Source: a phage. From it: a stretch of 61,452 bases of DNA. The notes beneath the pieces were generated by a model, which was not told where the DNA came from, searched no databases, and saw nothing but the letters and a program-made list of their open reading frames with translations. The stretch lies in the sequence record PQ826432.1, one strand, 5' to 3'. This document shows, one piece after another, positions 1 through 61,452 of this stretch; position 1 is the stretch's first letter, and the number at the start of each line of letters is the position of its first letter. The translations under genes were made by a program, and so were the position numbers.

Positions 1-77
1 CCACTTCATACGGTTGAATATACGCACGGCTATCCCGAAGATGGAAATCCCCTACCCCGTAATTCATTACCCCGTTC
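1..77. repeat. 77-nt terminal overlap, identical to 61376..61452 (circular-permutation or assembly junction)
   Basis: exact identity of window start and end read directly. Confidence 0.9.
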
Positions 78-301
78 ATTGTTGGACCAACTGTACCTGT
101 GTTAATCAGGTTCTCTACCCAACGTTTAGTTGTCGCATCATAATCGCTAACGGGGTCCCCAGCTAAGGGTGTAGACCCAATTGGTCGAACGTTTAACCAC
201 GCAGCAGCACGGTCCGCAAGATCAGATAAGTTATTACTTTTATCCATCTTTTCGGATTTAAGCTTTGTAATGTCCTGAGGGATATTAGTATGAGTAGTCA
301 T
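1..301 (-). CDS. tail fibre protein, N-terminal segment; continues in-frame into 60024..61452 across the junction
   Basis: ATG at 299..301 with GAGGT 6 nt upstream, directly after stop of 312..578; no stop in frame down to codon 65..67, which equals the track start of ORF 60024..61442. Confidence 0.5.
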   Translation of the reverse strand, partial: MTTHTNIPQDITKLKSEKMDKSNNLSDLADRAAAWLNVRPIGSTPLAGDPVSDYDATTKRWVENLINTGTVGPTMNGVMNYGVGDFHLRDSRAYIQPYEV

Positions 302-311
302 TGCTTACCTC

Positions 312-578
312 TTATGCCCATTTACGTACACAAGGATTCTTAATAATAAATTGTTCAAGATCTGACAAGTCCACATTGTCCCCTATTATTCTTATGTTTA
401 TATAATAACCCTCTTTACCAATGACAACTGGAGTCTTACTTTTCGGGTCATCTACTATGAGGACAAAACCAATTTCATCTACAAACACTTTACCGTAGTT
501 TGTCTTAAGCCACTCACTATTAATGACAACATCCCGATAATGTTTTTCGTCTTTAAATTGTAAATTAATATCTTTCAT
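312..578 (-). CDS. hypothetical protein (88 aa)
   Basis: ORF track; ATG with GGGAG upstream; stop overlaps SD of next gene. Confidence 0.5.
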   Translation of the reverse strand: MKDINLQFKDEKHYRDVVINSEWLKTNYGKVFVDEIGFVLIVDDPKSKTPVVIGKEGYYINIRIIGDNVDLSDLEQFIIKNPCVRKWA

Positions 579-2684
579 TTAAACTTTCTCCCTCATCTGA
601 CCATCTGTTAATACCCGATTCCATACTCTAAGGTTTCGTATGTGTCCATATAATTTACTTGAATCGGAATGTCTTCCACCTATTTCTACTAGCGAGTCCG
701 AGTCCGTTCCTTTCCATGTAAAACCGTGTGAGGTCCCCCCCTTATTCCCATTAACAAATGAGGTGACATCTCCATTACCACTAAAAATAAAACCAAATAC
801 ATGTGAAGAAAATTGTTTTTCAAATGAATAACCCCTGGACAATATAGATGATCCATCCTCATTTACCACATACACATAAGGTGTAACGGAGGTTCTGTCA
901 AATTCCGCAACAAATGCTTTTCCTCTTACGTAGTATTGGTTATTATCCATTATCATTGGGTATGTATTATCTAATTGAAAGCTATCCCAGTTAACGCTCA
1001 CTTCAGCAAGGAATGAAATATTTGTCCCTGAGAAATTATTTCTTGCAGGTATAGTAACATAATCCACAGCCCTTGTTGCAGGAGTGCTTCCCGTAATAAT
1101 GAAGGAGGATGCACAAAAACCCTTTTCAAATTGCGGAGTACAAAATGATATTGTATCCCCAACTTGCAAGTTATCCCCGTTAGAGCCGCGAGCATAGTTA
1201 ATACTCCCAATCATGGCACCTGCAATATCAGAAAATTTACATGTTATTTCAACTTTCAGCCATCCATTATCTTCTTTGATGATTCTGTGTGTTACAGTTC
1301 CTCTAGCTTCTAGTGTATATGTCACCTCCCCTGTGTCGCATGACACTATAGATCTTGCAACAAGAATAAGGGCATTATCTTCCCCTAACGCATAGAATTG
1401 AGGAATTATGGAAATATTAGTTGCTTTCACTCTAATAGATAAGGTTGCGTATTCGTTCTGTTCACAATATATGTTGTTATTGTATTCGCAATAAAATAGT
1501 GATGGTGTATCACCTTGACCGTTTTCATTTGCGGTTGCGGTAGTATATGTAAATCCATATTTATCAACGCCGTAGGTAACGTCGCTACGATACTTATCAC
1601 TATTCAATGAAGATGGGTCATTGCTGTAAGTTATGTGGTTTGTCCTCTGCCCTTCAATTAAGAGTCCTTGCTTTTCAAATCTAGGTTCATCTATACCGGC
1701 AATACAAAACTCACCGTGCTTATTTATGTATGTTGCATTTGATGCACGCGAGAAGCTAACAACCTTATCAGAAGGCATTGTAATAACATCTTCACCAACT
1801 GTTATTTTCTTATAGCCTGGCGAGTAACCTGCAAGCATATCAAGCGAGTCATTAAATGGGATCCACACGTCAGGGAAAGGTTGAAGATCCGGAGCCCTGT
1901 TAGCTGCAACTTCCGCACGGTCTGCTTCTGCCTTTGCACGATCCGCGTCGTTTTTAGCTGCGGTTGCGCTTGTACCTGCGTTGCTTGCTTGTTTTCCAGC
2001 TTCGGTGGCGCTATTGCTTGCTTGTGTAGCAGACGCGGCAGCGGCGTCTTTTAGCGCGGTAGTTTCCGTTACTGCACTGTCCTTAATACCCTGTGTGTCT
2101 GCTTTTAACTGCTCAACGTCAGATTTTAGACCTTGAATTGTGGTCACAGCTTGTGATGCAGTATTAGCGGAACCAGCAGCGCCAGCCTGTGCTTGTTTAG
2201 CAGCGTCTTCGCTAGCTTTAGCATCATTTTTATAGACAAGTGCATCCGAAGCAGATTGAGCAGCCGAAGCCTTACTATTGCGAGCGTCCGTAGCATCTGC
2301 GTTTGCCGCCGCAGCAGAGCGACCAGCTTGCAAAGCATATTCTTCAGAGTTAGCTACAAGTTGTTGGACTTGTTTAATAACGTCCGGAGTTAATTCTTCT
2401 GGTGCCCAGTTAATTAAATAACCGTTCAGCGAACCTTCAGGGCTGTCGGAATAAATGACGATCTCACCAGCTTTATAAGGCTCAAGACCCTGCGGCCCAA
2501 TGATTACTTTGTAATGCCCCGCTTGTACAGTTACATTATAAGCACCTTCTCCATCTGTACGAAATACAGCCTCGCTACCATTAAGAACGGTAATTGTGTT
2601 CCCTTTTGCTAAAAGAGCAACGGTAGCGTTAACAATCGGTTTATTTAAACCATCTGTCAAAATACCATATAAACGAGTTGCCAT
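579..2684 (-). CDS. tail fibre protein (Ala-rich coiled-coil shaft, beta-rich C-terminal domain)
   Basis: ORF track 579..2714; start moved to ATG at 2684 (AGAGG SD; track start is TTG); composition typical of phage fibres. Confidence 0.65.
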   Translation of the reverse strand: MATRLYGILTDGLNKPIVNATVALLAKGNTITVLNGSEAVFRTDGEGAYNVTVQAGHYKVIIGPQGLEPYKAGEIVIYSDSPEGSLNGYLINWAPEELTPDVIKQVQQLVANSEEYALQAGRSAAAANADATDARNSKASAAQSASDALVYKNDAKASEDAAKQAQAGAAGSANTASQAVTTIQGLKSDVEQLKADTQGIKDSAVTETTALKDAAAASATQASNSATEAGKQASNAGTSATAAKNDADRAKAEADRAEVAANRAPDLQPFPDVWIPFNDSLDMLAGYSPGYKKITVGEDVITMPSDKVVSFSRASNATYINKHGEFCIAGIDEPRFEKQGLLIEGQRTNHITYSNDPSSLNSDKYRSDVTYGVDKYGFTYTTATANENGQGDTPSLFYCEYNNNIYCEQNEYATLSIRVKATNISIIPQFYALGEDNALILVARSIVSCDTGEVTYTLEARGTVTHRIIKEDNGWLKVEITCKFSDIAGAMIGSINYARGSNGDNLQVGDTISFCTPQFEKGFCASSFIITGSTPATRAVDYVTIPARNNFSGTNISFLAEVSVNWDSFQLDNTYPMIMDNNQYYVRGKAFVAEFDRTSVTPYVYVVNEDGSSILSRGYSFEKQFSSHVFGFIFSGNGDVTSFVNGNKGGTSHGFTWKGTDSDSLVEIGGRHSDSSKLYGHIRNLRVWNRVLTDGQMREKV

Positions 2685-2808
2685 TTTTACCTCTTGTTTC
2701 GCAGAGTTGATCAATTAATGGATGCACTATGGCATACAAATATGGTAAATTAAATTAGAATATAAAACAATATTGTCTATCATCTTTAACCACATTGTTG
2801 GAGTAATT

Positions 2809-3774
2809 ATGCCAGAGGGTATTTATATAAACTACAATGACGGCAGGCCTGCAATGCAGATAACAGCAGGATTACGCGCCCCGTCTTTTTGCGCCAACTT
2901 CAATCAACGCTGTCAATCCGATAAAACTCTAACCATCAATACACCTTTAACGCCGGGATCGCAGCTTATCGTTGTTATGACTAACCCCGTTGAAGTATTA
3001 GAAGTATTTGATCAGACGCTAGTTATCCCTGATCCAATGTATGTAACGTCTGTAACTCGAAACGGTGACGGTGGGGTGACGTTGCGAGGCGCGGATGGAC
3101 TTGGCGCTTATAGTGGATTGCCGCAATGGGCAGGGGTAATTATGGAAGTGTTACCTGTAGGAACGCGAAACGAGGGTCTATTTGTAGCTAACTCCACGGA
3201 CTTCACAGCAATATCCAACGCAGCCTTTCTCATGACTTGTCAGTATTCCCAGTACGTATGGGTTAACGGCAGTATGCCATTACCTGTCGGTGGTGTTCCG
3301 TTTGCTCGCTGGAACGACCCTAACGTATCAGTAGGTTTTGATGGTTCGAATATTATCGTTCGCAACGCAGCATATGGTGGAATTGATGACGTATCAGCTT
3401 CTGTTGGGATGGAATTAGTAATATTTAATAACACTCCCCCACAGCCTGGTGATGGTATTACCATGACGAACAGCGCGGGGCAGGTTACGTTCTCCACGGT
3501 TAAGAAGCCTTTTGTATTCAACGGAACAGTAGATCTTAGCGCGGGCTGGCAAAATATTGGTAACAGCTTAATACAACTTGCATACACAGGCACGCTTATT
3601 GAGAACAACGGGGGTTATAATCACATTCGCATGAACGGGATTCGTATGGCGGATAATGTGGTAGGTGCTGCAAGAAACCGCGTGGTAGGCAACTACTCGC
3701 GACAACAATTCCAAATGCCCGGTCGTAACGTGGTAATCTCAACACCGCTCATAGCTATACCAAATATGTATTAA
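2809..3774 (+). CDS. hypothetical protein, opposite-strand gene inside the tail module
   Basis: ORF track 2773..3774; ATG at 2809 with GGAG SD; own terminator downstream. Confidence 0.5.
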   Translation: MPEGIYINYNDGRPAMQITAGLRAPSFCANFNQRCQSDKTLTINTPLTPGSQLIVVMTNPVEVLEVFDQTLVIPDPMYVTSVTRNGDGGVTLRGADGLGAYSGLPQWAGVIMEVLPVGTRNEGLFVANSTDFTAISNAAFLMTCQYSQYVWVNGSMPLPVGGVPFARWNDPNVSVGFDGSNIIVRNAAYGGIDDVSASVGMELVIFNNTPPQPGDGITMTNSAGQVTFSTVKKPFVFNGTVDLSAGWQNIGNSLIQLAYTGTLIENNGGYNHIRMNGIRMADNVVGAARNRVVGNYSRQQFQMPGRNVVISTPLIAIPNMY

Positions 3775-3775
3775 T

Positions 3776-3797
3776 AAACGGGGCATGCGCCCCGTTT
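3776..3797. terminator. bidirectional stem-loop between convergent genes
   Basis: 9-bp stem AAACGGGGC/GCCCCGTTT, 4-nt loop, A/T-rich flanks on both strands. Confidence 0.6.
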
Positions 3798-3806
3798 ATT
3801 ATTTAA

Positions 3807-6458
3807 TCACCAGCGTCCTACTATGACAACCCCCCCACCGGATAACGGAACGCGAATACCATTACTATCAATTGTAATACCTCCATTTCCGTTGAAACCA
3901 AATTGACCAGCGTTAGCAATGACCGTCCCTCTGACGGTAACGTTATTAAATACGCAATAACCGTCTTTTGTAATTGCCCAACCTTGATCGTTACCATTCC
4001 AGTTATTGGACTGAATAACATTACCAATCTTGGCGTTGGTGATTGAGCCATTCTCAATAAAGGCTTCTTGTAAGAAACTTTGACCGTTTTTAATAGCAAA
4101 AGCAAGCTGTGCTGCTCCCGCTACAGGATTATAAATAGCGAAGTTGTCCGCACTCACCATGAAGTAAGACTGGAATTGACCTCCGCTACCTTCTATACCT
4201 AACTGCATACCGGCGACATATTTATTACCGTTACTATCAATCTGAACTTTTTGTCCCCATTGGGCAGAGAGTTTACCATTAAGATCTGCTAATGCTTGGG
4301 ATTGTTGTTGAACTGTGACTACAACATCCCCGACACTTGTCTGAACAGAATCTATCTTGGAAGCTTGACCTTCTACCACTTTGGATAATTCTGTTACACC
4401 GTCATCAACCTTTTGCACAGTCTCCATGAGGTTTTTGAAAGTCTCAGTTTCTTGAAACTCTTTATCCATGATTTCTATAATCTGTGCGGTTTCTGCCCAT
4501 ACACGAGCTTCAACTTCCACAAACTCGGACGAGCCAAAGGCGTTGATAGTTCTTATATACCAGTAATAAGTGTGGTCATTGAGTAAGTTATTTTTCTGCC
4601 ATATAGTTCCCATACCTTCACGGGTAGCATCACGCTCAACAACATCTGTATTAGCAGATGCCAGTTTTGTTTCACCAGACGTCCAGAAATCAAATTGCGT
4701 GCTAACACTAGTCAGCTCTGCAATCTTTGGTATAAGAGTTAAAGAAAAATAACCGTTCTGTATCTCGACAGATGAAGGCGGCGGTGGAGCTTGAATATTA
4801 AACTCCAGATAAGCTTCCGGTGATATTGCACCGCTGTGAGATACAGCTTGAACGTGCGCAGTATACGCCCCACGAAGCAGCCCAGTAACACGAACGCTTT
4901 GGCCAGGGACTTGTGCGGTCCAAATAGTAACGCCTCCCTGTCGCACAGCTACGCGGTTATATGCGACTTGCCCCATGTTTGTCCAGGATAATACCCCCTG
5001 TACCACATCACTGATTTGCAATATCTGGTATTGAAGATTTTGAGGTTGAGCAACACCACCACTTGGCAAGTCTACAAGATCCGGTCTGTCCATAGGTTTA
5101 CCAATTGCATCGTCCCACATTTCCAGGAAATCTTGACGTAATGTAAGGTTAACACCACCTTTAGGGTTAAAAGACCATTTGGTAACGCGCATTTCAACAT
5201 TCTTCATGCCAATCTGCGTGATGGTAACTTTTACATACATTCCTGGACGGAACTTATAACCCTTCATGTTACAAGGGATTTCAATTGTACGTCCAACACG
5301 TTTACGACGTAGAATAATATTAGACAAACGTTGTGCCTGATATTCACTAGTTACAAAACGAAAATCCATGTCCTGAGTTATTTCCCCGCCATCCTTTTCC
5401 ACCCATTCCTTAACCACAACTGGAGGGAAGTCTGCTTCAACGTAGTTCTGCTTCGGATCAATAAATGTCCCTGTGATGGTGTTTGTGCGCTCCTTATAAG
5501 AAGTCTCTGGAACAATCTTAATATCCCCAGCAATACAACTTTCGTCCAGCGTCATTGTTGCTGGACCGTAATATGCGCCAACCAGAAGACCGTGTTTACC
5601 CGCCACATACGTTAGCTCGCCGCCACAAGCTTGCAACATAGCATCCAGAATTTTGGAGGGGGCTTCATCTACTTCAAATTCACCGTTAATTTTATAACGG
5701 CGCTCTGTAGAACCATCAGCGTTATTGACGTATTCATCACAGATGTTAGCAGCTTCTTTGAACTGGTCCCAGTTAATATCTTCATCTTTTCGCTTTAAAT
5801 ACGTGCGGAAGTAATCAAGTATTACTAAAGCTGCATTATCGCTAAATATGGTATAGCCAGAACGAGGATCATATACACGGCGTCCTCTTTTAAGAAGCTT
5901 AATGTTTGGCAAACCAGAAGGGAATTTTTCTGCATTAAATTTAAAGCTAATGCGAAGCCATGCAATCCCTTTCCCAATCATATCCTCTTTCCAGGAAGGG
6001 CAATTGCTTAACATGAATGGATCTACAGTCTGACGGTCGTTATGAAATTCCCAAGTAACATACTGTTCGAAAGTCTGTACAAGATCATCCCCAAGCCAAA
6101 TATCACCAATCCCCTCCAATGGATGTGAAGCTACAACAAGCGCCATATGCAGGAGTTCGTCTTCGTCTTGATCACCAGGCTGCTCCTCGGCAAACGTCAT
6201 AACACCGGAAGCAACCGTTGTCCCGTATACTACTGTTCGGGACGCTGCGGCTGCTCGTAAAACCTGCTTACGCTCTTGTTGGCCTTTATAAGCATTAAAG
6301 TTCATATTAGGTGTCTTAGTTAAAAGAGCACCTGCCGCAGTTGCAGCCATACCAATAGCCAAAGCTACGCCCGTAGCAATCCACCCCGCCGCAGCGGCAG
6401 CGGAAGCACCTAAAGCTATTGCTGCTCCAATTATTGCTGGTGGCATTAGACCCTCCAA
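3807..6458 (-). CDS. tail tip / host specificity protein, lambda J-like
   Basis: 883 aa; segments YYWYIRTINAFGSSEFVEVEA and FNIQAPPPPSSVEIQNGYF recall lambda gpJ by memory; position after minor tail genes; true start uncertain. Confidence 0.75.
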   Translation of the reverse strand: MEGLMPPAIIGAAIALGASAAAAAGWIATGVALAIGMAATAAGALLTKTPNMNFNAYKGQQERKQVLRAAAASRTVVYGTTVASGVMTFAEEQPGDQDEDELLHMALVVASHPLEGIGDIWLGDDLVQTFEQYVTWEFHNDRQTVDPFMLSNCPSWKEDMIGKGIAWLRISFKFNAEKFPSGLPNIKLLKRGRRVYDPRSGYTIFSDNAALVILDYFRTYLKRKDEDINWDQFKEAANICDEYVNNADGSTERRYKINGEFEVDEAPSKILDAMLQACGGELTYVAGKHGLLVGAYYGPATMTLDESCIAGDIKIVPETSYKERTNTITGTFIDPKQNYVEADFPPVVVKEWVEKDGGEITQDMDFRFVTSEYQAQRLSNIILRRKRVGRTIEIPCNMKGYKFRPGMYVKVTITQIGMKNVEMRVTKWSFNPKGGVNLTLRQDFLEMWDDAIGKPMDRPDLVDLPSGGVAQPQNLQYQILQISDVVQGVLSWTNMGQVAYNRVAVRQGGVTIWTAQVPGQSVRVTGLLRGAYTAHVQAVSHSGAISPEAYLEFNIQAPPPPSSVEIQNGYFSLTLIPKIAELTSVSTQFDFWTSGETKLASANTDVVERDATREGMGTIWQKNNLLNDHTYYWYIRTINAFGSSEFVEVEARVWAETAQIIEIMDKEFQETETFKNLMETVQKVDDGVTELSKVVEGQASKIDSVQTSVGDVVVTVQQQSQALADLNGKLSAQWGQKVQIDSNGNKYVAGMQLGIEGSGGQFQSYFMVSADNFAIYNPVAGAAQLAFAIKNGQSFLQEAFIENGSITNAKIGNVIQSNNWNGNDQGWAITKDGYCVFNNVTVRGTVIANAGQFGFNGNGGITIDSNGIRVPLSGGGVVIVGRW

Positions 6459-6880
6459 ATATCCGTGATTTTGATCTTATTAAGCGGGAATGTTTCCACA
6501 CCGTTCGGGCCCATAGCCCATACATATCCCGTCCATAATATGCCAGCAGTTAAGCCCAATGCTCCCTCAAATGTAACCACATCTCCTCTTTGTGCAAAGT
6601 TCTTATCAACACGCTCACTCAGGTAAGCATCCAGCAAGGTTGGAAGATAAGCTGTTCCGACTTTTTCAATTGAAAATCGCTTGCTTCCAAGCTCTGTGCT
6701 ATATTTACCTGCTATCTGATTATAAATATTTGTGTTGTATTGTGCATCAACACATTTAGCGGCAAACGTACAGCAATCGTTTTCGCCCCAAGAAAAAGGA
6801 GTCGATGCTAACTCCTTTACTGTGGTTAATAAACGTGTCTGCCATCCTGGCATTTTACTCATACGTGAATCCTGGCGCAT
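6446..6880 (-). CDS. tail assembly protein, K-like (possible NlpC/P60-type Cys)
   Basis: ORF track 6446..7030; start moved to ATG 6880 with GGGGGAG SD; position between L-like and J-like. Confidence 0.4.
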   Translation of the reverse strand: MRQDSRMSKMPGWQTRLLTTVKELASTPFSWGENDCCTFAAKCVDAQYNTNIYNQIAGKYSTELGSKRFSIEKVGTAYLPTLLDAYLSERVDKNFAQRGDVVTFEGALGLTAGILWTGYVWAMGPNGVETFPLNKIKITDIWRV

Positions 6881-7439
6881 CTTTTTTACTCCCCCAAAAG
6901 ATTGAACGTTCAGCCATTTGCGCAACATATCTAAAGAACCGATCACCCGGATGTAAACGTTGCTGACTTTCATCCGTATAGCGATCCGGTAAACCCTGCG
7001 ACCAACGCTCAAAGACATTGGCAATAACATAACTCAACGCATTCTGTTGACCTGCTTGTAAAGCAGTGTCTGTGATAAACCCTTCAAATAATACGTTTGC
7101 ACCAGTGACAACGCCTTGATCGTTCATAACCGCAAGATAGCAAATAACATTGCGGCCAATAACTTCTTCGTTTAACGTTTCTCCTACAAGACTCATATCC
7201 AGACCGCTAAGTGCCATGGACATAGTGCTTGAGCTTGTGCTGTTTTCTTCTGTAACCGATCCAACATCCCCTAGAGTGCCTACACCAAGAAAAGTCTGAC
7301 CATTGATAATAACAGTTCCTGTTCCAGTATGAACGCGGGTTATACCGGAAGGGAAGTCTATTTCCGCTGCCAACACTAGCGCAACGTTTGGTTGCTCCAT
7401 TGCGCTAAGAAGGCTGTCGCTAAACGGACTGAATAACAT
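6855..7439 (-). CDS. minor tail protein (L-like position)
   Basis: ORF track; gene order in tail module. Confidence 0.45.
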   Translation of the reverse strand: MLFSPFSDSLLSAMEQPNVALVLAAEIDFPSGITRVHTGTGTVIINGQTFLGVGTLGDVGSVTEENSTSSSTMSMALSGLDMSLVGETLNEEVIGRNVICYLAVMNDQGVVTGANVLFEGFITDTALQAGQQNALSYVIANVFERWSQGLPDRYTDESQQRLHPGDRFFRYVAQMAERSIFWGSKKDAPGFTYE

Positions 7440-8023
7440 TAAAATGCCTCCGAGAATTTTAAAGTAAAGGAGTTATTAAAAGCAGGCTGACGTTTAACTC
7501 CATTTGTGTTTTCGGCTAAACGGAAAGATCCTTGTGGTTTCTGAGTTTCAATCTTTGCACCGTTTGGAGGGATGCTTCTTAACATCGGGGCAATATTTAA
7601 AATCACGTTACCAGAAGAATCACTCCAAGCATCTTCTGTTATTAATTTTAATTCATTGTTCACTGCGATGTAGTCCCCTTCCCATAATACCTTACGGTCA
7701 GGAGTCCAGCCCTTAGTTGACAAAGTTGTCCCAGTGTTATTTGCCCCATTGACCACAGGTGATCCCATTGGAGGCCGACCCCAGCGACCAAAATCCTGAA
7801 GCATAATGCGACCAGCTTTGCCATCAAGTTTAGCTAACGTTGATTCAAGCTTTCTGGATTGCCAGTCATTTAAGTTGCTAAATGTCAGTGTCGCTTCCCA
7901 TCGTGATCCAGGATAGGACACAGTTTGGGAAGCCCCATTGAAGGGGCTTGTAAATTCTACAGCGTTTGAGACTAGATACCATTCCATTTCCGATGGTCTA
8001 AGCTCTTCGGGCCAAGTGAGCAT
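7439..8023 (-). CDS. minor tail protein (M-like position)
   Basis: ORF track; directly downstream of tape measure. Confidence 0.45.
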   Translation of the reverse strand: MLTWPEELRPSEMEWYLVSNAVEFTSPFNGASQTVSYPGSRWEATLTFSNLNDWQSRKLESTLAKLDGKAGRIMLQDFGRWGRPPMGSPVVNGANNTGTTLSTKGWTPDRKVLWEGDYIAVNNELKLITEDAWSDSSGNVILNIAPMLRSIPPNGAKIETQKPQGSFRLAENTNGVKRQPAFNNSFTLKFSEAF

Positions 8024-8026
8024 ATA

Positions 8027-11000
8027 TTACCCCATTGCAGTTCTACGAATTGTTCCTCGGGATGCAAAGTCAGTAAGAACTTTATTATATCCCTGCTCCG
8101 CACCATCACGAGCTGCTTGCTGCATGGCTTGCGTGAGCGCAGCATCGCCATTTCCTTGCACCGTGATATACTGAACAATGCTAACACCACCGGACATATT
8201 CACGCCACCTTGTTGTGAAGCTTGACTATCCAGGAAGCGATTTAACTTGTCATTAGACGGAGCATTGAGTACACGTTCCCCTTTATCCAGCAACCATGTA
8301 CCTTCGCGCGGAACATTATCAATACCGTCGTGTGCCATGCCGGCAATTGCTAAGCCACCCACAGTAGCAGCCGACGCATAACCCATAGCTTTTACTATAC
8401 CAGCCATAGCTGCGCCCATTGTAGCACCGCCTTGCTGTGTACCCCACGCAAGCGCCGCAGATGCCGCTGTTTCCGTGTTAGAAAGAATTGAGGGAATTTG
8501 CATTGCTTTCTGTGCTGCAAACATTGCTTTATAAATAAAGTTCTGTTTACTAACACCTTCTTCCAGACCTGACAATATAACACCCAACGATTCTTGAGAA
8601 AAGGATATCATCCTGTTCATAAGAACTTTATCCAGGTTTTCCCTTTCCATACTTGCTTTCTTCAGGACTTGTGTTTTAGCATCTTCGTAAAGCTGATAGT
8701 AAGCTAAATCATCCGCTCGCTGTTTTGCATTAAGCTCTGCAATCTTTGTATTTTGCTCGTACGCAATTTTTTCATAGTCTGTCATACCTTCATCTAACAG
8801 ACCCTGAGCAAACTTACGGTTCTTCTTACGCTCGTCCAGTTTCTTTTGAGCTTCTTCTGCATCGTAGATTGCAGCAGCAAGTCTAACAACTTCCTCTTTT
8901 TCCGCAGCCGTTGCAGACGAATTGAGCTTATTAAGTGCCACCGCTTGCGCTTTAGCTTTAGCGTTTTCCTTAACCCCTGTGGTTACTTCGTTAAGCTTGT
9001 TTCGTAAATCGTCAATAACCTTAGCGTTTTGTTGATCTGCCTTAATAGCGTCTTTTGTAGCTTTAGTCCGGTTTCTCTCTGCTTCTTCAAGATCGTAGTT
9101 TTTGCCAAGAGCTTGGGCCAAATCTTGAGCGTATTTAACAAGCTCTTTAGCGGATTCGCTTGTTGCCTCTGAGCTAACGTCCTGACCCATAGCCACTTTG
9201 CGAATAAGACTTCCGTATGTATCCGCATCCTTGCCCAGCGTCTGGTACAGTCCACTAAGGATTGCAGCTTGGCGAGCATTACCAGCGCCCTTAACCGTGT
9301 TAACATCAATCTCACGGTTAACGTCCCCGAGTTGACCTTTAAAGCGATCCAATACTTTTTCGTCAATTAACGGACCGGATTTAATGCTAAGGACAGCCTT
9401 CATATCCGCAGCAAGCTGACGTGCTAGAGGGATTATTTTCTCTATAGCGGGGCTTGTCATTTCAAGCACATTGTTATATCGACGTTGTGCGTCTTCCGCG
9501 CGTTCAGCAGCTAGCTTGACGTTATCCGTAGCAATCTGTAAGTTCTTTTCCGCACTAGCAGTATCTCGACCGGATGCAGCTCGACGTTTTAATTGTGCTT
9601 CGTAGAACTTCTGCGTTTCCGTTGCAGATTTTAGAGCGGTCTGTTCCCGCTTCATTTGCTCTTCAAGCTCAGGAAGGATTGCTCTAGCTTTGACCGCGTT
9701 AGCTGCCAACTGAGCTTCTGTCATTTGCATCAGTTTTTCGCGTACACTGTCAACACTATCTGCAAACTGATTGTTTTCCGCACGACCCGCTTCCAGCGAC
9801 GCTTTATAGGAGTAAATTGCACCCGCTGCCAGCATTGCTACACCAACAGGACCGCCAATCAACCCCATAGCACCGCGTAGCACGCTCATTGCTGTAGCGG
9901 CTCGGCTTGCGGCTGGTACGGTTGCATTGAGCGCAGCATTGAGCGCTTGCCGCGCTTGTACGTCCGCCATAATTGCCGCAGAATGCGCACGGGTAGCGTT
10001 AATAAGAGCAAGACGTGCGCCTGCTTCCGCTGCCGTACCTTTAGCAACTGCTAATGCACCGCGTGCCACCTGCAACGATGCAAGCGAAGCAGCACGATCC
10101 GCAGCCGCTTTCTGTGCGGTAACGCCAATAGAGCTTTGCATCACCGCAGTAGTTGCCGCCGTTTGTGCAGCTTCCATCCGTGATGCTTTTGCAGCAGCTA
10201 TAGACGCTTTAGTCTTGGCCAACATTGCCGTGATGATACGGGCGGTAATCACTGTGGCTAAAGCTGAACCAACCGTTACAACCGTTCCTAAGTTTTCGGA
10301 TAATGCAACAAACGTCTGTCCCAATGCAGCAACAGCACCTTGAGTCTTTTGGGATTCGCCCATAAACTTAGTCAGGTTGTTTGTTGCAACTGTCCATTGC
10401 TGGTTGAACGTTGGCATAGTGCGGCTAAATTCTTTATCAATTGTATCCGCAGCACCAGACAACGATTTGATAACCACATCGGCTGTTAACTTGCCGCTGT
10501 ACGCCAGCTCACGCAATTGTCCAATAGTAACGCCTAACGAATCGGACATGATTTGAGTTAAGCGCGGCGCTTGTTCTGCAACAGAGCGGAATTCATCCCC
10601 ACGCAGAACACCGGATGCCATTGCTTGCGAAAACTGAATAAGGGCAGCACTTGCTTCATGGGATGTTGCACCGGAAACAATCATTGCTTTGTTAATTGTT
10701 TCCGTGATACGTCCAAGCTCCATACCAGTCATACCAGTATTCTTCATCGCACGCTGGAGACGGGAGTACAGAGTTGCAGTTGCTTCCAAGCTTGTACGTG
10801 ACCGCTGGGCAATATCAAACACGCGTTGCTGCGCATCCGCAACGGTTTCATTACCCGTACGAGCCAGTTCAAGTTTGTTGGTGAGGATAGTCCAGGAGTC
10901 CGATAGCGAAATAACACGGCTAATGGTGTCGACGCTAATCATTCCTACAATTGCAGCATCTAAACGACTTGTGACAGTTGCAAGTTCGTTAGATGTGTTA

Positions 11001-11143
11001 GACAATGTTTTATAGCTGGAGGTAACACGTTGAGCAGACCGCTCCGCTGTGTCACCTGTACGCGCTAAGTTCCGCAACATAGAGTCCGCGGTACTAATCC
11101 CTCTCGCGTCAACTCTGATTACTAGCGAAGCGGTTTCGGCCAT
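8027..11143 (-). CDS. tail tape measure protein
   Basis: 1038 aa, Ala-rich alpha-helical, follows chaperone pair; GGAG SD before ATG. Confidence 0.85.
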   Translation of the reverse strand: MAETASLVIRVDARGISTADSMLRNLARTGDTAERSAQRVTSSYKTLSNTSNELATVTSRLDAAIVGMISVDTISRVISLSDSWTILTNKLELARTGNETVADAQQRVFDIAQRSRTSLEATATLYSRLQRAMKNTGMTGMELGRITETINKAMIVSGATSHEASAALIQFSQAMASGVLRGDEFRSVAEQAPRLTQIMSDSLGVTIGQLRELAYSGKLTADVVIKSLSGAADTIDKEFSRTMPTFNQQWTVATNNLTKFMGESQKTQGAVAALGQTFVALSENLGTVVTVGSALATVITARIITAMLAKTKASIAAAKASRMEAAQTAATTAVMQSSIGVTAQKAAADRAASLASLQVARGALAVAKGTAAEAGARLALINATRAHSAAIMADVQARQALNAALNATVPAASRAATAMSVLRGAMGLIGGPVGVAMLAAGAIYSYKASLEAGRAENNQFADSVDSVREKLMQMTEAQLAANAVKARAILPELEEQMKREQTALKSATETQKFYEAQLKRRAASGRDTASAEKNLQIATDNVKLAAERAEDAQRRYNNVLEMTSPAIEKIIPLARQLAADMKAVLSIKSGPLIDEKVLDRFKGQLGDVNREIDVNTVKGAGNARQAAILSGLYQTLGKDADTYGSLIRKVAMGQDVSSEATSESAKELVKYAQDLAQALGKNYDLEEAERNRTKATKDAIKADQQNAKVIDDLRNKLNEVTTGVKENAKAKAQAVALNKLNSSATAAEKEEVVRLAAAIYDAEEAQKKLDERKKNRKFAQGLLDEGMTDYEKIAYEQNTKIAELNAKQRADDLAYYQLYEDAKTQVLKKASMERENLDKVLMNRMISFSQESLGVILSGLEEGVSKQNFIYKAMFAAQKAMQIPSILSNTETAASAALAWGTQQGGATMGAAMAGIVKAMGYASAATVGGLAIAGMAHDGIDNVPREGTWLLDKGERVLNAPSNDKLNRFLDSQASQQGGVNMSGGVSIVQYITVQGNGDAALTQAMQQAARDGAEQGYNKVLTDFASRGTIRRTAMG

Positions 11144-11550
11144 TATCTTCTCCTTTTTCTTCTACCTTTATTTTGATTTTGCATTTGACTTTCCATGAGT
11201 TTAGCATTTTGTTCAGCTTCTGACACGCGCTTTTCAAGCCATAGCTGCCGCAGTATTTCGCATTCGTACGGTTGAAGATGTAAGCCCATTGTCACTTGAT
11301 AGCTGTGCAATTCTGTATAACTAAAATCCCCTCCAGTGTAAATATCATCAAATAAAGTAGATAGATATTCGAAGCAAAGCGGTATTTCCTTTTCCCGATA
11401 TTCTTTAAGCTTAGGTGGCGTCTTACCAGACTGTTCCTCAACCTTTTGCAGTTGCGATAATAAAGAAGATCCCCCGCCGGGGACTTTACTATTTAGTTCC
11501 CATTGGAGGATCTTCTTATCAATTAACTGTCTGCGCGCTTTTAGAAAAAA
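11143..11550 (-). CDS. tail assembly chaperone extension reached by -1 programmed frameshift (G-T type fusion)
   Basis: slippery T_TTT_TTC at 11544..11550 (minus strand) two codons before stop of 11541..11948; -1 frame open ~134 codons with no own start; stop overlaps tape measure ATG. Confidence 0.6.
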   Translation of the reverse strand, partial: FFLKARRQLIDKKILQWELNSKVPGGGSSLLSQLQKVEEQSGKTPPKLKEYREKEIPLCFEYLSTLFDDIYTGGDFSYTELHSYQVTMGLHLQPYECEILRQLWLEKRVSEAEQNAKLMESQMQNQNKGRRKRRR

Positions 11551-11948
11551 TTACTATCTTTAGCGGCAAACACGTTAAGGTCTTCTCGAACAGTTGGGTT
11601 CTCCGTTAAGAACTCAAACACGTTGTCAACGGTTGGAGGCTCATCAAAGGTCCAACCTGCTACAAGATTACACAGTGAACGGGTAAGGATGTCTTCCTTC
11701 ATAGCATCCGTTACTTCACCGTCTTTACCCTGCATAAGCGCCAACAGTTGACGTTGTGCTTTCAATTCTGCGTCACGATACTCTGTGCAGTAACGGCTAC
11801 GAATGTAGAGTTTTTCGCCAGTGTCGCCTACACCAGGAATAACCACATTCATAGGCTTAGTGTTTGCCGGATCATTTGCCCGGCTCACAGTTTTAAAATC
11901 ACGGAAGCTTTTAGCTACTGCAACTTTGGCTTTTTTGGTGTCGGTCAT
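11541..11948 (-). CDS. tail assembly chaperone (G-like)
   Basis: 135-aa ORF between major tail protein and tape measure; carries slippery site at 3' end. Confidence 0.6.
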   Translation of the reverse strand: MTDTKKAKVAVAKSFRDFKTVSRANDPANTKPMNVVIPGVGDTGEKLYIRSRYCTEYRDAELKAQRQLLALMQGKDGEVTDAMKEDILTRSLCNLVAGWTFDEPPTVDNVFEFLTENPTVREDLNVFAAKDSNFF

Positions 11949-11957
11949 TTCTTATCC

Positions 11958-12881
11958 TTATGCTCCCGCTAAAACGCGGGTAATTTTGATGGAACTTGCG
12001 GTTGTTGGGTCCAGCAATCCGCGGTAGCCCATATTAAGCATGATATCGCCTTCACCGTCAATAGGACGCGGAGCCTCTGTGAATTTCACGCGAGGGATTT
12101 CCACAGTGTATTTTTGTTGCGGATTGCTTGGGTCAATCAGATCAAACTTGATTGAAGTTTCCACTTCATCCAGATACTTCTTACGCAGTTTGTTATCCAG
12201 GAAGTAAACGTTAGCTGTACCAGTTACAGCACGGCGACCAGCAGACGGTTCAATGGAGAACTTCGAGCCAACAACGAAGCGCGGGGAGATATCGTTTTCA
12301 ACGGTAAGACCGATTTCCGTAATAACGCTAATCTCCTGACCGCCTTCCAGCAAGCGGCCGGAGAAACCATCCATCGGTGAAGAAGTTGTACGAGGTTTAA
12401 TGGAAGCACCAGCAGGAAGTGATTCAGCAATTTCCATGGAACGACCAACAATACCAAACTCTACTGTGGTCATGTTTTCAGCTGACAATGAGAAAGTCAT
12501 GCTGTTAACTTCACAACCGCGATAGATTGTGTATTTACCTGATGGCAGATCTGCGTTATAGTCTACAAAAGTAAATGACTGGCGAACAATACCACCTTTA
12601 AGGACGTTCTCCTGCCATTCACCGCGCAGCGCTGCCGCAATGAGGTCGTCAAACGTACCGAAGGACATTTCGCCCGTTACCGTACCTTCAACGCTTCGAG
12701 CGCCAAGACGAAAGTCTGCGGTTTCTGCGTCATCACGCAGTTCTTCAGACTCCAGCGTCGCAATGTTAATATCCAGACCGGAACTCGTTACACGAAACGG
12801 GGTAAACTTCGCGCTTGCTGGAGTTGTGTTGCTCACATCTTCTTTGACGTAATAACACGAATAACGTGAACCTGTAGCCAT
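11958..12881 (-). CDS. major tail (tube) protein
   Basis: 307 aa, position upstream of chaperone and tape measure. Confidence 0.7.
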   Translation of the reverse strand: MATGSRYSCYYVKEDVSNTTPASAKFTPFRVTSSGLDINIATLESEELRDDAETADFRLGARSVEGTVTGEMSFGTFDDLIAAALRGEWQENVLKGGIVRQSFTFVDYNADLPSGKYTIYRGCEVNSMTFSLSAENMTTVEFGIVGRSMEIAESLPAGASIKPRTTSSPMDGFSGRLLEGGQEISVITEIGLTVENDISPRFVVGSKFSIEPSAGRRAVTGTANVYFLDNKLRKKYLDEVETSIKFDLIDPSNPQQKYTVEIPRVKFTEAPRPIDGEGDIMLNMGYRGLLDPTTASSIKITRVLAGA

Positions 12882-12895
12882 ATTTAGATCCTCTC

Positions 12896-13345
12896 TTACC
12901 TCGGCTCACGAGCCGACCAATAGATTGTAATAAAGTTAACGTCCCAGTTGTCTTCAACCCCGCCTCTGGTAAAATCATTCAGCGAAGTTTGTCCACCCTG
13001 CGAAAAGTCTAAGCTGACAATTCGTATCGTGTGGTCATCCGGGCACGGGATACGCAAGCCCAGTTTAAACTTTTTCCGAATGGAATCCAAGATTTGATTC
13101 TGTTTAGACGTTCCAGTGTTTAACGGACTGTACACTGTAACTTGATAGAATCCTGGAATTTCATTCAGACCGTTGTCACCTAACGTTGCCGCGTATGTAG
13201 ATGCAGGTGCATTGATTGCCTTTAACCACATCTGATTCGCTTTAGGTGTAAACTTCTTGTTCTTCCACGCTATACCTATATCCGGTCCAACGGCTTCGCG
13301 TAGCATCTTATTAAATGCGTCATTGATAAAATCGTATCCCAGCAT
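12896..13345 (-). CDS. tail terminator / tail completion protein (by position)
   Basis: ORF track; gene order. Confidence 0.35.
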   Translation of the reverse strand: MLGYDFINDAFNKMLREAVGPDIGIAWKNKKFTPKANQMWLKAINAPASTYAATLGDNGLNEIPGFYQVTVYSPLNTGTSKQNQILDSIRKKFKLGLRIPCPDDHTIRIVSLDFSQGGQTSLNDFTRGGVEDNWDVNFITIYWSAREPR

Positions 13346-13752
13346 TATAGTTTTCCTTCTACAATAGCTTGGCGTATCAACATTGGTAGCTTCGCTACGT
13401 TAATACGCACCATGCCATTTGGCGCTTGCTGCGACCAACCAAGATATTCAAGTTTCGGAGCATACGGGGTTAAGTTGCTAAAGTAGAAAGTCCAGTCTTT
13501 ATCATCTGGCAACTGTCTTACGATAACCCTAGCTTCCGCTTTAGCTAATTCCCCAGTAGGATCGAGGCGGATAGTTTCCGTCGCATATGGTGCACCAATG
13601 GATGAACGCCAACCGCCTTTTGTACGTCCGGTCTTAACAGGAGTATCCTGAATTACATTCTCCGTGAACTTGACAACAACCTTTTTGGCTTGCTCCCCAG
13701 TCTGGACAAGCACCTTTTGACTTGCACGCCGTATATCCGCCCCGAATCCCAT
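13345..13752 (-). CDS. head-tail joining protein (HK97 gp10-like by position)
   Basis: ORF track; gene order. Confidence 0.35.
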   Translation of the reverse strand: MGFGADIRRASQKVLVQTGEQAKKVVVKFTENVIQDTPVKTGRTKGGWRSSIGAPYATETIRLDPTGELAKAEARVIVRQLPDDKDWTFYFSNLTPYAPKLEYLGWSQQAPNGMVRINVAKLPMLIRQAIVEGKL

Positions 13753-14132
13753 TATCGCGTCACCTTGAAAGTATAAAGAACAGAAACATTAGCAGGTCTT
13801 GTATCAACGAACTCGTTAATTGTCCATACTTCCAACTCACCATCAGGAGACATACGCTCAATGCGTGCAGTCATTGCTTTATCCCGTGTCAATGGTGGAG
13901 TCATTGGATAGGTTAAGACTTTCAATTCGCCAGTAGCAACAAGGCTCCCACCGATCATTTTTTCCTTCGGAGAAAGAAAAGCTCCGATAAATGGGTAGCG
14001 TTTTTCAACACTAGGATCGTCCCACTCATCTTGGCCTTCACCTTTTTCCATGACCACAAGGGTACAGTTCACGCCAGCGTCGTTGATCATTTGCTTTGCA
14101 GCTTCAACTAACTGCTCATAAGGAAAGCTCAT
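13752..14132 (-). CDS. head closure / head-tail joining protein
   Basis: ORF track; gene order. Confidence 0.35.
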   Translation of the reverse strand: MSFPYEQLVEAAKQMINDAGVNCTLVVMEKGEGQDEWDDPSVEKRYPFIGAFLSPKEKMIGGSLVATGELKVLTYPMTPPLTRDKAMTARIERMSPDGELEVWTINEFVDTRPANVSVLYTFKVTR

Positions 14133-14135
14133 AAA

Positions 14136-14642
14136 TCACCGTATTAATCTGTTACCCATTTGATAACCCAGCAAAGGTGATAAAAACGTCATAGCTTTAT
14201 CATATGTTTTTGCTGGACCTGACTGTGCTGTGCTACCAGTTGCATATTCAATCTCAAGACCTTCTACTTTAGTTCTTTTGACTGCATATGCAGTAGTTTT
14301 CCCATTAAGAGGACCGCCAGTAGCTGAGTCCGCTGTAAGCTGGCAAACAGCGTTTATAAGTGCCTTTGGTAAGGGGCTTTGGGGTAGCTCGAACCCATCC
14401 ACAAACACCCCGTAGCGTGGCCAATTTAGCGGTTGCTGTGGGTCCATTTTATAACCCTTAAACCGTTGACCGTACCCTTCCACAAAATCCATAGCGTCGA
14501 AGATCTTTGTCTTTAGATCTTCATCATCACTTGGAAGAACAATACCTCGCATTGCGGCATACATGCGGACTTGTTCAATGGTCACATAACTGTTGGCGTC
14601 CGATACACCAGTACCATCTTCAACTATCAGTGGAATCTCCAT
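14136..14642 (-). CDS. head-tail connector / adaptor protein
   Basis: ORF track; gene order. Confidence 0.4.
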   Translation of the reverse strand: MEIPLIVEDGTGVSDANSYVTIEQVRMYAAMRGIVLPSDDEDLKTKIFDAMDFVEGYGQRFKGYKMDPQQPLNWPRYGVFVDGFELPQSPLPKALINAVCQLTADSATGGPLNGKTTAYAVKRTKVEGLEIEYATGSTAQSGPAKTYDKAMTFLSPLLGYQMGNRLIR

Positions 14643-14780
14643 CTTTCTTCCTCATTGCGATGGTTGTAGGGATAAGTGGCGGGAGCTCTTCTTCAGGAAC
14701 AGAAACGGCGTCTTCTTGACGCCGTTTTCTATTACGTCGGAGGAGCCACAACACATATTGTCTATGGCTCATTTCCATGG

Positions 14781-15434
14781 TTAACCTCGACGCATCATAT
14801 TACGTGCAACCATACGGGCGACCGGATCGTCAATAGGGTTCTGGAAGCGATGGTCAGAAAGCATGTCTTCAGGTTTACGTTTTTTCTGCGCTTCAAGATA
14901 CATCTGAGTTGCAGTAAGACCGGACTTAGGACGACGACTTTCCTGCTCAACGATAATCTTATCCAGATCCGCTTGAACGTCGGAAATAGCAAGCTCCAGC
15001 GCGTGCTTAGTGTGGGCAATTTCTTTAACCACATTGCTAAGCTTTTCACGCTTCGCTTTCAGCTCTTCATCGCTTAGGCTGGAAGTGTCACCGATTTTTT
15101 CCGGCTCCAGAAGAGCACGCAGTGCTTCGCTAATCTTAACTTCGATTTGCATCGTTGCAACCGCGACTTTCTTTTGTTCTTCATGAGCTTTCTCCTGTTT
15201 GACAGCTTCATGTAAAACTGGATCAGCAGATTTAACAGGTTCCACTGGCTCGGGCTCTTCCAGCACGCGGTTATCGCGGGTAAACAGCGGAGCAGCAGTT
15301 GTAATATCGTCGCGGGTTAAAGACGGGTTAGCGGTAGCGAAACGCAGAGCATCAACTTTAGGTAAGCCATCGCTGGTCCAATGATTCGGGTTCTCCGGAT
15401 CAAGTTCTAACAATGCTTCAATTAATGTCTTCAT
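14781..15434 (-). CDS. hypothetical structural protein
   Basis: ORF track; between capsid and connector genes. Confidence 0.4.
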   Translation of the reverse strand: MKTLIEALLELDPENPNHWTSDGLPKVDALRFATANPSLTRDDITTAAPLFTRDNRVLEEPEPVEPVKSADPVLHEAVKQEKAHEEQKKVAVATMQIEVKISEALRALLEPEKIGDTSSLSDEELKAKREKLSNVVKEIAHTKHALELAISDVQADLDKIIVEQESRRPKSGLTATQMYLEAQKKRKPEDMLSDHRFQNPIDDPVARMVARNMMRRG

Positions 15435-15451
15435 TGTTTAATCCTTATTTT

Positions 15452-15775
15452 TTAGGTCACATTAATAACACATGTACCAGTAACACTATCCTTTGCCTTG
15501 GACGTTACTGTCAAGTTTGAAGTACCACTGCTTTCGGTTGTGGTCACAGTAATTGTACCGTCCCCGTTGTCTTTAATTGTAGCAGAGGAACCGTCAACTG
15601 ACGCGCTATACGCTTTGTTTGTAGTTCCGCCTGGGACAAAGTTTATTTTAACAGTAACCGTTTTTACTTCTGAAGTTGTGGTGTCAATCTTAGCAGGATC
15701 AAGAGTAATCGAAATTGGCTCCACCTGCAACGATTTTTCCATCAAGTCATGTCGTTCATAACGTTGATAACGCAT
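15452..15775 (-). CDS. Ig-like domain protein, possible capsid decoration
   Basis: 107 aa, Thr/Ser-rich beta pattern; directly downstream of major capsid gene. Confidence 0.45.
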   Translation of the reverse strand: MRYQRYERHDLMEKSLQVEPISITLDPAKIDTTTSEVKTVTVKINFVPGGTTNKAYSASVDGSSATIKDNGDGTITVTTTESSGTSNLTVTSKAKDSVTGTCVINVT

Positions 15776-15844
15776 GGTTGTTCTCCTAAAAAAGAGGGGA
15801 CATAAATGTCCCCAAAATACTACAGCGCGGCGTTGAGTGAAGCC

Positions 15845-16906
15845 TTAGGAACCCTGATACTCACGAGTGATCAGGCGTGCGACTTTAAGCTGCTTGCGCT
15901 CAGGGAACGCACGACGCCAGGAATCTTCATGGGCCAGGTTGTTAGTGGTTGCAGCGTTAGACGGACCACCTTTAGCAGTTTGAGCAGCAGCCCAAGCATG
16001 ACCGACCGGATGCAGAATCCATTCAACACGGTTGTGAAGAACTTCTTCACCAGCGCCATTGTTAGCAGCTTCATCACGAACCACAGCAGTCGGAACTTTT
16101 GGTGAACCAGCACCCATTGCGGTAGCGCCCGGGCCGAACAGCCAGCTTTCAAAGATACCAGTAGACGGATCGTGCGGCATGGAGTCGTCTTCGATAATAC
16201 GCAGACCCTGATAATACTCAAACTGAGTTTCACCGCGAGCATCCGGAATGAAGTCGATCAGGTTCAACTGACGCATACGGTTACGAACGGTAGAGTGTAC
16301 CATAATCATGGTCAGACCGCGAGCAGCATCACCCATCGTTGCAGTTGCGTTGATGAAGTTAGACGCGGTAAAGTTGGTCTGGTTGTTTACAAATGAAGAA
16401 CCGGAAATATCGAACGTCAGATCGTCCGAATGGGATTTCTTGGCATTAGCAAACACACCTTTCCATGTTGCAATATAAGCAGCCTGAAGACGGCGAACCC
16501 ACCATGCAGAAACGCGGTTGCCAATAGCGGTCATTGGGTCGTTACCGATCAAAGCTGATACCAGATCCGCAGAACCCCAGGATTTCGAACGACTCATACG
16601 AACCTGAACTTCAGATCCGGTAGTGATGTTTGACGGTTTGGACGGAGCACCTTTATCGATCGCAATATCTTCGTCTTCGTCTTTCAGGTCATTATAGAAC
16701 GGCTCGTTAAAAGTCAAACCTGCACCAGCAAGGTTAGCAGATAAACGCTCGTCCATTACAACCGCACCGGATTGGATCAGGGCAGAAAGTTCAGCGGTCT
16801 GCGTCTGCACATAACCAGTGAAGATCTCAGGGACAATGACATCCTTCAAACGAGTCAGGTCAGTTTCACCACGACCAAATGGTAGAATAATTTTAGATTT
16901 AGACAT
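15845..16906 (-). CDS. major capsid protein
   Basis: 353 aa after scaffold gene; GGAG SD. Confidence 0.75.
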   Translation of the reverse strand: MSKSKIILPFGRGETDLTRLKDVIVPEIFTGYVQTQTAELSALIQSGAVVMDERLSANLAGAGLTFNEPFYNDLKDEDEDIAIDKGAPSKPSNITTGSEVQVRMSRSKSWGSADLVSALIGNDPMTAIGNRVSAWWVRRLQAAYIATWKGVFANAKKSHSDDLTFDISGSSFVNNQTNFTASNFINATATMGDAARGLTMIMVHSTVRNRMRQLNLIDFIPDARGETQFEYYQGLRIIEDDSMPHDPSTGIFESWLFGPGATAMGAGSPKVPTAVVRDEAANNGAGEEVLHNRVEWILHPVGHAWAAAQTAKGGPSNAATTNNLAHEDSWRRAFPERKQLKVARLITREYQGS

Positions 16907-16946
16907 ACTTGTCTCCAGGAAAAGGATTGATTTGTTTACTGTTGGT

Positions 16947-17014
16947 AGCCTTTCCCCGTGGAAGGCTGTTTAGGAACCCGTGTCCCTGATGTGTTGAAAC
17001 TTAACATCAGGGAC
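16947..17014 (-). promoter_or_regulatory. two stem-loops in the scaffold-capsid intergenic region of the late transcript
   Basis: AGCCTT/AAGGCT stem near 16947..16967 and 11-bp stem GTCCCTGATGT/ACATCAGGGAC near 16982..17014; no U-run. Confidence 0.4.
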
Positions 17015-17028
17015 GTCGGGATGTCAAC

Positions 17029-17901
17029 TTATTTCTTAGCAGGACGTACAGGCTTCAACGGATCTACGCCATTCTTTTCAGCTAAGCGTTTAGCTAAAGA
17101 TTGATTAGTTTTCCAGAGATTCATCTGCTTAGAAATGTTCCAGCCGTCGTGACTGTATGGGTCTTCACCGTGATGGCCGCCAGCGCCAGGACCAGATGCA
17201 CCGCCACCAGCAGATCCTTCGACCCAGTGCGGACGTTTCGGAAGGATTTCGTTCAGCCAGTCAGCCGGAGTTAGATACGGGGTAACACCAGCACCATCTT
17301 TCGTAACCACGTTGCCGTTCTCGTCGACGGTCATCTGCAACTGTGCATAAGTTACAGCGTCTTCGATAGCAGATGGACGCAATTTAGCACCAGAAGCAGC
17401 GGCAATAACTGCATCTTTAATCTTCGCTTTAGTTTCGCGAGCGCGGTAGCCTTCAATTTCCTGCTTAACCGTGTCACGCTCGGTGATAACAGTTTGCAAT
17501 TGGCGCTCAAGCGGAGCAAGACGGGCTTTGACCATCTTCTCAATGTCTTCCGGATTACCTTTACCGCTAGCAGCAGCTTCCAGCTCAGGAATACGATCCA
17601 AATCCGCCAGGACTTCTTCAACCGGACGCCCCAGTGCGCTAATTTGTTGTTTCACCTGACGATGATCGTTACGCTCTTTTGCTAACGCACTTTCCAGACG
17701 ACGAACGCTATCAGCAGGTGCTACACCTTTGACTTTTGCAAGAACGTATTTACCACCCTGCTCTGCGTAAAGAGTTGCAAATTCCGCTGGGATTTCTTCC
17801 GCAGATGCATACTCGTATTGCAATTCCACATCACCTTCACCGCGAGCGCGTGGATTAATTAGAGCAAAACCAACACTAATAGCTACAGAACTCTTTTTCA
17901 T
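17029..17901 (-). CDS. scaffolding protein
   Basis: 290 aa helical, charged; between portal and capsid. Confidence 0.55.
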   Translation of the reverse strand: MKKSSVAISVGFALINPRARGEGDVELQYEYASAEEIPAEFATLYAEQGGKYVLAKVKGVAPADSVRRLESALAKERNDHRQVKQQISALGRPVEEVLADLDRIPELEAAASGKGNPEDIEKMVKARLAPLERQLQTVITERDTVKQEIEGYRARETKAKIKDAVIAAASGAKLRPSAIEDAVTYAQLQMTVDENGNVVTKDGAGVTPYLTPADWLNEILPKRPHWVEGSAGGGASGPGAGGHHGEDPYSHDGWNISKQMNLWKTNQSLAKRLAEKNGVDPLKPVRPAKK

Positions 17902-17936
17902 TTCTTATCTCCGTTGTCACCCGTGTGACGTTTTTG

Positions 17937-17956
17937 GGGCTGAGCCGTCCCAGCCC
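17937..17956 (-). promoter_or_regulatory. stem-loop in portal-scaffold intergenic region
   Basis: GGGCTG/CAGCCC stem with 8-nt loop. Confidence 0.3.
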
Positions 17957-17995
17957 GTGTTTGTTAATATAAACCAATCAATTTGGAAGTTGCAA

Positions 17996-19492
17996 CTATT
18001 CTTTATCGGAAGCGTCGTCTTCCTTAGGATCTTTGTTTACTTGCTGCTCTGCGTTTAAATCAGCTTTAGCATCATCGGGCAGAGGCCACTTCTTAAGCTC
18101 TTCTTCAAGAATTGCCATTTCTTCTTCAAAGCTTAGTGTGGTTAAGCCCTGATCAACAAGCCAGCCATGAATAGACTGCAAGCTGATCGGAGCCTTAAGG
18201 TTGCGTGCAGTAATAATTTGAACAAAGTCCTGACCGTTAAACATGCTCTTGGTAAATTCAAGATTAGGCTTAACCACAACTTTCTCTGGATCAGCACCCA
18301 TCCATTTAGCGCAGACCTTCAGCAAGTTTTCCAAACCTGCCGCACCAGTATACGCGATTCGAATCAGGCTAGCGGTACGCGCAGCGATACGCGTTTTCAT
18401 AGCTTCGCCTGATTCCTGCGTGCTCTTGGTGTTGTTTACCATCTGCCCAGCTTTAATCTGAGCTTCCTGCTTATCCGCTGCTAGGGCAAGGCGTTGCTCG
18501 GACAAACCGTCACCGCTAACGCCTACATATTTAGCGTCACCCCCAATAGCAACGTTAATGACCGCTCCAGGACCGATACGCTGAGGGGCTTTATCTCCAT
18601 TCTCCCCAGTACCACCAACGACAACTAATGTGTCCTGTCCCTGCATATGCAGACTCTGACGGTAATCCGCATCACTTCGGTACATGCTTAGGCAGATGTT
18701 AGCTAACCCCAGCAATGGAGGCGCTTCCGGTGCTGGAGTAATATCCGTTGTATTAACAAACTGGAAAGGTATTTCGTCCAGCGTATTACCTTTATAATAA
18801 GGAGCAATCATTTGCCCTTCATCATAATTGGTATTGTTGATAAATAGATGCTGGGAGTAAACCGCACCACCTGCAACTTCATCTGTGTCCATTGGACCTA
18901 ATTGCAGAACGCGATAACGCTTCTCTTCTTTCCAGTCAAACTGATTGACACGTACAGGACCGCTTTCATCCAGAACAACCATGTTCAAGTTGATATTGCC
19001 TAATTCATCTTTACCATCATCCCAGTTGATAATGGATAAAGCATCATAAACGCTAATATAAGGTCTGTTATTTACATCCTCACCTTTCGGCAAGTCCAGA
19101 AGCAGGCCCAAACGTCCATTTTTTAACTGCATTTCGTTGATGCGACGTAGCAGAGCAACAATGTCTTCACCATCCGCAGTGCACAGCTCCCGCATGTATT
19201 CCATTTCAGGAGGAAGCTGGATTGTAGGTGGCTTCTGGTGCAACAGACCTAAATTGTTTGTGACAGCACTTGAATAATCGTCAGGGAAGTTAGCACGCAG
19301 ACGATAAGCGAGCCAACGTTGAAAGCCCAAATCATTAGGGTTATTCATCCCATCGATAATCATGGAAGCTAAAGGTGGTAGATATTTAACACCTTCTTCC
19401 TTAATTTTATCTTCACCCTCATAGCAGTCGTTGCACTTAACCCATGCATTCTTCCACTTGTCATATAGCGGGTGAGTTGCATCAATACCCAT
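17996..19492 (-). CDS. portal protein
   Basis: 498 aa directly downstream of large terminase. Confidence 0.7.
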   Translation of the reverse strand: MGIDATHPLYDKWKNAWVKCNDCYEGEDKIKEEGVKYLPPLASMIIDGMNNPNDLGFQRWLAYRLRANFPDDYSSAVTNNLGLLHQKPPTIQLPPEMEYMRELCTADGEDIVALLRRINEMQLKNGRLGLLLDLPKGEDVNNRPYISVYDALSIINWDDGKDELGNINLNMVVLDESGPVRVNQFDWKEEKRYRVLQLGPMDTDEVAGGAVYSQHLFINNTNYDEGQMIAPYYKGNTLDEIPFQFVNTTDITPAPEAPPLLGLANICLSMYRSDADYRQSLHMQGQDTLVVVGGTGENGDKAPQRIGPGAVINVAIGGDAKYVGVSGDGLSEQRLALAADKQEAQIKAGQMVNNTKSTQESGEAMKTRIAARTASLIRIAYTGAAGLENLLKVCAKWMGADPEKVVVKPNLEFTKSMFNGQDFVQIITARNLKAPISLQSIHGWLVDQGLTTLSFEEEMAILEEELKKWPLPDDAKADLNAEQQVNKDPKEDDASDKE

Positions 19493-19503
19493 ATACCCTC
19501 CAG

Positions 19504-21063
19504 TTAAATACCGATAGTTTTACCAACACCTGTATAAACAGCTTGATCCAGAACCATATAACGTACTTCATCGCCCATATGGTCTTCACATTCCGTATCA
19601 ACGTCGTCCTGATCTACTTCATCGCGCGGAAGACTTGGAACCAGTTCAAAGAAATAATTGCAGTTATCGAAAACATACATTGCTGGATTTTCACGTGGTC
19701 CCGGCAAAGGTTTACCGTTTGCATCTTCCCGCAATGCAGCTTTAAGAAACTCACGCATTTTCTGCCATCCACGTTTACGTGACCCAGCAGATTTATCACT
19801 TCTCTTCCAATGGATACCGTTATACAGCTTGCCGTTAAGACGGATTTTCTTCGCCATTGTTGCGGCGGTAGAGTTATTGTTCTCCAGATCCCAAATAGAG
19901 TTATCCGCAGGTCCAGGAACTACACGGTCGTGTATACCCCAGGCCAATTCCCGCTCCAGTATACCGCTTGCAATCTCTGAGTCCAGCAAATGTAGGCCTT
20001 CGTTTGTTTTACCGTTAGTGCCGTACCATTCGTTAATACGGAACAAGTCACCGCGAACAGTAGAGAAGGTAGTACCATCTTCACGTACAACATCCGAACC
20101 GTCACTAATAGCCCACCAGCCAACGGAGAATGGTTTTGAAGAACCCCAGTCGAAAGAACGTGTGATCTTCCAGCTTGATGGGATTGGGAATGGGCGTATT
20201 TTATGAACAGTGCTACGCCACAGATCATCGAACATACCGCCGGAGGTGATATCCCAGCTACCGCCTAACCATGCGGCGCGTTTATTGGGGTCTGTGATAG
20301 ACATAAGTTCTGCAATATATTTCGGGCTCAGGTTTTTGTTCTCGCGGTAAGATCCGAAGATATGACATTGCGTCGTAACCACATCTTCCTCTTTCTGCGT
20401 CCGCGGGTTAAACACTCGCGTAGTTTTCCTGAGTATCTTACCCATCGGTGCGGCGTCAATGAAGCGTTTCTTAACCCAGTTATGCCCAGCACCAAACGGG
20501 TTACTAGTGGCAAACACTTCCAGAGGAATGTCTGGTAAATATGTGACAGTACCGTCCGGATTGATAATTGGATTATCTTCGGGCAGGAATGATGAACGGT
20601 TACAGGACATCATTGCTTCAAACAAACGCCCGTCCGGATACTTTGTTAATTCGTTCCATCCGATAAACGGGTATTCGTGACCATGATAAGACCAATAATC
20701 CTTTTCTTTGCAAGCAACACGGAACAGCAATTCTTCCCCAGTGGGCCAAACCCATTTATAATCAGACTTCGAGCTAAGGAATTTAGCACCATCTTTAAAT
20801 TCAGGGAACCAACGCTGTGATTTGGTTACAAGGTCATCAAGGTTTTTATATTCACGGTCGAATATAATACCTTTCCAGAATTTACCGTACCCTACGCCAA
20901 CATTTTTACGGAAACGCATAAGCTGGCAGTCTGTTTTTCCAGGACCGCGAGTTCCGTGGTATAAGATGATATCAGCAGGGCAGGATAGAGCGAGTGTCTG
21001 TGAACCTGGATGTGGTTTCCAGACTACTCGCGGCATGTTATCAGGTTGTTGGTTTAGCTCCAT
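19504..21063 (-). CDS. terminase large subunit
   Basis: 519 aa; Walker A-like GTRGPGKT near N-terminus. Confidence 0.8.
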   Translation of the reverse strand: MELNQQPDNMPRVVWKPHPGSQTLALSCPADIILYHGTRGPGKTDCQLMRFRKNVGVGYGKFWKGIIFDREYKNLDDLVTKSQRWFPEFKDGAKFLSSKSDYKWVWPTGEELLFRVACKEKDYWSYHGHEYPFIGWNELTKYPDGRLFEAMMSCNRSSFLPEDNPIINPDGTVTYLPDIPLEVFATSNPFGAGHNWVKKRFIDAAPMGKILRKTTRVFNPRTQKEEDVVTTQCHIFGSYRENKNLSPKYIAELMSITDPNKRAAWLGGSWDITSGGMFDDLWRSTVHKIRPFPIPSSWKITRSFDWGSSKPFSVGWWAISDGSDVVREDGTTFSTVRGDLFRINEWYGTNGKTNEGLHLLDSEIASGILERELAWGIHDRVVPGPADNSIWDLENNNSTAATMAKKIRLNGKLYNGIHWKRSDKSAGSRKRGWQKMREFLKAALREDANGKPLPGPRENPAMYVFDNCNYFFELVPSLPRDEVDQDDVDTECEDHMGDEVRYMVLDQAVYTGVGKTIGI

Positions 21064-21598
21064 CTTCAGTCTCTTTAACTAGTCGTTGTTGAGACTCGGA
21101 TGCAGTTTTTTCCCATTCGTCAATATTTGCTACAGCAGGGACTATCATTACGCCGCCTCTGTTAGTAACATCAATTTTAGCCTTCTTGGGCGCATCCAAA
21201 TCATAAATTTGTGCAAGCTTGCCCAATGCAGCCACTCTAGCAGCTTGAGAAGATCCCGGTCCTGTATAATGAGCTTCACGTTTTAATGCTTCAATGATAT
21301 GCTGACGCTCTAGGTCTGCTTCAATGTTAGCTTGCTCAGAAGTACGTTGAACACGGGATCTTTCAATCTCCTTGAGCTTCCATCGAACATAACAGTCCGT
21401 GGCAAAGCGTTGGCCAAGCTCCTGTGCAAACATAGCATTGAACCCGCATCTCATGCAAGCGTTAGTCCAATTGTAGTCGAACATATACTCAGCAACAACT
21501 TTGTCACGTATTGCCATCTCGTCAGCGGACAAGCTATTTGCATACTGGATATAATTCGTCCAGTCACGATCATATTGCTCTTGACTTGCCCCGTTCAT
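21041..21598 (-). CDS. terminase small subunit (by position)
   Basis: 185 aa immediately upstream of and overlapping terL. Confidence 0.45.
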   Translation of the reverse strand: MNGASQEQYDRDWTNYIQYANSLSADEMAIRDKVVAEYMFDYNWTNACMRCGFNAMFAQELGQRFATDCYVRWKLKEIERSRVQRTSEQANIEADLERQHIIEALKREAHYTGPGSSQAARVAALGKLAQIYDLDAPKKAKIDVTNRGGVMIVPAVANIDEWEKTASESQQRLVKETEDGAKPTT

Positions 21599-21618
21599 GG
21601 AAGCCCCCTTTCTTATTG

Positions 21619-21924
21619 CTATTTAGGCTGAATATAATTGCTTGATCCTACAAAATCAAGCGAAACATTTTCAGCTTCATAGCGTATGATTTCCTTAACC
21701 CTTAGCTTACATTCAGTCAGAGCAGTTTCTGTATCCTGTAAACGTCGGATAATATCTCTTGTGTAAACCAAAGGAATTTTCTCAACTTCCCGACATTCTA
21801 CCAACAGATGAGCTGGAAGTTTTATCTTCACTATCTGTGGAGCTGGGGGAGGTTGAGTCTGCGTCGAGCAACCTGCGCAAATCATCAGGAATACGCTCGT
21901 TAAGATAAGCTTTGACGTCAGCAT
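21619..21924 (-). CDS. o-spanin (Rz1-like lipoprotein), overlapping i-spanin
   Basis: internal ATG; hydrophobic signal ending in Cys (LMICAGC), Pro-rich segment; out of frame with i-spanin 3' end. Confidence 0.45.
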   Translation of the reverse strand: MLTSKLILTSVFLMICAGCSTQTQPPPAPQIVKIKLPAHLLVECREVEKIPLVYTRDIIRRLQDTETALTECKLRVKEIIRYEAENVSLDFVGSSNYIQPK

Positions 21925-22258
21925 TGCTTTTCTCCAGTGTCCGCAACTTGTCCTGAAGCAACTTGTGGTTATGTTGTTCATCTTGAATTGCAGAAGTTAG
22001 TTTCTTGAAAGAGTCCGTGTCCTTCTCCCTTTGTGCAGCAAGAAATACAACAGCCTCGCCCAGCTTTGCATTGTCTTTCTCCACAACGGTTAAACGTTCT
22101 TCAGCCAAACTTAAATTTGATTTGTTAAGCTCGTTCTGTGACCACAGGTGGGCAGCCACCCCGCATAAAAACACCACCGCGCCAATCATCAGGTACTCGA
22201 TAAATAGACGCGGTTTAGCTTTTATAAAACTGAAGAAGTTATTTAGAATCATTTTCAT
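21782..22258 (-). CDS. i-spanin (Rz-like)
   Basis: N-terminal TM helix then coiled coil; follows holin. Confidence 0.55.
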   Translation of the reverse strand: MKMILNNFFSFIKAKPRLFIEYLMIGAVVFLCGVAAHLWSQNELNKSNLSLAEERLTVVEKDNAKLGEAVVFLAAQREKDTDSFKKLTSAIQDEQHNHKLLQDKLRTLEKSNADVKAYLNERIPDDLRRLLDADSTSPSSTDSEDKTSSSSVGRMSGS

Positions 22259-22583
22259 GTTTGCAGTCCTCTGAGTCGAGTTTGATCCCTGTCCGCAATG
22301 CTAGAAGCGACTTTAGAGCTTTTAGCGTAGCACGTGAACCCGCCCAAGCGAATAGGCCAGCAAGGCCAAAAGCGAACCAAAGGCTGATATTAAACTCCCT
22401 GTAGATCGCGTACATTATAACGCCAAAGAACGCGGCGGATAAACCTTCAAGACATGCAATGCTTATCCGTACCTTCTTACCAGCGTCAATTGTACGCATG
22501 ACGTAACCGAGAGCTCCCCCAATGAGGGAAATCAGAGCAAACCCCGCTAGAACTGCCCAATGTTCGTTCGATGAGTTGAACAT
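22239..22583 (-). CDS. holin
   Basis: ORF track 22239..22616; start moved to ATG 22583 with GGAGGG SD; about three hydrophobic helices. Confidence 0.55.
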   Translation of the reverse strand: MFNSSNEHWAVLAGFALISLIGGALGYVMRTIDAGKKVRISIACLEGLSAAFFGVIMYAIYREFNISLWFAFGLAGLFAWAGSRATLKALKSLLALRTGIKLDSEDCKHENDSK

Positions 22584-22600
22584 GTTCCCTCCAATAAAAA

Positions 22601-22614
22601 GGGGCTGACGCCCC
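22601..22614 (-). terminator. short hairpin plus U-run between endolysin and holin (possible attenuator)
   Basis: minus strand GGGGC-GTCA-GCCCC followed by TTTTT, then holin SD. Confidence 0.3.
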
Positions 22615-22619
22615 ATCAG

Positions 22620-23057
22620 TTAAATTACCATTGCAATAGCGCGGTCGATCACGTCATCAGTATAAGGCATCATGCCATTTTCATGACGAATGATTGCTTT
22701 CACCAAACCTGACATTATTGTCTTGTCGAAGACATTAATTGGATCGTTAGGTTGAACACCAATTGCTTTGGCAACAGAACGAATATACGCTTCCGTATCG
22801 TTTTCATTAGGTGGAGCCCAGCGAGCGATAATTTCACGTACAGTGTCGATGTTTTTCTTACCCACATTGGGCAAGCCTTCACGTTTGGTGTAGTTTGTCA
22901 GGATTTTCGCTAGTGCACGAATGCCGTAAATCGGTTGCGTGAATTGAGCAAAAGATTTATCGGTCCGCTTATCAGCAGGAACTAAGCCCTGCCAATTGTC
23001 ACCCCAGCGAATATTACCTGGATTGTTATTACGAATACCACGAGGTTGAAGCGCCAT
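22620..23057 (-). CDS. putative endolysin
   Basis: ORF track 22620..23327; start moved to ATG 23057 with GGAGGA SD; position next to holin/spanins; catalytic class not determined. Confidence 0.45.
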   Translation of the reverse strand: MALQPRGIRNNNPGNIRWGDNWQGLVPADKRTDKSFAQFTQPIYGIRALAKILTNYTKREGLPNVGKKNIDTVREIIARWAPPNENDTEAYIRSVAKAIGVQPNDPINVFDKTIMSGLVKAIIRHENGMMPYTDDVIDRAIAMVI

Positions 23058-23139
23058 ATCGAGTTCCTCCGCTTGACATGAACCACTGAAGGGTAACAGA
23101 GAAACTTGATACGGCGCAAGAAGAATTGATCTAAGGAGA

Positions 23140-23400
23140 TTACCCGTCAAACCACTCGCTAATGTACCAGCTAACAAGACCTTTTCCACCTTCATCAACC
23201 CCGTAGCTGGAGTAAAAAGTGAAGTTATCGGGTTCGTGTTGCAGGATAACCATAAAGTCATGCTGAGTGCTGTCAATAATTGCAATGGCGATTTCCTCGT
23301 TATCCGTGATAAAGATTTCGCCACCAATTACAACATGCGTCCCGTGGTCAACTACCTTGCTGTGATAAGCAGGTGGGATCAGGTAACTGAATGTAGTCAT
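23140..23400 (-). CDS. hypothetical protein (86 aa)
   Basis: ORF track. Confidence 0.4.
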   Translation of the reverse strand: MTTFSYLIPPAYHSKVVDHGTHVVIGGEIFITDNEEIAIAIIDSTQHDFMVILQHEPDNFTFYSSYGVDEGGKGLVSWYISEWFDG

Positions 23401-23865
23401 TTAAAAACCCTCAAACGATATTGTATCAACGCCAAGAAATGCACATGTGGTATGCTTGATTGCTAGCTCGATAGCTTCGCGTGCGCTTGCACCAGCAGCT
23501 AGAGCACCCGCAGCAAACACGCAGCCACTGCCATCCGACCCCCATCCATCTAGCATGGGTTCGCTCAAAGTACCATCATTATAAATAAAATGGCAAGTAC
23601 CTTCCGGAGTAACAGCAAGACCGCAAGTTTGCCCATAATCGTCATCTTTGCTGTAAACTTTAATATCTGGGAACTTAACAGGCTCAGGACTATTAAAATA
23701 ACGCAGCACTTGGTCAGTGAATGCAGTCAAACCGCACAAGCCCAGCAAGAAGCGTCCACGATGTCCATTTACGCTGTGAACTTTCTTATAAGCAGTCACA
23801 GCTTCCCCGCGCATAACTCCACGGTCCGCAGCTAATACTTTTCCATCGTAAGCAATGGTTGTCAT
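23401..23865 (-). CDS. HslV-like Ntn-hydrolase peptidase (proteasome beta-type)
   Basis: N-terminus MTTIAYDG with Thr2; GLCGLTAF and GSDGSGCVFAAGALAAG align by eye to HslV GFAGGTADAF and GSGGPYAQAAARAL. Confidence 0.55.
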   Translation of the reverse strand: MTTIAYDGKVLAADRGVMRGEAVTAYKKVHSVNGHRGRFLLGLCGLTAFTDQVLRYFNSPEPVKFPDIKVYSKDDDYGQTCGLAVTPEGTCHFIYNDGTLSEPMLDGWGSDGSGCVFAAGALAAGASAREAIELAIKHTTCAFLGVDTISFEGF

Positions 23866-24047
23866 TTAATTTTCCTTTGGTCTTGAATAATAACAATACA
23901 TAAGACAAATAGAATAAGACAGATGCACAGCCCTGTACTGGCAAAGATTCGAATAACCGTGGAAGGTTGTTCGACTACTGTATAGGTATAAAGCCCAGCG
24001 AACATTAACGTCGCAAATAAAAACAATCCGGCGTATAGTTTGGTCAT
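23862..24047 (-). CDS. small membrane protein (61 aa)
   Basis: ORF track; two hydrophobic segments. Confidence 0.4.
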   Translation of the reverse strand: MTKLYAGLFLFATLMFAGLYTYTVVEQPSTVIRIFASTGLCICLILFVLCIVIIQDQRKIK

Positions 24048-24109
24048 TGTGTACCCCTCTTATTCGATGGGTACACAATACAATGAAGGGTTATCTGATA
24101 GCAAGGTTT

Positions 24110-24532
24110 TTAATTAAGCACAATCTCAACGTCTTTAACCCAAGTATGAATGATAAATGCTCCTGGCTGTTCAGGATCTTGATCCGGGCCAACGTAGAAC
24201 TTTTTACCTTCCCAACCTTTAATCGGGTCATGTACAATAAACTTGTGATTAGTTGTATCGATCACAACCTGATGCAGTGCTCCAGGAACATTGAGACTTG
24301 GGACAGTGCACAAAAACAAACCACCCATGCATATAGTTTCACGCCCACCGCCTACAGAACAGATGTGGTCAACATTATTTTGTACTAGATATTCGGAAAT
24401 TGTTATTTCCCAGTTGTTATAATAACGACTATGAAATTCCGCAATTACTTCTTCTACAGGTCTATTAAGGATCATTGCCAAACACGCAGAAACGCATGTA
24501 TTTAAAGTTGGCTGTTTGACATGTTTAATCAT
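24110..24532 (-). CDS. putative papain-like cysteine peptidase (C39-like)
   Basis: QPTLNTCVSACLAMIL resembles the C39 Cys motif; downstream His (HQVVID). Confidence 0.4.
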   Translation of the reverse strand: MIKHVKQPTLNTCVSACLAMILNRPVEEVIAEFHSRYYNNWEITISEYLVQNNVDHICSVGGGRETICMGGLFLCTVPSLNVPGALHQVVIDTTNHKFIVHDPIKGWEGKKFYVGPDQDPEQPGAFIIHTWVKDVEIVLN

Positions 24533-24533
24533 C

Positions 24534-25004
24534 TTATGCCTCGTATATGACTTCCGGCTCGTTATTATAAGGACGCAGCAGCAAACGCGCTACCATCGCC
24601 GTACGCCCGCTTAACCCTTGTAGATGCACAAACCCAACAAACTGGTAGTGACAACCGCGCAGGTGATGCAAGCTCTTAGCGCAATGGCACGCTTCTAAAC
24701 GAAGTGTCTCGCCCGTCTGCCATTTAACCACAATGGTAGAGCTCGCGGTCATGTTAATTTCTACATCACCGATTTCAACCTGAAGACGCAGAACATCTTC
24801 TACAACATTACGGACATAGACAAGGATCTGTGATGTGGGCATAACAATGAGCCCATTCCAGTCCTTCCCGCGACCCAATCCGCAATAACGCGCAAAGTTG
24901 GCTATCAACTGCGTTTCTGTAACCTGTTTTACTTCAAACGACTTCTTCAGTTGGCAGTCTTTGGATTCGTCCATTGCATCAACAATAGTTTTAACGTCAG
25001 CCAT
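24534..25004 (-). CDS. hypothetical protein (156 aa)
   Basis: ORF track. Confidence 0.45.
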   Translation of the reverse strand: MADVKTIVDAMDESKDCQLKKSFEVKQVTETQLIANFARYCGLGRGKDWNGLIVMPTSQILVYVRNVVEDVLRLQVEIGDVEINMTASSTIVVKWQTGETLRLEACHCAKSLHHLRGCHYQFVGFVHLQGLSGRTAMVARLLLRPYNNEPEVIYEA

Positions 25005-25007
25005 TAT

Positions 25008-25400
25008 TTACTCCGCTAATGTGTAAGAAATACCGGATGCTTTAATCCGTCTGTACATATCCATAGTACCAGCTCCGCCCGGAAACACAATAGCGTGATC
25101 TGGTTTAGGATCAGTATCCAGCATTAATTGATTACGGTAAGCGCCCGCTTGGGCATTATAAGCACCTCTGGCGTTATACCGTATCTTAGTATTTGGAAGC
25201 GAAAGATTGTCCCACGGTGCAGGAAACGCCTCCGTCTTAATACCGTTCCGCTCCGCCCAATGTGCGCAAATGCGGTCAACACCGTCAGCGTCACCGTGGC
25301 GAAGTGTGGTTATCCTTCTTTGCATATGCAGCTTATCCAACTGAGCGTAAATATACTCCACATGCTTAAAATCTCGACCTCCGGTGACGACTAATAGCAT
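25008..25400 (-). CDS. SLOG-family protein (DUF2493 / YspA-like)
   Basis: motifs VVTGGRDF, HGDADGVD, FPGGAGT typical of the family. Confidence 0.55.
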   Translation of the reverse strand: MLLVVTGGRDFKHVEYIYAQLDKLHMQRRITTLRHGDADGVDRICAHWAERNGIKTEAFPAPWDNLSLPNTKIRYNARGAYNAQAGAYRNQLMLDTDPKPDHAIVFPGGAGTMDMYRRIKASGISYTLAE

Positions 25401-25467
25401 TATTTCTTCTCCATCGGTTTCAGCATTTCGTCAATAAAACCTTTCCAATATTTGATATTTTCTTCAA

Positions 25468-25737
25468 TCACCATGCCACCTCAGTACGCTCGTTATCCCG
25501 TTGGTCCATTGAAGGATAGTATAGGACAGTAAAACCAGAATCAGCTAACCATTTAGCAATCTTCATAGTGGTTGGGTCTTGAGTGTCGGGATTACCAACA
25601 GCTCCGTATTTAGTTACCAGTGATACTTTATTGTATCCCTTTGTAGCAGCTACGCGAATGCTATCACTGATAAATTCAATATCCTCGCTAATATCCAGCT
25701 TATCACTTAATTCACGAGCTTCTTGAGCGGTAATCAT
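25468..25737 (-). CDS. hypothetical protein (89 aa)
   Basis: ORF track. Confidence 0.4.
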   Translation of the reverse strand: MITAQEARELSDKLDISEDIEFISDSIRVAATKGYNKVSLVTKYGAVGNPDTQDPTTMKIAKWLADSGFTVLYYPSMDQRDNERTEVAW

Positions 25738-25937
25738 TTCACAATCTCCTTAAAACGGTTATACAAATCACGATAGAACAAAGGACCGTTAGCGTTGCGA
25801 CGCAGGAAGTCCTTTGCTACAGCACGAAGTTCCTTTACTTCTTGTGCCAACGACATAACTTCGTCATTGCTTGCACAGTCATATTCCGCAAGCTTAGCAA
25901 CACGCTCATCTGTCAGTCTATGCATTATTATCTCCAC
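25734..25937 (-). CDS. hypothetical protein (67 aa)
   Basis: ORF track; overlapping start/stop. Confidence 0.4.
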   Translation of the reverse strand: MEIIMHRLTDERVAKLAEYDCASNDEVMSLAQEVKELRAVAKDFLRRNANGPLFYRDLYNRFKEIVK

Positions 25938-26152
25938 CTGTTACGGTCATTACATTTATATTCATACTCAGTAATAACCTGAGGATACATTGACATTACA
26001 TTACCTTTTGCATCGTAAATATATTGCCAAATAATATCCTCCCGGCTGTTACCAGTACGTTGGCAGTTTTGCCGCTCCATTTCTTTAGAGTCTACGATTG
26101 CAAATACAACGAAAGCGGCAATTATAGCGCCTAATATCATGAATATTTTCAT
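25928..26152 (-). CDS. small membrane protein (74 aa)
   Basis: ORF track; N-terminal TM helix. Confidence 0.4.
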   Translation of the reverse strand: MKIFMILGAIIAAFVVFAIVDSKEMERQNCQRTGNSREDIIWQYIYDAKGNVMSMYPQVITEYEYKCNDRNRWR

Positions 26153-26451
26153 GGGTTAAGCCTATATTCTTTAATTTCCATTAGCGTATTGCGCCAGTCC
26201 ACACCTTCAATGTCAACTTCACCGCAGTAGCGACTCTTATGACCATCATGCAACCATTCTTTAAGTTGTTCATATGCTTTAGGCTTACTATTATAACAGT
26301 GGACAACACCGTTAGCGTCCACTGCAATGTGAGTAGCCCAAGGCGCCACAGGGATCTCCTGACCAAAAAACAGGACTTTGATTGCAGTTTTAAAATCGAC
26401 CGCAGGGATATCCGGTTTTTCTCGATTTAAATCCATTCCTAAATACAGCAT
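26149..26451 (-). CDS. hypothetical protein (100 aa)
   Basis: ORF track. Confidence 0.4.
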   Translation of the reverse strand: MLYLGMDLNREKPDIPAVDFKTAIKVLFFGQEIPVAPWATHIAVDANGVVHCYNSKPKAYEQLKEWLHDGHKSRYCGEVDIEGVDWRNTLMEIKEYRLNP

Positions 26452-26502
26452 AACAATCTCCAGATAATTAAGGGCTCCGTAGAGCCCATTATAGATTGAT
26501 AA

Positions 26503-26781
26503 TTACACTTCCTCCAGGAAATTGGGGCTTACAAGACCAGTATAACTGATTTCGTAAGCATCCTCTTCTTCATCGTATTCATCGCTACCCTGGCTAACAA
26601 TTACAGTATGGTTCCACTGCCCGAAAAGGATATGCAGATCAAACACCACCTTATTAACAGTAACAATAGAACCAGCTTTCAGTTCCCGAAACTCAACACC
26701 ATCGCCCGGAGTATAGCCTACAGCGCCAATATCTGTGGTTAAACGATACTCTTTACCTTCAACAATATCTTCTACACGCAT
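26503..26781 (-). CDS. hypothetical protein (92 aa)
   Basis: ORF track. Confidence 0.4.
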   Translation of the reverse strand: MRVEDIVEGKEYRLTTDIGAVGYTPGDGVEFRELKAGSIVTVNKVVFDLHILFGQWNHTVIVSQGSDEYDEEEDAYEISYTGLVSPNFLEEV

Positions 26782-27023
26782 TCTTCTTGCTCCTCTACAT
26801 ATTTAGTGACACATTTTTGAAAATTAAGAACGATATTTTTCTCTTTTACGGAGTGAAATTTAACACGTTCCGGACAGATAATCCAGCCTTCAAAACGTTG
26901 AGTAGCGTCATTCCATGCAGCACGACCATAATAGCCGCGATATGGACCTAATCGCATTGCATTTACCTCTGTAACCACATTGCTGGAGGTGCTGGGTGTA
27001 GCGCTTGCACTGGAGTCGCACAT
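26772..27023 (-). CDS. hypothetical protein (83 aa), first gene of minus-strand block
   Basis: ORF track; AGGAGG SD. Confidence 0.45.
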   Translation of the reverse strand: MCDSSASATPSTSSNVVTEVNAMRLGPYRGYYGRAAWNDATQRFEGWIICPERVKFHSVKEKNIVLNFQKCVTKYVEEQEECV

Positions 27024-27369
27024 AAATACCTCCTTGATGCTCTAAAACTGGTAAGAATTGATAGAAATTGGTTGCATCCGCTTAAAGATGGTAGCTATGG
27101 AGCAGCTACAAGACGAATTATACGTTGACGACTCAGAATTTACTACCAAAATCCATATATTTAGAAAGGATGAGCGCAATATATTCAAAAAGAAGGTAGG
27201 TGGGGTCATGTATGTAGGTGGATAGGCTATGTGATGGGTGTGTATGTCGGCAACAACATAGTTGACGAGTTAGATTTTCAAACAAGGATACTATCAGGAT
27301 GGACAGGGCACGCCCCAGCGATCCAAGTACCTGGAAAAGGATGGGTGGGGTCGCGCGGCTGGGCCTGTG

Positions 27370-27481
27370 TGGGTCGGTGTGCGCTGTGCGAGCTGTGCGC
27401 GACGCTGTGCGCCTGTTTCGCTCGAGCTAATGCATTACCATTGCCTATGTACATTAGCTCGCTAGCGTGGCGCTGTGTGCG
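27370..27481. repeat. GC/GT-rich direct repeats (GCTGTGCG-type) and a 10-bp inverted repeat
   Basis: CTGTGCG recurs at least 4 times; CGAGCTAATG at 27423 pairs with CATTAGCTCG at 27452. Confidence 0.5.
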
Positions 27482-27640
27482 TTATAGCGCCGCTCCTCTT
27501 TTGCGGGCTTTACGTGCCACATAACGCTGTTCCATTACTTCGTTGTATTGTCGATCCCATTTAGCATCCATTACTTCGGTTACGATCAGTGCTACCAGTG
27601 GAGATACTACTGCGACGACCATCATGATTAAGATTAACAT
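27482..27640 (-). CDS. small membrane protein (52 aa)
   Basis: ORF track 27482..27706; start moved to ATG 27640 with GGAG SD; track N-terminus overlaps a conserved leader. Confidence 0.4.
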   Translation of the reverse strand: MLILIMMVVAVVSPLVALIVTEVMDAKWDRQYNEVMEQRYVARKARKRGAAL

Positions 27641-27722
27641 TTTGTTTTCTCCGTTGTTTGGTTGATGTGTGTAGTATCCACCAGACCGATCATGTTGTCT
27701 AGGCATTTTGTGCTATTAATTG
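27641..27722 (-). promoter_or_regulatory. conserved early promoter/leader module, copy 1
   Basis: minus strand ATAGCACAA...TAGACA-17 nt-GATACTACACACATC..SD..ATG; shares a 15-mer with copy 2. Confidence 0.35.
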
Positions 27723-27843
27723 CGCGTAGAACTCGCGCCCTGTCTGCATGGCTTGGGACCAGTTGGTTTCCTCCCACTCCATGCGCATAACCTGCAATAA
27801 TAACGCGTGCTGTGCGCGTGTAAGCGTGTATTTGCGTGACATA

Positions 27844-27996
27844 TTATTTCACCTGAACTAAATCATATTGTTCGTAGATTTCGCTAATGTACATATCGAA
27901 CTGGCCCATTAAGAAGATTTCGGCCTCCTCCCAGCTTGGGGCAGATACATAACCAGCGATTTTGAGCGTTTCTTTTTCGATCAGTTTAAAGTGCAT
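27844..27996 (-). CDS. small protein (50 aa), not in ORF track
   Basis: ATG with GAGGAA SD preceded by same leader module as 27482..27640. Confidence 0.35.
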   Translation of the reverse strand: MHFKLIEKETLKIAGYVSAPSWEEAEIFLMGQFDMYISEIYEQYDLVQVK

Positions 27997-28080
27997 TTTG
28001 TGTTCCTCAGTATTGTTTCGATGTGTGTAGTATCAGGCATCCAAGCGAAGTTGATTAGGCCAATTGTGCTATCTTTGATA
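27997..28080 (-). promoter_or_regulatory. conserved early promoter/leader module, copy 2
   Basis: minus strand ATAGCACAA...GATACTACACACATC..SD..ATG. Confidence 0.35.
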
Positions 28081-28139
28081 TGGCGAACATCCTTTATATA
28101 CGCGTGTGCGCGTAATACACCAATCACATCAAACCGCAT

Positions 28140-28165
28140 TAGGCAGAATGTGCTATTACATGATT
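28140..28165. promoter_or_regulatory. third copy of TGTGCTAT-containing motif
   Basis: AGGCAGAATGTGCTATTACATG resembles motifs at 27700 and 28057. Confidence 0.3.
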
Positions 28166-28270
28166 TAAATCAATATCAATTATGCCACTTTTGGCCTATT
28201 CAATATCACGATGCAAGGCTATTATTACTTCAACAAAGCAATACTGCTTAACCACATTAAGGGTTAGACC

Positions 28271-28420
28271 ATGTACGAAGTTATTAACAAATACGGTGTT
28301 ATCGTCGCGTTCATTGAAGCCAACAATTTCGTTGAAGCTGAAGCGGCTGCAATTGACCAATTGGGCATTAGTCCGGCAGAATTTGATGCTGACTACTGTG
28401 TAGATAAAATTACAAATTAA
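28271..28420 (+). CDS. small protein (49 aa), not in ORF track
   Basis: ATG with AAGGG upstream; first ORF of plus-strand block. Confidence 0.3.
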   Translation: MYEVINKYGVIVAFIEANNFVEAEAAAIDQLGISPAEFDADYCVDKITN

Positions 28421-28492
28421 GTGATTTATATCTTGCCTGGTTGATCTGACTGGGCAATAATAAGTCAACTTAAACAAAACGAGGATTACATC

Positions 28493-28741
28493 ATGGCTAC
28501 TTCTATCGTCACTAAATTTTTGGCACCAACTAACACCAAAGGCGCACGCATTGCAGTTAAAGGTTTTGGCAAGCGCAAAGTCTATAGCTGGGACTATGCA
28601 CTCGACGTAACGCTTAACCATAAAGCAGCAGTACAGCAGTTCCTCAAAGCGTTTAACGCCGAAAACGACACCGACTATAGCATCGTTGCTTTCGCAAGCA
28701 TGGATATCGCAACCGTCGATTTCGTAGCAATCGTGCAATAA
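28493..28741 (+). CDS. hypothetical protein (82 aa)
   Basis: ORF track; GAGG SD. Confidence 0.5.
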   Translation: MATSIVTKFLAPTNTKGARIAVKGFGKRKVYSWDYALDVTLNHKAAVQQFLKAFNAENDTDYSIVAFASMDIATVDFVAIVQ

Positions 28742-28814
28742 GTTTTCTTATACACTGCTCATCATTACGGTGGGCAGTAATAAGCAAACTAACATTAACG
28801 AAAGGAGCTATACC

Positions 28815-29429
28815 ATGTCTAAAGTAACTCACCGCGAACAGGACAAAATGCGCTACACCATGAAAACGAATGCACGCCGCGCTCTGAAGACCCGCTGGGG
28901 TCAGGTTGCACGCGACGCACACGAACAGTTAATCCATCAGGACGATATTGGTTTTTACATCATCGAAAAGGAAGTCCTTCAGGTTCTGCGCGAGCACGAA
29001 AAAGCGCAACAGCCCGAGCAGAAAGTCCCAGCACCGACCGCCGCGCCAGCTGCTAGCGTCTCGGTACTGCGCCCGATGGTAAATCCGGAAATTGTCAAAA
29101 GCTGCCTCGAATCTCTGGAGCAGGAGGAAGAGAAAGATATGAAACACGCAAAAGCTGCCACGCAGGTTTCTGAAATCAAAATTGAAGAGCCAAAAGCTGC
29201 CTTGCCAAAACAAGATGCAAAAGCTGCTCGCTGCGATTTCAAAAATGGCGCTCGCAAGCCGCTCAAAGGAAAAACTGCCGAAGTGTGGGCAATGGGTGAC
29301 AAGCTTCTGAAGGAACTGGGCCGCACGCCGGAGCTGAAAGAGATGAAAGCTGCAATGCCTTCTTACAACGGGACGACGGTAGCCATTCAGTTCTACGCCT
29401 GGCGCAAATATAACGGCCTGGACGCATAA
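28815..29429 (+). CDS. hypothetical protein (about 204 aa)
   Basis: ORF track 28770..29429; ATG 28815 with AAAGGAG SD. Confidence 0.5.
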   Translation: MSKVTHREQDKMRYTMKTNARRALKTRWGQVARDAHEQLIHQDDIGFYIIEKEVLQVLREHEKAQQPEQKVPAPTAAPAASVSVLRPMVNPEIVKSCLESLEQEEEKDMKHAKAATQVSEIKIEEPKAALPKQDAKAARCDFKNGARKPLKGKTAEVWAMGDKLLKELGRTPELKEMKAAMPSYNGTTVAIQFYAWRKYNGLDA

Positions 29430-29485
29430 TCTATAACCACACTGTTCAACTGACGGGCTTCTGCGGGAGCCCTAAGGATAAGAAG

Positions 29486-29662
29486 ATGCAATTAGATAGC
29501 TTCGCGACTCAATACCTAAAAGACCTTCAGCGCCGTGTAAATGAAGCTCGCGCCAAAGAAGGCCTCAAGCCTCTAAACCAGTCCCAGCTTGTTGGCGAAT
29601 TAATCGAGCAAGCTGCTACTCAGTCAACATTATTTGTCGGCTCTGTGTTCGTAAGGAAATAA
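29486..29662 (+). CDS. small protein (58 aa), not in ORF track
   Basis: ATG with AAGGA SD, stop 2 nt before next gene. Confidence 0.35.
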   Translation: MQLDSFATQYLKDLQRRVNEARAKEGLKPLNQSQLVGELIEQAATQSTLFVGSVFVRK

Positions 29663-29664
29663 AT

Positions 29665-29991
29665 ATGAAAAAGTTCATCCGCTCTTACACTGACATCCGG
29701 GGCTTGCGAAAAGGAACGGTTTATGAAGTCGCCGATTTCGGAAATAAAATATTGATCCCTTATTACAATAAGGACGAAAAGCCGGTTCCAATGACCAGCG
29801 TATGCTTCACCCGCCTTATTCAGGACAAGTTCCTTGCAGAAGTGCAACCGATGCGCAAAGAAGGCACATCCGAAATCTGGTTTGTGCACCGCCAGGAACC
29901 GGATAGTATTTGGTCCGAATGGGTAAGCGAAAAACTGTCGGGTATTATGTCCGACGATACGCTAGCCCACTTCACACCTGTACAGCTCTAA
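29665..29991 (+). CDS. hypothetical protein (108 aa)
   Basis: ORF track; AGGA SD. Confidence 0.5.
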   Translation: MKKFIRSYTDIRGLRKGTVYEVADFGNKILIPYYNKDEKPVPMTSVCFTRLIQDKFLAEVQPMRKEGTSEIWFVHRQEPDSIWSEWVSEKLSGIMSDDTLAHFTPVQL

Positions 29992-29998
29992 ACTACTT

Positions 29999-30024
29999 CC
30001 GGACCAGTCCTCCTACTGGTCCGG
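29999..30024 (+). terminator. stem-loop after 29665..29991
   Basis: 10-bp stem CCGGACCAGT/ACTGGTCCGG with 6-nt loop; weak U-run. Confidence 0.45.
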
Positions 30025-30162
30025 TTAACCGCGCAATAAAGTCCTCCTCCAATATCCCGCGATTAAGCGCATTATAGCTTGATATACCTTCCGATCACAA
30101 TAGTTCAATAAATTTCCCTCAAAAGCACTTGACTTCTCACTTTTGATCTGCATCCGTTCAGG

Positions 30163-30191
30163 TTTATGAAAATTTATAGAGTTTATATAAT
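30163..30191 (+). promoter_or_regulatory. candidate sigma70-type promoter
   Basis: TTTATG, 17-nt spacer, TATAAT at 30186..30191. Confidence 0.3.
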
Positions 30192-30312
30192 GACCATAAA
30201 CTCGTCAAATAATACCAATAGGTACTATATACATTAATAATAAATCCTTATTTTATATATATTTATAGTTATTATTAATATTAGTTTAATTTGGTTTATT
30301 TTAGTTAGTTGA

Positions 30313-30595
30313 CTGAAAGTTTATAAGTTTATAGGGGGGTATACCCTACCAAATGTTAGAGAATTAATAGTATAGTAGTGATAGTGGCATTTACACGTTT
30401 TCACTACTACTACTAATTCTTAGATTTACATAAGGTGTTAAGGGAGCAAACATAAACTTATAAACTTTGCTCTGTGTCAAAAATAAAAATTAGTGAATAG
30501 TGGAATAGTGGTTTATAGTGGCAAACTTTTACAAAGCCAGTAACGGCGTACTATACGCAAATTTTCCACTATGTACGCCACTAAGCACTATATTA
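30313..30595. repeat. iteron-like array and 16-bp inverted repeats in AT-rich region (candidate origin or operator)
   Basis: ATAGTGG at 30381, 30497, 30505, 30515; inverted CCACTAT/GCACTAT at 30566, 30585; AAGTTTATAAGTTTAT (30317..30332) matches reverse complement at 30452..30467. Confidence 0.55.
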
Positions 30596-30660
30596 AAACA
30601 ATCCTTGCAAATAGCTAATGTCTGTTTTATAGTAACATTACCAGTTCACTAGGAGGATTT

Positions 30661-31389
30661 ATGAGCGAAGAAACTATTACGTCTAAAACTGTGGTTAAAG
30701 ACCTGTGCTATGTTGCATGGGTTGCCCAAGCTTGCTCGCAGTTGCGCGGTGCGCCAACCAAATCACAGGCGCTTGCTATGGTGGAGGATTACTTCAACGA
30801 TGATGTGGAACAGCCTGTTAAAAAAGCCGTAAGACAAAAAGCGGGAAAGCTGGATGCAGAACGAGCGGCTTTTCTTGCATGGGTTAGTGATAAGCTGGGT
30901 CATGAACTGGATGCCAAAGAGCTTCGCAGCTATACGGGCAAATTCAATTACCACATGGGCAAGGGTAACGACCCATATGAAGAAGCATTTAAGGTAAAAG
31001 AAGATAAGGGTAAGGCAGGGCGCAAGGAAAACGTCGAGCTTAAAGCATGGATAGAGCGCCAGGCTTTACTCAAAGGGGATGCTCTGACAGATAAGGAAGT
31101 TAATTCTTTAACGCAACGCTGGTACAGGATGCGCCGGAGCGGCGATATCCAGGACTGGGATAATCGCGGTCGCTGGCCTACGTGTTCTCTGCACCATTAC
31201 GAAACCGCTACCGCTATCCGCGTCAAGCTTGGTACTCATTGGGTAGACCTTGCAATATACAAGGATGCAGAGCAGGCTAAAAATATTCTTCCTAACATTG
31301 ATAATTGGCTTATTAGCTTAAGACAGGGAAGGGAGCCGCAGGACGTTATGTTAGAAGTTGGTAACAATATTATCACAACTCCGCAATAA
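30661..31389 (+). CDS. hypothetical protein (242 aa) downstream of iteron region
   Basis: ORF track; strong SD AGGAGG. Confidence 0.55.
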   Translation: MSEETITSKTVVKDLCYVAWVAQACSQLRGAPTKSQALAMVEDYFNDDVEQPVKKAVRQKAGKLDAERAAFLAWVSDKLGHELDAKELRSYTGKFNYHMGKGNDPYEEAFKVKEDKGKAGRKENVELKAWIERQALLKGDALTDKEVNSLTQRWYRMRRSGDIQDWDNRGRWPTCSLHHYETATAIRVKLGTHWVDLAIYKDAEQAKNILPNIDNWLISLRQGREPQDVMLEVGNNIITTPQ

Positions 31390-31454
31390 TGCAAAAATAG
31401 TTGCAAAGTAAAGCGTTACTGTGTATTGTGTGGACGGTTGTAACGGAGGGTATT

Positions 31455-31658
31455 ATGGATCACGAATCGGAATTTGATTTGAACTACATAACGGCGGCAG
31501 AAATCGAAGACCGTTATGGCATATCTAAGTTTAAGATGTCGCGCATACGTGACAGCATCCCGGGCGCTATCAGAATTGCTAACCAGTACATCTACAAACG
31601 CTCCTTAGCAGTGCCCGTTCTGGAAAAGATGCAAGGCGATAAGCGTCGGAGGTCATGA
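31455..31658 (+). CDS. hypothetical protein (67 aa)
   Basis: ORF track 31401..31658 starts TTG; ATG 31455 has GGAGGG SD. Confidence 0.45.
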   Translation: MDHESEFDLNYITAAEIEDRYGISKFKMSRIRDSIPGAIRIANQYIYKRSLAVPVLEKMQGDKRRRS

Positions 31659-31870
31659 TGGTACTTTATGAATTTGGTCAAACTAAGCTTCGGGAACAGG
31701 GTTGGTTTATTGGGCATTACATGCATTACCGCACAGCTTATATTATGGTTGCAGGCGCTATCGTTTACCTTGGACATTATGAGAGCTATCTGGATGCTGA
31801 GAAAGCCATTAACAAGACTAAGGAATGTTTATTAGCTGCGGTTGGTCGTGCAATGGTTGGTTCTCTGTAA
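31655..31870 (+). CDS. hypothetical protein (71 aa)
   Basis: ORF track; start overlaps upstream stop. Confidence 0.45.
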   Translation: MMVLYEFGQTKLREQGWFIGHYMHYRTAYIMVAGAIVYLGHYESYLDAEKAINKTKECLLAAVGRAMVGSL

Positions 31871-31881
31871 AAGGATAAGTC

Positions 31882-34224
31882 ATGGAACTGTTTCCCGCTG
31901 AAATTAAAGCTTTCCCACAATGGGCTGTCGCCGATGCGGATAAAAAGCCGCTTGTATGGGACAACGATATCGGACGTTTGATGGCGGCGGACGTTACCGA
32001 TCCGGATATGCTAATGACATTTGAAGCTGCCAAAGGTTGCGCCGCTCATTTCAATAAACCTTATATCGGATTCGTGCTTACTGCGCAAGACCCGTTCACC
32101 TGCATCGACCTGGATGTGAAGAACGCAACCAATGAACCGGATCCCAAGAAGCACACGACGCCGGAACAGTTGCGTCGCTTCGAACAGATCATGACTGCGT
32201 TTGATACTTACACCGAAGTAAGTCGCTCAGGCTTGGGCGTCCACCTGTGGTTAAGAGGTAACATCGGTAAAGGTCGTCGACGTGATGGTGTCGAAGTTTA
32301 TAGTCAGGAGCGTTTTATTATCTGCACGGGCAATCCTGTCTATAACAAACCAGTTGCAGAACGTGATCATTATCTTACTATGCTTGTGAATGAGATTGAT
32401 CTTCAGCGCAAGACATATGAAATTGAACTGGTAGAAAAAGATCCGGTAGAAGACGATGCAACTATTCACCAGCGCGCACTTGAAGCGGACAACGGAGATA
32501 AGTATGCACGCCTATTCAATGGCGAATGGGTTGAAATGGGATTCCCTTCCCAGTCTGAAGCAGATCTTGCCCTTATTTCCATGTATGCATTCTACACAGA
32601 AAGTAATGAGCAATGTCGCCGTCTGTTCCGTTACAGTGCACTGGGCAAACGTGAGAAGGCTAATAAGAACAATGTTCATATTGACCGTTGTTTGCGTATG
32701 TGTCGCGGTCGCATGGAGCGTGAACGCATTGCCCAGGAAAACGTAGCGGCGCTGGCGCGGGATTACGCTGCCCGTATGCAAGCTGCACACAGTGCAATGC
32801 AGCAGGTAACGGAAATGCCTGTAACCGTCGAAACAACACAGGGGCAGACAGTAGTTGCAGAAAGCACATCCGTTGATGCAACAGCTATTGAATGGCCGCC
32901 GGGACTTGCTGGTGAGCTTGCAAAGTATATCTACAAAGCATCCGTCAGACCAGTGAAAGAAATCTCTATTGTTACCTCGCTCGGATTTATGGCTGGGGTA
33001 TGCGGGAAAGTATGGCAGATCCCGCAATCCGGTCTTAATGGTTATTTTGTCTTAATTGCTCGTTCTGGTGTTGGTAAAGAGACGTTGAACAGCGGGCTGT
33101 CTAATATAGTTAGCCAGATTCAGGACCAGTTTCCGCAGATTCATAGCTTTGTATCTTTTGATAGATGCGCTTCTGGATCTGCACTGCGTAAATCTTTTGC
33201 AGACAAACAATCTTTTATCAACCTGAATGGTGAGTTCGGTAAGATTATCAAAGCAATGGCAACGGCTCCAGCAGGCTCGCCGATGCAAAGTTTCAAGAAT
33301 GACCTTACCGATGTTTATCAAAAGTCCGGTCAGATGTCTATTGTTGGTGGTATGTCTTATTCTGATAAGGCTAATAATACTGAAGCTCAACAAGGTGTGG
33401 CATATAGCATCATGGGCGAAACAACACCGGACACATTCTTTGAAGCGTTAACCCGTGAAATGATGGAGGATGGATTCTTATCCCGTTTCCATGTTGTACG
33501 CTATGAAGGTGATCGACCACCTTTAAACAAAAATCAGCAGACTACAATGGATCAGCAGTTGAAAGACATGGTGTGCCATCTTGTTAACCACACTTTAGTA
33601 ACAATGGCAAAGCATCAGAGTATTGAAGTACAGTTTAGCCCGGATGCGGAAGCATTATGTGATCAGTTTAACGATGAATGTGATCGCAATATTAACGCAA
33701 CCAAAGACGAAGCAATCCGTCAGCCGTGGAACCGTGCTCACCTGAAGGTCTTGCGACTTTCTGCCTTGTTAGCTGTGGGTGAGAACTGGATCAATCCGGT
33801 GGTACAAACCTATCATGTGCAATGGGCTTTGGACTTTGTGCGACATGGACAGGACATTATTATGAAGGAATGGCATAGCGGTGGTATCGGGACTAACGAT
33901 GAAGCTCGTATCCGTACTATGTGTCAGGTCTGTGTGAATTATCTAACTAAAGACTGGGTGAAAGTTAAACGTGTAGATTTGCGCAAAGAAGGTATTATCA
34001 CGCGGGGTGATATTACTACGCGTCTTGCAAGTAAGTCCGCGTTTAAAAACTATCATCACGGATTATCCGCTGCAATCGAGTCTACAATCAAGGAGATGGT
34101 TGCTATGGGTGCACTTGTTCCGGTAACACGGGAGGAGACTATTAAACTGGGATTTACTGGGGCAGCTTGGCGCATTACGCAAGATGTTGAAGGAATTATG
34201 GCAAACTTAGGTGAAGAGGAATAA
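31882..34224 (+). CDS. DNA primase-helicase (primase-polymerase-like N-terminal domain plus P-loop helicase-like C-terminal domain)
   Basis: 780 aa; IDLDV and SRSGLGVHLW motifs; SGVGKET P-loop-like segment. Confidence 0.6.
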   Translation: MELFPAEIKAFPQWAVADADKKPLVWDNDIGRLMAADVTDPDMLMTFEAAKGCAAHFNKPYIGFVLTAQDPFTCIDLDVKNATNEPDPKKHTTPEQLRRFEQIMTAFDTYTEVSRSGLGVHLWLRGNIGKGRRRDGVEVYSQERFIICTGNPVYNKPVAERDHYLTMLVNEIDLQRKTYEIELVEKDPVEDDATIHQRALEADNGDKYARLFNGEWVEMGFPSQSEADLALISMYAFYTESNEQCRRLFRYSALGKREKANKNNVHIDRCLRMCRGRMERERIAQENVAALARDYAARMQAAHSAMQQVTEMPVTVETTQGQTVVAESTSVDATAIEWPPGLAGELAKYIYKASVRPVKEISIVTSLGFMAGVCGKVWQIPQSGLNGYFVLIARSGVGKETLNSGLSNIVSQIQDQFPQIHSFVSFDRCASGSALRKSFADKQSFINLNGEFGKIIKAMATAPAGSPMQSFKNDLTDVYQKSGQMSIVGGMSYSDKANNTEAQQGVAYSIMGETTPDTFFEALTREMMEDGFLSRFHVVRYEGDRPPLNKNQQTTMDQQLKDMVCHLVNHTLVTMAKHQSIEVQFSPDAEALCDQFNDECDRNINATKDEAIRQPWNRAHLKVLRLSALLAVGENWINPVVQTYHVQWALDFVRHGQDIIMKEWHSGGIGTNDEARIRTMCQVCVNYLTKDWVKVKRVDLRKEGIITRGDITTRLASKSAFKNYHHGLSAAIESTIKEMVAMGALVPVTREETIKLGFTGAAWRITQDVEGIMANLGEEE

Positions 34225-34227
34225 ATA

Positions 34228-34247
34228 AAGGGCCTTTCGGCCCTTTA
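34228..34247. terminator. bidirectional terminator
   Basis: 8-bp stem AAAGGGCC/GGCCCTTT, loop TTTC, A/T flanks on both strands. Confidence 0.6.
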
Positions 34248-34250
34248 TTG

Positions 34251-34475
34251 TTAGTTGAGATAGTAATCATCGACGTCGTACCTTGCCATAATTTCGGATG
34301 CTTCCGCTGCACTTTCCGCTTCTTCATAAGCTTGCTCAGCGTCGTCATAAGTACCGTAATACATCCAACCTTCACCCATTGGGCGGATATATGCTTCAAA
34401 TTTACCAGTACGCTGGTGACGTACAACTTTATAATCCACGCCCATTGTGCTATATACTTTATTCAGCATGACCAT
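34251..34475 (-). CDS. hypothetical acidic protein (74 aa), antisense to the surrounding block
   Basis: ORF track; strong SD GGAGGA 8 nt upstream; convergent with primase gene. Confidence 0.45.
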   Translation of the reverse strand: MVMLNKVYSTMGVDYKVVRHQRTGKFEAYIRPMGEGWMYYGTYDDAEQAYEEAESAAEASEIMARYDVDDYYLN

Positions 34476-34632
34476 TTTGTAATCCTCCGCTCTGTTTATG
34501 GGTTAATAGTACAGTTAGACTGATCAGATGTAAAGGCAAATCGTGCTTTTTATAAATGCATTTCAATTCTAAAGTTGTTGCATACATCGCAAGTCCTGCT
34601 ATACTTACAGCATAAAGTTAACGGATGGAACA

Positions 34633-34707
34633 ATGTTCGAGCTTTTAAAATTATTTGCGGGTGCTATTTTCGTAGCTGGTTATTTCTGGTTTATGTATAT
34701 TCTGTGA
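34633..34707 (+). CDS. tiny hydrophobic peptide (24 aa), candidate leader or small membrane peptide
   Basis: ATG..TGA read directly; stop overlaps SD of 34715 gene; very low confidence. Confidence 0.2.
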   Translation: MFELLKLFAGAIFVAGYFWFMYIL

Positions 34708-34714
34708 GGTATAA

Positions 34715-34972
34715 ATGAACATTAAAGATTTTCCTGTGTGGCCTACCTTCATACCGCCTCTGTCTGCTACTGGGTCTTATTTTAGAATTGGGTTTGTCAT
34801 AGAGTATCAATTAAATCTTTTGTCATATTTAAGAAAAGAATTAGACAAACTGAACATTAATAATATTGGTCAATTGCGAAAAAGGCTCAAAATTAAACGG
34901 CGTATCACGGAATTAGATAAGGTTGTTACACAACTTCTTAGATACCAGAGAGTAGTTAAGTCTAAGTTGTAA
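34715..34972 (+). CDS. hypothetical protein (85 aa)
   Basis: ORF track; GAGGT SD. Confidence 0.45.
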   Translation: MNIKDFPVWPTFIPPLSATGSYFRIGFVIEYQLNLLSYLRKELDKLNINNIGQLRKRLKIKRRITELDKVVTQLLRYQRVVKSKL

Positions 34973-34992
34973 CTTTTGTGAGGGTGATAAAG

Positions 34993-35319
34993 ATGACCGA
35001 TAACGTTCTAAGATTACGCGCTTATGGATTAGCAAGTAAATTTGGTTTCGGGGACGGAGATATTATTGATGGTTTTTGTGAAGACAATAATATTGATTTG
35101 CAGGAAAGAGATCAACATGATGTCTTGATCAAGCTGGTAAGGACTTATCTTTTACCGCTCATCCCTCATGTTCAAGTGTATGAAATTGGATCGCTTCATA
35201 ATCCAATTCGCTGTGAGGATGAGTTTATAAAAGAGCTTGAGCAGAGCGAGATTTACGTTGATGTAAGTATTGATCAACTTGTACAATGTATTAACGAAAC
35301 AGAAAAGGCGGACTGGTGA
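34993..35319 (+). CDS. hypothetical protein (about 108 aa)
   Basis: ORF track 34978..35319; ATG 34993 has GAGGGTGA SD. Confidence 0.45.
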   Translation: MTDNVLRLRAYGLASKFGFGDGDIIDGFCEDNNIDLQERDQHDVLIKLVRTYLLPLIPHVQVYEIGSLHNPIRCEDEFIKELEQSEIYVDVSIDQLVQCINETEKADW

Positions 35320-35624
35320 TGGGAATTGTAAATACTATCTGTGAAGCGATTTATGCGGAACTTATCCGCGAAAACGTAAATAATGAGGACAATAACCAAA
35401 TCCAAAAGATTTTGGTTGATCATAAAACTTATGCAGACATTCGTCACGACAATGCATTTCCTCATTGGTGTCATATTTATTATCCGCGTCGGGAGGATGA
35501 ATCCATTGTACTTACAATTATGGGATATGCTATTGTACCAACTTATGAAGTAGAAGGTTTTCAAATACTTTTGAAAGGCGGTATTTTAGCACCAAAAGCG
35601 GCAAAGGGAACCGCGCAAAATTGA
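35316..35624 (+). CDS. hypothetical protein (102 aa)
   Basis: ORF track. Confidence 0.45.
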   Translation: MMGIVNTICEAIYAELIRENVNNEDNNQIQKILVDHKTYADIRHDNAFPHWCHIYYPRREDESIVLTIMGYAIVPTYEVEGFQILLKGGILAPKAAKGTAQN

Positions 35625-35935
35625 AGCTTGCCATTCAAGACTGCATCCTTTAAGATAACCACAGTTAACGAGGTTTAACAATTTAACAACATTAACTTAG
35701 TGAACGATGCTTAACTCAAGCCTTTGAAAGCGGTAGCTGTACCTCCTTACAGCAACTACTTTCGCTAGGCTTCCTGGAGCGGACAGGATAAACCCGCAAA
35801 CAGATTAACGATGTGAACGATGTTTAACGCGACGGCGCCAGATGTACCAAACCGTCACCAGCCTTTGGCGAGGCTGTACAAGTAGGCCAGGATAGACGAA
35901 GACGGCAGTCAAAGTAAGCTATCCGACAATCAAGA

Positions 35936-35966
35936 GAGCCCAGGAATCCTTATGCCTGGGCTTTTT
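35936..35966 (+). terminator. rho-independent terminator
   Basis: AGCCCAGG...CCTGGGCT stem followed by TTTTTT. Confidence 0.65.
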
Positions 35967-36041
35967 TGTTCCTTGAGATCAACAGAACTTCAATATAAAA
36001 TTCTTTATGAAGTGTTTTACATTAAAGTTATGGAGACAAAC

Positions 36042-36509
36042 ATGGCAGTAAATATTCGCGCTAAAGGTCAACGCGGTGAGCGGGAAGTATGCGATTTCTT
36101 TAATGCAATTTATGCTGAAATCTACGCAGAGCTGGGGATGCAGTTACCGGAAAAACCTATTGCTCAGCGTAACCAGAATCAAAGTGCGGTCGGTGGTTGC
36201 GACATTAGCAATACGTGCCACCATGCGGTTGAAGTAAAAAACCACGCTACGCCACAAGTAAACACATGGTGGAAGCAGACTGTCCAATCCGCTAAAGAAC
36301 TTGGAAGATATCCAGTTCTGATGTATAAAATAGAACGTAAAGGATGGAAGGTTGTTCTACCGCTTAATCCAGTTGTCTTCAGTAACGGTGAGTGGAAATG
36401 GTATGAAGTTAAAGACTCCATCCGCGCGGAAATTAGTCTTGATGACTATCGCATTATTTTTAAAGCGCACGCGAAACAATGGTTAATTGATCGCGGTTCA
36501 ATTCAATAA
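36042..36509 (+). CDS. PD-(D/E)XK-type nuclease, possible Holliday-junction resolvase-like
   Basis: ORF track 35952..36509; ATG 36042 with GGAG SD; Glu, Asp and EVK residues spaced as in the fold. Confidence 0.35.
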   Translation: MAVNIRAKGQRGEREVCDFFNAIYAEIYAELGMQLPEKPIAQRNQNQSAVGGCDISNTCHHAVEVKNHATPQVNTWWKQTVQSAKELGRYPVLMYKIERKGWKVVLPLNPVVFSNGEWKWYEVKDSIRAEISLDDYRIIFKAHAKQWLIDRGSIQ

Positions 36510-36518
36510 GGTGAAATT

Positions 36519-37112
36519 ATGACTGACGTATTAAATAACATGCACACTATTTCTATAACTGATTCTAGCGTAACTGCTACATCCTTTGCGCCAACTCTTC
36601 TCGGGGTGAAGCGGTTAACTGATACGGCAATTCTACCAGCGTTCGCTACTGCTGGGGCAGCTTGCTTTGACCTGCACGCGGATCTCAAAAGTGAAGACGG
36701 TTGTGAACAAATCATTTTCTCATACGAGCACGTATTCCGTACAGGGTTAGCATTTGATATCCCTAAAGGATATGCGCTTATGGTCTACTCCCGGAGTGGG
36801 CACGGATTCAAAAATGACGTGCGTTTGGCAAACTGCGTGGGTGTTATTGACAGCGATTACACTGGGGAAGTTAAGGTTAAGCTTACTATTGATAATGATG
36901 GTGGTTTTGTAGTCAGTCATGGCGACCGTATTGCGCAAGCTATGCTTATTAAGGTGCCTTGCGTGCAACTGGTAGAAGTAGACAAGCTCAAAACTACTGA
37001 GCGCGGTGCTAATGGTTTCGGATCAACTGGCACGTCTGCCAATGTGGTTACAGCAGAGGAAGAAGCTGCTACGCATCCGATCATGACTTCACGTCATTTA
37101 GATAAAAAATAA
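36519..37112 (+). CDS. dut: dUTP diphosphatase
   Basis: motifs AGAACFDL, YSRSG, GVIDSDYTGE, GDRIAQ, RGANGFGSTG. Confidence 0.8.
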   Translation: MTDVLNNMHTISITDSSVTATSFAPTLLGVKRLTDTAILPAFATAGAACFDLHADLKSEDGCEQIIFSYEHVFRTGLAFDIPKGYALMVYSRSGHGFKNDVRLANCVGVIDSDYTGEVKVKLTIDNDGGFVVSHGDRIAQAMLIKVPCVQLVEVDKLKTTERGANGFGSTGTSANVVTAEEEAATHPIMTSRHLDKK

Positions 37113-37175
37113 GTCTTGACCTGTCACATGGATGTGCTACTATACATACATCGAAACACAACAGAGGACAGAAAA

Positions 37176-37586
37176 ATGTTCGACGCGGATAAAGCTGTAC
37201 AAGCAACAGAAGCAGATGTAATTGAATGGTATAAAACTAAAGCGGAATTGCAGAAGCTGCAAGCTCGTGAGCGAGCACTCCGTGATAAGATTATTAAGTC
37301 CTATTTCCCAGCGCCGTCTGAGGGGACTAATAAAGTTGAAATTACTGGCGGGGTTATGAAAATGACTCACAAGATTGATCGTAAGATTGATCTTCAAAGC
37401 CTTAACGGAATCCTGGGCGATCTGATTAAAGTTGGTGTTGACGTTGATCAGCTTGTGGAAAATAAACCTGTATTGAAAGTTGCGGCTTGGCGTAAACTTA
37501 CAGCGGAGCAAGCCGCAGTCTTCAACCAGTGCGTTGAATCTAAAGTTGGTTCCGCGTCTCTGGAAATTGTTCCAAATAAAGCTTAA
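37176..37586 (+). CDS. hypothetical protein (136 aa)
   Basis: ORF track 37116..37586; ATG 37176 with AGAGGA SD. Confidence 0.45.
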   Translation: MFDADKAVQATEADVIEWYKTKAELQKLQARERALRDKIIKSYFPAPSEGTNKVEITGGVMKMTHKIDRKIDLQSLNGILGDLIKVGVDVDQLVENKPVLKVAAWRKLTAEQAAVFNQCVESKVGSASLEIVPNKA

Positions 37587-37627
37587 CCACATTAACGGGC
37601 GGTCAATCCGCCCAAGAGGAAACTAAA

Positions 37628-38419
37628 ATGCGTAAAGAATTTCAGAAAGCTTACCATGCCCTGCTGAAAGGTGTTGTAACTGTCAAAGTTAAGTTTGAAG
37701 CAGGTGTTCGTCTTTATACCTACCGTGCCCTGGAAAGCGACGAATTGCAGCCGGGCGATACAGTTGTTATTCAATATAACGGCAAGTTCTTTACTACGGA
37801 AGTAGTAGAAGTGGATCAATATCCGGACTTCAGTAAGGATGTTGAATACAAATGGATTGTCTGTAAAGTGGATGAAGAGCGCTATGCTCACTTCCTGGAA
37901 CAGGAACACATGTTCGAACAACAGATGTTGGCTTTGTCCGCAAACAAAGAAGCAGAAGCGACCAAGAAAGAATTGATCGAGTTGTACGGTGAAGAAAATG
38001 TCGGTTATTTGGCAGGTATTGCTCAGGGTAAAGTAATGGCCCCGACATTGAATGACGTTATTGACACTCTGTTGCAAAACTTTGCAGATGGTGCAGATCT
38101 TAACGGTAGTGTTGTTGAGTTTAAAACCGGATCTTATAATGGCGAAGCTGTACAACGTCAGAAAGATTTATATGTACAGGTGCTTGGGCGCGGTTTACGC
38201 AAGATGGAAGGTCCGCGTCTGGACTGGGAAAGTCGTTACAATAAACACATCGCTAAGATGCATAACCTGAACGGTTTTACATGGCGTGATTTTATGGCGC
38301 CTGGTGCAAGTAAAGAGAGCGACGAAGACGTAGAATCTGCTAAAATCTTGTTTGATCGTTTCAAGCGCAAGCAGTATCCGATCGAGCAATATATCGAAGA
38401 GTTCAAAGACAAACTGTAA
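37628..38419 (+). CDS. hypothetical protein (263 aa)
   Basis: ORF track; AAGAGGA SD. Confidence 0.5.
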   Translation: MRKEFQKAYHALLKGVVTVKVKFEAGVRLYTYRALESDELQPGDTVVIQYNGKFFTTEVVEVDQYPDFSKDVEYKWIVCKVDEERYAHFLEQEHMFEQQMLALSANKEAEATKKELIELYGEENVGYLAGIAQGKVMAPTLNDVIDTLLQNFADGADLNGSVVEFKTGSYNGEAVQRQKDLYVQVLGRGLRKMEGPRLDWESRYNKHIAKMHNLNGFTWRDFMAPGASKESDEDVESAKILFDRFKRKQYPIEQYIEEFKDKL

Positions 38420-38430
38420 ACGGGGGAATA

Positions 38431-38661
38431 ATGGCTGTAAGAAAGATCAAAGCGACCGATGCGCTTCCTGGAATGATTTACCGTGACTTTTACGGTAACG
38501 AAATGAAAGTAGAAAGTATCTGTCATTACGAGCAGGATAATACGATAGCCCTTACCTTTGCTTTCGGGCGCCCAGGAGATGGTTTCCGTCTAACCTTCCA
38601 AAATGAAGAAGAGATTGAAATCGTGATCCCTGAAGAACCGGAAGAATCTATTCCTGCATAA
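38431..38661 (+). CDS. hypothetical protein (76 aa)
   Basis: ORF track. Confidence 0.45.
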   Translation: MAVRKIKATDALPGMIYRDFYGNEMKVESICHYEQDNTIALTFAFGRPGDGFRLTFQNEEEIEIVIPEEPEESIPA

Positions 38662-38667
38662 CTTACA

Positions 38668-38694
38668 AGGGGGTCTTTCGACCCCCTTTTTATT
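38668..38694 (+). terminator. rho-independent terminator
   Basis: 9-bp stem AAGGGGGTC/GACCCCCTT, loop TTTC, then TTTTATT. Confidence 0.7.
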
Positions 38695-38706
38695 AAGGAA
38701 AAAACA

Positions 38707-39330
38707 ATGAGAGTAACAATTATTTCTGATGCAAGTTTTTGCCCAAATACAAAAGCCGCAGGCTATGGTGGATGGGTAGTTTGTAACCGTGGAAATAATG
38801 CTAACGGTGGTCCATTACGCGGTGCTCCGGATAACAATGCAGCCGAAACAATGGCAATTTGTAATGTCATTTGGGAAGGATTGAAAGCTAATTTGATTCA
38901 ATCGGGGGATCATCTAATCGTCCAAACAGATTGTTCAACTGCTATTAAAGTGTATAAAGAGGCAAGCTGGAAAAGCGAACAGGAAGGTACAGCTTTCAAA
39001 TGGTTGAACGATCAACTTCGTAAATATAACCTTACTATTGAGTTTCGCCACGTTAAAGGTCATACAAGTAATCAGGACCAGCGTAGCAAAGCTCAAAGAT
39101 TTTGTGATGAACGTGCGCGTTCTGCTATGCGGTTGGAAAGAAGCAAAATTCGTTTGCAGGAATGCAAAGATCTTATTTCCGAAGCAAAGAAAAAGGAAAA
39201 CAGACCTAAAAAGGGTAGCGGACATTTACGCCGTAATACCCGTATGAAAGAGAAAGCTCAAAAAGCTGCAATACTTTTAGAACGTTGCGGTATACGCAGC
39301 AGTTCCCATCAACATGATTATTATGAATGA
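38707..39330 (+). CDS. ribonuclease H-like protein
   Basis: IISDASF..GYGGW start, acidic residues and VKGH spaced as in RNase H. Confidence 0.55.
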   Translation: MRVTIISDASFCPNTKAAGYGGWVVCNRGNNANGGPLRGAPDNNAAETMAICNVIWEGLKANLIQSGDHLIVQTDCSTAIKVYKEASWKSEQEGTAFKWLNDQLRKYNLTIEFRHVKGHTSNQDQRSKAQRFCDERARSAMRLERSKIRLQECKDLISEAKKKENRPKKGSGHLRRNTRMKEKAQKAAILLERCGIRSSSHQHDYYE

Positions 39331-39338
39331 GGTTAACA

Positions 39339-40253
39339 ATGGCATTCAAACCACATTTAGCGACTGACGCGGTTGAAGAAAAGATTAAGTTTCCGTGCTG
39401 CATACTGCCTAAAATTGACGGTGTGCGCGGTTTAAATCCGGACGGGCAAATAGTAGGGCGAAGCTTAAAGCTGTTTAAAAACCGCCATACAAGCGCAATT
39501 TTCAGCGGTCCTCAATACATGGGCTATGACGGTGAGCTTGCGGCAGGGGTGGAGACAGATCCGGACCTGTGCCGTAAAACAACAAGTGCGGTAAACACAA
39601 TTGAAGGTGAACCGTTCCTGAAATGGCACATTTTTGATCTGTGCGCGGAAAGTGTTGCAGAGCTGGGCTATGAAGCACGCTACAACATGATGAAAGACTT
39701 CATAACCACACAGCACGCCAAAGGTGAACTGCTCGACCTGCAAGTTGTGCCAATGTATGTGGTTAAGTCTTTGCAAGAGCTGCTCTACTGGGAAAACATC
39801 TGGCTTGATATGGGTTATGAAGGTATTATTATCCGCGATCCTGAAAAGCCTTATAAGCATGGGCGAGGTACAGTTCGCGAAGGTGGATATCTTCGTATTA
39901 AACGCTTTATTCAGGAAGACGCTATTGTCCTCGATATTATTGAGGGTGAAACTAATCTTAATGAAGCTACCGTTAACGAGCTGGGAAGGACTACACGATC
40001 TTCACATCAGGAAAATAAAGTTCCTAACGGTATGATCGGGACGCTTGTTTGTAAAGACGTTAAGACGGGCAATACAATCAACGTTAGTCCTGGTAAACTA
40101 ACGCAAGAGGATAAGATTTATTATTGGAATAACCCTGACAAGATTAAAGGTCGGACTATTTCATATAAACACTTTCCTCATGGTGTTAAAGATAAACCGC
40201 GTTTTGCTAACTTTATGCATTTCCGCGATGAAAGTGATCAGGCTTTAGATTAA
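39339..40253 (+). CDS. ATP-dependent DNA ligase
   Basis: adenylation motif KIDGVRG; start moved to ATG 39339 with GAGG SD. Confidence 0.7.
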   Translation: MAFKPHLATDAVEEKIKFPCCILPKIDGVRGLNPDGQIVGRSLKLFKNRHTSAIFSGPQYMGYDGELAAGVETDPDLCRKTTSAVNTIEGEPFLKWHIFDLCAESVAELGYEARYNMMKDFITTQHAKGELLDLQVVPMYVVKSLQELLYWENIWLDMGYEGIIIRDPEKPYKHGRGTVREGGYLRIKRFIQEDAIVLDIIEGETNLNEATVNELGRTTRSSHQENKVPNGMIGTLVCKDVKTGNTINVSPGKLTQEDKIYYWNNPDKIKGRTISYKHFPHGVKDKPRFANFMHFRDESDQALD

Positions 40254-40318
40254 AAAGTAATTGAGGGTTCAAAGTATATTACGTTACAATGAGCACGAAC
40301 TTAAAAGAGAGGCGTTAA

Positions 40319-41047
40319 ATGGCCATTGAAATTAAAATGTCTTCACAAGTAGTGCAAGACACAGGCGTTAAAATTCTGGTTTACGGTGAAGCGGGTATGG
40401 GTAAAACCAGCCTTGTAGCTACGCTACCTAAACCAATTTTGATCAGCGCAGAGTCCGGTCTGTTATCTATTGCAGCGGAAAACCTTAATCGCGTTTATGG
40501 TAACATGGGATTGCCGATCGTTTATGATATCCCAGTTATTGAAGTTAAATGTCTGGAGGACGTTGAAGCTGCTTATCAGTGGTGTGTAACTCCAGCTAAC
40601 CAGCAGTATTTCGATTCTATTGCGCTTGACAGCTTGAGCGAAATTGCTGAACAATGTTTAAACAATGCGAAAAAAGGAACAAAAGATCCTCGTCAAGCTT
40701 ATGGTACTTTGCTTGAAAAGATGCAAGATCTGATCCGTAAATTTCGCGATATTCCTGGCAAACATGTTTATATGTCTGCTAAAATGGGCAAAGACAAAGA
40801 TGAAGTCTCCGGTGTTACCGCGTATGCTCCATCTATGCCTGGGTCCAAATTGGGGCAAATGCTCCCTTACTTCTTCGACGAAGTGTTTCGTCTGAATGTA
40901 AATAAGGATCAGCAAGGTAACTCATATCGTTACTTGCAAACTCAACCGGACTTTAATACAATCGCTAAGGATCGTTCGGGACGTTTAGATGCGGTTGAAG
41001 TCCCACACTTAGGTTCTGTTATCAACAAAATGAAAGGTATCAACTAA
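40319..41047 (+). CDS. RecA-like AAA ATPase (Sak4-like)
   Basis: Walker A GEAGMGKTS near N-terminus; followed by SSB-like and nuclease genes. Confidence 0.5.
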   Translation: MAIEIKMSSQVVQDTGVKILVYGEAGMGKTSLVATLPKPILISAESGLLSIAAENLNRVYGNMGLPIVYDIPVIEVKCLEDVEAAYQWCVTPANQQYFDSIALDSLSEIAEQCLNNAKKGTKDPRQAYGTLLEKMQDLIRKFRDIPGKHVYMSAKMGKDKDEVSGVTAYAPSMPGSKLGQMLPYFFDEVFRLNVNKDQQGNSYRYLQTQPDFNTIAKDRSGRLDAVEVPHLGSVINKMKGIN

Positions 41048-41916
41048 TGACTATGCCAACTAATTTCCACTTTGACGCGAGCAGCTATCAAGCACCTTCT
41101 TACGGCGCATTGCCGAAAGGTTGGTATAAAGCAGTAATTGAAGCATCTGAATTTAAACCGACCAAAAATGGCGGTATGGCAATCCAGGTAACGTTTAGCA
41201 TCATTGACGGTTTTGCTAAAGGTCGCAAAATCTTCGCTCGTTATAACGTTATTAACGACAACGAAGATACTGTGCGTATCGCTTACGAGCAACTGGGAGC
41301 TCTTTCCCACGCTGTAGGTGTAATTCGCTGGGATACTCCTGCGCAACTGCATAACATTCCGCTGAACCTGCGTCTGAAAGTTCGTTCTCAGGAAGGTTAT
41401 GAAGACAGCAACGAGCCGAACGGTTACGCTAACATCAACGATCCGGTTAAATATGCAGAAAAAGCAGCAGAGGCTCCATCAATGGGTGCTCCAGCAGTAG
41501 CTAACCCGTTTGGTGCAGGTGCGCCAGCACAGCAGCCAACTTTCCCGGGCGCAGCGCCACAGCAGCCAGCAGCTAACCCGTTTGCTCAGCAACAGCAAGC
41601 ACCTGTACAGCAGCAAGCTCCGGTACAGCAACAGCAGCCTGTTCAGCAACCAGCACCGCAGCAGGGCGCAGCAGCTCAACCGTGGCAGAATGCCGCACCG
41701 CAGCCGTGGGATAACCCTGCTCAAAACGCAGCGCCACAGCAGCCAGTTCAGCAAGCTCCGGTACAACAGCCAGTAGCACCGGAAGCAGCTCAGCAGCCGT
41801 GGGCGCAGCAGGTAGCACAGCCGGGTCAGGCAGCAGCACCGCAGCAGCAAGCGCAGCCACAGCAGCAAGCTGAACCGCATCCGGCACAAGCAGCAGTCCC
41901 GCCGTGGCAGCAGTAA
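41047..41916 (+). CDS. single-stranded DNA-binding-like protein with Pro/Gln/Ala-rich C-terminal tail
   Basis: position after Sak4-like ATPase; low-complexity C-terminus. Confidence 0.4.
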   Translation: MTMPTNFHFDASSYQAPSYGALPKGWYKAVIEASEFKPTKNGGMAIQVTFSIIDGFAKGRKIFARYNVINDNEDTVRIAYEQLGALSHAVGVIRWDTPAQLHNIPLNLRLKVRSQEGYEDSNEPNGYANINDPVKYAEKAAEAPSMGAPAVANPFGAGAPAQQPTFPGAAPQQPAANPFAQQQQAPVQQQAPVQQQQPVQQPAPQQGAAAQPWQNAAPQPWDNPAQNAAPQQPVQQAPVQQPVAPEAAQQPWAQQVAQPGQAAAPQQQAQPQQQAEPHPAQAAVPPWQQ

Positions 41917-41981
41917 GTTAACCCTCCCTCTGTAGTGTCCCTAAGCCGTCTTTCGACGGCTTATTTTTCTAAGGTACTCCA

Positions 41982-42890
41982 ATGGCTATTTATATTGCAG
42001 AAAAAACACTTCAAGCAATCAATGACGGTGTGCAAAAAGATCAGGGTGGGACTTACCGTAAGTATCTTGGCGTAGTCATTCCCACAATTGAAGACGCATA
42101 TCGCCCCGAAAGCGGCAACCGCAGTCACTTAGGTGCTTCCCTTATTGGACAACAATGTGCTCGCAAGCTGTTCTACGGATATCGCTGGGCTACTCGTAAA
42201 GAATTTGATGGACGCCAGCTCCGCCTATTTAACCGCGGACATCTGGAAGAAGCGCGTTTCATTGCTATGCTTCTTGCGGCAGGTATGCAGGTCTACCAGC
42301 AGGATGAAAACGGACACCAGTTCCGTATCAGCGAAGCTGGCGGACACTTTGGCGGTTCCTGCGATGGTGTGGTTATAGGTTGTCCGGACGTTCAGCCTGG
42401 AATGCCCGTGCTTACTGAAATGAAGACTCACAACGATAAGTCGTTCAAGAAGCTGAAAGCTAAAGGTGTCAAAGAAGCTAAACCTGAGCACTATGTACAG
42501 ATGAACGTGTACATGCGCAAGCTTGGACTTGGCGCAGCGTTATATCTTGCGGTAAACAAGAACGATGATGAAGTTTACGCAGAAATTATTCCGTTTGATC
42601 CGGTCACTGCGGACATGTATATTGATCGTGGTGTGCAGATTGCTATTGCTACGGATATTCCTGACCGTGCATTCAAAGACTCTACCTTCTTCGAATGCAA
42701 ATGGTGCGACCATTCCTCATTGTGCTGGCGTAAAACTATGCCGGAGGTAAACTGCCGCACATGTCAATTTCTTGAGCCAAAAGATGATGGAACATGGTAT
42801 TGCAATTTCCATTCCGTTGCAGTAGATACTCAGGGTCAAAAAGTTGGTTGTCAAAACTATCAAGTAGCTAACTATTACGGGAAAGATTGA
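41982..42890 (+). CDS. Cas4/RecB-like PD-(D/E)XK exonuclease with C-terminal Cys cluster
   Basis: CDGVV...EMKT and QMNVY motifs; Cys-rich C-terminus. Confidence 0.45.
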   Translation: MAIYIAEKTLQAINDGVQKDQGGTYRKYLGVVIPTIEDAYRPESGNRSHLGASLIGQQCARKLFYGYRWATRKEFDGRQLRLFNRGHLEEARFIAMLLAAGMQVYQQDENGHQFRISEAGGHFGGSCDGVVIGCPDVQPGMPVLTEMKTHNDKSFKKLKAKGVKEAKPEHYVQMNVYMRKLGLGAALYLAVNKNDDEVYAEIIPFDPVTADMYIDRGVQIAIATDIPDRAFKDSTFFECKWCDHSSLCWRKTMPEVNCRTCQFLEPKDDGTWYCNFHSVAVDTQGQKVGCQNYQVANYYGKD

Positions 42891-42892
42891 TT

Positions 42893-43399
42893 ATGAAAAG
42901 GTTGCCGTTACCGACGCAAGAAGAACTCAATAGGATTTTTAGCTATAGCGAAGATAGCGGTAACTTATTCTGGAACCATAACGGCCAGATCGCAGGGAGT
43001 GAAGTTACTTTTAGTCATGGTAAAACCTATATTATGGTTTTTATGAACGGTCTTAATTATTACGCACACCGTATAATCTGGAAAATGCTCTATAACGAAG
43101 AACCCGAATATATTGATCATGATGATGGTGACGGTACGCATAATTGGAAAACTAATCTAAATAAAAGTGATAAATACCATAACAACCATAATAGAAAACT
43201 ACCATCGAATAATAAGAGCGGTTGTCCTGGAGTAACATGGGCTAAGGCAAACAAGAAATGGAAAGCTCAAATTGATGTATACGGTATTCGGCTACATCTT
43301 GGTTATTTTGAAAGTCTACAAGACGCAATAAAGACAAGAAAAGAGGCTGAAATTACATACGGGTTTAACAAGAATCATGGAACAGTGAGACCTTTATGA
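42893..43399 (+). CDS. HNH homing endonuclease with AP2-like DNA-binding domain
   Basis: AHRIIW...IDHDDGDGTHNWKTNL and GVTWAKANKKWKAQI. Confidence 0.65.
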   Translation: MKRLPLPTQEELNRIFSYSEDSGNLFWNHNGQIAGSEVTFSHGKTYIMVFMNGLNYYAHRIIWKMLYNEEPEYIDHDDGDGTHNWKTNLNKSDKYHNNHNRKLPSNNKSGCPGVTWAKANKKWKAQIDVYGIRLHLGYFESLQDAIKTRKEAEITYGFNKNHGTVRPL

Positions 43400-45372
43400 A
43401 ATTAAGAGATTATCAACAGGAAGCAGTTTATAGCGTATTCCGCTATTTTGATGCTGAAAAGGGTAACGCGGGGAACCCTTTGATCCTGTTACCAACAGGG
43501 ACAGGAAAATCGCTCGTTATCGCGGGGTTCCTCGATCTGCTTTATAAATGGTATCCAAACCAGCGCGTAATGATGTTAACTCACGTCAAAGAGTTGATCG
43601 CGCAAAACTATGATAAATTAATGAAAGTCTGGCCTGAAGCGCCAGCAGGTATTTACAGCGCAGGTTTGAAGCGTAAAGAAGTTTATAATCTTATCACATT
43701 TGCGGGGATTGCATCCGTTGCTAAGCATCCTAAAAAGTTCGGCAAGGTTGATCTAATCTTTGTAGACGAAGCGCACCTTATTAGTCCGCGTGATGCAACA
43801 ATGTATAAGAAGTTCTTTGCAGCATTGCGTGAAGTTAACCCGTATTTAAAAATTATCGGTCTTACCGCTACACCTTACCGACTGGGTTACGGCTCAATTG
43901 TTAAGGAAAACGAAGACGATGATGCTTTATTCGATAAAGTAACGTTTGATGCAACTACCCCTGAAGCCTTTAACTGGTTCCTGGAGCAAGGTTATCTTCT
44001 TCCGGTTGTGCCAAAGCGTACTAAGATGGAGCTGGACCTCAACGGGGTAGGTAAACGCGGCGGTGAGTTTATCCAGAGTGAGCTGCAAAGCGCGGTGAAC
44101 CGCGACGATGCAACACTCCGCGCGCTTGAGGAAGCCATTGAATGTGGTGAAGACCGCCAAAGCTGGCTTATATTTTGTTCTGGTATTGAACACGCTAAAG
44201 ATGCGTGTGATATGCTGAACGATATGGGTATTAGTTGCGGATGTATCCATTCAAAACTTGATGCAAAAGAGCGTGACGAAATTATTGAAAAGTTCAAGCG
44301 TGGAGAGTTTCGAGCGTTAACGAACAACAACGTCTTAACCACAGGTTTTGACCATCCGATGCTCGATCTAATTATCATGCTTCGCCCCACTGCGTCGGCG
44401 GTGCTATGGGTTCAGATGCTTGGTCGTGGTACGCGTCCGGTATACGCGGAAGGCTTTGATCTTTCCACGCAGGAAGGCCGCTTGCAAGCTATTGCAGCAA
44501 GCCCTAAGCAAAACTGCCTTGTACTGGATTTCAGCGGTAATACGCGCCGTTTGGGCCCTATTAACGACCCTGTTAAACCCAAGCGCCCGGGCGAAAAAGG
44601 TGCTGGTACTGCTCCGGTTAAAGAATGCGATGTGTGCGGGTCGTATAATCATGCATCTGCTCGCTATTGCGGTGGCTTTGCACCAATTCCTATGGACAGC
44701 GTTACACAGGAACAAGCTCAACAATTATATTTGAAGGGATTCAGACTACGTGGAACGGATTATGTTAAAGAAGGATTTTGCGGTCATGAGTTTAAGTTCC
44801 AGACGAAACTTAAAAAGGCAGCAAGTACCGAAGCACTCATCAAACAGGACATTCCGGTAGTTGAAGACTTTAAAGTTACGCATGTCACTTATGCAAAGCA
44901 CACTAAACGCAATGACAGCTCCAAACCTCCAACAATGAAGGTGACTTATTATTGCGGTAGTAAAATATTCAGCGAATGGGTAGCTTTGCTTCATGGCGAC
45001 TGGGCTGGTCGTAAAGCTGTTGCATGGTGGAAGAAAAGGACGCATCTTCCTTTACCACAAACTATTGAAGAAGCTCTTGATGTTGCTGCAATGCTTAAAA
45101 CACCGAAATACATCAAAGTTCATACCAATAAGAAATGGCCTGAGATATTGAACTACGATTATGATGGTACGTGTTTCGGTAAGTTTGAAGCTCCACAGGA
45201 CGATGAATCTATTCAAGTTAAAGTATACGGGCAAGATGGAACAACCGAAGGTCCGAGCTATAACGATGATGTGAGCTGGGATGATATTGTTTCGCAGAAT
45301 ACGCAAGGTATAACAGTGAACAATGTGGTTAATCCTGTACAAGTAGATGATCCAGATTACGTTCCGTTCTAA
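43396..45372 (+). CDS. SF2 DNA helicase (DEAH-type)
   Basis: Walker A PTGTGKS and Walker B FVDEAH. Confidence 0.7.
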   Translation: MKLRDYQQEAVYSVFRYFDAEKGNAGNPLILLPTGTGKSLVIAGFLDLLYKWYPNQRVMMLTHVKELIAQNYDKLMKVWPEAPAGIYSAGLKRKEVYNLITFAGIASVAKHPKKFGKVDLIFVDEAHLISPRDATMYKKFFAALREVNPYLKIIGLTATPYRLGYGSIVKENEDDDALFDKVTFDATTPEAFNWFLEQGYLLPVVPKRTKMELDLNGVGKRGGEFIQSELQSAVNRDDATLRALEEAIECGEDRQSWLIFCSGIEHAKDACDMLNDMGISCGCIHSKLDAKERDEIIEKFKRGEFRALTNNNVLTTGFDHPMLDLIIMLRPTASAVLWVQMLGRGTRPVYAEGFDLSTQEGRLQAIAASPKQNCLVLDFSGNTRRLGPINDPVKPKRPGEKGAGTAPVKECDVCGSYNHASARYCGGFAPIPMDSVTQEQAQQLYLKGFRLRGTDYVKEGFCGHEFKFQTKLKKAASTEALIKQDIPVVEDFKVTHVTYAKHTKRNDSSKPPTMKVTYYCGSKIFSEWVALLHGDWAGRKAVAWWKKRTHLPLPQTIEEALDVAAMLKTPKYIKVHTNKKWPEILNYDYDGTCFGKFEAPQDDESIQVKVYGQDGTTEGPSYNDDVSWDDIVSQNTQGITVNNVVNPVQVDDPDYVPF

Positions 45373-45431
45373 TTGACTTCAACATCTAATGCCCCTACTA
45401 TTGGGGCATTACTTATTTATAGGGGATTGCA

Positions 45432-45926
45432 ATGTACGTCCTGATTGATACAGATAAATTTGAACTCTTGGCAAAGCATCCCAATTGGCTGACACTACAC
45501 CAACTTGGAATTATTTGTTGCCCTGAGTCAACACTGGTGACACCAGTAGACGATTTACATGATCTTGAAGATGTTGATCTTCAAATGCTTTATATTAACT
45601 TGACAGAAAACTTAGGAGCTGCACCTTATGAACGGGAAATCGTTGAGCGCATTTTGTTTGATTACTTTACGCAACTTCCAGAAAAAATCCTGGATCACGC
45701 CCAAATCAGCGCACAAGCCGAATTCTGTGTGGAATACGATATCCAAGGCTTTTGCTCACCTCAAATTGGGCAATACGTTCCGTCAATGGATGAAGGACTT
45801 TGGAAACCTGCCCGTGTCAAATACGATGCTGAACGGGAGGGTGGTATTATTTCCGGTGCCAGGGTCGTTTGTGAGCAACCCGCATTGCAAGCCGCATGGA
45901 CACCGGGCAGAGGGGCAAAGAGTTAG
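45432..45926 (+). CDS. hypothetical protein (164 aa)
   Basis: ORF track; AGGGGA SD. Confidence 0.45.
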   Translation: MYVLIDTDKFELLAKHPNWLTLHQLGIICCPESTLVTPVDDLHDLEDVDLQMLYINLTENLGAAPYEREIVERILFDYFTQLPEKILDHAQISAQAEFCVEYDIQGFCSPQIGQYVPSMDEGLWKPARVKYDAEREGGIISGARVVCEQPALQAAWTPGRGAKS

Positions 45927-46053
45927 TAAGTTCTAAGCTTGATCAAAAATATTTTTAAAAATATTCAGATAAGGGGTTGCGTGTCACAAAATCCTTTGGT
46001 ACATTTAACCCCGTTGGTAACAAACGAACCCATAACAATTCGGAGTGAAGAGA

Positions 46054-46857
46054 ATGAGCAACATTGAAGACAAAAAAGCTGCTGCCGCAGCCGCTGCTGC
46101 CGCCGCTGCAAAATCTGCTAAACCTGCAAAGAAAGAAGCTACTGTGAATGATACAGAAGCTAAGAAAGCCGCAGCCGCTGAAGCTGCACGCGTAGCAAAA
46201 GAGAAAAAAGAAGCAGAGAAAAAAGCTGCCGCTGAAAAGAAACAAGCTGAAATCCGCACTGAAGCGGAAAACAAATTCAATGCGATTGCTAACGCTGCTG
46301 AAATCCTGAAAAACTCTTTGGCTACCGTCACCGACGAAAGCACTGTTGAACAGATCACGGAAGCAGAAACTCAGGGATCTGCAAACCTGAAGACCATTAA
46401 AGAAGCTCTGAAAGAGCTGAAAGCTGTCGTTAAGAAGTCTAAAGGTGAAGACCTGTCCGGTGCTGTAACTTCTGCCCAGGGTCTGGTGGATGGTCTGGAA
46501 GCTACTATTAAAGGCTTCAAAGACAAGATCCGTGCTGCAAAACAGGCAGAAAAAGAAGCGGAAAAAGCACGCGCTAAAGAGCTCCGCGAGAAAGAAAAAG
46601 AAGCTAATCGTATGCCTGAACAGAACGGTGTTCGCCGTCCGCAACCGGAAACTTCCTGCGGTCGTGCCTGGGCTCTGATGGACCAGATTAGCGCTACGCT
46701 GGGTCAGCCTGCTCCAATCTCTTATGTTCTGAACCTGGCTGGTCGACATGGTCTGAACGAAGATACCGTTAAAACCCAGTATGCACGCTGGAAGAAATTT
46801 AATGGTGTGACTGGTCGCGTACCTGTACCAGTACCGGAAGCCCTGAACGGCTTGTAA
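46054..46857 (+). CDS. Lys/Ala/Glu-rich coiled-coil protein with poly-Ala tract, histone H1-like composition
   Basis: ORF track 46045..46857; ATG 46054 with GGAG SD; 11-Ala run and AKK/EKK repeats. Confidence 0.4.
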   Translation: MSNIEDKKAAAAAAAAAAAKSAKPAKKEATVNDTEAKKAAAAEAARVAKEKKEAEKKAAAEKKQAEIRTEAENKFNAIANAAEILKNSLATVTDESTVEQITEAETQGSANLKTIKEALKELKAVVKKSKGEDLSGAVTSAQGLVDGLEATIKGFKDKIRAAKQAEKEAEKARAKELREKEKEANRMPEQNGVRRPQPETSCGRAWALMDQISATLGQPAPISYVLNLAGRHGLNEDTVKTQYARWKKFNGVTGRVPVPVPEALNGL

Positions 46858-46883
46858 TATCAAAACATATCACGTTATAATGA

Positions 46884-46910
46884 AGGCGCCCAATGAGGCG
46901 CTTTCTTTTT
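46884..46910 (+). terminator. weak stem-loop plus U-run
   Basis: GCGCC/GGCGC stem then TTTCTTTTT. Confidence 0.35.
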
Positions 46911-46926
46911 CACTAGAGGAGTTAAG

Positions 46927-47634
46927 ATGAATATTAATCAACAAGCTCCCGAGTCTCGTTCTAAAGAAAACGATATGTATTTAGACGTGCATTCGGTATT
47001 CTCTACCATTCAGGGTGAAGGGCCATTCTGCGGCCAACCTGCTGTATTTGTGCGACTTGCTGGGTGTAACCTGCAATGTCCGGGCTGTGATACTGACTAT
47101 ACTGTAGGTCGTTCTCTTTATCACATTGTTGATATCGTGCGTTTAATCGAAAGCCGTAAGCTGGAATCAGGCAATAGCACCTCACTTGTGGTTATTACTG
47201 GGGGTGAACCGTTCCGTCAGCAAATTAACCCGTTTATTGAACAACTGTTATCGCGGGGCTATTTGGTGCAAATCGAAACTAATGGGTCTATGCCTTTACC
47301 TAAGAACTTTTCCCAGTTGCCTGTGATTGTATGTAGTCCCAAGACCTCAAAGATTCATCCTTCTGTGCTGTACCGCGCTAATGCATTTAAATATGTACTT
47401 AAAGCGTGCTGTGTAAATGTGGAAGACGGTTTACCGCTTCAGGCATTGGATCATCAAGCTACGCCATTTATCGCTAGACCTCCGAAGGGTTTCAAGGGTA
47501 AGATATATTTACAGCCAATGGACGAGCAGGATGAAGACCTTAACCACAGTAATATCCAAGCGGTTGTCCAAAGCTGTATGAAACACGGGTACACGTTGCA
47601 GCTTCAGGTCCACAAATATATCGGGGTGGAATAA
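46927..47634 (+). CDS. queE: 7-carboxy-7-deazaguanine synthase (radical SAM)
   Basis: CNLQCPGC cluster, ITGGEP motif; strong SD GAGGAG. Confidence 0.75.
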   Translation: MNINQQAPESRSKENDMYLDVHSVFSTIQGEGPFCGQPAVFVRLAGCNLQCPGCDTDYTVGRSLYHIVDIVRLIESRKLESGNSTSLVVITGGEPFRQQINPFIEQLLSRGYLVQIETNGSMPLPKNFSQLPVIVCSPKTSKIHPSVLYRANAFKYVLKACCVNVEDGLPLQALDHQATPFIARPPKGFKGKIYLQPMDEQDEDLNHSNIQAVVQSCMKHGYTLQLQVHKYIGVE

Positions 47635-47933
47635 TGCGTGTATTAAGTCAGGTTGTGCATACTAAAGAAGTTGAATACTTTGGTAATAAGCTTGATGTCC
47701 CTGAATGGGTACGGTGGCTGGCTACGGATCAAGACGGTACAGTTTACGGATTCGAGTATGAGCCAACGTTGATGGACATTGAAACTAAATGGACATCATA
47801 CTGGGAAGATGATAACTTTTGTGAAATGGCAGAAGTTGACCTCGAAGGTATGGATTATAGACAAACATTAGTGAAGGTGAAAAGAAATGATCACTTTGGA
47901 AGAAGCGAAACAGCATCAGGAAATGATTACTGA
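47634..47933 (+). CDS. hypothetical protein (99 aa)
   Basis: ORF track. Confidence 0.4.
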   Translation: MRVLSQVVHTKEVEYFGNKLDVPEWVRWLATDQDGTVYGFEYEPTLMDIETKWTSYWEDDNFCEMAEVDLEGMDYRQTLVKVKRNDHFGRSETASGNDY

Positions 47934-48099
47934 GCTGGTAGAAAAACTTAATTCTTCAATTGCTCACGCTACTATGCAAGGTGTGCATGTAGAATTAGAT
48001 ATTAATCACGTTAGCACAATTGGAGCTCGCAATCATCCAATTGTAATGTCTAACGTAACAATCAACCCTTGTAATATTAAAGGTGAAGTAAATGAATGA
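47887..48099 (+). CDS. hypothetical protein (70 aa)
   Basis: ORF track; overlaps upstream ORF end. Confidence 0.3.
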   Translation: MITLEEAKQHQEMITELVEKLNSSIAHATMQGVHVELDINHVSTIGARNHPIVMSNVTINPCNIKGEVNE

Positions 48100-48280
48100 A
48101 GAAACTGTAATCCTTATGCAGAAAATTCAACGTTTACAAGACGAGTTGAATGACGCTATTTGTCGTGCTGCATCCAAGAAAATACATTCGGAGCTTGAGA
48201 TACACCAGCGTCAGGTAACCTCTGAAGCTGTAGTTGAACAAGTAGTCATTAACCTTAATATTAGCCTTAAAGGTTTCTAA
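48092..48280 (+). CDS. hypothetical protein (62 aa)
   Basis: ORF track. Confidence 0.3.
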   Translation: MNEETVILMQKIQRLQDELNDAICRAASKKIHSELEIHQRQVTSEAVVEQVVINLNISLKGF

Positions 48281-48281
48281 A

Positions 48282-48989
48282 ATGAATAAATTAGATAAAC
48301 TGGTATTCCCTGTAAAAAATCATAACTCCGCCGTTGTGGTCCTGTCTGGCGGCCAGGACAGCGTGACCTGTTTAGGTCTTGCACTTAATAACTATGATAA
48401 GGTTTACGCTATTGGTTTTGCATACGGTCAACGTCACACTGTGGAATTGGCTTGCGCTGAACAGATATGTAAAGAGCACGATGTCCCATTTGTTGTCTTT
48501 GAATTACCTGCTTTGAAACAGATTGGTAATAGTGCTTTAATCGGGAACGAAGGTGATGTTAACGAACATCACGAACAGCACAACAACCTTCCGGCAAGCT
48601 TTGTGCCAAACCGTAATGCGCTTTTCCTGACTACCGCGCACGCCTACGCGCAGAAAGTTGGCGCCAGATATGTGGTTACAGGCGTTTGTGAAACAGACTA
48701 TAGCGGTTATCCGGATTGCCGCCAGCAGTTTGTAGACCTGCTTGAAGCTACATTAAACGTTGGATATGAAACAGATATTCATTTCGTTACCCCGCTTATG
48801 CGTTTAAATAAAGCAGAAACGTTTGAGCTGGCGGATAAGGTTGGTTTCTTAACCACAGTGATTGAGCAGTCCCATACTTGCTATAATGGCGTCCGTCGTA
48901 CTCTGCATGACTGGGGATATGGTTGCGGTGAATGTCCTGCGTGCAAACTGCGTGCTAAAGGGTACAGCGAATTTATTAGCAAAGCTTGA
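48282..48989 (+). CDS. queC: 7-cyano-7-deazaguanine synthase
   Basis: PP-loop SGGQDS; C-terminal Cys4; no amidotransferase domain. Confidence 0.8.
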   Translation: MNKLDKLVFPVKNHNSAVVVLSGGQDSVTCLGLALNNYDKVYAIGFAYGQRHTVELACAEQICKEHDVPFVVFELPALKQIGNSALIGNEGDVNEHHEQHNNLPASFVPNRNALFLTTAHAYAQKVGARYVVTGVCETDYSGYPDCRQQFVDLLEATLNVGYETDIHFVTPLMRLNKAETFELADKVGFLTTVIEQSHTCYNGVRRTLHDWGYGCGECPACKLRAKGYSEFISKA

Positions 48990-49109
48990 TCTTACAGCGA
49001 AAACCGCACCGCTAGCGCATTGTTTAGGGTGCGGGAACCCAACTATACTACTAAAGCTTTTAAACCCAACAACCAGCGAATAACGCTGTTAAAACTGGAG
49101 AACAAAAGT

Positions 49110-49589
49110 ATGAAATTTATCGTCGCTTATCTGGCTGCAATTACATTCGTAAACCTGGGCTTTTCCTACCTTCCAATGCTTAATACGCCGCTTGGCGTGG
49201 TCCCGATGATGGCTTTCTTTGTAGGTATTATCTTTGTGTTGCGTGACTACGCACAGCGTAACGCTGGCAAAGGCGTTATCCCTGCAATGATTGTGGGTTG
49301 CATTCTTAGCTGGGTATTTGGAGATCCTGCTGTTGTAGTTGCATCCGTTGCATCCTTTGCTCTTAGCGAGTTTGCGGACTATGCGGTATACACGATTACT
49401 AAGAAGCCATTTCATCAACGTGTATTTATTAGCTCTTTGGTAGCTGTACCAATTGACTCCATTGTGTTCTTAAGTATTATAGGTATTGTTAATCCGGGAT
49501 CAATGGTAGCAATGAGCTTAAGTAAGTTCACAGCATCTGCCATCCTTTGGGTTGTTTATGAAGTTCATTCACGTACAGCGAGAGCGTAA
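49110..49589 (+). CDS. membrane protein, possible YhhQ-like queuosine-precursor transporter
   Basis: ORF track 49020..49589; ATG 49110 with GGAG SD; multi-TM with SEFADYAVYT; location inside que cluster. Confidence 0.4.
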   Translation: MKFIVAYLAAITFVNLGFSYLPMLNTPLGVVPMMAFFVGIIFVLRDYAQRNAGKGVIPAMIVGCILSWVFGDPAVVVASVASFALSEFADYAVYTITKKPFHQRVFISSLVAVPIDSIVFLSIIGIVNPGSMVAMSLSKFTASAILWVVYEVHSRTARA

Positions 49590-49591
49590 AA

Positions 49592-50182
49592 ATGAAAGAT
49601 AATCTTAATAAAATTTGGCACCAGCACGATGGGAAAGGAATGCCAATCTTTCTTCGCAATGAAAAGTTTGAAGTTCGTTTGCGCAACGGCACACACGTTA
49701 AGAATCTATTACATGGATGGGACTGGGCTATAGAAGGGCGTTCGGCTATGGATGAGAATAGCCCTTATAAAATTCAAGATATTATAGCCTGGCGATATAT
49801 CGTTGCGGATGATTACGTCAAACAAGCCCAGGAAAATACTCGCTCCGGAGTGTATCATCACCCTTCTAGTGAAATAAGCATAAGTAATACATTTAATGGT
49901 GCAGTTTTTACGAAATATGAACCATCTAAAATTCCCATGAATAAATATCAGAGAATTATTTATGGTAAAGATCAAAACGGTAATGTTGTAAAATGCATCG
50001 TGGACGTGTATGATGTCTTGGAAGCTTGGAAAACAACTAACCCAGCTTTACAACATTTGATTAAAAAGGCGTTGCAGCCTGGCGAACGCGGTCATAAAAG
50101 TCTGGTAGAAGACTTGAAAGATATTATTGCATCCGCACAGCGTGCGTTAGAAATTGAACAGTCTAAAGAGGTATTAAAATGA
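49592..50182 (+). CDS. hypothetical protein (196 aa)
   Basis: ORF track. Confidence 0.45.
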   Translation: MKDNLNKIWHQHDGKGMPIFLRNEKFEVRLRNGTHVKNLLHGWDWAIEGRSAMDENSPYKIQDIIAWRYIVADDYVKQAQENTRSGVYHHPSSEISISNTFNGAVFTKYEPSKIPMNKYQRIIYGKDQNGNVVKCIVDVYDVLEAWKTTNPALQHLIKKALQPGERGHKSLVEDLKDIIASAQRALEIEQSKEVLK

Positions 50183-50703
50183 GCTATACAGTAATTCGTT
50201 CACATGAAATTTGCGCAGGACATCGTGTTGTAGGCCACGAAAGCAAATGTCGCCACCTGCACGGTCACAACTATAAGTTTCACTTTAAGGTTGCACCGAA
50301 ACATGGATGCGGAAAAGTAGTGACACGAGGAAAGCTGGTTGAGGACGGACTGGACAACGTTGGGCGCGTGATAGACTTTAGTGTGGTTAAAACTACGCTG
50401 TGTCAGTGGTTGGAAGATAATTGGGATCATAAGTTCCTGCATTGGGAACATGACAGCGTAATTAATTCACTTATTGTTGTTGCATCAACTGAGTTCGCAC
50501 GTGAAAATAATCTAGTAAAGGATGAAGATTATGATCCTTTCGTTGATTCACTGGTAGCTCTACCATTCAACCCAACTGCGGAAAACTTAGCTGCATATAT
50601 GGTTGACGTGATTGGTCCTCAATTACTTGACCAGTATGGTGTTGAACTTGTAGAATGCACCATTGAAGAAACGTCCAAATGCCATGTTAACTATTGCAAA
50701 TGA
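50179..50703 (+). CDS. queD: 6-carboxy-5,6,7,8-tetrahydropterin synthase
   Basis: CRHLHGHNY motif (Cys-x3-HGH). Confidence 0.75.
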   Translation: MSYTVIRSHEICAGHRVVGHESKCRHLHGHNYKFHFKVAPKHGCGKVVTRGKLVEDGLDNVGRVIDFSVVKTTLCQWLEDNWDHKFLHWEHDSVINSLIVVASTEFARENNLVKDEDYDPFVDSLVALPFNPTAENLAAYMVDVIGPQLLDQYGVELVECTIEETSKCHVNYCK

Positions 50704-50729
50704 TTGACCACACAAGGAAACTGCAAACC

Positions 50730-51338
50730 ATGTCTAAATATAGTATTAATAGTGAAGGTGTTCAATTCCGTATTGCTAACGCTGTGCGTACTTTACTATC
50801 CCAAATTGAAGTTAGCGCGGTTCTGCGCCCAGGGCTGGAGGAGACTCCAGATCGTGTAGCTAAAGCTTATGCTACATGGTTTAGCGGTTACGATGTAGAT
50901 ATTGCTGGTCTGTTTAAAACCTTTGAGGATGGGGCGGAAAACACCAATGAAATGGTCATAGTCCGTGATATTCCTGTATACAGTCATTGTGAGCATCACA
51001 TGGCCCCTATCATCGGTCATGCTGTTGTGGGTTATGTCCCCAATGGGAAGATCGTTGGGCTCAGTAAGCTGTCTCGCGTTGTGGATGCTTTTAGTCGTCG
51101 CTTGCAAGTTCAGGAACGTCTTACTAATCAGATTGCAGACGCTATTGAAGAGCATTTAAATCCGAAAGCTGTATGCGTTTATATTGACGCCAAACATATG
51201 TGCATGGAGTCGCGCGGTGTTAAGCAGGTATGCGGCAGCTCTACTATTACCAAAGCGTTCCGGGGCGCTACAGAACTGTGGCATGGTAGCGATATTGGCA
51301 AAGAATGGCGCCGGGAGTTTCTCGAAGCTTGTAAATAA
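50730..51338 (+). CDS. folE: GTP cyclohydrolase I
   Basis: ETPDRVAKAY, SHCEHH, GLSKLSR, QVQERLT motifs; start moved to ATG 50730. Confidence 0.85.
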   Translation: MSKYSINSEGVQFRIANAVRTLLSQIEVSAVLRPGLEETPDRVAKAYATWFSGYDVDIAGLFKTFEDGAENTNEMVIVRDIPVYSHCEHHMAPIIGHAVVGYVPNGKIVGLSKLSRVVDAFSRRLQVQERLTNQIADAIEEHLNPKAVCVYIDAKHMCMESRGVKQVCGSSTITKAFRGATELWHGSDIGKEWRREFLEACK

Positions 51339-51408
51339 TAGATAGCTTTACAGATCAAGCCCATATTGGTCATAATACTGATATGGGCTTTTTAGTTGGT
51401 ATAAGACA

Positions 51409-51966
51409 ATGGAAATTATCACAAGAGCTGAAGCAAAAGAAAGAGGTTTGAAATATTATTTTACTGGTAAGCCTTGTGCGAAAGGTCATGTTTCTGAAAG
51501 AAAGACTGTAGATGGATATTGTATTACTTGTGACAGAGAAGCACGAAAGAAAAGAATGCGTATTTACAATAAAACAGAAGCTGCAAGGAATGCTGTTAAG
51601 AGATACCATAAGTCACAGAAAGGAAAAGAAGCCCTCCAACGTTCAAAAGCTGCTTATGATTCTACTGAGAAAGGTAAAGAACAAAATAAAGAAAGGCTGA
51701 AACGCTGGGCTAAGACAGATTACGGTAAAGCTAGATCAAGGTTACATTCCCTTGAAGTGCATAAGAAAAGGTCTTTAAGAATCCCTGCGTGGTCTGAAAA
51801 AGAACAAATTGAATTGTTCTACGCTAACTGCCCGGATGGGATGGAGGTTGATCATATTATACCTCTTTGCGGTAAAAGAGTCAGTGGACTTCACGTCCTT
51901 AGTAACCTACAATACTTATCTATTGAAGAAAACAGATCTAAGCGTAATAAATTTGAGGTGGAATAA
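51409..51966 (+). CDS. HNH endonuclease inserted between folE and dpdA-like gene
   Basis: Cys-rich N-terminus; DHIIPL...GLHVLSNLQYL...N HNH motif. Confidence 0.6.
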   Translation: MEIITRAEAKERGLKYYFTGKPCAKGHVSERKTVDGYCITCDREARKKRMRIYNKTEAARNAVKRYHKSQKGKEALQRSKAAYDSTEKGKEQNKERLKRWAKTDYGKARSRLHSLEVHKKRSLRIPAWSEKEQIELFYANCPDGMEVDHIIPLCGKRVSGLHVLSNLQYLSIEENRSKRNKFEVE

Positions 51967-52886
51967 TGCATCTGTTTGTCGCTGCGGTATATACCAACGG
52001 CTATAAAGCTGGTCAACAACGATATGAAAAGTTAAACGATCGGGAAAAAGACATTGTTAATAGCCTTCCAAATATTTTGGAATCATACCACTACGTTGGG
52101 CGTCAGAAGTATGTTGATCAGATGCGTGCGGATGGGGCTAAAGTGTTTCTCGACTCCGGTGCATTCTCTGCGCACTCTTTGGGTGCTCACATTGATATTG
52201 TTGAATACTGCGAATACATTAAGCGCAACAAAGACATCCTTCGCGTAGAAGATGGTGCAGTAATGGCGTCGGTGCTCGATGGTATCGGTGATCCGTTGCA
52301 GACCTACCGTAACCAGCTTGAAATGGAAGCACGCGGTGCTAAACCGTTACCTTGCTTTCACTTTGGGGAGGACTTCCGCTATCTCGAATATTACATGAAG
52401 AACTACGAATATATCACCATCGGGGGTATGGTAGGGCGTTCTACGGACACGCTAAAGACTTGGCTTGACCGCATGTGGGACAAATACATTTGCGATGGTA
52501 GCGGTCGCCCTAAGATTAAGCTTCATGCGTTTGGTATTACGTCAACAACCATTATGGAGCGTTATCCGTGGTATAGCTGTGACTCATCCTCCTGGATTCA
52601 AGCAGCAGCGTTTGGAAGTGTGGTTACTCCTCCGTGGGGACCAATGCGCGTATCAGATAAGTCACCGGACCGCCATCATTTTGGTAAGCATGTTTCAACA
52701 TTAACTGAAATTGAACAAGACGCTGTCCTTAAATACCTTGAGCAAAACGGTTTCACTTACGAACGTTTATCAACAATCTATGAATCACGTGCTGCCTTCA
52801 ACTTATGGGCGTATGGTGTAATTGCTGCAAATATCAACGCTACCCATGACGGCACATTCCGTGATCGTGTAATGGAGTTGTTCTGA
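51966..52886 (+). CDS. dpdA: DpdA-like 7-deazaguanine DNA transglycosylase (TGT-like)
   Basis: FLDSGAFS and HAFGI resemble TGT motifs; size and location in deazaguanine cluster. Confidence 0.55.
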   Translation: MHLFVAAVYTNGYKAGQQRYEKLNDREKDIVNSLPNILESYHYVGRQKYVDQMRADGAKVFLDSGAFSAHSLGAHIDIVEYCEYIKRNKDILRVEDGAVMASVLDGIGDPLQTYRNQLEMEARGAKPLPCFHFGEDFRYLEYYMKNYEYITIGGMVGRSTDTLKTWLDRMWDKYICDGSGRPKIKLHAFGITSTTIMERYPWYSCDSSSWIQAAAFGSVVTPPWGPMRVSDKSPDRHHFGKHVSTLTEIEQDAVLKYLEQNGFTYERLSTIYESRAAFNLWAYGVIAANINATHDGTFRDRVMELF

Positions 52887-53113
52887 TGGCTAACTTAAGA
52901 AGACCAAAAAGTAAACGTAAATATACTCACACAGGCGTAAGAATTAATTATTACGGTGAAAACAGAGTAGTATTTCTCCACAAGACACCTAAGCAGTGGC
53001 AGGATCCGTCAGGCACATGGTTTAATGCACAAGGAAAACAAATGGGACTTTATGGATACCCTCCAACCTGTGAATTAGATTTAACCACAATTAGAGCAAT
53101 CGAGGATCGCTAA
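52886..53113 (+). CDS. hypothetical protein (75 aa)
   Basis: ORF track. Confidence 0.4.
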   Translation: MANLRRPKSKRKYTHTGVRINYYGENRVVFLHKTPKQWQDPSGTWFNAQGKQMGLYGYPPTCELDLTTIRAIEDR

Positions 53114-54066
53114 TGTTAGACGCTCTTAAATTTGTTCAAGGTTCCGTCGCTAAAAAGGAACTGGTAGAAGGGCTTACCAGCTTTCTTATTCGTGACGGAC
53201 AGGTTCAAGGCTTTAATGGTGTTATTGCACTGGGTAGCCCTATTGAGCTGGATATTGATTGCAAGCCCGAAGCTGGGCCTATGATTAAAGCTATTTCGAA
53301 CTGCGATGAAACAGTGCAGCTAACAATGATGGCTAACGGTAAGCTGAATATCAAGTCAGGGCCGTTTCGTGTTGCTATACGCTGCATTGATAAAGAAACA
53401 CCACACGTATTTCCTGAAGGTGATTTGTACGAAATAGACGGTGCTCGCTTCGTGCATGGCGTGAAGTCAGTTGCTCCATTTGTGGGGTCGGATGCTTCCC
53501 GTCCGTGGGCTTGCGGCATTCTGATCAATAACGGTAGTTTGTTTGCTACAAATAACGTCACTATTGCGGAATACTGGTTTGGCAATCAGTTCCCTATTGA
53601 CTGCATAATACCGTCTGTTGCTATCAAAGAAATACTTCGCATTAAAGCTAACCCGACACATATTCAGGTCAGTAAAAATAACGTAACGTTCCATTATCCG
53701 GAAGGTCGCTGGTTGCGGACACAGCTTATTGATGCAGAGTGGCCCGATATACGTCGTATTTTAAATGTTCCATGCAATGCACATCCTGTTGATCCAGGTC
53801 TTTTTGAAGGCTTGCATAAAATTAAACCGTTCGCAGAAGACCGACCGCGTGTATATATTGAAAACGGTCTGGCCCGTACTCATTACGACGATGCAGAAGG
53901 TGCAAGCTTCGTATTACAAGACCGAACAATAACGGGAGTGTACAATATTGATATCCTGCTATTGCTTGAAAATGTGGTTAAGACTGCGGACTTTAGTTTG
54001 TATCCGCAACCTTGCGCATTCTTTGGGGAAAATCTTCGCGGTGTATTAATTGGAGAACGTGTCTAA
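53113..54066 (+). CDS. DnaN-like sliding clamp
   Basis: DAEWPDIRRILN resembles E. coli DnaN DGRFPDYRRVLP; ATN(N)...A segment resembles VATDGHRLA; precedes DNA polymerase. Confidence 0.45.
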   Translation: MLDALKFVQGSVAKKELVEGLTSFLIRDGQVQGFNGVIALGSPIELDIDCKPEAGPMIKAISNCDETVQLTMMANGKLNIKSGPFRVAIRCIDKETPHVFPEGDLYEIDGARFVHGVKSVAPFVGSDASRPWACGILINNGSLFATNNVTIAEYWFGNQFPIDCIIPSVAIKEILRIKANPTHIQVSKNNVTFHYPEGRWLRTQLIDAEWPDIRRILNVPCNAHPVDPGLFEGLHKIKPFAEDRPRVYIENGLARTHYDDAEGASFVLQDRTITGVYNIDILLLLENVVKTADFSLYPQPCAFFGENLRGVLIGERV

Positions 54067-56051
54067 TGCGGACAGATGCTATTGGTTTCTTTTGGCAGGA
54101 CTTACCGCCTGAGCCAAAAGCAAAGAAAGAAAAGGTTAAACGTTTACCGCCGGAGCGCACTTGGGAGCGCCCGGAATATTTGCCCAATCTTGAGGAAGCG
54201 CGGAACTTCCAATACAACCTGTACACACAGGACGAACTTATTCAAGCATGGATTAACCGCGAACCGCTTGTATACGATATTGAATGTTATCCAAACTATT
54301 TCTTGATTGCATTTCGCGGAGTACGAACTAAGAAAGTTGTTTACTTTGAAATGTATCACGGTTGTAGTTTGAATTGCTTGTTACTTAACTGGGTAATGAC
54401 AAACTTCCTTATCGTAAGCTTTAACGGTAACGGGTACGATATGCCCATTGCTACGCTTGCTCTTAACGGCTGCTCTAATGCTCAGCTTAAAGATGCAACC
54501 GATAAGATAATCGTGGAAGACTGGCGTCCTTCCGATGTGTTGAAGAGTTACCGCCTTAAGCGTATGCAGAACGTTAACCACATTGATATTATGGAAGTTC
54601 TGCCTGGATCTGGTGGTTTGAAACAATATGGCGGACGTGTACATACTCGCCATATGCAGGATTTACCGTTCAAGCCAAATACAATGTTGACGCAGGACCA
54701 GATGTTAATTGTACGCTGGTACTGTATTAACGACCTTGTACAGACGGAAGAATGTTTTATTGCATTACAGGAACCTTTACATCTTCGTGAAATTATGTCG
54801 CAAGAATACGGTGTGGATCTGCGTTCACGTTCTGATGCGCAGATTGCAGAAGACGTGATTAAACACGAAATTCAAGCGTTAACGGGCGTGCGTCCGCAGC
54901 GTCCACAAGTTTATCCTGGAACTAAATATGCATATAACATACCGGACTTTATTCGTTTTCAAACACCTCTGATGAATAGTGTTTTGGATATTGTTCGGGA
55001 CTGCCGCTTTGTTGTTAGCGATAACGGTGGCGTTAGCTTGCCTCCAGCGTTAACAGGTCTTGAGATTAAGATTGCAGACGGTGTTTACCGTATGGGTATT
55101 GGCGGTTTGCACAGCTCTGAAGAATGTGCTGGTCACGGTAAAGAGCCAGGTATTAAGAAGCGGGACATTGACGTAACGTCCTATTACCCTTCAATTATTC
55201 TTAATCAGGGCTTATACCCCGAACAGTTGGGACCAGCTTTCCTTCGTGTTTATAAAAGCATTGTAGACCGTCGTATTGCGGCTAAGCACTCAGGGGACAA
55301 GAACACAGCCAACACGCTGAAGATCGTTATCAACGGATCGTTCGGTAAGTTGGGGTCCATGTGGTCTGTACTGTACGCGCCCCAATTATTGATACAAGTT
55401 ACATTAACCGGACAGCTTTCACTGTTGATGCTTATTGAGGCATTTGAGTTGAATGGTGTTAAAGTAATTTCGGCTAACACGGACGGCATTGTGGTTAAGT
55501 ATCCAGACCACATGCAGGACTTCGTTGATAATATGATCAAGTGGTGGGAATCCGTAACAGGTTTTGAAATGGAATCCAACTACTATGACAAGCTGTACAG
55601 TGCTAACGTCAATAACTATGTTGCAGTAAAAGAACCTGACGAGGAAGGAAATGTTGAAATCAAGCGTAAAGGCTGGTTCGCAAAGACAGGTCTTCAAAAG
55701 AACTGTACTGGTGAAATTATTATGGAAGCTGTATGTGAATGTTTGGCCCACGGTACGCCTGTTTCTCGTACTATACGCAATTGCAACGATATTAGAAAAT
55801 TCATTATCCTACGTGCGGTAAAAGGCGGCGCGGTGTGGAATGGCGAATTTTTGGGTAAGGTTGTACGCTGGTACTTAAGCACTAATGAAGAAACACCTGA
55901 AATAATCTATGCTAACTCGGGCAACCGTGTAGCTGGTAGCGCGGGAGGTGTCCCGATTATGACGCTACCGGATAAAATACCGGACGACATAGATTATGAT
56001 GCTTATATAGCTAAAGCAGAGAAGTATCTCGAAGACATGGGATACGCCTAA
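54066..56051 (+). CDS. DNA polymerase (family B-like motifs, with 3'-5' exonuclease DxE)
   Basis: YDIE exo motif; DVTSYYPSII, KIVINGSFGK, NTDG; start at ATG 54066 overlapping upstream stop. Confidence 0.65.
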   Translation: MRTDAIGFFWQDLPPEPKAKKEKVKRLPPERTWERPEYLPNLEEARNFQYNLYTQDELIQAWINREPLVYDIECYPNYFLIAFRGVRTKKVVYFEMYHGCSLNCLLLNWVMTNFLIVSFNGNGYDMPIATLALNGCSNAQLKDATDKIIVEDWRPSDVLKSYRLKRMQNVNHIDIMEVLPGSGGLKQYGGRVHTRHMQDLPFKPNTMLTQDQMLIVRWYCINDLVQTEECFIALQEPLHLREIMSQEYGVDLRSRSDAQIAEDVIKHEIQALTGVRPQRPQVYPGTKYAYNIPDFIRFQTPLMNSVLDIVRDCRFVVSDNGGVSLPPALTGLEIKIADGVYRMGIGGLHSSEECAGHGKEPGIKKRDIDVTSYYPSIILNQGLYPEQLGPAFLRVYKSIVDRRIAAKHSGDKNTANTLKIVINGSFGKLGSMWSVLYAPQLLIQVTLTGQLSLLMLIEAFELNGVKVISANTDGIVVKYPDHMQDFVDNMIKWWESVTGFEMESNYYDKLYSANVNNYVAVKEPDEEGNVEIKRKGWFAKTGLQKNCTGEIIMEAVCECLAHGTPVSRTIRNCNDIRKFIILRAVKGGAVWNGEFLGKVVRWYLSTNEETPEIIYANSGNRVAGSAGGVPIMTLPDKIPDDIDYDAYIAKAEKYLEDMGYA

Positions 56052-56115
56052 ATTCTACTTGCAGACCCTTCGCGGGTCTGTTTTAATATATGCATACAAC
56101 AAGAGGAGATACAAA

Positions 56116-56400
56116 ATGAGCTTAGTAGACGATTACAATAAAGGTAAAATCGACGCGGTAGAACTTAACCGTCAGCTTAATAAACAAAATGAAGAACGCA
56201 AACAAGGTAAGTACCTTACAATGATTGTTGCGCTTATCTTCACTCTTATTGGTGGATGTGTTTACGGCTACATTAACCACACTGTTGAAGTCGGCAACGA
56301 ATGTCGCGCTAAATATCCAATTCACGTTGGTGTAACTCCACAGGAAGACATTGATGCGCTTCTGGAACTTCAAGCCTTATGTCGTAAAGGGAAAGCATAA
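56116..56400 (+). CDS. small membrane protein
   Basis: ORF track 56059..56400; ATG 56116 with AAGAGGAG SD; one TM helix. Confidence 0.4.
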   Translation: MSLVDDYNKGKIDAVELNRQLNKQNEERKQGKYLTMIVALIFTLIGGCVYGYINHTVEVGNECRAKYPIHVGVTPQEDIDALLELQALCRKGKA

Positions 56401-56693
56401 TGAAACGTTTATTACTCGTAACTTTGCTGATAGCGCCTGGTGTCCAAGCTGTGGATTTAAAAGATGCAGCAAAGAAACTATGCCAAGACCATCCTATTAA
56501 GTTACAATGTGAAGACCTTGTATCCAGCATGTTAACTCATTCTTACGTGATGGGACAAACGCAGCTTGGATGTGAGTTAGGTATTATTGATGCGTGCAAA
56601 GCAGCTCGTACCAATAAACATTTTGAAAAGAACGCACGTTGGCTGGAGCAGCGCATTAGAACCCTTGATCATAGGGGTACTTTTGGGGGCTAG
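56400..56693 (+). CDS. predicted secreted protein with signal peptide
   Basis: N-terminus MKRLLLVTLLIAPGVQA; four Cys. Confidence 0.4.
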   Translation: MKRLLLVTLLIAPGVQAVDLKDAAKKLCQDHPIKLQCEDLVSSMLTHSYVMGQTQLGCELGIIDACKAARTNKHFEKNARWLEQRIRTLDHRGTFGG

Positions 56694-56725
56694 CTGCGTG
56701 TAAAACCTTAAAGGGGTATATTAGC

Positions 56726-56932
56726 ATGGCTGGTAAAGAAAAGAGCGTAGCAAGCGATTTAGGTGTGGATGTAGTAAGTCGCGAACCGTGGCAACATGGG
56801 GATAAACCAGTAGTTTACATTCACGTCTATTACTGGAATAATATGACCGCTGAGCAACAAGAAGCGTTAAAGGTTTTAGCTGACGTTATTGTTGTTCCAG
56901 ATGAGCCAACTTCGGAATCACCGGAAGCGTAA
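56726..56932 (+). CDS. hypothetical protein (68 aa)
   Basis: ORF track. Confidence 0.4.
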   Translation: MAGKEKSVASDLGVDVVSREPWQHGDKPVVYIHVYYWNNMTAEQQEALKVLADVIVVPDEPTSESPEA

Positions 56933-56940
56933 TAAAATAA

Positions 56941-56964
56941 TACCCGCGTTCGCGCGGGTATTTT
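56941..56964 (+). terminator. rho-independent terminator
   Basis: TACCCGCG/CGCGGGTA stem, loop TTCG, then TTTT. Confidence 0.6.
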
Positions 56965-56975
56965 AAGGAGTGAAT

Positions 56976-57161
56976 ATGGCTAGAGCAGCAAAAGGTTACA
57001 GACAGACTTTTAAGCTAATTGGCGGTCCGTGGGACGGGCAAAAGGTGCAACTATATAGCGCGGGAACGCTGGAATTTTCAGTGAAAAGCTTCGACTCACG
57101 TCCAGGGCGCTATGTACCAGCGGGCAATAATTATAATCTAATCTGGGAGTTTGCTAAATGA
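56976..57161 (+). CDS. hypothetical protein (about 61 aa)
   Basis: ORF track 56970..57161 (GTG); ATG 56976 with AAGGAG SD. Confidence 0.4.
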   Translation: MARAAKGYRQTFKLIGGPWDGQKVQLYSAGTLEFSVKSFDSRPGRYVPAGNNYNLIWEFAK

Positions 57162-57364
57162 ATGTATATGTGGTTATGTATTTTGTAATTGGTGCAATCA
57201 TTGCGGCAATGACTTATTTCTTTTGTTGGGATAACTATGATTATGCGCTAGCCCATAAGAAACGTTGGGAGAAGATTGTGAGTCTTCTATGTATACTCGC
57301 TTGCTGGCCAGTCACTATTATTGCGACTACTTATGATCAATACATGTACAGGAGAAGACGTTGA
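57158..57364 (+). CDS. small membrane protein
   Basis: ORF track; two hydrophobic helices. Confidence 0.4.
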   Translation: MNVYVVMYFVIGAIIAAMTYFFCWDNYDYALAHKKRWEKIVSLLCILACWPVTIIATTYDQYMYRRRR

Positions 57365-57642
57365 TGGAATACCTGCTAGTAATTGTTGCGCTGTTTCTTA
57401 TTATTGTGGTTATAATGACCGGAGACAGTAACGAGAAAGGTTTCACAGCAATGAGCAGGGCGTTATTACGCGCCCTTGCTGTCGCACTGCTTGGAACCAG
57501 CTTTGCTATAGCGTTTGGGATTGTGGAGATCCCTAGCACCTATTACGGTTTTGTTAAAGTTCAACATCAACTCACTTATGCTACCGTCGTCGGATTGGGT
57601 GCTGTAACACTTGCAATCCTGTCAGCTTTTCATAAGCGTTAA
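57361..57642 (+). CDS. small membrane protein
   Basis: ORF track; hydrophobic helices. Confidence 0.4.
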   Translation: MMEYLLVIVALFLIIVVIMTGDSNEKGFTAMSRALLRALAVALLGTSFAIAFGIVEIPSTYYGFVKVQHQLTYATVVGLGAVTLAILSAFHKR

Positions 57643-57644
57643 AG

Positions 57645-57664
57645 AAAGGGGCGTTTGCCCCTTT
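57645..57664. terminator. bidirectional terminator at convergence of plus and minus blocks
   Basis: AAAGGGGC/GCCCCTTT stem, loop GTTT. Confidence 0.55.
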
Positions 57665-57671
57665 TCTCTTC

Positions 57672-57875
57672 TTAGAATATAGGAAAGAAAGCACCGTATG
57701 GGTATACGCTAAAAGTATTGAAAACAGGCGGTGCAAAAGCATTCACAAACACCGGAGTTGGCGCTACTGGTTGAAACGTCTTGCAATTACACGCTGCTTG
57801 AGCCAATTGCCCCTGAAGTATACCTGCTTGTGTTGCGGGACTGCCTAAACAGCAACGGTTAGTATTACCACACAT
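57672..57875 (-). CDS. small Cys-rich protein (67 aa)
   Basis: ORF track; five Cys in first 31 residues, Pro/Phe-rich C-terminus. Confidence 0.4.
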   Translation of the reverse strand: MCGNTNRCCLGSPATQAGILQGQLAQAACNCKTFQPVAPTPVFVNAFAPPVFNTFSVYPYGAFFPIF

Positions 57876-57886
57876 AGTAGACCTCC

Positions 57887-58171
57887 TTAAAGGTCGCTTT
57901 CGTTATCCTGCTTGGAACTGGGCTTTTCGGCTTCAATTATCCCAAGTACCGCAATAACTTTAACAGCAATACGCTGAGCTAGACTGATTTGCTGCTGGGT
58001 TAATTTTCCGGTCGACACCACCGTCATTAACCCGCTTAAGTTTCCAAGCGACTTGAAATCGCTGAATGCGGATTTCATAATAGTAAGTTGATCATGACCT
58101 TCATCTGCTATAACATGAGCGCGAATAGAAAGCCCTTCAACAACTTTATCAATACCTTCATTCTTCGTCAT
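57887..58171 (-). CDS. hypothetical protein (94 aa)
   Basis: ORF track. Confidence 0.4.
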   Translation of the reverse strand: MTKNEGIDKVVEGLSIRAHVIADEGHDQLTIMKSAFSDFKSLGNLSGLMTVVSTGKLTQQQISLAQRIAVKVIAVLGIIEAEKPSSKQDNESDL

Positions 58172-58688
58172 TTGGTTTTACCTTCTGCTCCGGTTTCTGA
58201 GGGGCCGTTTGAGCGGTCTTCGGCTGCAACACTTCCTGATCAATCATTGGTGGCCACGGACTAATATGTTCCCGGGCTTCTACAGGTTGCTCCGGTTGCA
58301 CGCCAAGAAACTTATTAATAAAATCACCTGCAAAGTCTGTACCATCGCTGACGTAAACGTGCATACGATCAAGATCAGACTGACTAATGGAGTTTGGAGC
58401 GATCGTGATTTTAAACTGGTGGAAGCCGACATACATCACATTCACGGGTCGTTCGATAGTGCCCGGCGTAGGCGGTATCACTCCCATAATCCAACAGTAA
58501 TGAACCCTTCCATCACCCATAGGTTCACAGCCAGCATTAAGCCAGCTCACCTTCTGGTGTGGGAACATGGTAGTTGAATCGGTAGCGTCCCGACGTAACG
58601 TCCAATCAACACCGCCCATGTTGATGGAGTTTTTCGGTTTCATCCCGTTGAACTGGGTTACGCCCATTCCTGCGTTTACGTTTTGCAT
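58158..58688 (-). CDS. hypothetical protein (176 aa)
   Basis: ORF track. Confidence 0.45.
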   Translation of the reverse strand: MQNVNAGMGVTQFNGMKPKNSINMGGVDWTLRRDATDSTTMFPHQKVSWLNAGCEPMGDGRVHYCWIMGVIPPTPGTIERPVNVMYVGFHQFKITIAPNSISQSDLDRMHVYVSDGTDFAGDFINKFLGVQPEQPVEAREHISPWPPMIDQEVLQPKTAQTAPQKPEQKVKPNDEE

Positions 58689-58703
58689 GTCGGCTTCCTA
58701 TTC

Positions 58704-59072
58704 TTACATATCTTTCATTTTTTGAAGAGCGCAAGTACAAGCTGCGGCAAGATCAGTCAACTCTTTCATGATCCCTGCGCGGTCGCCTTCTTTCTTACAC
58801 TCCATTAATTCGCGGTATTCCATTTCAACAATGGACATCATACCGCCGGGCTTGTCGTGGTACGCCGCCCACGTATGCGGAGGTTCTTCCATCCGGTCAA
58901 GAACATCTGACATAGCTGCCATATGTTCATGATCTCGAGCATAAGAGTGAGCATGTTTATATTCCTCTTTCTCATGTTCATGGTGGTGCTCGCCTACGCT
59001 AATGCGAGGTAAAGCAACCTTAGGCAATTTGACCCGTGGCATTCCCATCGTTGCGATTTTAATGTGGCTCAT
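58704..59072 (-). CDS. His-rich protein (122 aa), possible metal-binding or MazG-like helical domain
   Basis: HHHEHEKEEYKHAH segment; C-terminal E..E..KEGD..KEL pattern. Confidence 0.35.
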   Translation of the reverse strand: MSHIKIATMGMPRVKLPKVALPRISVGEHHHEHEKEEYKHAHSYARDHEHMAAMSDVLDRMEEPPHTWAAYHDKPGGMMSIVEMEYRELMECKKEGDRAGIMKELTDLAAACTCALQKMKDM

Positions 59073-59143
59073 GATAGTACCTCTGTTAAAAGCGCCCCAA
59101 GCGGAGGAGCGAAAGGCGCTTTAGTTTAACCACACTTCAACGA

Positions 59144-59851
59144 TTAGCAGCAGCCAGTCGGAGGAGTTGGAGGAGTTGGCAGTTTAAAGTTAACTAACTG
59201 CTCAACCTGATTGATCTTACAAGTAAGACCAGCCGTTTGTGCCAACTGAGAGTTCGCAAAGCGAGCTTCCTGCAACTGGGACTTCAGGTCGCAGATCAGA
59301 ACAGCTTGCGCCTGTGCGTGTTGATCACGGATCAGTGCACGGGTAGCTTCAGCTTGACGCTCGATGTTCAGGTTGGTTTCGCAGCAACACTTCTCGGCTG
59401 CTAACTGTGCCTGGAAAGAACGGGTAATGTTAGCTGCCTCGTTGCTACACAGAGCCGCGAGCACTTGGCTGGTGCCGCCCTGGATTTGCGTGTTCAGACC
59501 AGCAAATCCCTGAACGGAAGCCAGCATATTCTGAGTGTTCTGCTGAGTGATGCCGTTATAGGTAGAAGCAGCAGAGCGCTCAACAGTCAGGTTAGTACCG
59601 TTCTGCCCCTGAATGGTCTGAAGAGTACCGTTGTTAATGGCTTGCAGAATTGCGTTGGTGTCAACAGAAGCTTGAACTTCCACCGGACCAGCGAAGTTAC
59701 CGCGACCACCCCAACCACCATTGCCACCCCAACCGTTACCGATCCAGGAACCAATCAAACCACCGATTGCACCACCGATACCAGCCGCACCAGCTTCACC
59801 GCCGAAACCGTCGCCACCGAGATTAGTAGGTAAAAGAGTCATGTCAGACAT
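59144..59851 (-). CDS. Gly-rich protein with C-terminal Cys cluster (about 235 aa)
   Basis: ORF track 59144..59980 (TTG); ATG 59851 with GGAG SD; GGDGFGGEAGAAGIGG...GWGGNGGWGG tract; ends PTPPTPPTGCC. Confidence 0.45.
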   Translation of the reverse strand: MSDMTLLPTNLGGDGFGGEAGAAGIGGAIGGLIGSWIGNGWGGNGGWGGRGNFAGPVEVQASVDTNAILQAINNGTLQTIQGQNGTNLTVERSAASTYNGITQQNTQNMLASVQGFAGLNTQIQGGTSQVLAALCSNEAANITRSFQAQLAAEKCCCETNLNIERQAEATRALIRDQHAQAQAVLICDLKSQLQEARFANSQLAQTAGLTCKINQVEQLVNFKLPTPPTPPTGCC

Positions 59852-59986
59852 AGGAAAATCTCCATATATGGATTTGTTAAGCGGATGTAACCAACTGGTT
59901 ACGAAGTAAAGCATACCCCTTAACACGATTTTTACAATCATCCAAATGTAAAGATTTTGTAAATTAGGATTGACAGTCAATAAAAA

Positions 59987-60006
59987 AGCGCGCCCGAAGA
60001 CGCGCT
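59987..60006 (-). terminator. rho-independent terminator after tail fibre gene
   Basis: minus strand AGCGCG-8 nt loop-CGCGCT followed by TTTTTT. Confidence 0.55.
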
Positions 60007-60023
60007 GTTGAAGTTAGATGTGG

Positions 60024-61452
60024 TTATGGAAGGTTAGTTTGTTGTGAACCATTCGCTTCTTTTAATGCAGCAAGTTCTGTTTCCAATTTCTCCACCTTTT
60101 CCATCAAAGCAAGAATTGCTTCATGATGCAAAGCGGCAGCAACACCATAAGTATCTACACCCTTAACGTCGGAGATCACCTCATTACCACGTAAAGTCAT
60201 GGAGCCCGCATTGAAGACAGCATCTGGGAATACTTTCTCCACATCCTGGGCAATGAAGCCATAGTTAACCTTAGAGTTGTCATGCTTGACACGCCACGAT
60301 ACACCCTTAATGGCGCGCATAGCGCCAAGAGGGTTAGGGATACGTGTAATATCTTCCTTGATACGTTCGTCAGAAGAAGTGCTCCACCCACCCGAACATA
60401 CAGCATTACCACCCTTCAAGAACTGGAAATACTTCTGAGTATCAACACCACCAGACGAAGTGGTCATTAAGGTAATATCGCCCTTCCGTTCGGAGTAGAC
60501 TCGCGCATATACTGTATCATCTGGTGAGACGAAGTCCAAAAACCCTTCGATATCACTACCACGACCCACGATACGCATAAAACTACCCCTGGAACGTATG
60601 ATGCCAGGTACATTTAAGTCACCATCATCGCCGAAGTCAAAGTTCTGAGTAGTACCTAGAGTAGCGTTGTACACTGATACACGGGCCGCATACGTAGAAC
60701 CTATCGTACCGACCATACGGAAATCTGCGGAACCATTCAACTGACTACCAACACGGTACTCACTTATAACACGGCCACCAGTAACAAATGTTGTTGCGGG
60801 CGGTAGTGTGGAATCACTGTTTATCACAGACCATGACGTATTCGCGGCAATGAACCCGCCAGATGCACGTATAACCCAGACGCCGACGAAGTTGCGGCCC
60901 ATAATCTCGTCAGTTGATGCTCCGTAAATTGGACTCGAGCGTGAAGCGTTAAAATTACATGTGTTATATCGACCTGCTAGTGCTGTTGCGCCTCCAGGGA
61001 TTGCATCACCAGCACCATCAGGGAATACGCCATTGTTGGAATAAAATGCACCATAAGATGAACCAATAGCTTGCGCGTAACTCCCACCGGAATAAGAGGT
61101 AAAATAACCAGTAATATTAGGTGCGGCGGATTCAAATAGCTGACCATTTGCACTACTATTCCCACCATCACCACGACCATAAAGAGCGCGTATTGACCCT
61201 TCTTGAACACCATTTTTATCGGGGACACGAAAAGTTGTTGCTCCGTCACCCTTAGAATACTTGCCGCGCTGAAATTTATCAGCCAGCCATTCAGAATCAT
61301 CTATAGCACCCACCATTTGAGCGTAATTCCATAATTCAGGCCAGTCAGCACGATTAAGCAATTGACCGTCAGCGACCACTTCATACGGTTGAATATACGC
61401 ACGGCTATCCCGAAGATGGAAATCCCCTACCCCGTAATTCATTACCCCGTTC
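60024..61452 (-). CDS. tail fibre protein with C-terminal intramolecular chaperone (S74-like) domain; 5' part wraps to 1..301
   Basis: ORF track 60024..61442; C-terminus ...SSDERIKEDI...GFIAQDVEKVFPDAV... then coiled coil; frame open beyond track start to window end. Confidence 0.7.
   Translation of the reverse strand, partial: NGVMNYGVGDFHLRDSRAYIQPYEVVADGQLLNRADWPELWNYAQMVGAIDDSEWLADKFQRGKYSKGDGATTFRVPDKNGVQEGSIRALYGRGDGGNSSANGQLFESAAPNITGYFTSYSGGSYAQAIGSSYGAFYSNNGVFPDGAGDAIPGGATALAGRYNTCNFNASRSSPIYGASTDEIMGRNFVGVWVIRASGGFIAANTSWSVINSDSTLPPATTFVTGGRVISEYRVGSQLNGSADFRMVGTIGSTYAARVSVYNATLGTTQNFDFGDDGDLNVPGIIRSRGSFMRIVGRGSDIEGFLDFVSPDDTVYARVYSERKGDITLMTTSSGGVDTQKYFQFLKGGNAVCSGGWSTSSDERIKEDITRIPNPLGAMRAIKGVSWRVKHDNSKVNYGFIAQDVEKVFPDAVFNAGSMTLRGNEVISDVKGVDTYGVAAALHHEAILALMEKVEKLETELAALKEANGSQQTNLP
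61376..61452. repeat. 77-nt terminal overlap, identical to 1..77
   Basis: exact identity read directly. Confidence 0.9.

What the first reader, a model, noticed from the sequence alone, without database searches (positions are those of the whole stretch)
46927..52886. 7-deazaguanine DNA-modification gene set; predicted base is preQ0 or the amido intermediate
Seen: QueE (CNLQCPGC), QueC (SGGQDS plus Cys4, no fused amidotransferase), QueD (Cys-x3-HGH), FolE (SHCEHH, QVQERLT), a TGT-like protein (FLDSGAFS, HAFGI) and a YhhQ-like membrane protein, all co-oriented. Established: FolE-QueD-QueE-QueC make preQ0 from GTP, and DpdA-type TGT homologues insert 7-deazaguanines into DNA. Inference: no QueF and no Gat domain, so the genome probably carries dPreQ0 or dADG rather than dPreQ1 or dG+. 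The three small ORFs between QueE and QueC, and the 196-aa ORF before QueD, are unassigned and could be additional pathway or targeting factors.
Basis: partly seen in the sequence, partly recalled or inferred. Interest (0 to 1): 0.65.

Follow-up and report, generated by a model that had tools for sequence, protein, structure and literature searches.

The report
Known phage dPreQ0 DNA-modification gene cluster

Summary

The window is a complete, circularly permuted Seuratvirus (Queuovirinae) genome. It is about 90-94% identical in nucleotides to CAjan, Seurat and the BASEL Seuratviruses.

The cluster matches CAjan gene for gene. Protein identities are QueE 99%, QueC 96%, YhhQ-like 99% and DpdA 95%, with all nine modelled active-site residues kept.

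CAjan DNA was shown by LC-MS/MS to carry dPreQ0 only, on about 23-32% of G at GA and GGC motifs. That modification depends on dpdA, folE and queC but not on yhhQ. The predicted base here is therefore dPreQ0, not dADG.

No Gat, ArcS, QueF or DpdC-like gene was found in the window.

The unassigned ORFs do not look like pathway factors:
- orf99 is absent from CAjan and belongs to a widespread small-protein family.
- orf70 and orf62 are almost confined to the genus.
- The conserved C-terminal module of the 196-aa ORF occurs in about 700 phage records, most without DpdA.
- The CAjan homologue of that ORF appears to have been truncated in the published yhhQ deletion, with no effect on modification.

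Verdict: correct, ordinary, already known.

The parts
46852..46905 (+). Promoter-like site (46852-46881) and terminator-like hairpin with a T-run (46882-46905), just upstream of queE
   Evidence: Consensus scan only; function not shown.
46927..47634 (+). QueE, the radical-SAM 7-carboxy-7-deazaguanine synthase
   Evidence: CNLQCPGC cluster motif. phrog_2076 1.8e-68. 99.1% aa identity to CAjan gp45 and 64% to 9g QueE, which complements E. coli delta-queE. NCBIfam QueE models match only below their cutoffs (best 96.7 bits against 200).
47634..47933 (+). orf99, a variable accessory small ORF inserted between queE and orf70
   Evidence: The 249-nt stretch 47637-47885 has no counterpart in CAjan. 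91% aa identity to ECP2304, 45% to WildeMaa. The family occurs in 228 phage records, including Klebsiella phages of about 48 kb, coliphages of about 150 kb (phAPEC8) and a 355-kb Erwinia phage. A second copy lies in the window at 26170-26379 on the - strand.
47887..48099 (+). orf70, a small conserved ORF of unknown function (CAjan gp44 homologue)
   Evidence: 94% identity to CAjan gp44 and 44% to Hafnia phage yong3 at the same position. About 35% identity to an early gene of the Nonanavirus phage PJ16, in a locus with no annotated deazaguanine gene. The 'radical SAM' label in some records has no HMM support.
48092..48280 (+). orf62, a small ORF of unknown function (CAjan gp43 homologue)
   Evidence: Found in only 29 phage records, all of them among the close relatives that carry this cluster. 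Weak paralogy to orf70, E 9e-5.
48282..48989 (+). QueC, the preQ0 (7-cyano-7-deazaguanine) synthase, with no Gat domain
   Evidence: Pfam QueC 7.6e-75; TIGR00364 243 bits against a cutoff of 150. 96% identity to CAjan gp42. Aligns only to residues 241-457 of the 471-aa 9g Gat-QueC, and the Gat half has no match anywhere in the window.
49110..49589 (+). YhhQ/Vut_1-like membrane protein (159 aa), a putative preQ0 transporter
   Evidence: Vut_1 E 1.7e-5 and TIGR00697 E 1.8e-4, both below their curated cutoffs. About five hydrophobic segments. Not significant in pairwise BLAST against E. coli YhhQ. 98.8% identity to CAjan gp41. Homologues lie within about 6 kb of que genes in the Vibrio, Rhizobium and Enterobacter phages examined.
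49592..50182 (+). orf196, of unknown function: a variable N-terminal domain plus a conserved C-terminal module of about 65-80 aa
   Evidence: Full-length homologues are restricted to Seuratvirus-like genomes. The C-terminal module occurs in 718 phage records. The module is also present in the clusters of CAjan (gp40), yong3, 9g (gp07) and EC151. No Pfam or PDB match.
50179..50703 (+). QueD, 6-carboxytetrahydropterin synthase
   Evidence: Pfam PTPS 76.3 bits against a cutoff of 22.4; CRHLHGH motif. 86% identity to 9g QueD, which complements E. coli delta-queD. Only 72-81% identity to Seuratvirus alleles.
50694..51338 (+). FolE, GTP cyclohydrolase I (start codon uncertain: TTG at 50694, or ATG at 50700 or 50730)
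   Evidence: Pfam 3.5e-63; TIGR00063 193 bits against a cutoff of 181.6. 83% identity to CAjan and 77% to 9g.
51357..51390 (+). Terminator-like 14-bp hairpin with a T-run after folE; homology with CAjan and WildeMaa ends at about 51396
51409..51966 (+). HNH-type endonuclease (185 aa) in a variable slot between folE and dpdA; not part of the pathway
   Evidence: phrog_1035 1.3e-16. The sequence shows a DH..P..(10)..H..N..(8)..N motif. 100% identical in ECP2304 at the same place, whereas CAjan and WildeMaa carry unrelated small ORFs there. Its stop overlaps the dpdA start (TAATG).
51966..52886 (+). DpdA (phage DpdA1 subfamily), the DNA guanine/preQ0 transglycosylase
   Evidence: 95.4% identity to CAjan gp35, 99.7% to ECP2304 and 68% to 9g DpdA. 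D63, S64, F67, D105, H132, G153, G154, F189 and D206 are all kept. phrog_887 1.2e-94. In Foldseek, 24 of the 25 best PDB hits, including the first 24, are tRNA-guanine transglycosylases, but the E-values are weak and the model is of low confidence.
52886..53113 (+). orf75, a small ORF translationally coupled to dpdA (TGATG overlap), of unknown function
   Evidence: 98.7% identity to CAjan gp34, 31% to the ORF after dpdA in yong3, and absent from 9g and EC151.

Best explanation
The cluster is the Seuratvirus-type 7-deazaguanine DNA-modification system.

Proposed pathway (enzyme roles from established knowledge of the families, summarised in PMC10516641):
- FolE converts GTP to dihydroneopterin triphosphate.
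- QueD makes 6-carboxytetrahydropterin (CPH4).
- QueE, a radical-SAM enzyme, makes 7-carboxy-7-deazaguanine (CDG).
- QueC makes preQ0.
- After replication, DpdA flips out selected guanines in double-stranded phage DNA and exchanges the base for preQ0. It uses a TGT-like double-Asp mechanism, with D206 as nucleophile and D63 as general base.

By analogy with CAjan, the targets are G in GA and GGC contexts. In this genome that is 7,843 sites, or 28.7% of all G. The result is dPreQ0, which blocks many type I and type II restriction enzymes.

The YhhQ-like membrane protein probably imports exogenous preQ0 as a supplement and is dispensable when the de novo pathway works.

Shown here: gene identities, synteny, conserved catalytic residues, absence of further tailoring enzymes, and near-identity to the experimentally characterised CAjan system.

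Inferred: that this particular phage's DNA carries dPreQ0, and at the same motifs.
For: - Family assignments.
- The window is a Seuratvirus with 90-94% nt identity to CAjan over 51.7 of 61.5 kb.
- Protein identities to CAjan are QueE 99%, QueC 96%, YhhQ-like 99% and DpdA 95%.
- The DpdA differs from CAjan's only at 13 positions within residues 2-36, plus A182P. All modelled active-site residues are identical.
- CAjan virion DNA has dPreQ0 at 70,628 per 10^6 nt (about 32% of G), with dADG, dG+, dPreQ1 and dQ all below 6 per 10^6. The dpdA deletion abolishes the modification and restores restriction sensitivity (PMC6884629).
- In CAjan the motifs are GA and GGC. Deleting folE or queC removes the high-level modification, with a 12-fold drop measured for delta-queC. 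Deleting yhhQ has no effect (PMC7544227).
- 9g FolE, QueD and QueE complement E. coli mutants. The window's proteins are 77%, 86% and 64% identical to them.
- GA plus GGC sites make up 28.7% of G here, against 28.1% in CAjan.
- BASEL Seuratviruses resist type I and type II restriction-modification systems in vivo (PMC8594841).
- There is no Gat domain. None of the ORFs of 70 aa or more that are not tail-fibre genes, in window regions lacking a CAjan counterpart, matches any Pfam family, and PHROGs name none of them except one HNH endonuclease.
Against: - No chemistry was done on this phage, so the base identity rests on homology.
- QueE, QueD and the YhhQ-like protein score below the NCBIfam equivalog cutoffs. 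DpdA has no Pfam TGT hit.
- The DpdA structure model is poor (pLDDT 60.6). The TGT matches are therefore weak: Foldseek E at least 7e-3 and TM about 0.35. Profile searches against PDB, and hhalign against E. coli Tgt, are not significant.
- QueD and FolE are the most divergent genes relative to CAjan (76% and 83%).
- The N-terminal 36 residues of DpdA are a different allele, so a small change in motif preference cannot be excluded.
Confidence: 0.9

Rival explanations
1. The DNA carries dADG (7-amido-7-deazaguanine) rather than dPreQ0, either because this QueC stops at the amide intermediate or because an unassigned ORF hydrates the nitrile.
For: Several ORFs in the cluster have no assigned function.
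Against: CAjan has the same gene set and a 96%-identical QueC, and its DNA has dADG below 6 per 10^6 nt against dPreQ0 at about 70,600. The QueC here passes the preQ0-synthase equivalog cutoff, 243 bits against 150. No DpdC-like or nitrile-hydratase-like ORF was found.
Confidence: 0.03
2. One of the unassigned ORFs (orf70, orf62, orf196 or orf75) tailors the base further, or sets DpdA's sequence specificity, so the final modification or its motif differs from the minimal FolE-QueD-QueE-QueC-DpdA model.
For: orf70, orf62, orf196 and orf75 are conserved in CAjan (87-99%, or 56% for orf196) and sit inside the operon, with translational coupling. A protein with the orf196 C-terminal module is present in the deazaguanine clusters of four Queuovirinae lineages.
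Against: - CAjan carries all four and has only dPreQ0.
- In 9g, dpdA plus gat-queC alone modify plasmid DNA in E. coli.
- orf62 is found only among this cluster's close relatives. orf70 has homologues in a Nonanavirus locus with no annotated deazaguanine gene.
- The orf196 module is in 718 phage records (368 from Salmonella phages), whereas DpdA1 is in 236 (3 from Salmonella phages).
- The published CAjan delta-yhhQ deletion is 550 bp at position 31,850. That is longer than yhhQ itself and lies inside gp40, the orf196 homologue. It left the modification level unchanged. This is my inference from Table 1 of PMC7544227 together with the annotation.
Confidence: 0.05
3. The genes mainly boost queuosine precursor supply for host or phage tRNA modification, and DNA is not the target.
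For: The pathway product preQ0 is also the tRNA-Q precursor.
Against: 9g dpdA does not complement E. coli delta-tgt. CAjan DNA is heavily modified in a dpdA-dependent way. QueF, QueA and QueG are absent from the phage.
Confidence: 0.02

Closest known systems
Escherichia phage CAjan (Seuratvirus cajan) dPreQ0 system, gp35-gp45
   Same: Same genus and the same gene order: queE - small ORFs - queC - yhhQ-like - gp40 family - queD - folE - slot - dpdA - gp34, followed by the clamp and DNA polymerase genes. Protein identities are 76-99%. The DpdA active-site residues are identical. The density of GA plus GGC sites is the same, 28.7% against 28.1% of G.
   Different: - The window has an extra orf99 after queE.
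- It lacks CAjan gp39.
- It carries an HNH endonuclease in place of gp36, with a different allele of the first 36 DpdA codons.
- Its QueD allele is Nonagvirus-like.
- Its orf196 is only 56% identical to gp40.
Enterobacteria phage 9g (Nonagvirus) dG+ system
   Same: Same synteny of queE, queC, queD, folE, dpdA, clamp and polymerase. DpdA is 68% identical, QueD 86%, FolE 77% and QueE 64%. A protein with the orf196 C-terminal module (gp07) is also present.
   Different: 9g has the 471-aa Gat-QueC fusion that yields dG+. The window has a plain 235-aa QueC, 29% identical to the QueC half only, with no Gat domain anywhere. 9g lacks the YhhQ-like gene and the orf70, orf62 and orf75 homologues.
Bacterial Dpd system (DpdA/DpdB/DpdC, Salmonella Montevideo type; PDB 7ui4 DNA-guanine transglycosylase)
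   Same: It also inserts preQ0 into DNA through a TGT-family transglycosylase. There is weak local similarity around the H-F-G / catalytic-Asp region (NF041059 E 0.002; 7ui4 E 0.54).
   Different: No DpdB ATPase or DpdC (which would convert dPreQ0 to dADG) was found. The phage enzyme belongs to the DpdA1 subfamily and modifies up to about 30% of G, against less than 0.1% for bDpdA (PMC10516641).
Pseudomonas phage iggy dPreQ0 system (Queuovirinae)
   Same: [quoted passage not shown]
   Different: The iggy DpdA targets GA only, modifying about 16.5% of G, and iggy has no yhhQ-like gene. The window's DpdA is far closer to CAjan's, at 95%, than to the Pseudomonas Queuovirinae DpdAs listed (about 70%).

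Membership tests
Phage 7-deazaguanine (dPreQ0) DNA-modification system, Seuratvirus/CAjan type | GTP cyclohydrolase I (FolE) | tested here: met
   PF01227 212.7 bits (cutoff 27); TIGR00063 193.3 bits (cutoff 181.6); SHCEHH and QVQERLT motifs.
Phage 7-deazaguanine (dPreQ0) DNA-modification system, Seuratvirus/CAjan type | QueD (CPH4 synthase) with the Cys-x3-His-Gly-His motif | tested here: met
   PF01242 76.3 bits (cutoff 22.4); CRHLHGH motif. 86% identity to the 9g QueD shown to complement delta-queD. The TIGR03367 equivalog cutoff is not reached, 61 bits against 89.
Phage 7-deazaguanine (dPreQ0) DNA-modification system, Seuratvirus/CAjan type | QueE, a radical-SAM CDG synthase | tested here: met
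   Cx3Cx2C motif. phrog_2076 1.8e-68. 99% identity to CAjan gp45, and 64% to the 9g QueE that complements delta-queE. Caveat: all NCBIfam QueE equivalog cutoffs are missed, the best being 96.7 bits against 200.
Phage 7-deazaguanine (dPreQ0) DNA-modification system, Seuratvirus/CAjan type | Stand-alone QueC (preQ0 synthase) without an amidotransferase domain | tested here: met
   TIGR00364 243 bits (cutoff 150). 235 aa. Aligns only to residues 241-457 of 9g Gat-QueC, and the Gat half has no hit in the window.
Phage 7-deazaguanine (dPreQ0) DNA-modification system, Seuratvirus/CAjan type | DpdA1-type DNA transglycosylase with two catalytic Asp residues and the preQ0 pocket | tested here: met
   95.4% identity to CAjan DpdA, which is genetically essential for dPreQ0 insertion. 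D63, D206, S64, F67, D105, H132, G153, G154 and F189 are all kept. phrog_887 1.2e-94.
Phage 7-deazaguanine (dPreQ0) DNA-modification system, Seuratvirus/CAjan type | TGT-like (beta/alpha)8 barrel fold of DpdA | tested here: inconclusive
   The AF2 model has mean pLDDT 60.6. In Foldseek, 24 of the 25 best PDB hits, including the first 24, are TGTs, but with E 7e-3 to 3e-2 and TM about 0.35. HMM and hhalign comparisons with PDB chains and E. coli Tgt are not significant. They align only the FLDSGAFS / TDSGGFQ motif and, against 7ui4, a stretch of about 70 residues, query 130-199. Published homology modelling of CAjan DpdA on arcTGT supports the fold.
Phage 7-deazaguanine (dPreQ0) DNA-modification system, Seuratvirus/CAjan type | No QueF, QueF-L, Gat, ArcS, DpdC, DpdL, DpdM or DpdN tailoring enzyme | tested here: met
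   Cluster ORFs give no such hits in Pfam, NCBIfam or PHROGs. ORFs of 70 aa or more (other than tail-fibre genes) in regions with no counterpart in CAjan give no Pfam hit. The only QueF signal is the below-cutoff match inside FolE.
Phage 7-deazaguanine (dPreQ0) DNA-modification system, Seuratvirus/CAjan type | Virion DNA actually contains dPreQ0 at GA and GGC motifs | not testable with these tools
   Needs LC-MS/MS or nanopore sequencing. Shown only for CAjan.
YhhQ / Vut_1 (DUF165) queuosine-precursor transporter | Match to the family HMM at the curated threshold | tested here: not met
   PF02592 25.6 bits (cutoff 27.2); TIGR00697 21.4 bits (cutoff 50.95). BLASTP against E. coli YhhQ gives E 1.3. 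The protein is 159 aa against 221 aa. It is best described as a remote, shortened relative.
YhhQ / Vut_1 (DUF165) queuosine-precursor transporter | Polytopic membrane protein that transports preQ0 | not testable with these tools
   About five hydrophobic segments. Co-occurs with que genes in the Vibrio, Rhizobium and Enterobacter phages examined. Transport has not been tested. The CAjan deletion has no phenotype for modification.
Nonagvirus-type dG+ (archaeosine) system | Gat-QueC fusion or another amidotransferase | tested here: not met
   No Gat domain anywhere in the window (tblastn with 9g gp06).
Bacterial Dpd restriction-modification island | DpdB ATPase partner and DpdC | tested here: not met
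   The NCBIfam scan of ten cluster ORFs gave only one weak DpdA hit (E 0.002) and no DpdB or DpdC.
DUF3310 (T7 gp1.7 nucleotide-kinase C-terminal domain), considered for orf196 | Match to PF11753 | tested here: not met
   T7 gp1.7 hits PF11753 at 4.5e-23. Neither orf196 nor any of the other 50 proteins in the alignment of its family does. hhalign of that alignment against gp1.7 gives probability 2%. There are only weak Foldseek hits to phage proteins annotated 'nucleotide kinase', the best at E 8e-3.

The most novel reading that the evidence does not exclude
The protein family that shares the orf196 C-terminal module might be an unrecognised accessory component of Queuovirinae deazaguanine clusters. 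The module's consensus is NKY..VDVYDVL.AW..NPALQHLIKKALQPGERGHK..DL.DIIASA.RA.ELE. A copy sits inside the cluster in Seuratvirus (CAjan gp40, yong3), Nonagvirus (9g gp07) and EC151. Possible roles include handling released guanine or nucleotides, or recruiting DpdA to replicating DNA. The genus-specific small proteins orf70, orf62 and orf75 could act with it.
Probability: 0.08. Interest if true: 0.45.

Novelty: already known. Interest (0 to 1): 0.12.

Why it matters
It matters little beyond annotation. The window can be labelled with confidence as a Seuratvirus whose DNA should carry dPreQ0 on roughly 25-30% of its guanines.

That has practical consequences:
- resistance to many type I and type II restriction enzymes;
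- lower-quality nanopore reads, as reported for modified CAjan DNA (Kot 2020).

The only mildly useful by-products are these:
- a map of which cluster genes are constant and which are swappable cargo;
- the observation that the published CAjan 'delta-yhhQ' mutant probably also removed the start of gp40;
- a widespread phage protein module of unknown function that would repay a structural or biochemical look.

Tried and rejected
- **preQ1 riboswitch or other RNA element in the 120-nt queC-yhhQ gap.** An Rfam E-value scan of 45000-54500 found only one sub-threshold sRNA hit, outside the gap. Rejected.
- **Direct sequence link of DpdA to solved TGT or DpdA structures.** phmmer found nothing. Profiles of 32 and 97 sequences gave no significant match. 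hhalign against E. coli Tgt gave probability about 2%. This is too remote for these tools. The AF2 model was limited by a shallow alignment, because diverse homologues could not be handed to the predictor.
- **orf196 as a DUF3310 / T7 gp1.7-like nucleotide kinase.** This was a lead from memory. It is not supported by Pfam or hhalign, and only weakly by Foldseek. There is no PDB match.
- **A tailoring enzyme hidden elsewhere in the genome.** None was found among regions with no CAjan counterpart.
- **CAjan supplementary primer table, to pin down the delta-yhhQ deletion.** It is not held in the library.
- **afdb50 fold library.** Unavailable.

Full report
**1. What is in the sequence**

The interval 46927-52886 holds a run of co-oriented (+) ORFs. 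Domain searches identify the following:
- QueE (46927-47634): radical-SAM Cx3Cx2C motif; phrog_2076 1.8e-68.
- QueC (48282-48989): PF06508 7.6e-75; TIGR00364 243 bits against a cutoff of 150.
- A short Vut_1/YhhQ-like membrane protein (49110-49589).
- QueD (50179-50703): PF01242 2.5e-21.
- FolE (50694-51338): PF01227 3.5e-63.
- A DpdA-type protein (51966-52886): phrog_887 1.2e-94.

Three small corrections apply. First, the YhhQ-like gene begins at the ATG at 49110, after a GGAG. Second, it matches its family only below the curated cutoffs.

**2. Where the window comes from**

Megablast of the cluster finds 58 phage records. The close, near-full-length matches, at 90-94% nt identity, include the named Seuratviruses Seurat, slur01, WildeMaa and ECP2304.

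Aligned with the CAjan genome, 51.7 of the window's 61.5 kb are covered at 88-94% identity in a circularly permuted arrangement. The window is therefore a whole Seuratvirus genome.

The parts without a CAjan counterpart are:
- tail-fibre regions;
- a few small ORFs;
- two HNH endonucleases;
- orf99;
- the N-terminal half of orf196.

Apart from the tail-fibre genes, none of the ORFs of 70 aa or more in these regions matches any Pfam family. PHROGs names none except an HNH endonuclease.

**3. Comparison with the experimentally characterised system**

Gene by gene, identity to CAjan is as follows:

| Window gene | CAjan gene | aa identity |
|---|---|---|
| QueE | gp45 | 99% |
| orf70 | gp44 | 94% |
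| orf62 | gp43 | 87% |
| QueC | gp42 | 96% |
| YhhQ-like | gp41 | 99% |
| orf196 | gp40 | 56% |
| QueD | gp38 | 76% |
| FolE | gp37 | 83% |
| DpdA | gp35 | 95% |
| orf75 | gp34 | 99% |

The published work on CAjan shows the following:
- Hutinet et al. 2019 (PMC6884629) measured dPreQ0 at 70,628 per 10^6 nt in CAjan DNA, about 32% of G.
- In the same study dADG, dG+, dPreQ1 and dQ were all below 6 per 10^6.
- A dpdA deletion removed the modification and restored restriction sensitivity.
- Kot et al. 2020 (PMC7544227) showed the modified sites are G in GA and GGC.
- They also showed that deleting folE or queC removes the high-level modification. Host preQ0 gives a residue 12-fold lower, measured in delta-queC.
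- A yhhQ deletion changes nothing.
- They named the modelled DpdA active-site residues: D63, S64, F67, D105, H132, G153, G154, F189 and D206.

All nine residues are identical here. The window's DpdA differs from CAjan's only at 13 positions within residues 2-36, plus A182P.

The FolE, QueD and QueE of phage 9g complement E. coli mutants. The window's proteins are 77%, 86% and 64% identical to them.

GA plus GGC sites account for 28.7% of all G in the window, or 63.8 per 10^3 nt. The figure for CAjan is 28.1%.

**4. Which base**

The QueC is a plain 235-aa enzyme. It aligns only with residues 241-457 of the 471-aa Gat-QueC of 9g. The Gat half finds nothing in the window.

No QueF, ArcS, DpdC, DpdL, DpdM or DpdN-like protein was detected. 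The below-cutoff QueF hit lies inside FolE; it is my own knowledge, not a tool result, that the two families share a fold.

Together with the CAjan chemistry, this points to dPreQ0.

**5. The TGT-like fold**

DpdA1 is too far from solved TGTs for sequence methods. phmmer and two profile searches against the PDB, and hhalign against E. coli Tgt, gave nothing significant. The only alignments obtained were:
- the FLDSGAFS / TDSGGFQ motif;
- a sub-threshold match of about 70 residues, query 130-199, to the bacterial DNA-guanine transglycosylase 7ui4;
- a sub-threshold match of residues 147-212 to NF041059, E 0.002.

The phmmer search and the first profile search found nothing at all.

The AlphaFold model built from a shallow alignment (about 70% identity) is of low confidence, with pLDDT 60.6. 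Even so, 24 of its 25 best Foldseek PDB hits, including the first 24, are tRNA-guanine transglycosylases, with probability up to 0.91 and E from 7e-3.

I rate the fold test as supportive but formally inconclusive. The 95% identity to a genetically validated DpdA carries the argument.

**6. The unassigned ORFs**

*orf99.* It is a 249-nt insertion relative to CAjan. It belongs to a small-protein family found in 228 phage records, including coliphages of about 150 kb such as phAPEC8, Klebsiella phages of about 48 kb and a 355-kb Erwinia phage. A second copy lies elsewhere in this genome. It is cargo, not part of the pathway.

*orf70.* It is conserved in Seuratvirus and in the divergent yong3. It also has about 35% homologues among the early genes of the Nonanavirus phage PJ16, in a locus with no annotated deazaguanine gene.

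*orf62.* It occurs only in 29 records, all among the close relatives that carry this cluster. It is a weak paralogue of orf70.

*orf75.* It is translationally coupled to dpdA. It is found in CAjan and, at 31% identity, in yong3, and is absent from 9g and EC151.

*orf196.* It has a variable N-terminal part and a strongly conserved C-terminal module of 65-80 aa.
- The module is found inside the deazaguanine clusters of CAjan, yong3, 9g (gp07) and EC151, which is suggestive.
- It also occurs in 718 phage records, 368 of them from Salmonella phages. DpdA1 occurs in 236 records, only 3 from Salmonella phages.
- So most carriers lack the modification system.
- It has no Pfam or PDB match.
- BFVD matches are uncharacterised phage proteins and a DNA-ligase fusion. 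Phage proteins annotated as nucleotide kinases match weakly, the best at E 8e-3.
- A link to DUF3310, which T7 gp1.7 does contain, is not supported by Pfam or hhalign.

Published genetics argue against a role for these ORFs:
- 9g dpdA plus gat-queC are sufficient to modify plasmid DNA in E. coli.
- The CAjan 'delta-yhhQ' deletion is listed as 550 bp at position 31,850. That is longer than the 480-bp yhhQ gene and lies within gp40 (31513-32082). It left the modification unchanged at 36.0% against 34.9% of G.

That the deletion also truncated the orf196 homologue is my inference from the table. The primer list was not available to confirm it.

**7. The YhhQ-like protein**

It is a shortened relative of the family, 159 aa against 221 aa for E. 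coli YhhQ, with about five hydrophobic segments. It is not significant in pairwise BLAST against E. coli YhhQ.

Homologues occur in 77 phage records. In Vibrio phage VpKK5, Rhizobium phage RHEph04 and Enterobacter phage EC151 they lie within about 6 kb of que genes.

This supports a functional tie to 7-deazaguanine metabolism, most simply salvage of external preQ0. That role is inferred and has not been shown.

**8. Architecture**

Comparison of five related clusters shows constant genes separated by variable slots.

| Kind | Content |
|---|---|
| Constant genes | queE, orf70 family, queC, yhhQ-like, module protein, queD, folE, dpdA |
| Slot after queE | orf99 present or absent |
| Slot before queD | CAjan gp39 present or absent |
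| Slot between folE and dpdA | the HNH here and in ECP2304; unrelated small ORFs in CAjan and WildeMaa |

No riboswitch was found. Promoter-like and terminator-like sites lie before queE and after folE, but these are consensus matches only.

**9. Verdict**

The finding is a correct reading of a well-known system. Novelty is 'already known' and interest is low. The remaining uncertainty is only whether this particular isolate behaves like CAjan, which LC-MS/MS or two restriction digests would settle.

Noticed in passing
window 51397-52075: The HNH endonuclease gene (51409-51966) occupies a variable slot between folE and dpdA. The adjoining first 36 codons of dpdA carry 13 substitutions relative to CAjan and WildeMaa, whereas the other 270 codons differ at one position. 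Phage ECP2304 has the identical HNH and the same dpdA allele. This looks like a homing-endonuclease co-conversion tract.
   Followed up: partly
window 42887-43399 (+): A second HNH endonuclease (170 aa; phrog_99 8e-54) lies just upstream of the helicase gene (43396-45372), in a stretch with no counterpart in CAjan.
   Followed up: partly
window 50179-50703: The QueD allele is closer to Nonagvirus phages (SE1 88%, JenK1 87%, 9g 86%) than to any Seuratvirus (72-81%). No record reaches 90%. This suggests exchange between the two genera inside the cluster.
   Followed up: partly
window 49940-50182 (orf196 residues ~117-196): A highly conserved phage protein module (consensus NKY..VDVYDVL.AW..NPALQHLIKKALQPGERGHK..DL.DIIASA.RA.ELE) occurs in 718 phage records. 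It is joined to many different N-terminal parts and, in Aeromonas phages, to a DNA ligase. It has no Pfam family and no solved structure, and it resembles T7 gp1.7-type 'nucleotide kinases' only weakly in fold.
   Followed up: partly
proteins P0245, P0249, P0263, P0270, P0309 (metagenomic DpdA1 homologues): Several DpdA1 homologues of about 600 aa match the query in two separated stretches. In P0245, which I aligned, an insertion of about 312 aa lies between Y203 and S204, just before the catalytic D206. P0249 shows a weak LAGLIDADG hit. This pattern is typical of an intein at an active site.
   Followed up: partly
window 47887-48280: orf70 and orf62 are adjacent and weakly similar to each other (E 9e-5 over 26 residues), so they may be tandem paralogues. 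The 'radical SAM domain-containing protein' label that some records give the orf70 family has no HMM support.
   Followed up: partly
window 26170-26379 (-) and 47634-47933 (+): There are two copies of the orf99 small-protein family in this genome (31% identity, E 9e-10). Related phages carry two or three copies.
   Followed up: no
CAjan NC_028776 31850-32399 (locus L003): In Kot et al. 2020, Table 1, the delta-yhhQ deletion is 550 bp at position 31,850. That is longer than yhhQ (480 bp) and starts inside gp40. The mutant probably also lacks the 5' end of gp40, the orf196 homologue.
   Followed up: partly
whole window: There are no EcoKI sites (AACN6GTGC) on either strand in 61.5 kb, where about 7.5 would be expected for a random sequence of this length. 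There are also only 2 EcoRI and 3 BamHI sites. Site avoidance may add to the protection given by the modification.
   Followed up: no
window 30661-31870 (+): A 1.5-kb stretch with no CAjan counterpart encodes a 242-aa protein (phrog_27223, unknown function) and two small ORFs. None has a Pfam match.
   Followed up: no
window 1-4000 and 60030-61452: The tail-fibre and receptor-binding region differs from CAjan (no match, or about 76% identity). This fits the known variability of these loci in small siphoviruses.
   Followed up: no

What the first reader, a model, noticed from the sequence alone, without database searches (positions are those of the whole stretch)
57672..59851. Five-gene block of unknowns after the tail-fibre terminator
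Seen: after a terminator (59987..60006) and a fresh SD, five minus-strand genes run to the convergence terminator: a Gly-rich protein ending in a Cys cluster (PTPPTPPTGCC), a His-rich protein, two unknowns, and a 67-aa Cys-rich protein. None matches a structural or replication family I recognise. Inference: separate transcription unit; Gly-rich tracts plus Cys clusters could indicate an ejected or envelope-targeting protein, a bacteriocin-like factor, or superinfection exclusion.
Basis: partly seen in the sequence, partly recalled or inferred. Interest (0 to 1): 0.6.

Follow-up and report, generated by a model that had tools for sequence, protein, structure and literature searches.

The report
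Tail-fibre-linked lysis-delay gene cassette
The five "unknown" genes are real and sit behind the side tail fibre gene of a CAjan-like (Seuratvirus) coliphage; in the near-identical phage CSP1 the first two were shown in 2025 to delay host-cell lysis together with the tail fibre, so the block is interesting but partly explained already.

Summary
Five tightly packed minus-strand genes (A 235 aa Gly-rich, B 122 aa His-rich, C 176 aa, D 94 aa, E 67 aa Cys-rich) lie between two strong terminators, and all are under purifying selection.

The window is a complete Seuratvirus genome. Its block is 97-100% identical in protein to that of phage CSP1. There, the lateral tail fibre plus A (CSP1_021) plus B (CSP1_022) are the minimal set for holin-level lysis suppression, and A binds the holin (PMC13577005).

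What I add:
- A belongs to a wide family of single-pass membrane proteins: acidic N-tail, glycine-zipper or hydrophobic anchor, a helix of about 155 residues with an invariant CCC, and a Pro-rich tail with an optional Cys cluster.
- B has a MazG-like all-alpha fold with a His-rich tail.
- C is a beta-rich domain with no fold match. D and E are orphans.
- A-B-C-D is a syntenic cassette that follows lateral tail fibre genes across phage families with unrelated holins.
- A is broken in several cultured isolates.

The parts
59987..60006 (-). Intrinsic terminator ending the lateral tail fibre gene
   Evidence: 8-bp GC-rich stem, UUCG loop, U6 tail, z = -3.9.
59144..59851 (-). Gene A (235 aa). Layout: acidic N-tail, glycine-zipper membrane anchor (GIGGAIGGLIGSWIG), long helix 68-223 with invariant CCC155-157 and C187, then a PTPPTPP tail ending in GCC. 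Ortholog of CSP1_021.
   Evidence: 100% aa identity to CSP1. The CSP1 ortholog binds the holin and is required for lysis suppression (PMC13577005).
59089..59122 (-). Hairpin followed by UUUU between A and B. Weak terminator or attenuator.
   Evidence: 10-bp stem, -16 to -19 kcal/mol, z only -0.6. The equivalent site is annotated as a terminator in SA126VB.
58704..59072 (-). Gene B (122 aa). His-rich N-terminal half plus a MazG-like all-alpha domain with E85-x2-E88-x14-E103-x2-D106. Ortholog of CSP1_022.
   Evidence: (profile hit to PDB 2p06, E = 1e-5). 98% identity to CSP1. Required for lysis suppression.
58158..58688 (-). Gene C (176 aa). Confidently predicted beta-rich domain (residues 10-130) plus a disordered P/Q/E-rich tail. 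Ortholog of CSP1_023. Function unknown.
57887..58171 (-). Gene D (94 aa). Small conserved protein, overlapping C by 14 nt. Function unknown.
   Evidence: Found in 162 phage records. PDB profile hits are spurious.
57672..57875 (-). Gene E (67 aa). N-terminal MCGNTNRCCLGSPATQ motif and an F/P/Y-rich C-terminal half. Largely restricted to Seuratvirus.
   Evidence: 4 clusters only. A divergent 54-aa homologue sits in the same position in L010/L011. pN/pS 0.1-0.2.
57644..57665 (.). Bidirectional terminator at the convergence with the plus-strand early genes.
60024..61452 (-). Distal lateral tail fibre gene with a C-terminal S74-type intramolecular chaperone domain. The gene continues across the circular junction to window position 301 (550 aa in all). 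Probable functional partner of A and B.
   Evidence: IMC HMM hits in 19 related loci. The fibre is required for lysis suppression in CSP1.
22239..22616 (-). Holin with three hydrophobic segments. Reported binding partner of A in CSP1.
   Evidence: 99.2% aa identity to the CSP1C holin. The lysis cassette DNA is 96.7% identical to CSP1.

Best explanation
The block is the accessory cassette of the lateral tail fibre (LTF) module of a Seuratvirus. Its first two genes control when the cell lyses.

**Proposed mechanism.**
- A is a single-pass inner-membrane protein. Its glycine-zipper anchor contacts the phage holin, and its long Cys-bearing helix probably forms an oligomeric coiled coil.
- A acts together with B (a small His-rich, MazG-like all-alpha protein) and with the tail fibre protein made in the same cell. 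The three keep the holin from triggering, so progeny are released slowly and plaques are turbid.
- C and D are conserved co-travelling partners of unknown role. They are not needed for the lysis phenotype in CSP1.
- E is a lineage-specific small Cys-rich add-on.

**Shown, in CSP1 only.** The genetic requirement for LTF + A + B; reversal by holin overexpression and by dinitrophenol; and the A-holin two-hybrid signal.

**Shown here.** Orthology, domain anatomy, synteny, selection, and distribution.

**Inferred.** That the same phenotype holds in this phage, which carries a different fibre allele; the N-out/C-in topology of A; a coiled-coil state; and any role for B's putative nucleotide hydrolase activity.
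For: **Orthology with CSP1.**
- Protein identity to CSP1 is A 100%, B 98%, C 99%, D 99%, E 97%.
- The holin is 99.2% identical and the lysis cassette DNA 96.7% identical.
- Gene sizes of 708, 369 and 531 bp match CSP1_021, CSP1_022 and CSP1_023.

**Published experiments (PMC13577005).**
- A 4,672-bp deletion gives clear plaques.
- Only LTF + A + B together restore suppression.
- The three suppress lysis when co-expressed with holin and endolysin.
- Holin overexpression, but not endolysin overexpression, breaks suppression.
- DNP triggers lysis.
- A binds the holin in a two-hybrid assay.

**Anatomy of A.**
- The GxxxG zipper is nearly invariant.
- Distant relatives carry a truly hydrophobic segment at the same place (WIWVILLFVLF, MWFMWIIIMFALM). 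They have an acidic N-tail and an Arg just after the segment.
- AF2 predicts a single helix over residues 68-223.

**Cost in culture.** A is inactivated independently in several cultured isolates: two nonsense mutations, one frameshift, deletions, and remnants in T5-like phages. It is intact in 22 of 22 metagenome-derived close relatives. CSP1 also throws spontaneous clear-plaque deletion mutants.

**A distant relative near lysis genes.** In a low-GC contig, an A-like gene lies three genes upstream of a holin-like gene and an amidase endolysin.
Against: - All functional data come from one paper on one relative. Nothing was measured in this phage.
- The fibre here is a different allele, split over two genes (711 aa and 550 aa), whereas CSP1 has one 1,026-aa protein. 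No similarity to the CSP1 fibre was detected at E <= 1e-3.
- The cassette does not track the holin. Drexlerviridae, T5-like and eiAU-like phages carry A-D, with A 60-75% identical and the zipper conserved. The window's holin family is absent from them. A holin-specific contact is therefore hard to see as the conserved function.
- The block lies about 35 kb from the lysis genes.
- The hydrophobicity of A's anchor is marginal (Kyte-Doolittle 1.27 over 19 residues).
- Two-hybrid signals between overexpressed membrane proteins can be false positives.
- C, D and E have no assigned role.
Confidence: 0.62

Rival explanations
1. The cassette is primarily a tail-fibre accessory module. It would handle or sense the fibre or its cleaved chaperone fragment, or act on the envelope structure that the fibre recognises. 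On this view the lysis delay is a secondary or laboratory read-out.
For: - A-B-C-D follows a lateral tail fibre gene in Seuratvirus, Nonagvirus, Sashavirus-like, Drexlerviridae and T5-like phages.
- In JakobBernoulli the fibre plus cassette sits apart from the other tail genes, between the primase and ssb genes.
- Distant A-like genes also follow tail or structural genes.
- The distribution follows the fibre and not the holin family.
- In KurtStettler, a short fibre with its intramolecular chaperone domain is fused in frame to A from residue 19.
- The fibre itself is genetically required for the CSP1 phenotype.
Against: - CSP1C lacks A, B and most of C, yet regains visible fibres when only the fibre gene is supplied.
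- CSP1C adsorbs and bursts like wild type on K-12.
- LTF + A + B suppress lysis in cells expressing only holin and endolysin, with no virions present.
- The KurtStettler fusion is a single case.
Confidence: 0.2
2. One or more of the genes, most likely C, D or E, protect the infected cell or the progeny. This could be superinfection exclusion or masking of the fibre's surface ligand, as Cor and Llp do for other siphoviruses.
For: - The genes sit beside the host-recognition genes, where such functions are often encoded.
- A is membrane-anchored.
- E is a small Cys-rich protein with a hydrophobic aromatic tail.
- Exclusion was not assayed in the CSP1 study.
Against: - No signal peptide or lipobox occurs in any of the five proteins (sequences).
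- There are no PADLOC, Pfam or NCBIfam matches.
- C and D have no hydrophobic segment long enough to span a membrane (read from the sequences; no predictor was run on them).
Confidence: 0.08
3. A is a spanin-like or anti-spanin envelope-spanning protein. It has an N-terminal anchor, a coiled coil, and a Pro-rich Cys-bearing end reminiscent of Rz fused to Rz1.
For: - The architecture fits.
- C212 and the terminal GCC appear and disappear together across the family, as expected for a disulfide.
Against: - The phage already has an i-spanin/o-spanin pair (21782..22258 and 21619..21981).
- The charge distribution predicts N-out/C-in, the opposite of Rz.
- CSP1-infected cells stay rod-shaped or elongated rather than turning spherical, which places the block before endolysin action.
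Confidence: 0.04
4. A is an ejected virion protein or a bacteriocin-like toxin.
For: - The Gly-rich N-terminus followed by a long helix superficially recalls the translocation and receptor-binding parts of colicins (own knowledge).
- The hydrophobic Gly-rich stretch recalls microcins (own knowledge).
Against: - There is no cytotoxic, immunity or export component and no family match.
- Deletion does not affect infection parameters.
- The protein is anchored, with no secretion signal.
Confidence: 0.03

Closest known systems
CSP1 lysis-suppression genes CSP1_020, CSP1_021 and CSP1_022 (Kim & Ryu 2025, PMC13577005)
   Same: - A, B, C, D and E and the holin are 97-100% identical in protein.
- Gene order and terminators are the same.
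- A is CSP1_021 (holin-binding, predicted single transmembrane segment). B is CSP1_022. C is CSP1_023.
   Different: - The tail fibre partner is another allele, split into two genes.
- The 14-bp repeat that mediates the CSP1C deletion is present only once here, with one mismatch (58288..58301).
- The phenotype has not been measured in this phage.
Classical antiholins (T4 RI and RIII, lambda S107, P1 LydB)
   Same: - It works at the holin step.
- It is reversed by collapse of the proton-motive force.
- It includes a single-pass membrane protein that binds the holin (per CSP1).
   Different: - There is no sequence or profile similarity.
- It is encoded about 35 kb from the lysis genes, next to the tail fibre.
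- It needs three proteins, one of them a virion fibre.
- It acts at low multiplicity without superinfection and does not increase the burst.
MazG-like / AF0060-like all-alpha NTP pyrophosphohydrolases (PDB 2p06; Pfam PF03819, PF01503)
   Same: - B's C-terminal 60 residues align with 2p06 (E = 1e-5).
- B carries ExxE...ExxD.
   Different: - Pfam scores stay below the gathering thresholds.
- Only E85 and E88 are conserved across the family.
- B has a His-rich N-terminal extension.
- No enzymatic activity is known.
Transmembrane glycine-zipper proteins (Pfam Rick_17kDa_Anti and Gly-zipper families)
   Same: A has a GxxxGxxxGxxxG motif in a short hydrophobic segment.
   Different: - The only Pfam hit is sub-threshold, in one distant relative (E = 0.046).
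- A is not a lipoprotein.
- A has one segment rather than two.

Membership tests
CSP1-type tail-fibre-linked lysis-suppression set | Ortholog of CSP1_021 (membrane protein that binds the holin) | tested here: met
   A is 100% identical over 235 aa to the CSP1 gene product. The gene size matches at 708 bp.
CSP1-type tail-fibre-linked lysis-suppression set | Ortholog of CSP1_022 | tested here: met
   B is 98% identical over 122 aa.
CSP1-type tail-fibre-linked lysis-suppression set | Same lateral tail fibre partner (CSP1_020, 1,026 aa with a chaperone domain) | tested here: inconclusive
   A fibre with an S74-type chaperone domain lies directly upstream. It is a different allele, with no tblastn similarity to the CSP1 fibre at E <= 1e-3.
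CSP1-type tail-fibre-linked lysis-suppression set | Same holin target | tested here: met
   The holin is 99.2% identical to that of CSP1C.
CSP1-type tail-fibre-linked lysis-suppression set | Turbid plaques or delayed lysis that depend on the genes | not testable with these tools
   This needs phage genetics.
MazG-like all-alpha NTP pyrophosphohydrolase (for B) | Significant profile match to family members | tested here: inconclusive
   The B-family profile hits PDB 2p06 (AF_0060) at E = 1.1e-5, over the conserved helices plus the His tag. Nine of 48 members hit Pfam PRA-PH and six hit MazG, all below the gathering scores; best E = 3.4e-4.
MazG-like all-alpha NTP pyrophosphohydrolase (for B) | Metal-binding ExxE(12-28)ExxD motif conserved | tested here: inconclusive
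   The motif is present in the window protein (E85, E88, E103, D106). Across the family only E85 is invariant and E88 nearly so. Position 106 is D, E or H.
MazG-like all-alpha NTP pyrophosphohydrolase (for B) | NTP pyrophosphatase activity | not testable with these tools
   This needs an enzyme assay.
Classical antiholins (RI, RIII, S107, LydB) | Sequence homology, or encoded within or next to the holin gene | tested here: not met
   There are no Pfam, PHROG or NCBIfam matches. The block is about 35 kb from the holin.
Two-component spanins (Rz/Rz1) | N-in anchor with a periplasmic coiled coil, plus a lipoprotein partner embedded or adjacent | tested here: not met
   The charge pattern predicts N-out/C-in. 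There is no lipobox gene in the block. A true spanin pair exists elsewhere in the genome.
Cor/Llp-type superinfection-exclusion lipoproteins | Signal peptide with lipobox | tested here: not met
   None of the five N-termini has a hydrophobic signal region followed by a lipobox Cys (sequences).
Known anti-phage defence or exclusion families (PADLOC) | Profile match | tested here: not met
   No hit at E <= 1 for any of the five proteins.
Colicin or microcin-like bacteriocins | Toxic domain with immunity and export genes, or a double-glycine leader | tested here: not met
   No family matches. No such neighbouring genes.

The most novel reading that the evidence does not exclude
A-B-C-D may be an ancient, horizontally mobile checkpoint module that travels with lateral tail fibre genes and works independently of holin type. 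In this reading, the membrane-anchored Cys-rich coiled-coil protein A reads the intracellular pool of unassembled fibre, or its auto-cleaved chaperone fragment. It does so with help from the His-rich MazG-like protein B, and perhaps from C and D. The module would hold the membrane in a non-triggered state until fibres are consumed, so coupling virion completion or host-surface conditions to lysis timing. That would be a new class of lysis regulator, shared by Queuovirinae, Drexlerviridae, T5-like and even low-GC siphoviruses.
Probability: 0.15. Interest if true: 0.75.

Novelty: already known. Interest (0 to 1): 0.42.

Why it matters
Lysis timing sets phage fitness, plaque appearance and therapeutic killing kinetics. 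A lysis brake that needs a virion tail fibre and is encoded beside it is unlike the textbook antiholins.

If the cassette works across phage families with different holins, it would point to a general link between tail-fibre production and cell lysis that has not been described before. It would also explain why many freshly isolated siphoviruses give turbid plaques, and why laboratory stocks accumulate mutations here.

In practice, the state of gene A (intact or broken) may predict whether a Seuratvirus or T1-like therapeutic candidate clears cultures.

Tried and rejected
- **Family searches.** Pfam, NCBIfam and PADLOC scans of all five proteins gave nothing above threshold. PHROGs placed each of the five in a family of unknown function; C's tail also gave a weak tail-fibre hit.
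- **PDB sequence and profile searches.** A, C and D gave nothing or spurious results. D hit only short repeats of de novo designed TIM barrels. A single-sequence PDB search for B found nothing; only the family profile reached 2p06.
- **AF2 of A.** The model is one long helix of low confidence (pLDDT 56), so I ran no fold search on it.
- **Homologues of E.** Only four clusters were found.
- **Promoter.** I looked for a sigma-70 promoter after the fibre terminator and found none at the scan's threshold.
- **Virion proteomics.** I found none for Queuovirinae in the paper library.
- **KurtStettler annotation.** The 'lateral tail fibre chaperone' label for the 510-aa protein does not show a function for A. 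That protein is a short fibre plus chaperone domain fused to A, and it is a single case.
- **JakobBernoulli annotation.** I rejected the 'sugar-binding protein' label. It sits on a fragment of an A gene interrupted by a stop codon.
Full report
**What the window is.** The region matches about 60 published phage genomes. The best matches are 95-98% identical Seuratvirus phages of the Queuovirinae: ECP2304, RCIP0359, KS_A8, CSP1 and CAjan. The first 77 nt of the window equal the last 77 nt, so it is a circular assembly of 61,375 bp. The gene just upstream of the block is a lateral tail fibre gene with a C-terminal S74-type intramolecular chaperone domain. It crosses the junction: 550 aa, from window position 301 around to 60024. 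A first fibre gene (711 aa, 579..2714) and an 88-aa gene precede it.

**Checking the observation.** All five ORFs are present as described, and each has a Shine-Dalgarno sequence (read). The upstream terminator at 60006..59987 and the convergent bidirectional terminator at 57644..57665 are strong. A weaker hairpin with a U-tract lies between A and B. Genes B to E are packed with gaps of 15, -14 and 11 nt.

Against five related phages, substitutions concentrate at third codon positions. pN/pS is 0.00-0.06 for A, C and D against the five close relatives, and 0.22 for E against the most divergent of them. B has too few changes to score. All five are therefore real genes. No consensus sigma-70 promoter follows the fibre terminator, so 'separate transcription unit' is unproven.

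**Known function in a near-identical phage.** Kim & Ryu (2025, PMC13577005) studied phage CSP1. Its block is 97-100% identical in protein to this one. Its holin is 99.2% identical.

- A spontaneous clear-plaque mutant, CSP1C, lost 4,672 bp. The deletion covers most of the fibre gene CSP1_020, all of CSP1_021 (708 bp, = A) and CSP1_022 (369 bp, = B), and most of CSP1_023 (531 bp, = C).
- CSP1C adsorbs, has the same latent period and the same burst as wild type, but it lyses cultures. Wild type leaves elongated, unlysed cells full of phage.
- Only fibre + A + B together restore suppression, and they also do so against cloned holin and endolysin.
- Holin overexpression and dinitrophenol both break the suppression.
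- A gives a two-hybrid signal with the holin.
- Supplying the fibre gene alone restores visible fibres on CSP1C. A, B and C are therefore not assembly factors.

**Anatomy of A.** A has 170 relatives, nearly all about 230 aa long.

- *Conserved features*: MSDMTLLPT at the N-terminus; a GxxxG glycine zipper (GGLIGSWFGNG); CCC155-157; C187; and the PTPPTPP tail.
- *Co-varying cysteines:* C212 and the terminal GCC(GC) are present or absent together.
- *Predicted structure:* AF2 gives one helix over residues 68-223 and a disordered N-terminal third.
- *Distant relatives:* members at 27-36% identity, found in IMG/VR, carry a plainly hydrophobic segment at the zipper position. They also have an acidic N-tail, an Arg just after the segment, and C-terminal Cys-Gly clusters.

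A is therefore a single-pass membrane protein. By the positive-inside rule it is probably N-out/C-in. The family spans phrog_9288 and phrog_16490, both of unknown function.

**Anatomy of B.** B has 60 diverse relatives. They share a compositionally His-rich and acidic N-terminal half and a conserved C-terminal half, PPxTW...MEYxEL...ELxDLAAAC. The family profile hits PDB 2p06 (AF_0060, E = 1e-5); by recall, not checked here, that structure belongs to the all-alpha NTP pyrophosphatase superfamily. Several members give sub-threshold hits to PRA-PH and MazG. This agrees with the 'putative pyrophosphatase' label used in the BASEL genomes. The catalytic motif is only half conserved, so enzymatic activity is uncertain.

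**C, D and E.**

- D is a small conserved protein with no informative matches.
- E occurs in only four protein clusters. A divergent 54-aa version sits in the same position in two metagenomic contigs.

**Distribution.**

- A, B and D are found by tblastn in 222, 115 and 162 phage records. These span Seuratvirus, Nonagvirus, Sashavirus, Drexlerviridae, Edwardsiella eiAU and, for A, T5-like phages.
- In the 29 close-to-moderate IMG/VR loci the order A-B-C-D holds in almost all, down to 34% identity of A; L027 has no detectable C and L034 is rearranged. More distant A-like genes are still followed by B-like or C-like genes.
- The gene upstream is a tail fibre with a chaperone domain in 19 loci, and other tail or structural genes elsewhere.
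- In the Drexlerviridae phage JakobBernoulli, the fibre plus cassette sits alone among replication genes.
- In the T5-like phage polluks, a broken A gene follows the fibre gene.
- The window's holin family occurs in Queuovirinae and in some Pseudomonas, Providencia and Klebsiella phages. It does not occur in the Drexlerviridae or T5-like carriers of the cassette.

The cassette therefore tracks the fibre and not the holin. This is the main point that the published antiholin model does not explain.

**A is often broken in culture.**

- SeppeHuegi has CAG to TAG at codon 83.
- JakobBernoulli has CAA to TAA at codon 78.
- Salmonella phage 36 has a frameshift in the glycine run.
- SHIN8 has a CSP1C-like deletion.
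- KurtStettler has an in-frame fusion of a chaperone domain to A.
- Phage 2019SD1 is rearranged.

All 22 metagenome-derived close relatives are intact. My sample of isolates was partly chosen for its oddities, so this is suggestive only. It fits a gene that slows lysis and is selected against when plaques are picked.

**Verdict.** The best explanation is a tail-fibre-linked lysis-delay cassette, with A and B as the active parts (confidence about 0.6). The main rival is that the conserved role concerns the fibre itself and that the lysis delay is secondary (about 0.2). Exclusion, spanin-like and bacteriocin or ejected-protein readings have little or no support.

The element is already known in kind, through a 2025 study of a near-identical phage. 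Still open are the mechanism, the roles of C, D and E, and the independence from holin type.

Noticed in passing
window 1-77 and 61376-61452: The first 77 nt are identical to the last 77 nt. The window is therefore a circularly closed assembly of 61,375 bp. The distal tail fibre gene (550 aa) spans the junction, from position 301 on the minus strand round to 60024.
   Followed up: yes
L001 (SeppeHuegi) 5649-6353; L005 (JakobBernoulli) from 4815; L025 (Salmonella phage 36) 5723-6519: Gene A is inactivated independently in cultured isolates. The lesions are an amber codon at codon 83, an ochre codon at codon 78, and a frameshift in the glycine run. In the public records these appear as two 'hypothetical' ORFs or as a 'sugar-binding protein'.
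   Followed up: partly
L002 (KurtStettler) 4646-6178: A 510-aa ORF fuses a short fibre (N-terminal anchor plus S74 chaperone domain) in frame to A from residue 19. It is annotated as a 'lateral tail fiber chaperone'. It is a single case and may be a deletion artefact.
   Followed up: partly
window 22239-22616 compared with cassette carriers: The window's holin family is absent from the Drexlerviridae, T5-like and eiAU-like phages that carry the A-D cassette. The cassette's distribution follows the lateral tail fibre and not the holin.
   Followed up: partly
L043 5770-8148: In a low-GC metagenomic phage contig, a distant A-like gene with a truly hydrophobic anchor lies after a DGR reverse transcriptase. 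It sits three genes upstream of a holin-like gene and an amidase endolysin.
   Followed up: partly
window 2773-3774 (+): A 333-aa ORF lies on the opposite strand between the J-like tail tip gene and the fibre genes. Related phages have a 77-aa gene at this position, annotated as a lipoprotein in SHIN8 (and as hypothetical in SeppeHuegi and CSP1). It may be a receptor-binding or exclusion locus.
   Followed up: no
window 58288-58301 (-): The 14-bp repeat GTGCAACCGGAACA mediates the CSP1C deletion. It is present inside gene C with one mismatch and has no partner in this phage's fibre gene. The same spontaneous deletion route is therefore unlikely here.
   Followed up: yes
L007 (Salmonella phage polluks) 4752-5342, and about 100 other T5-like records: T5-like Epseptimavirus genomes carry only decayed remnants of A after their fibre gene. 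Many matches cover just residues 149-202 and are unannotated.
   Followed up: partly
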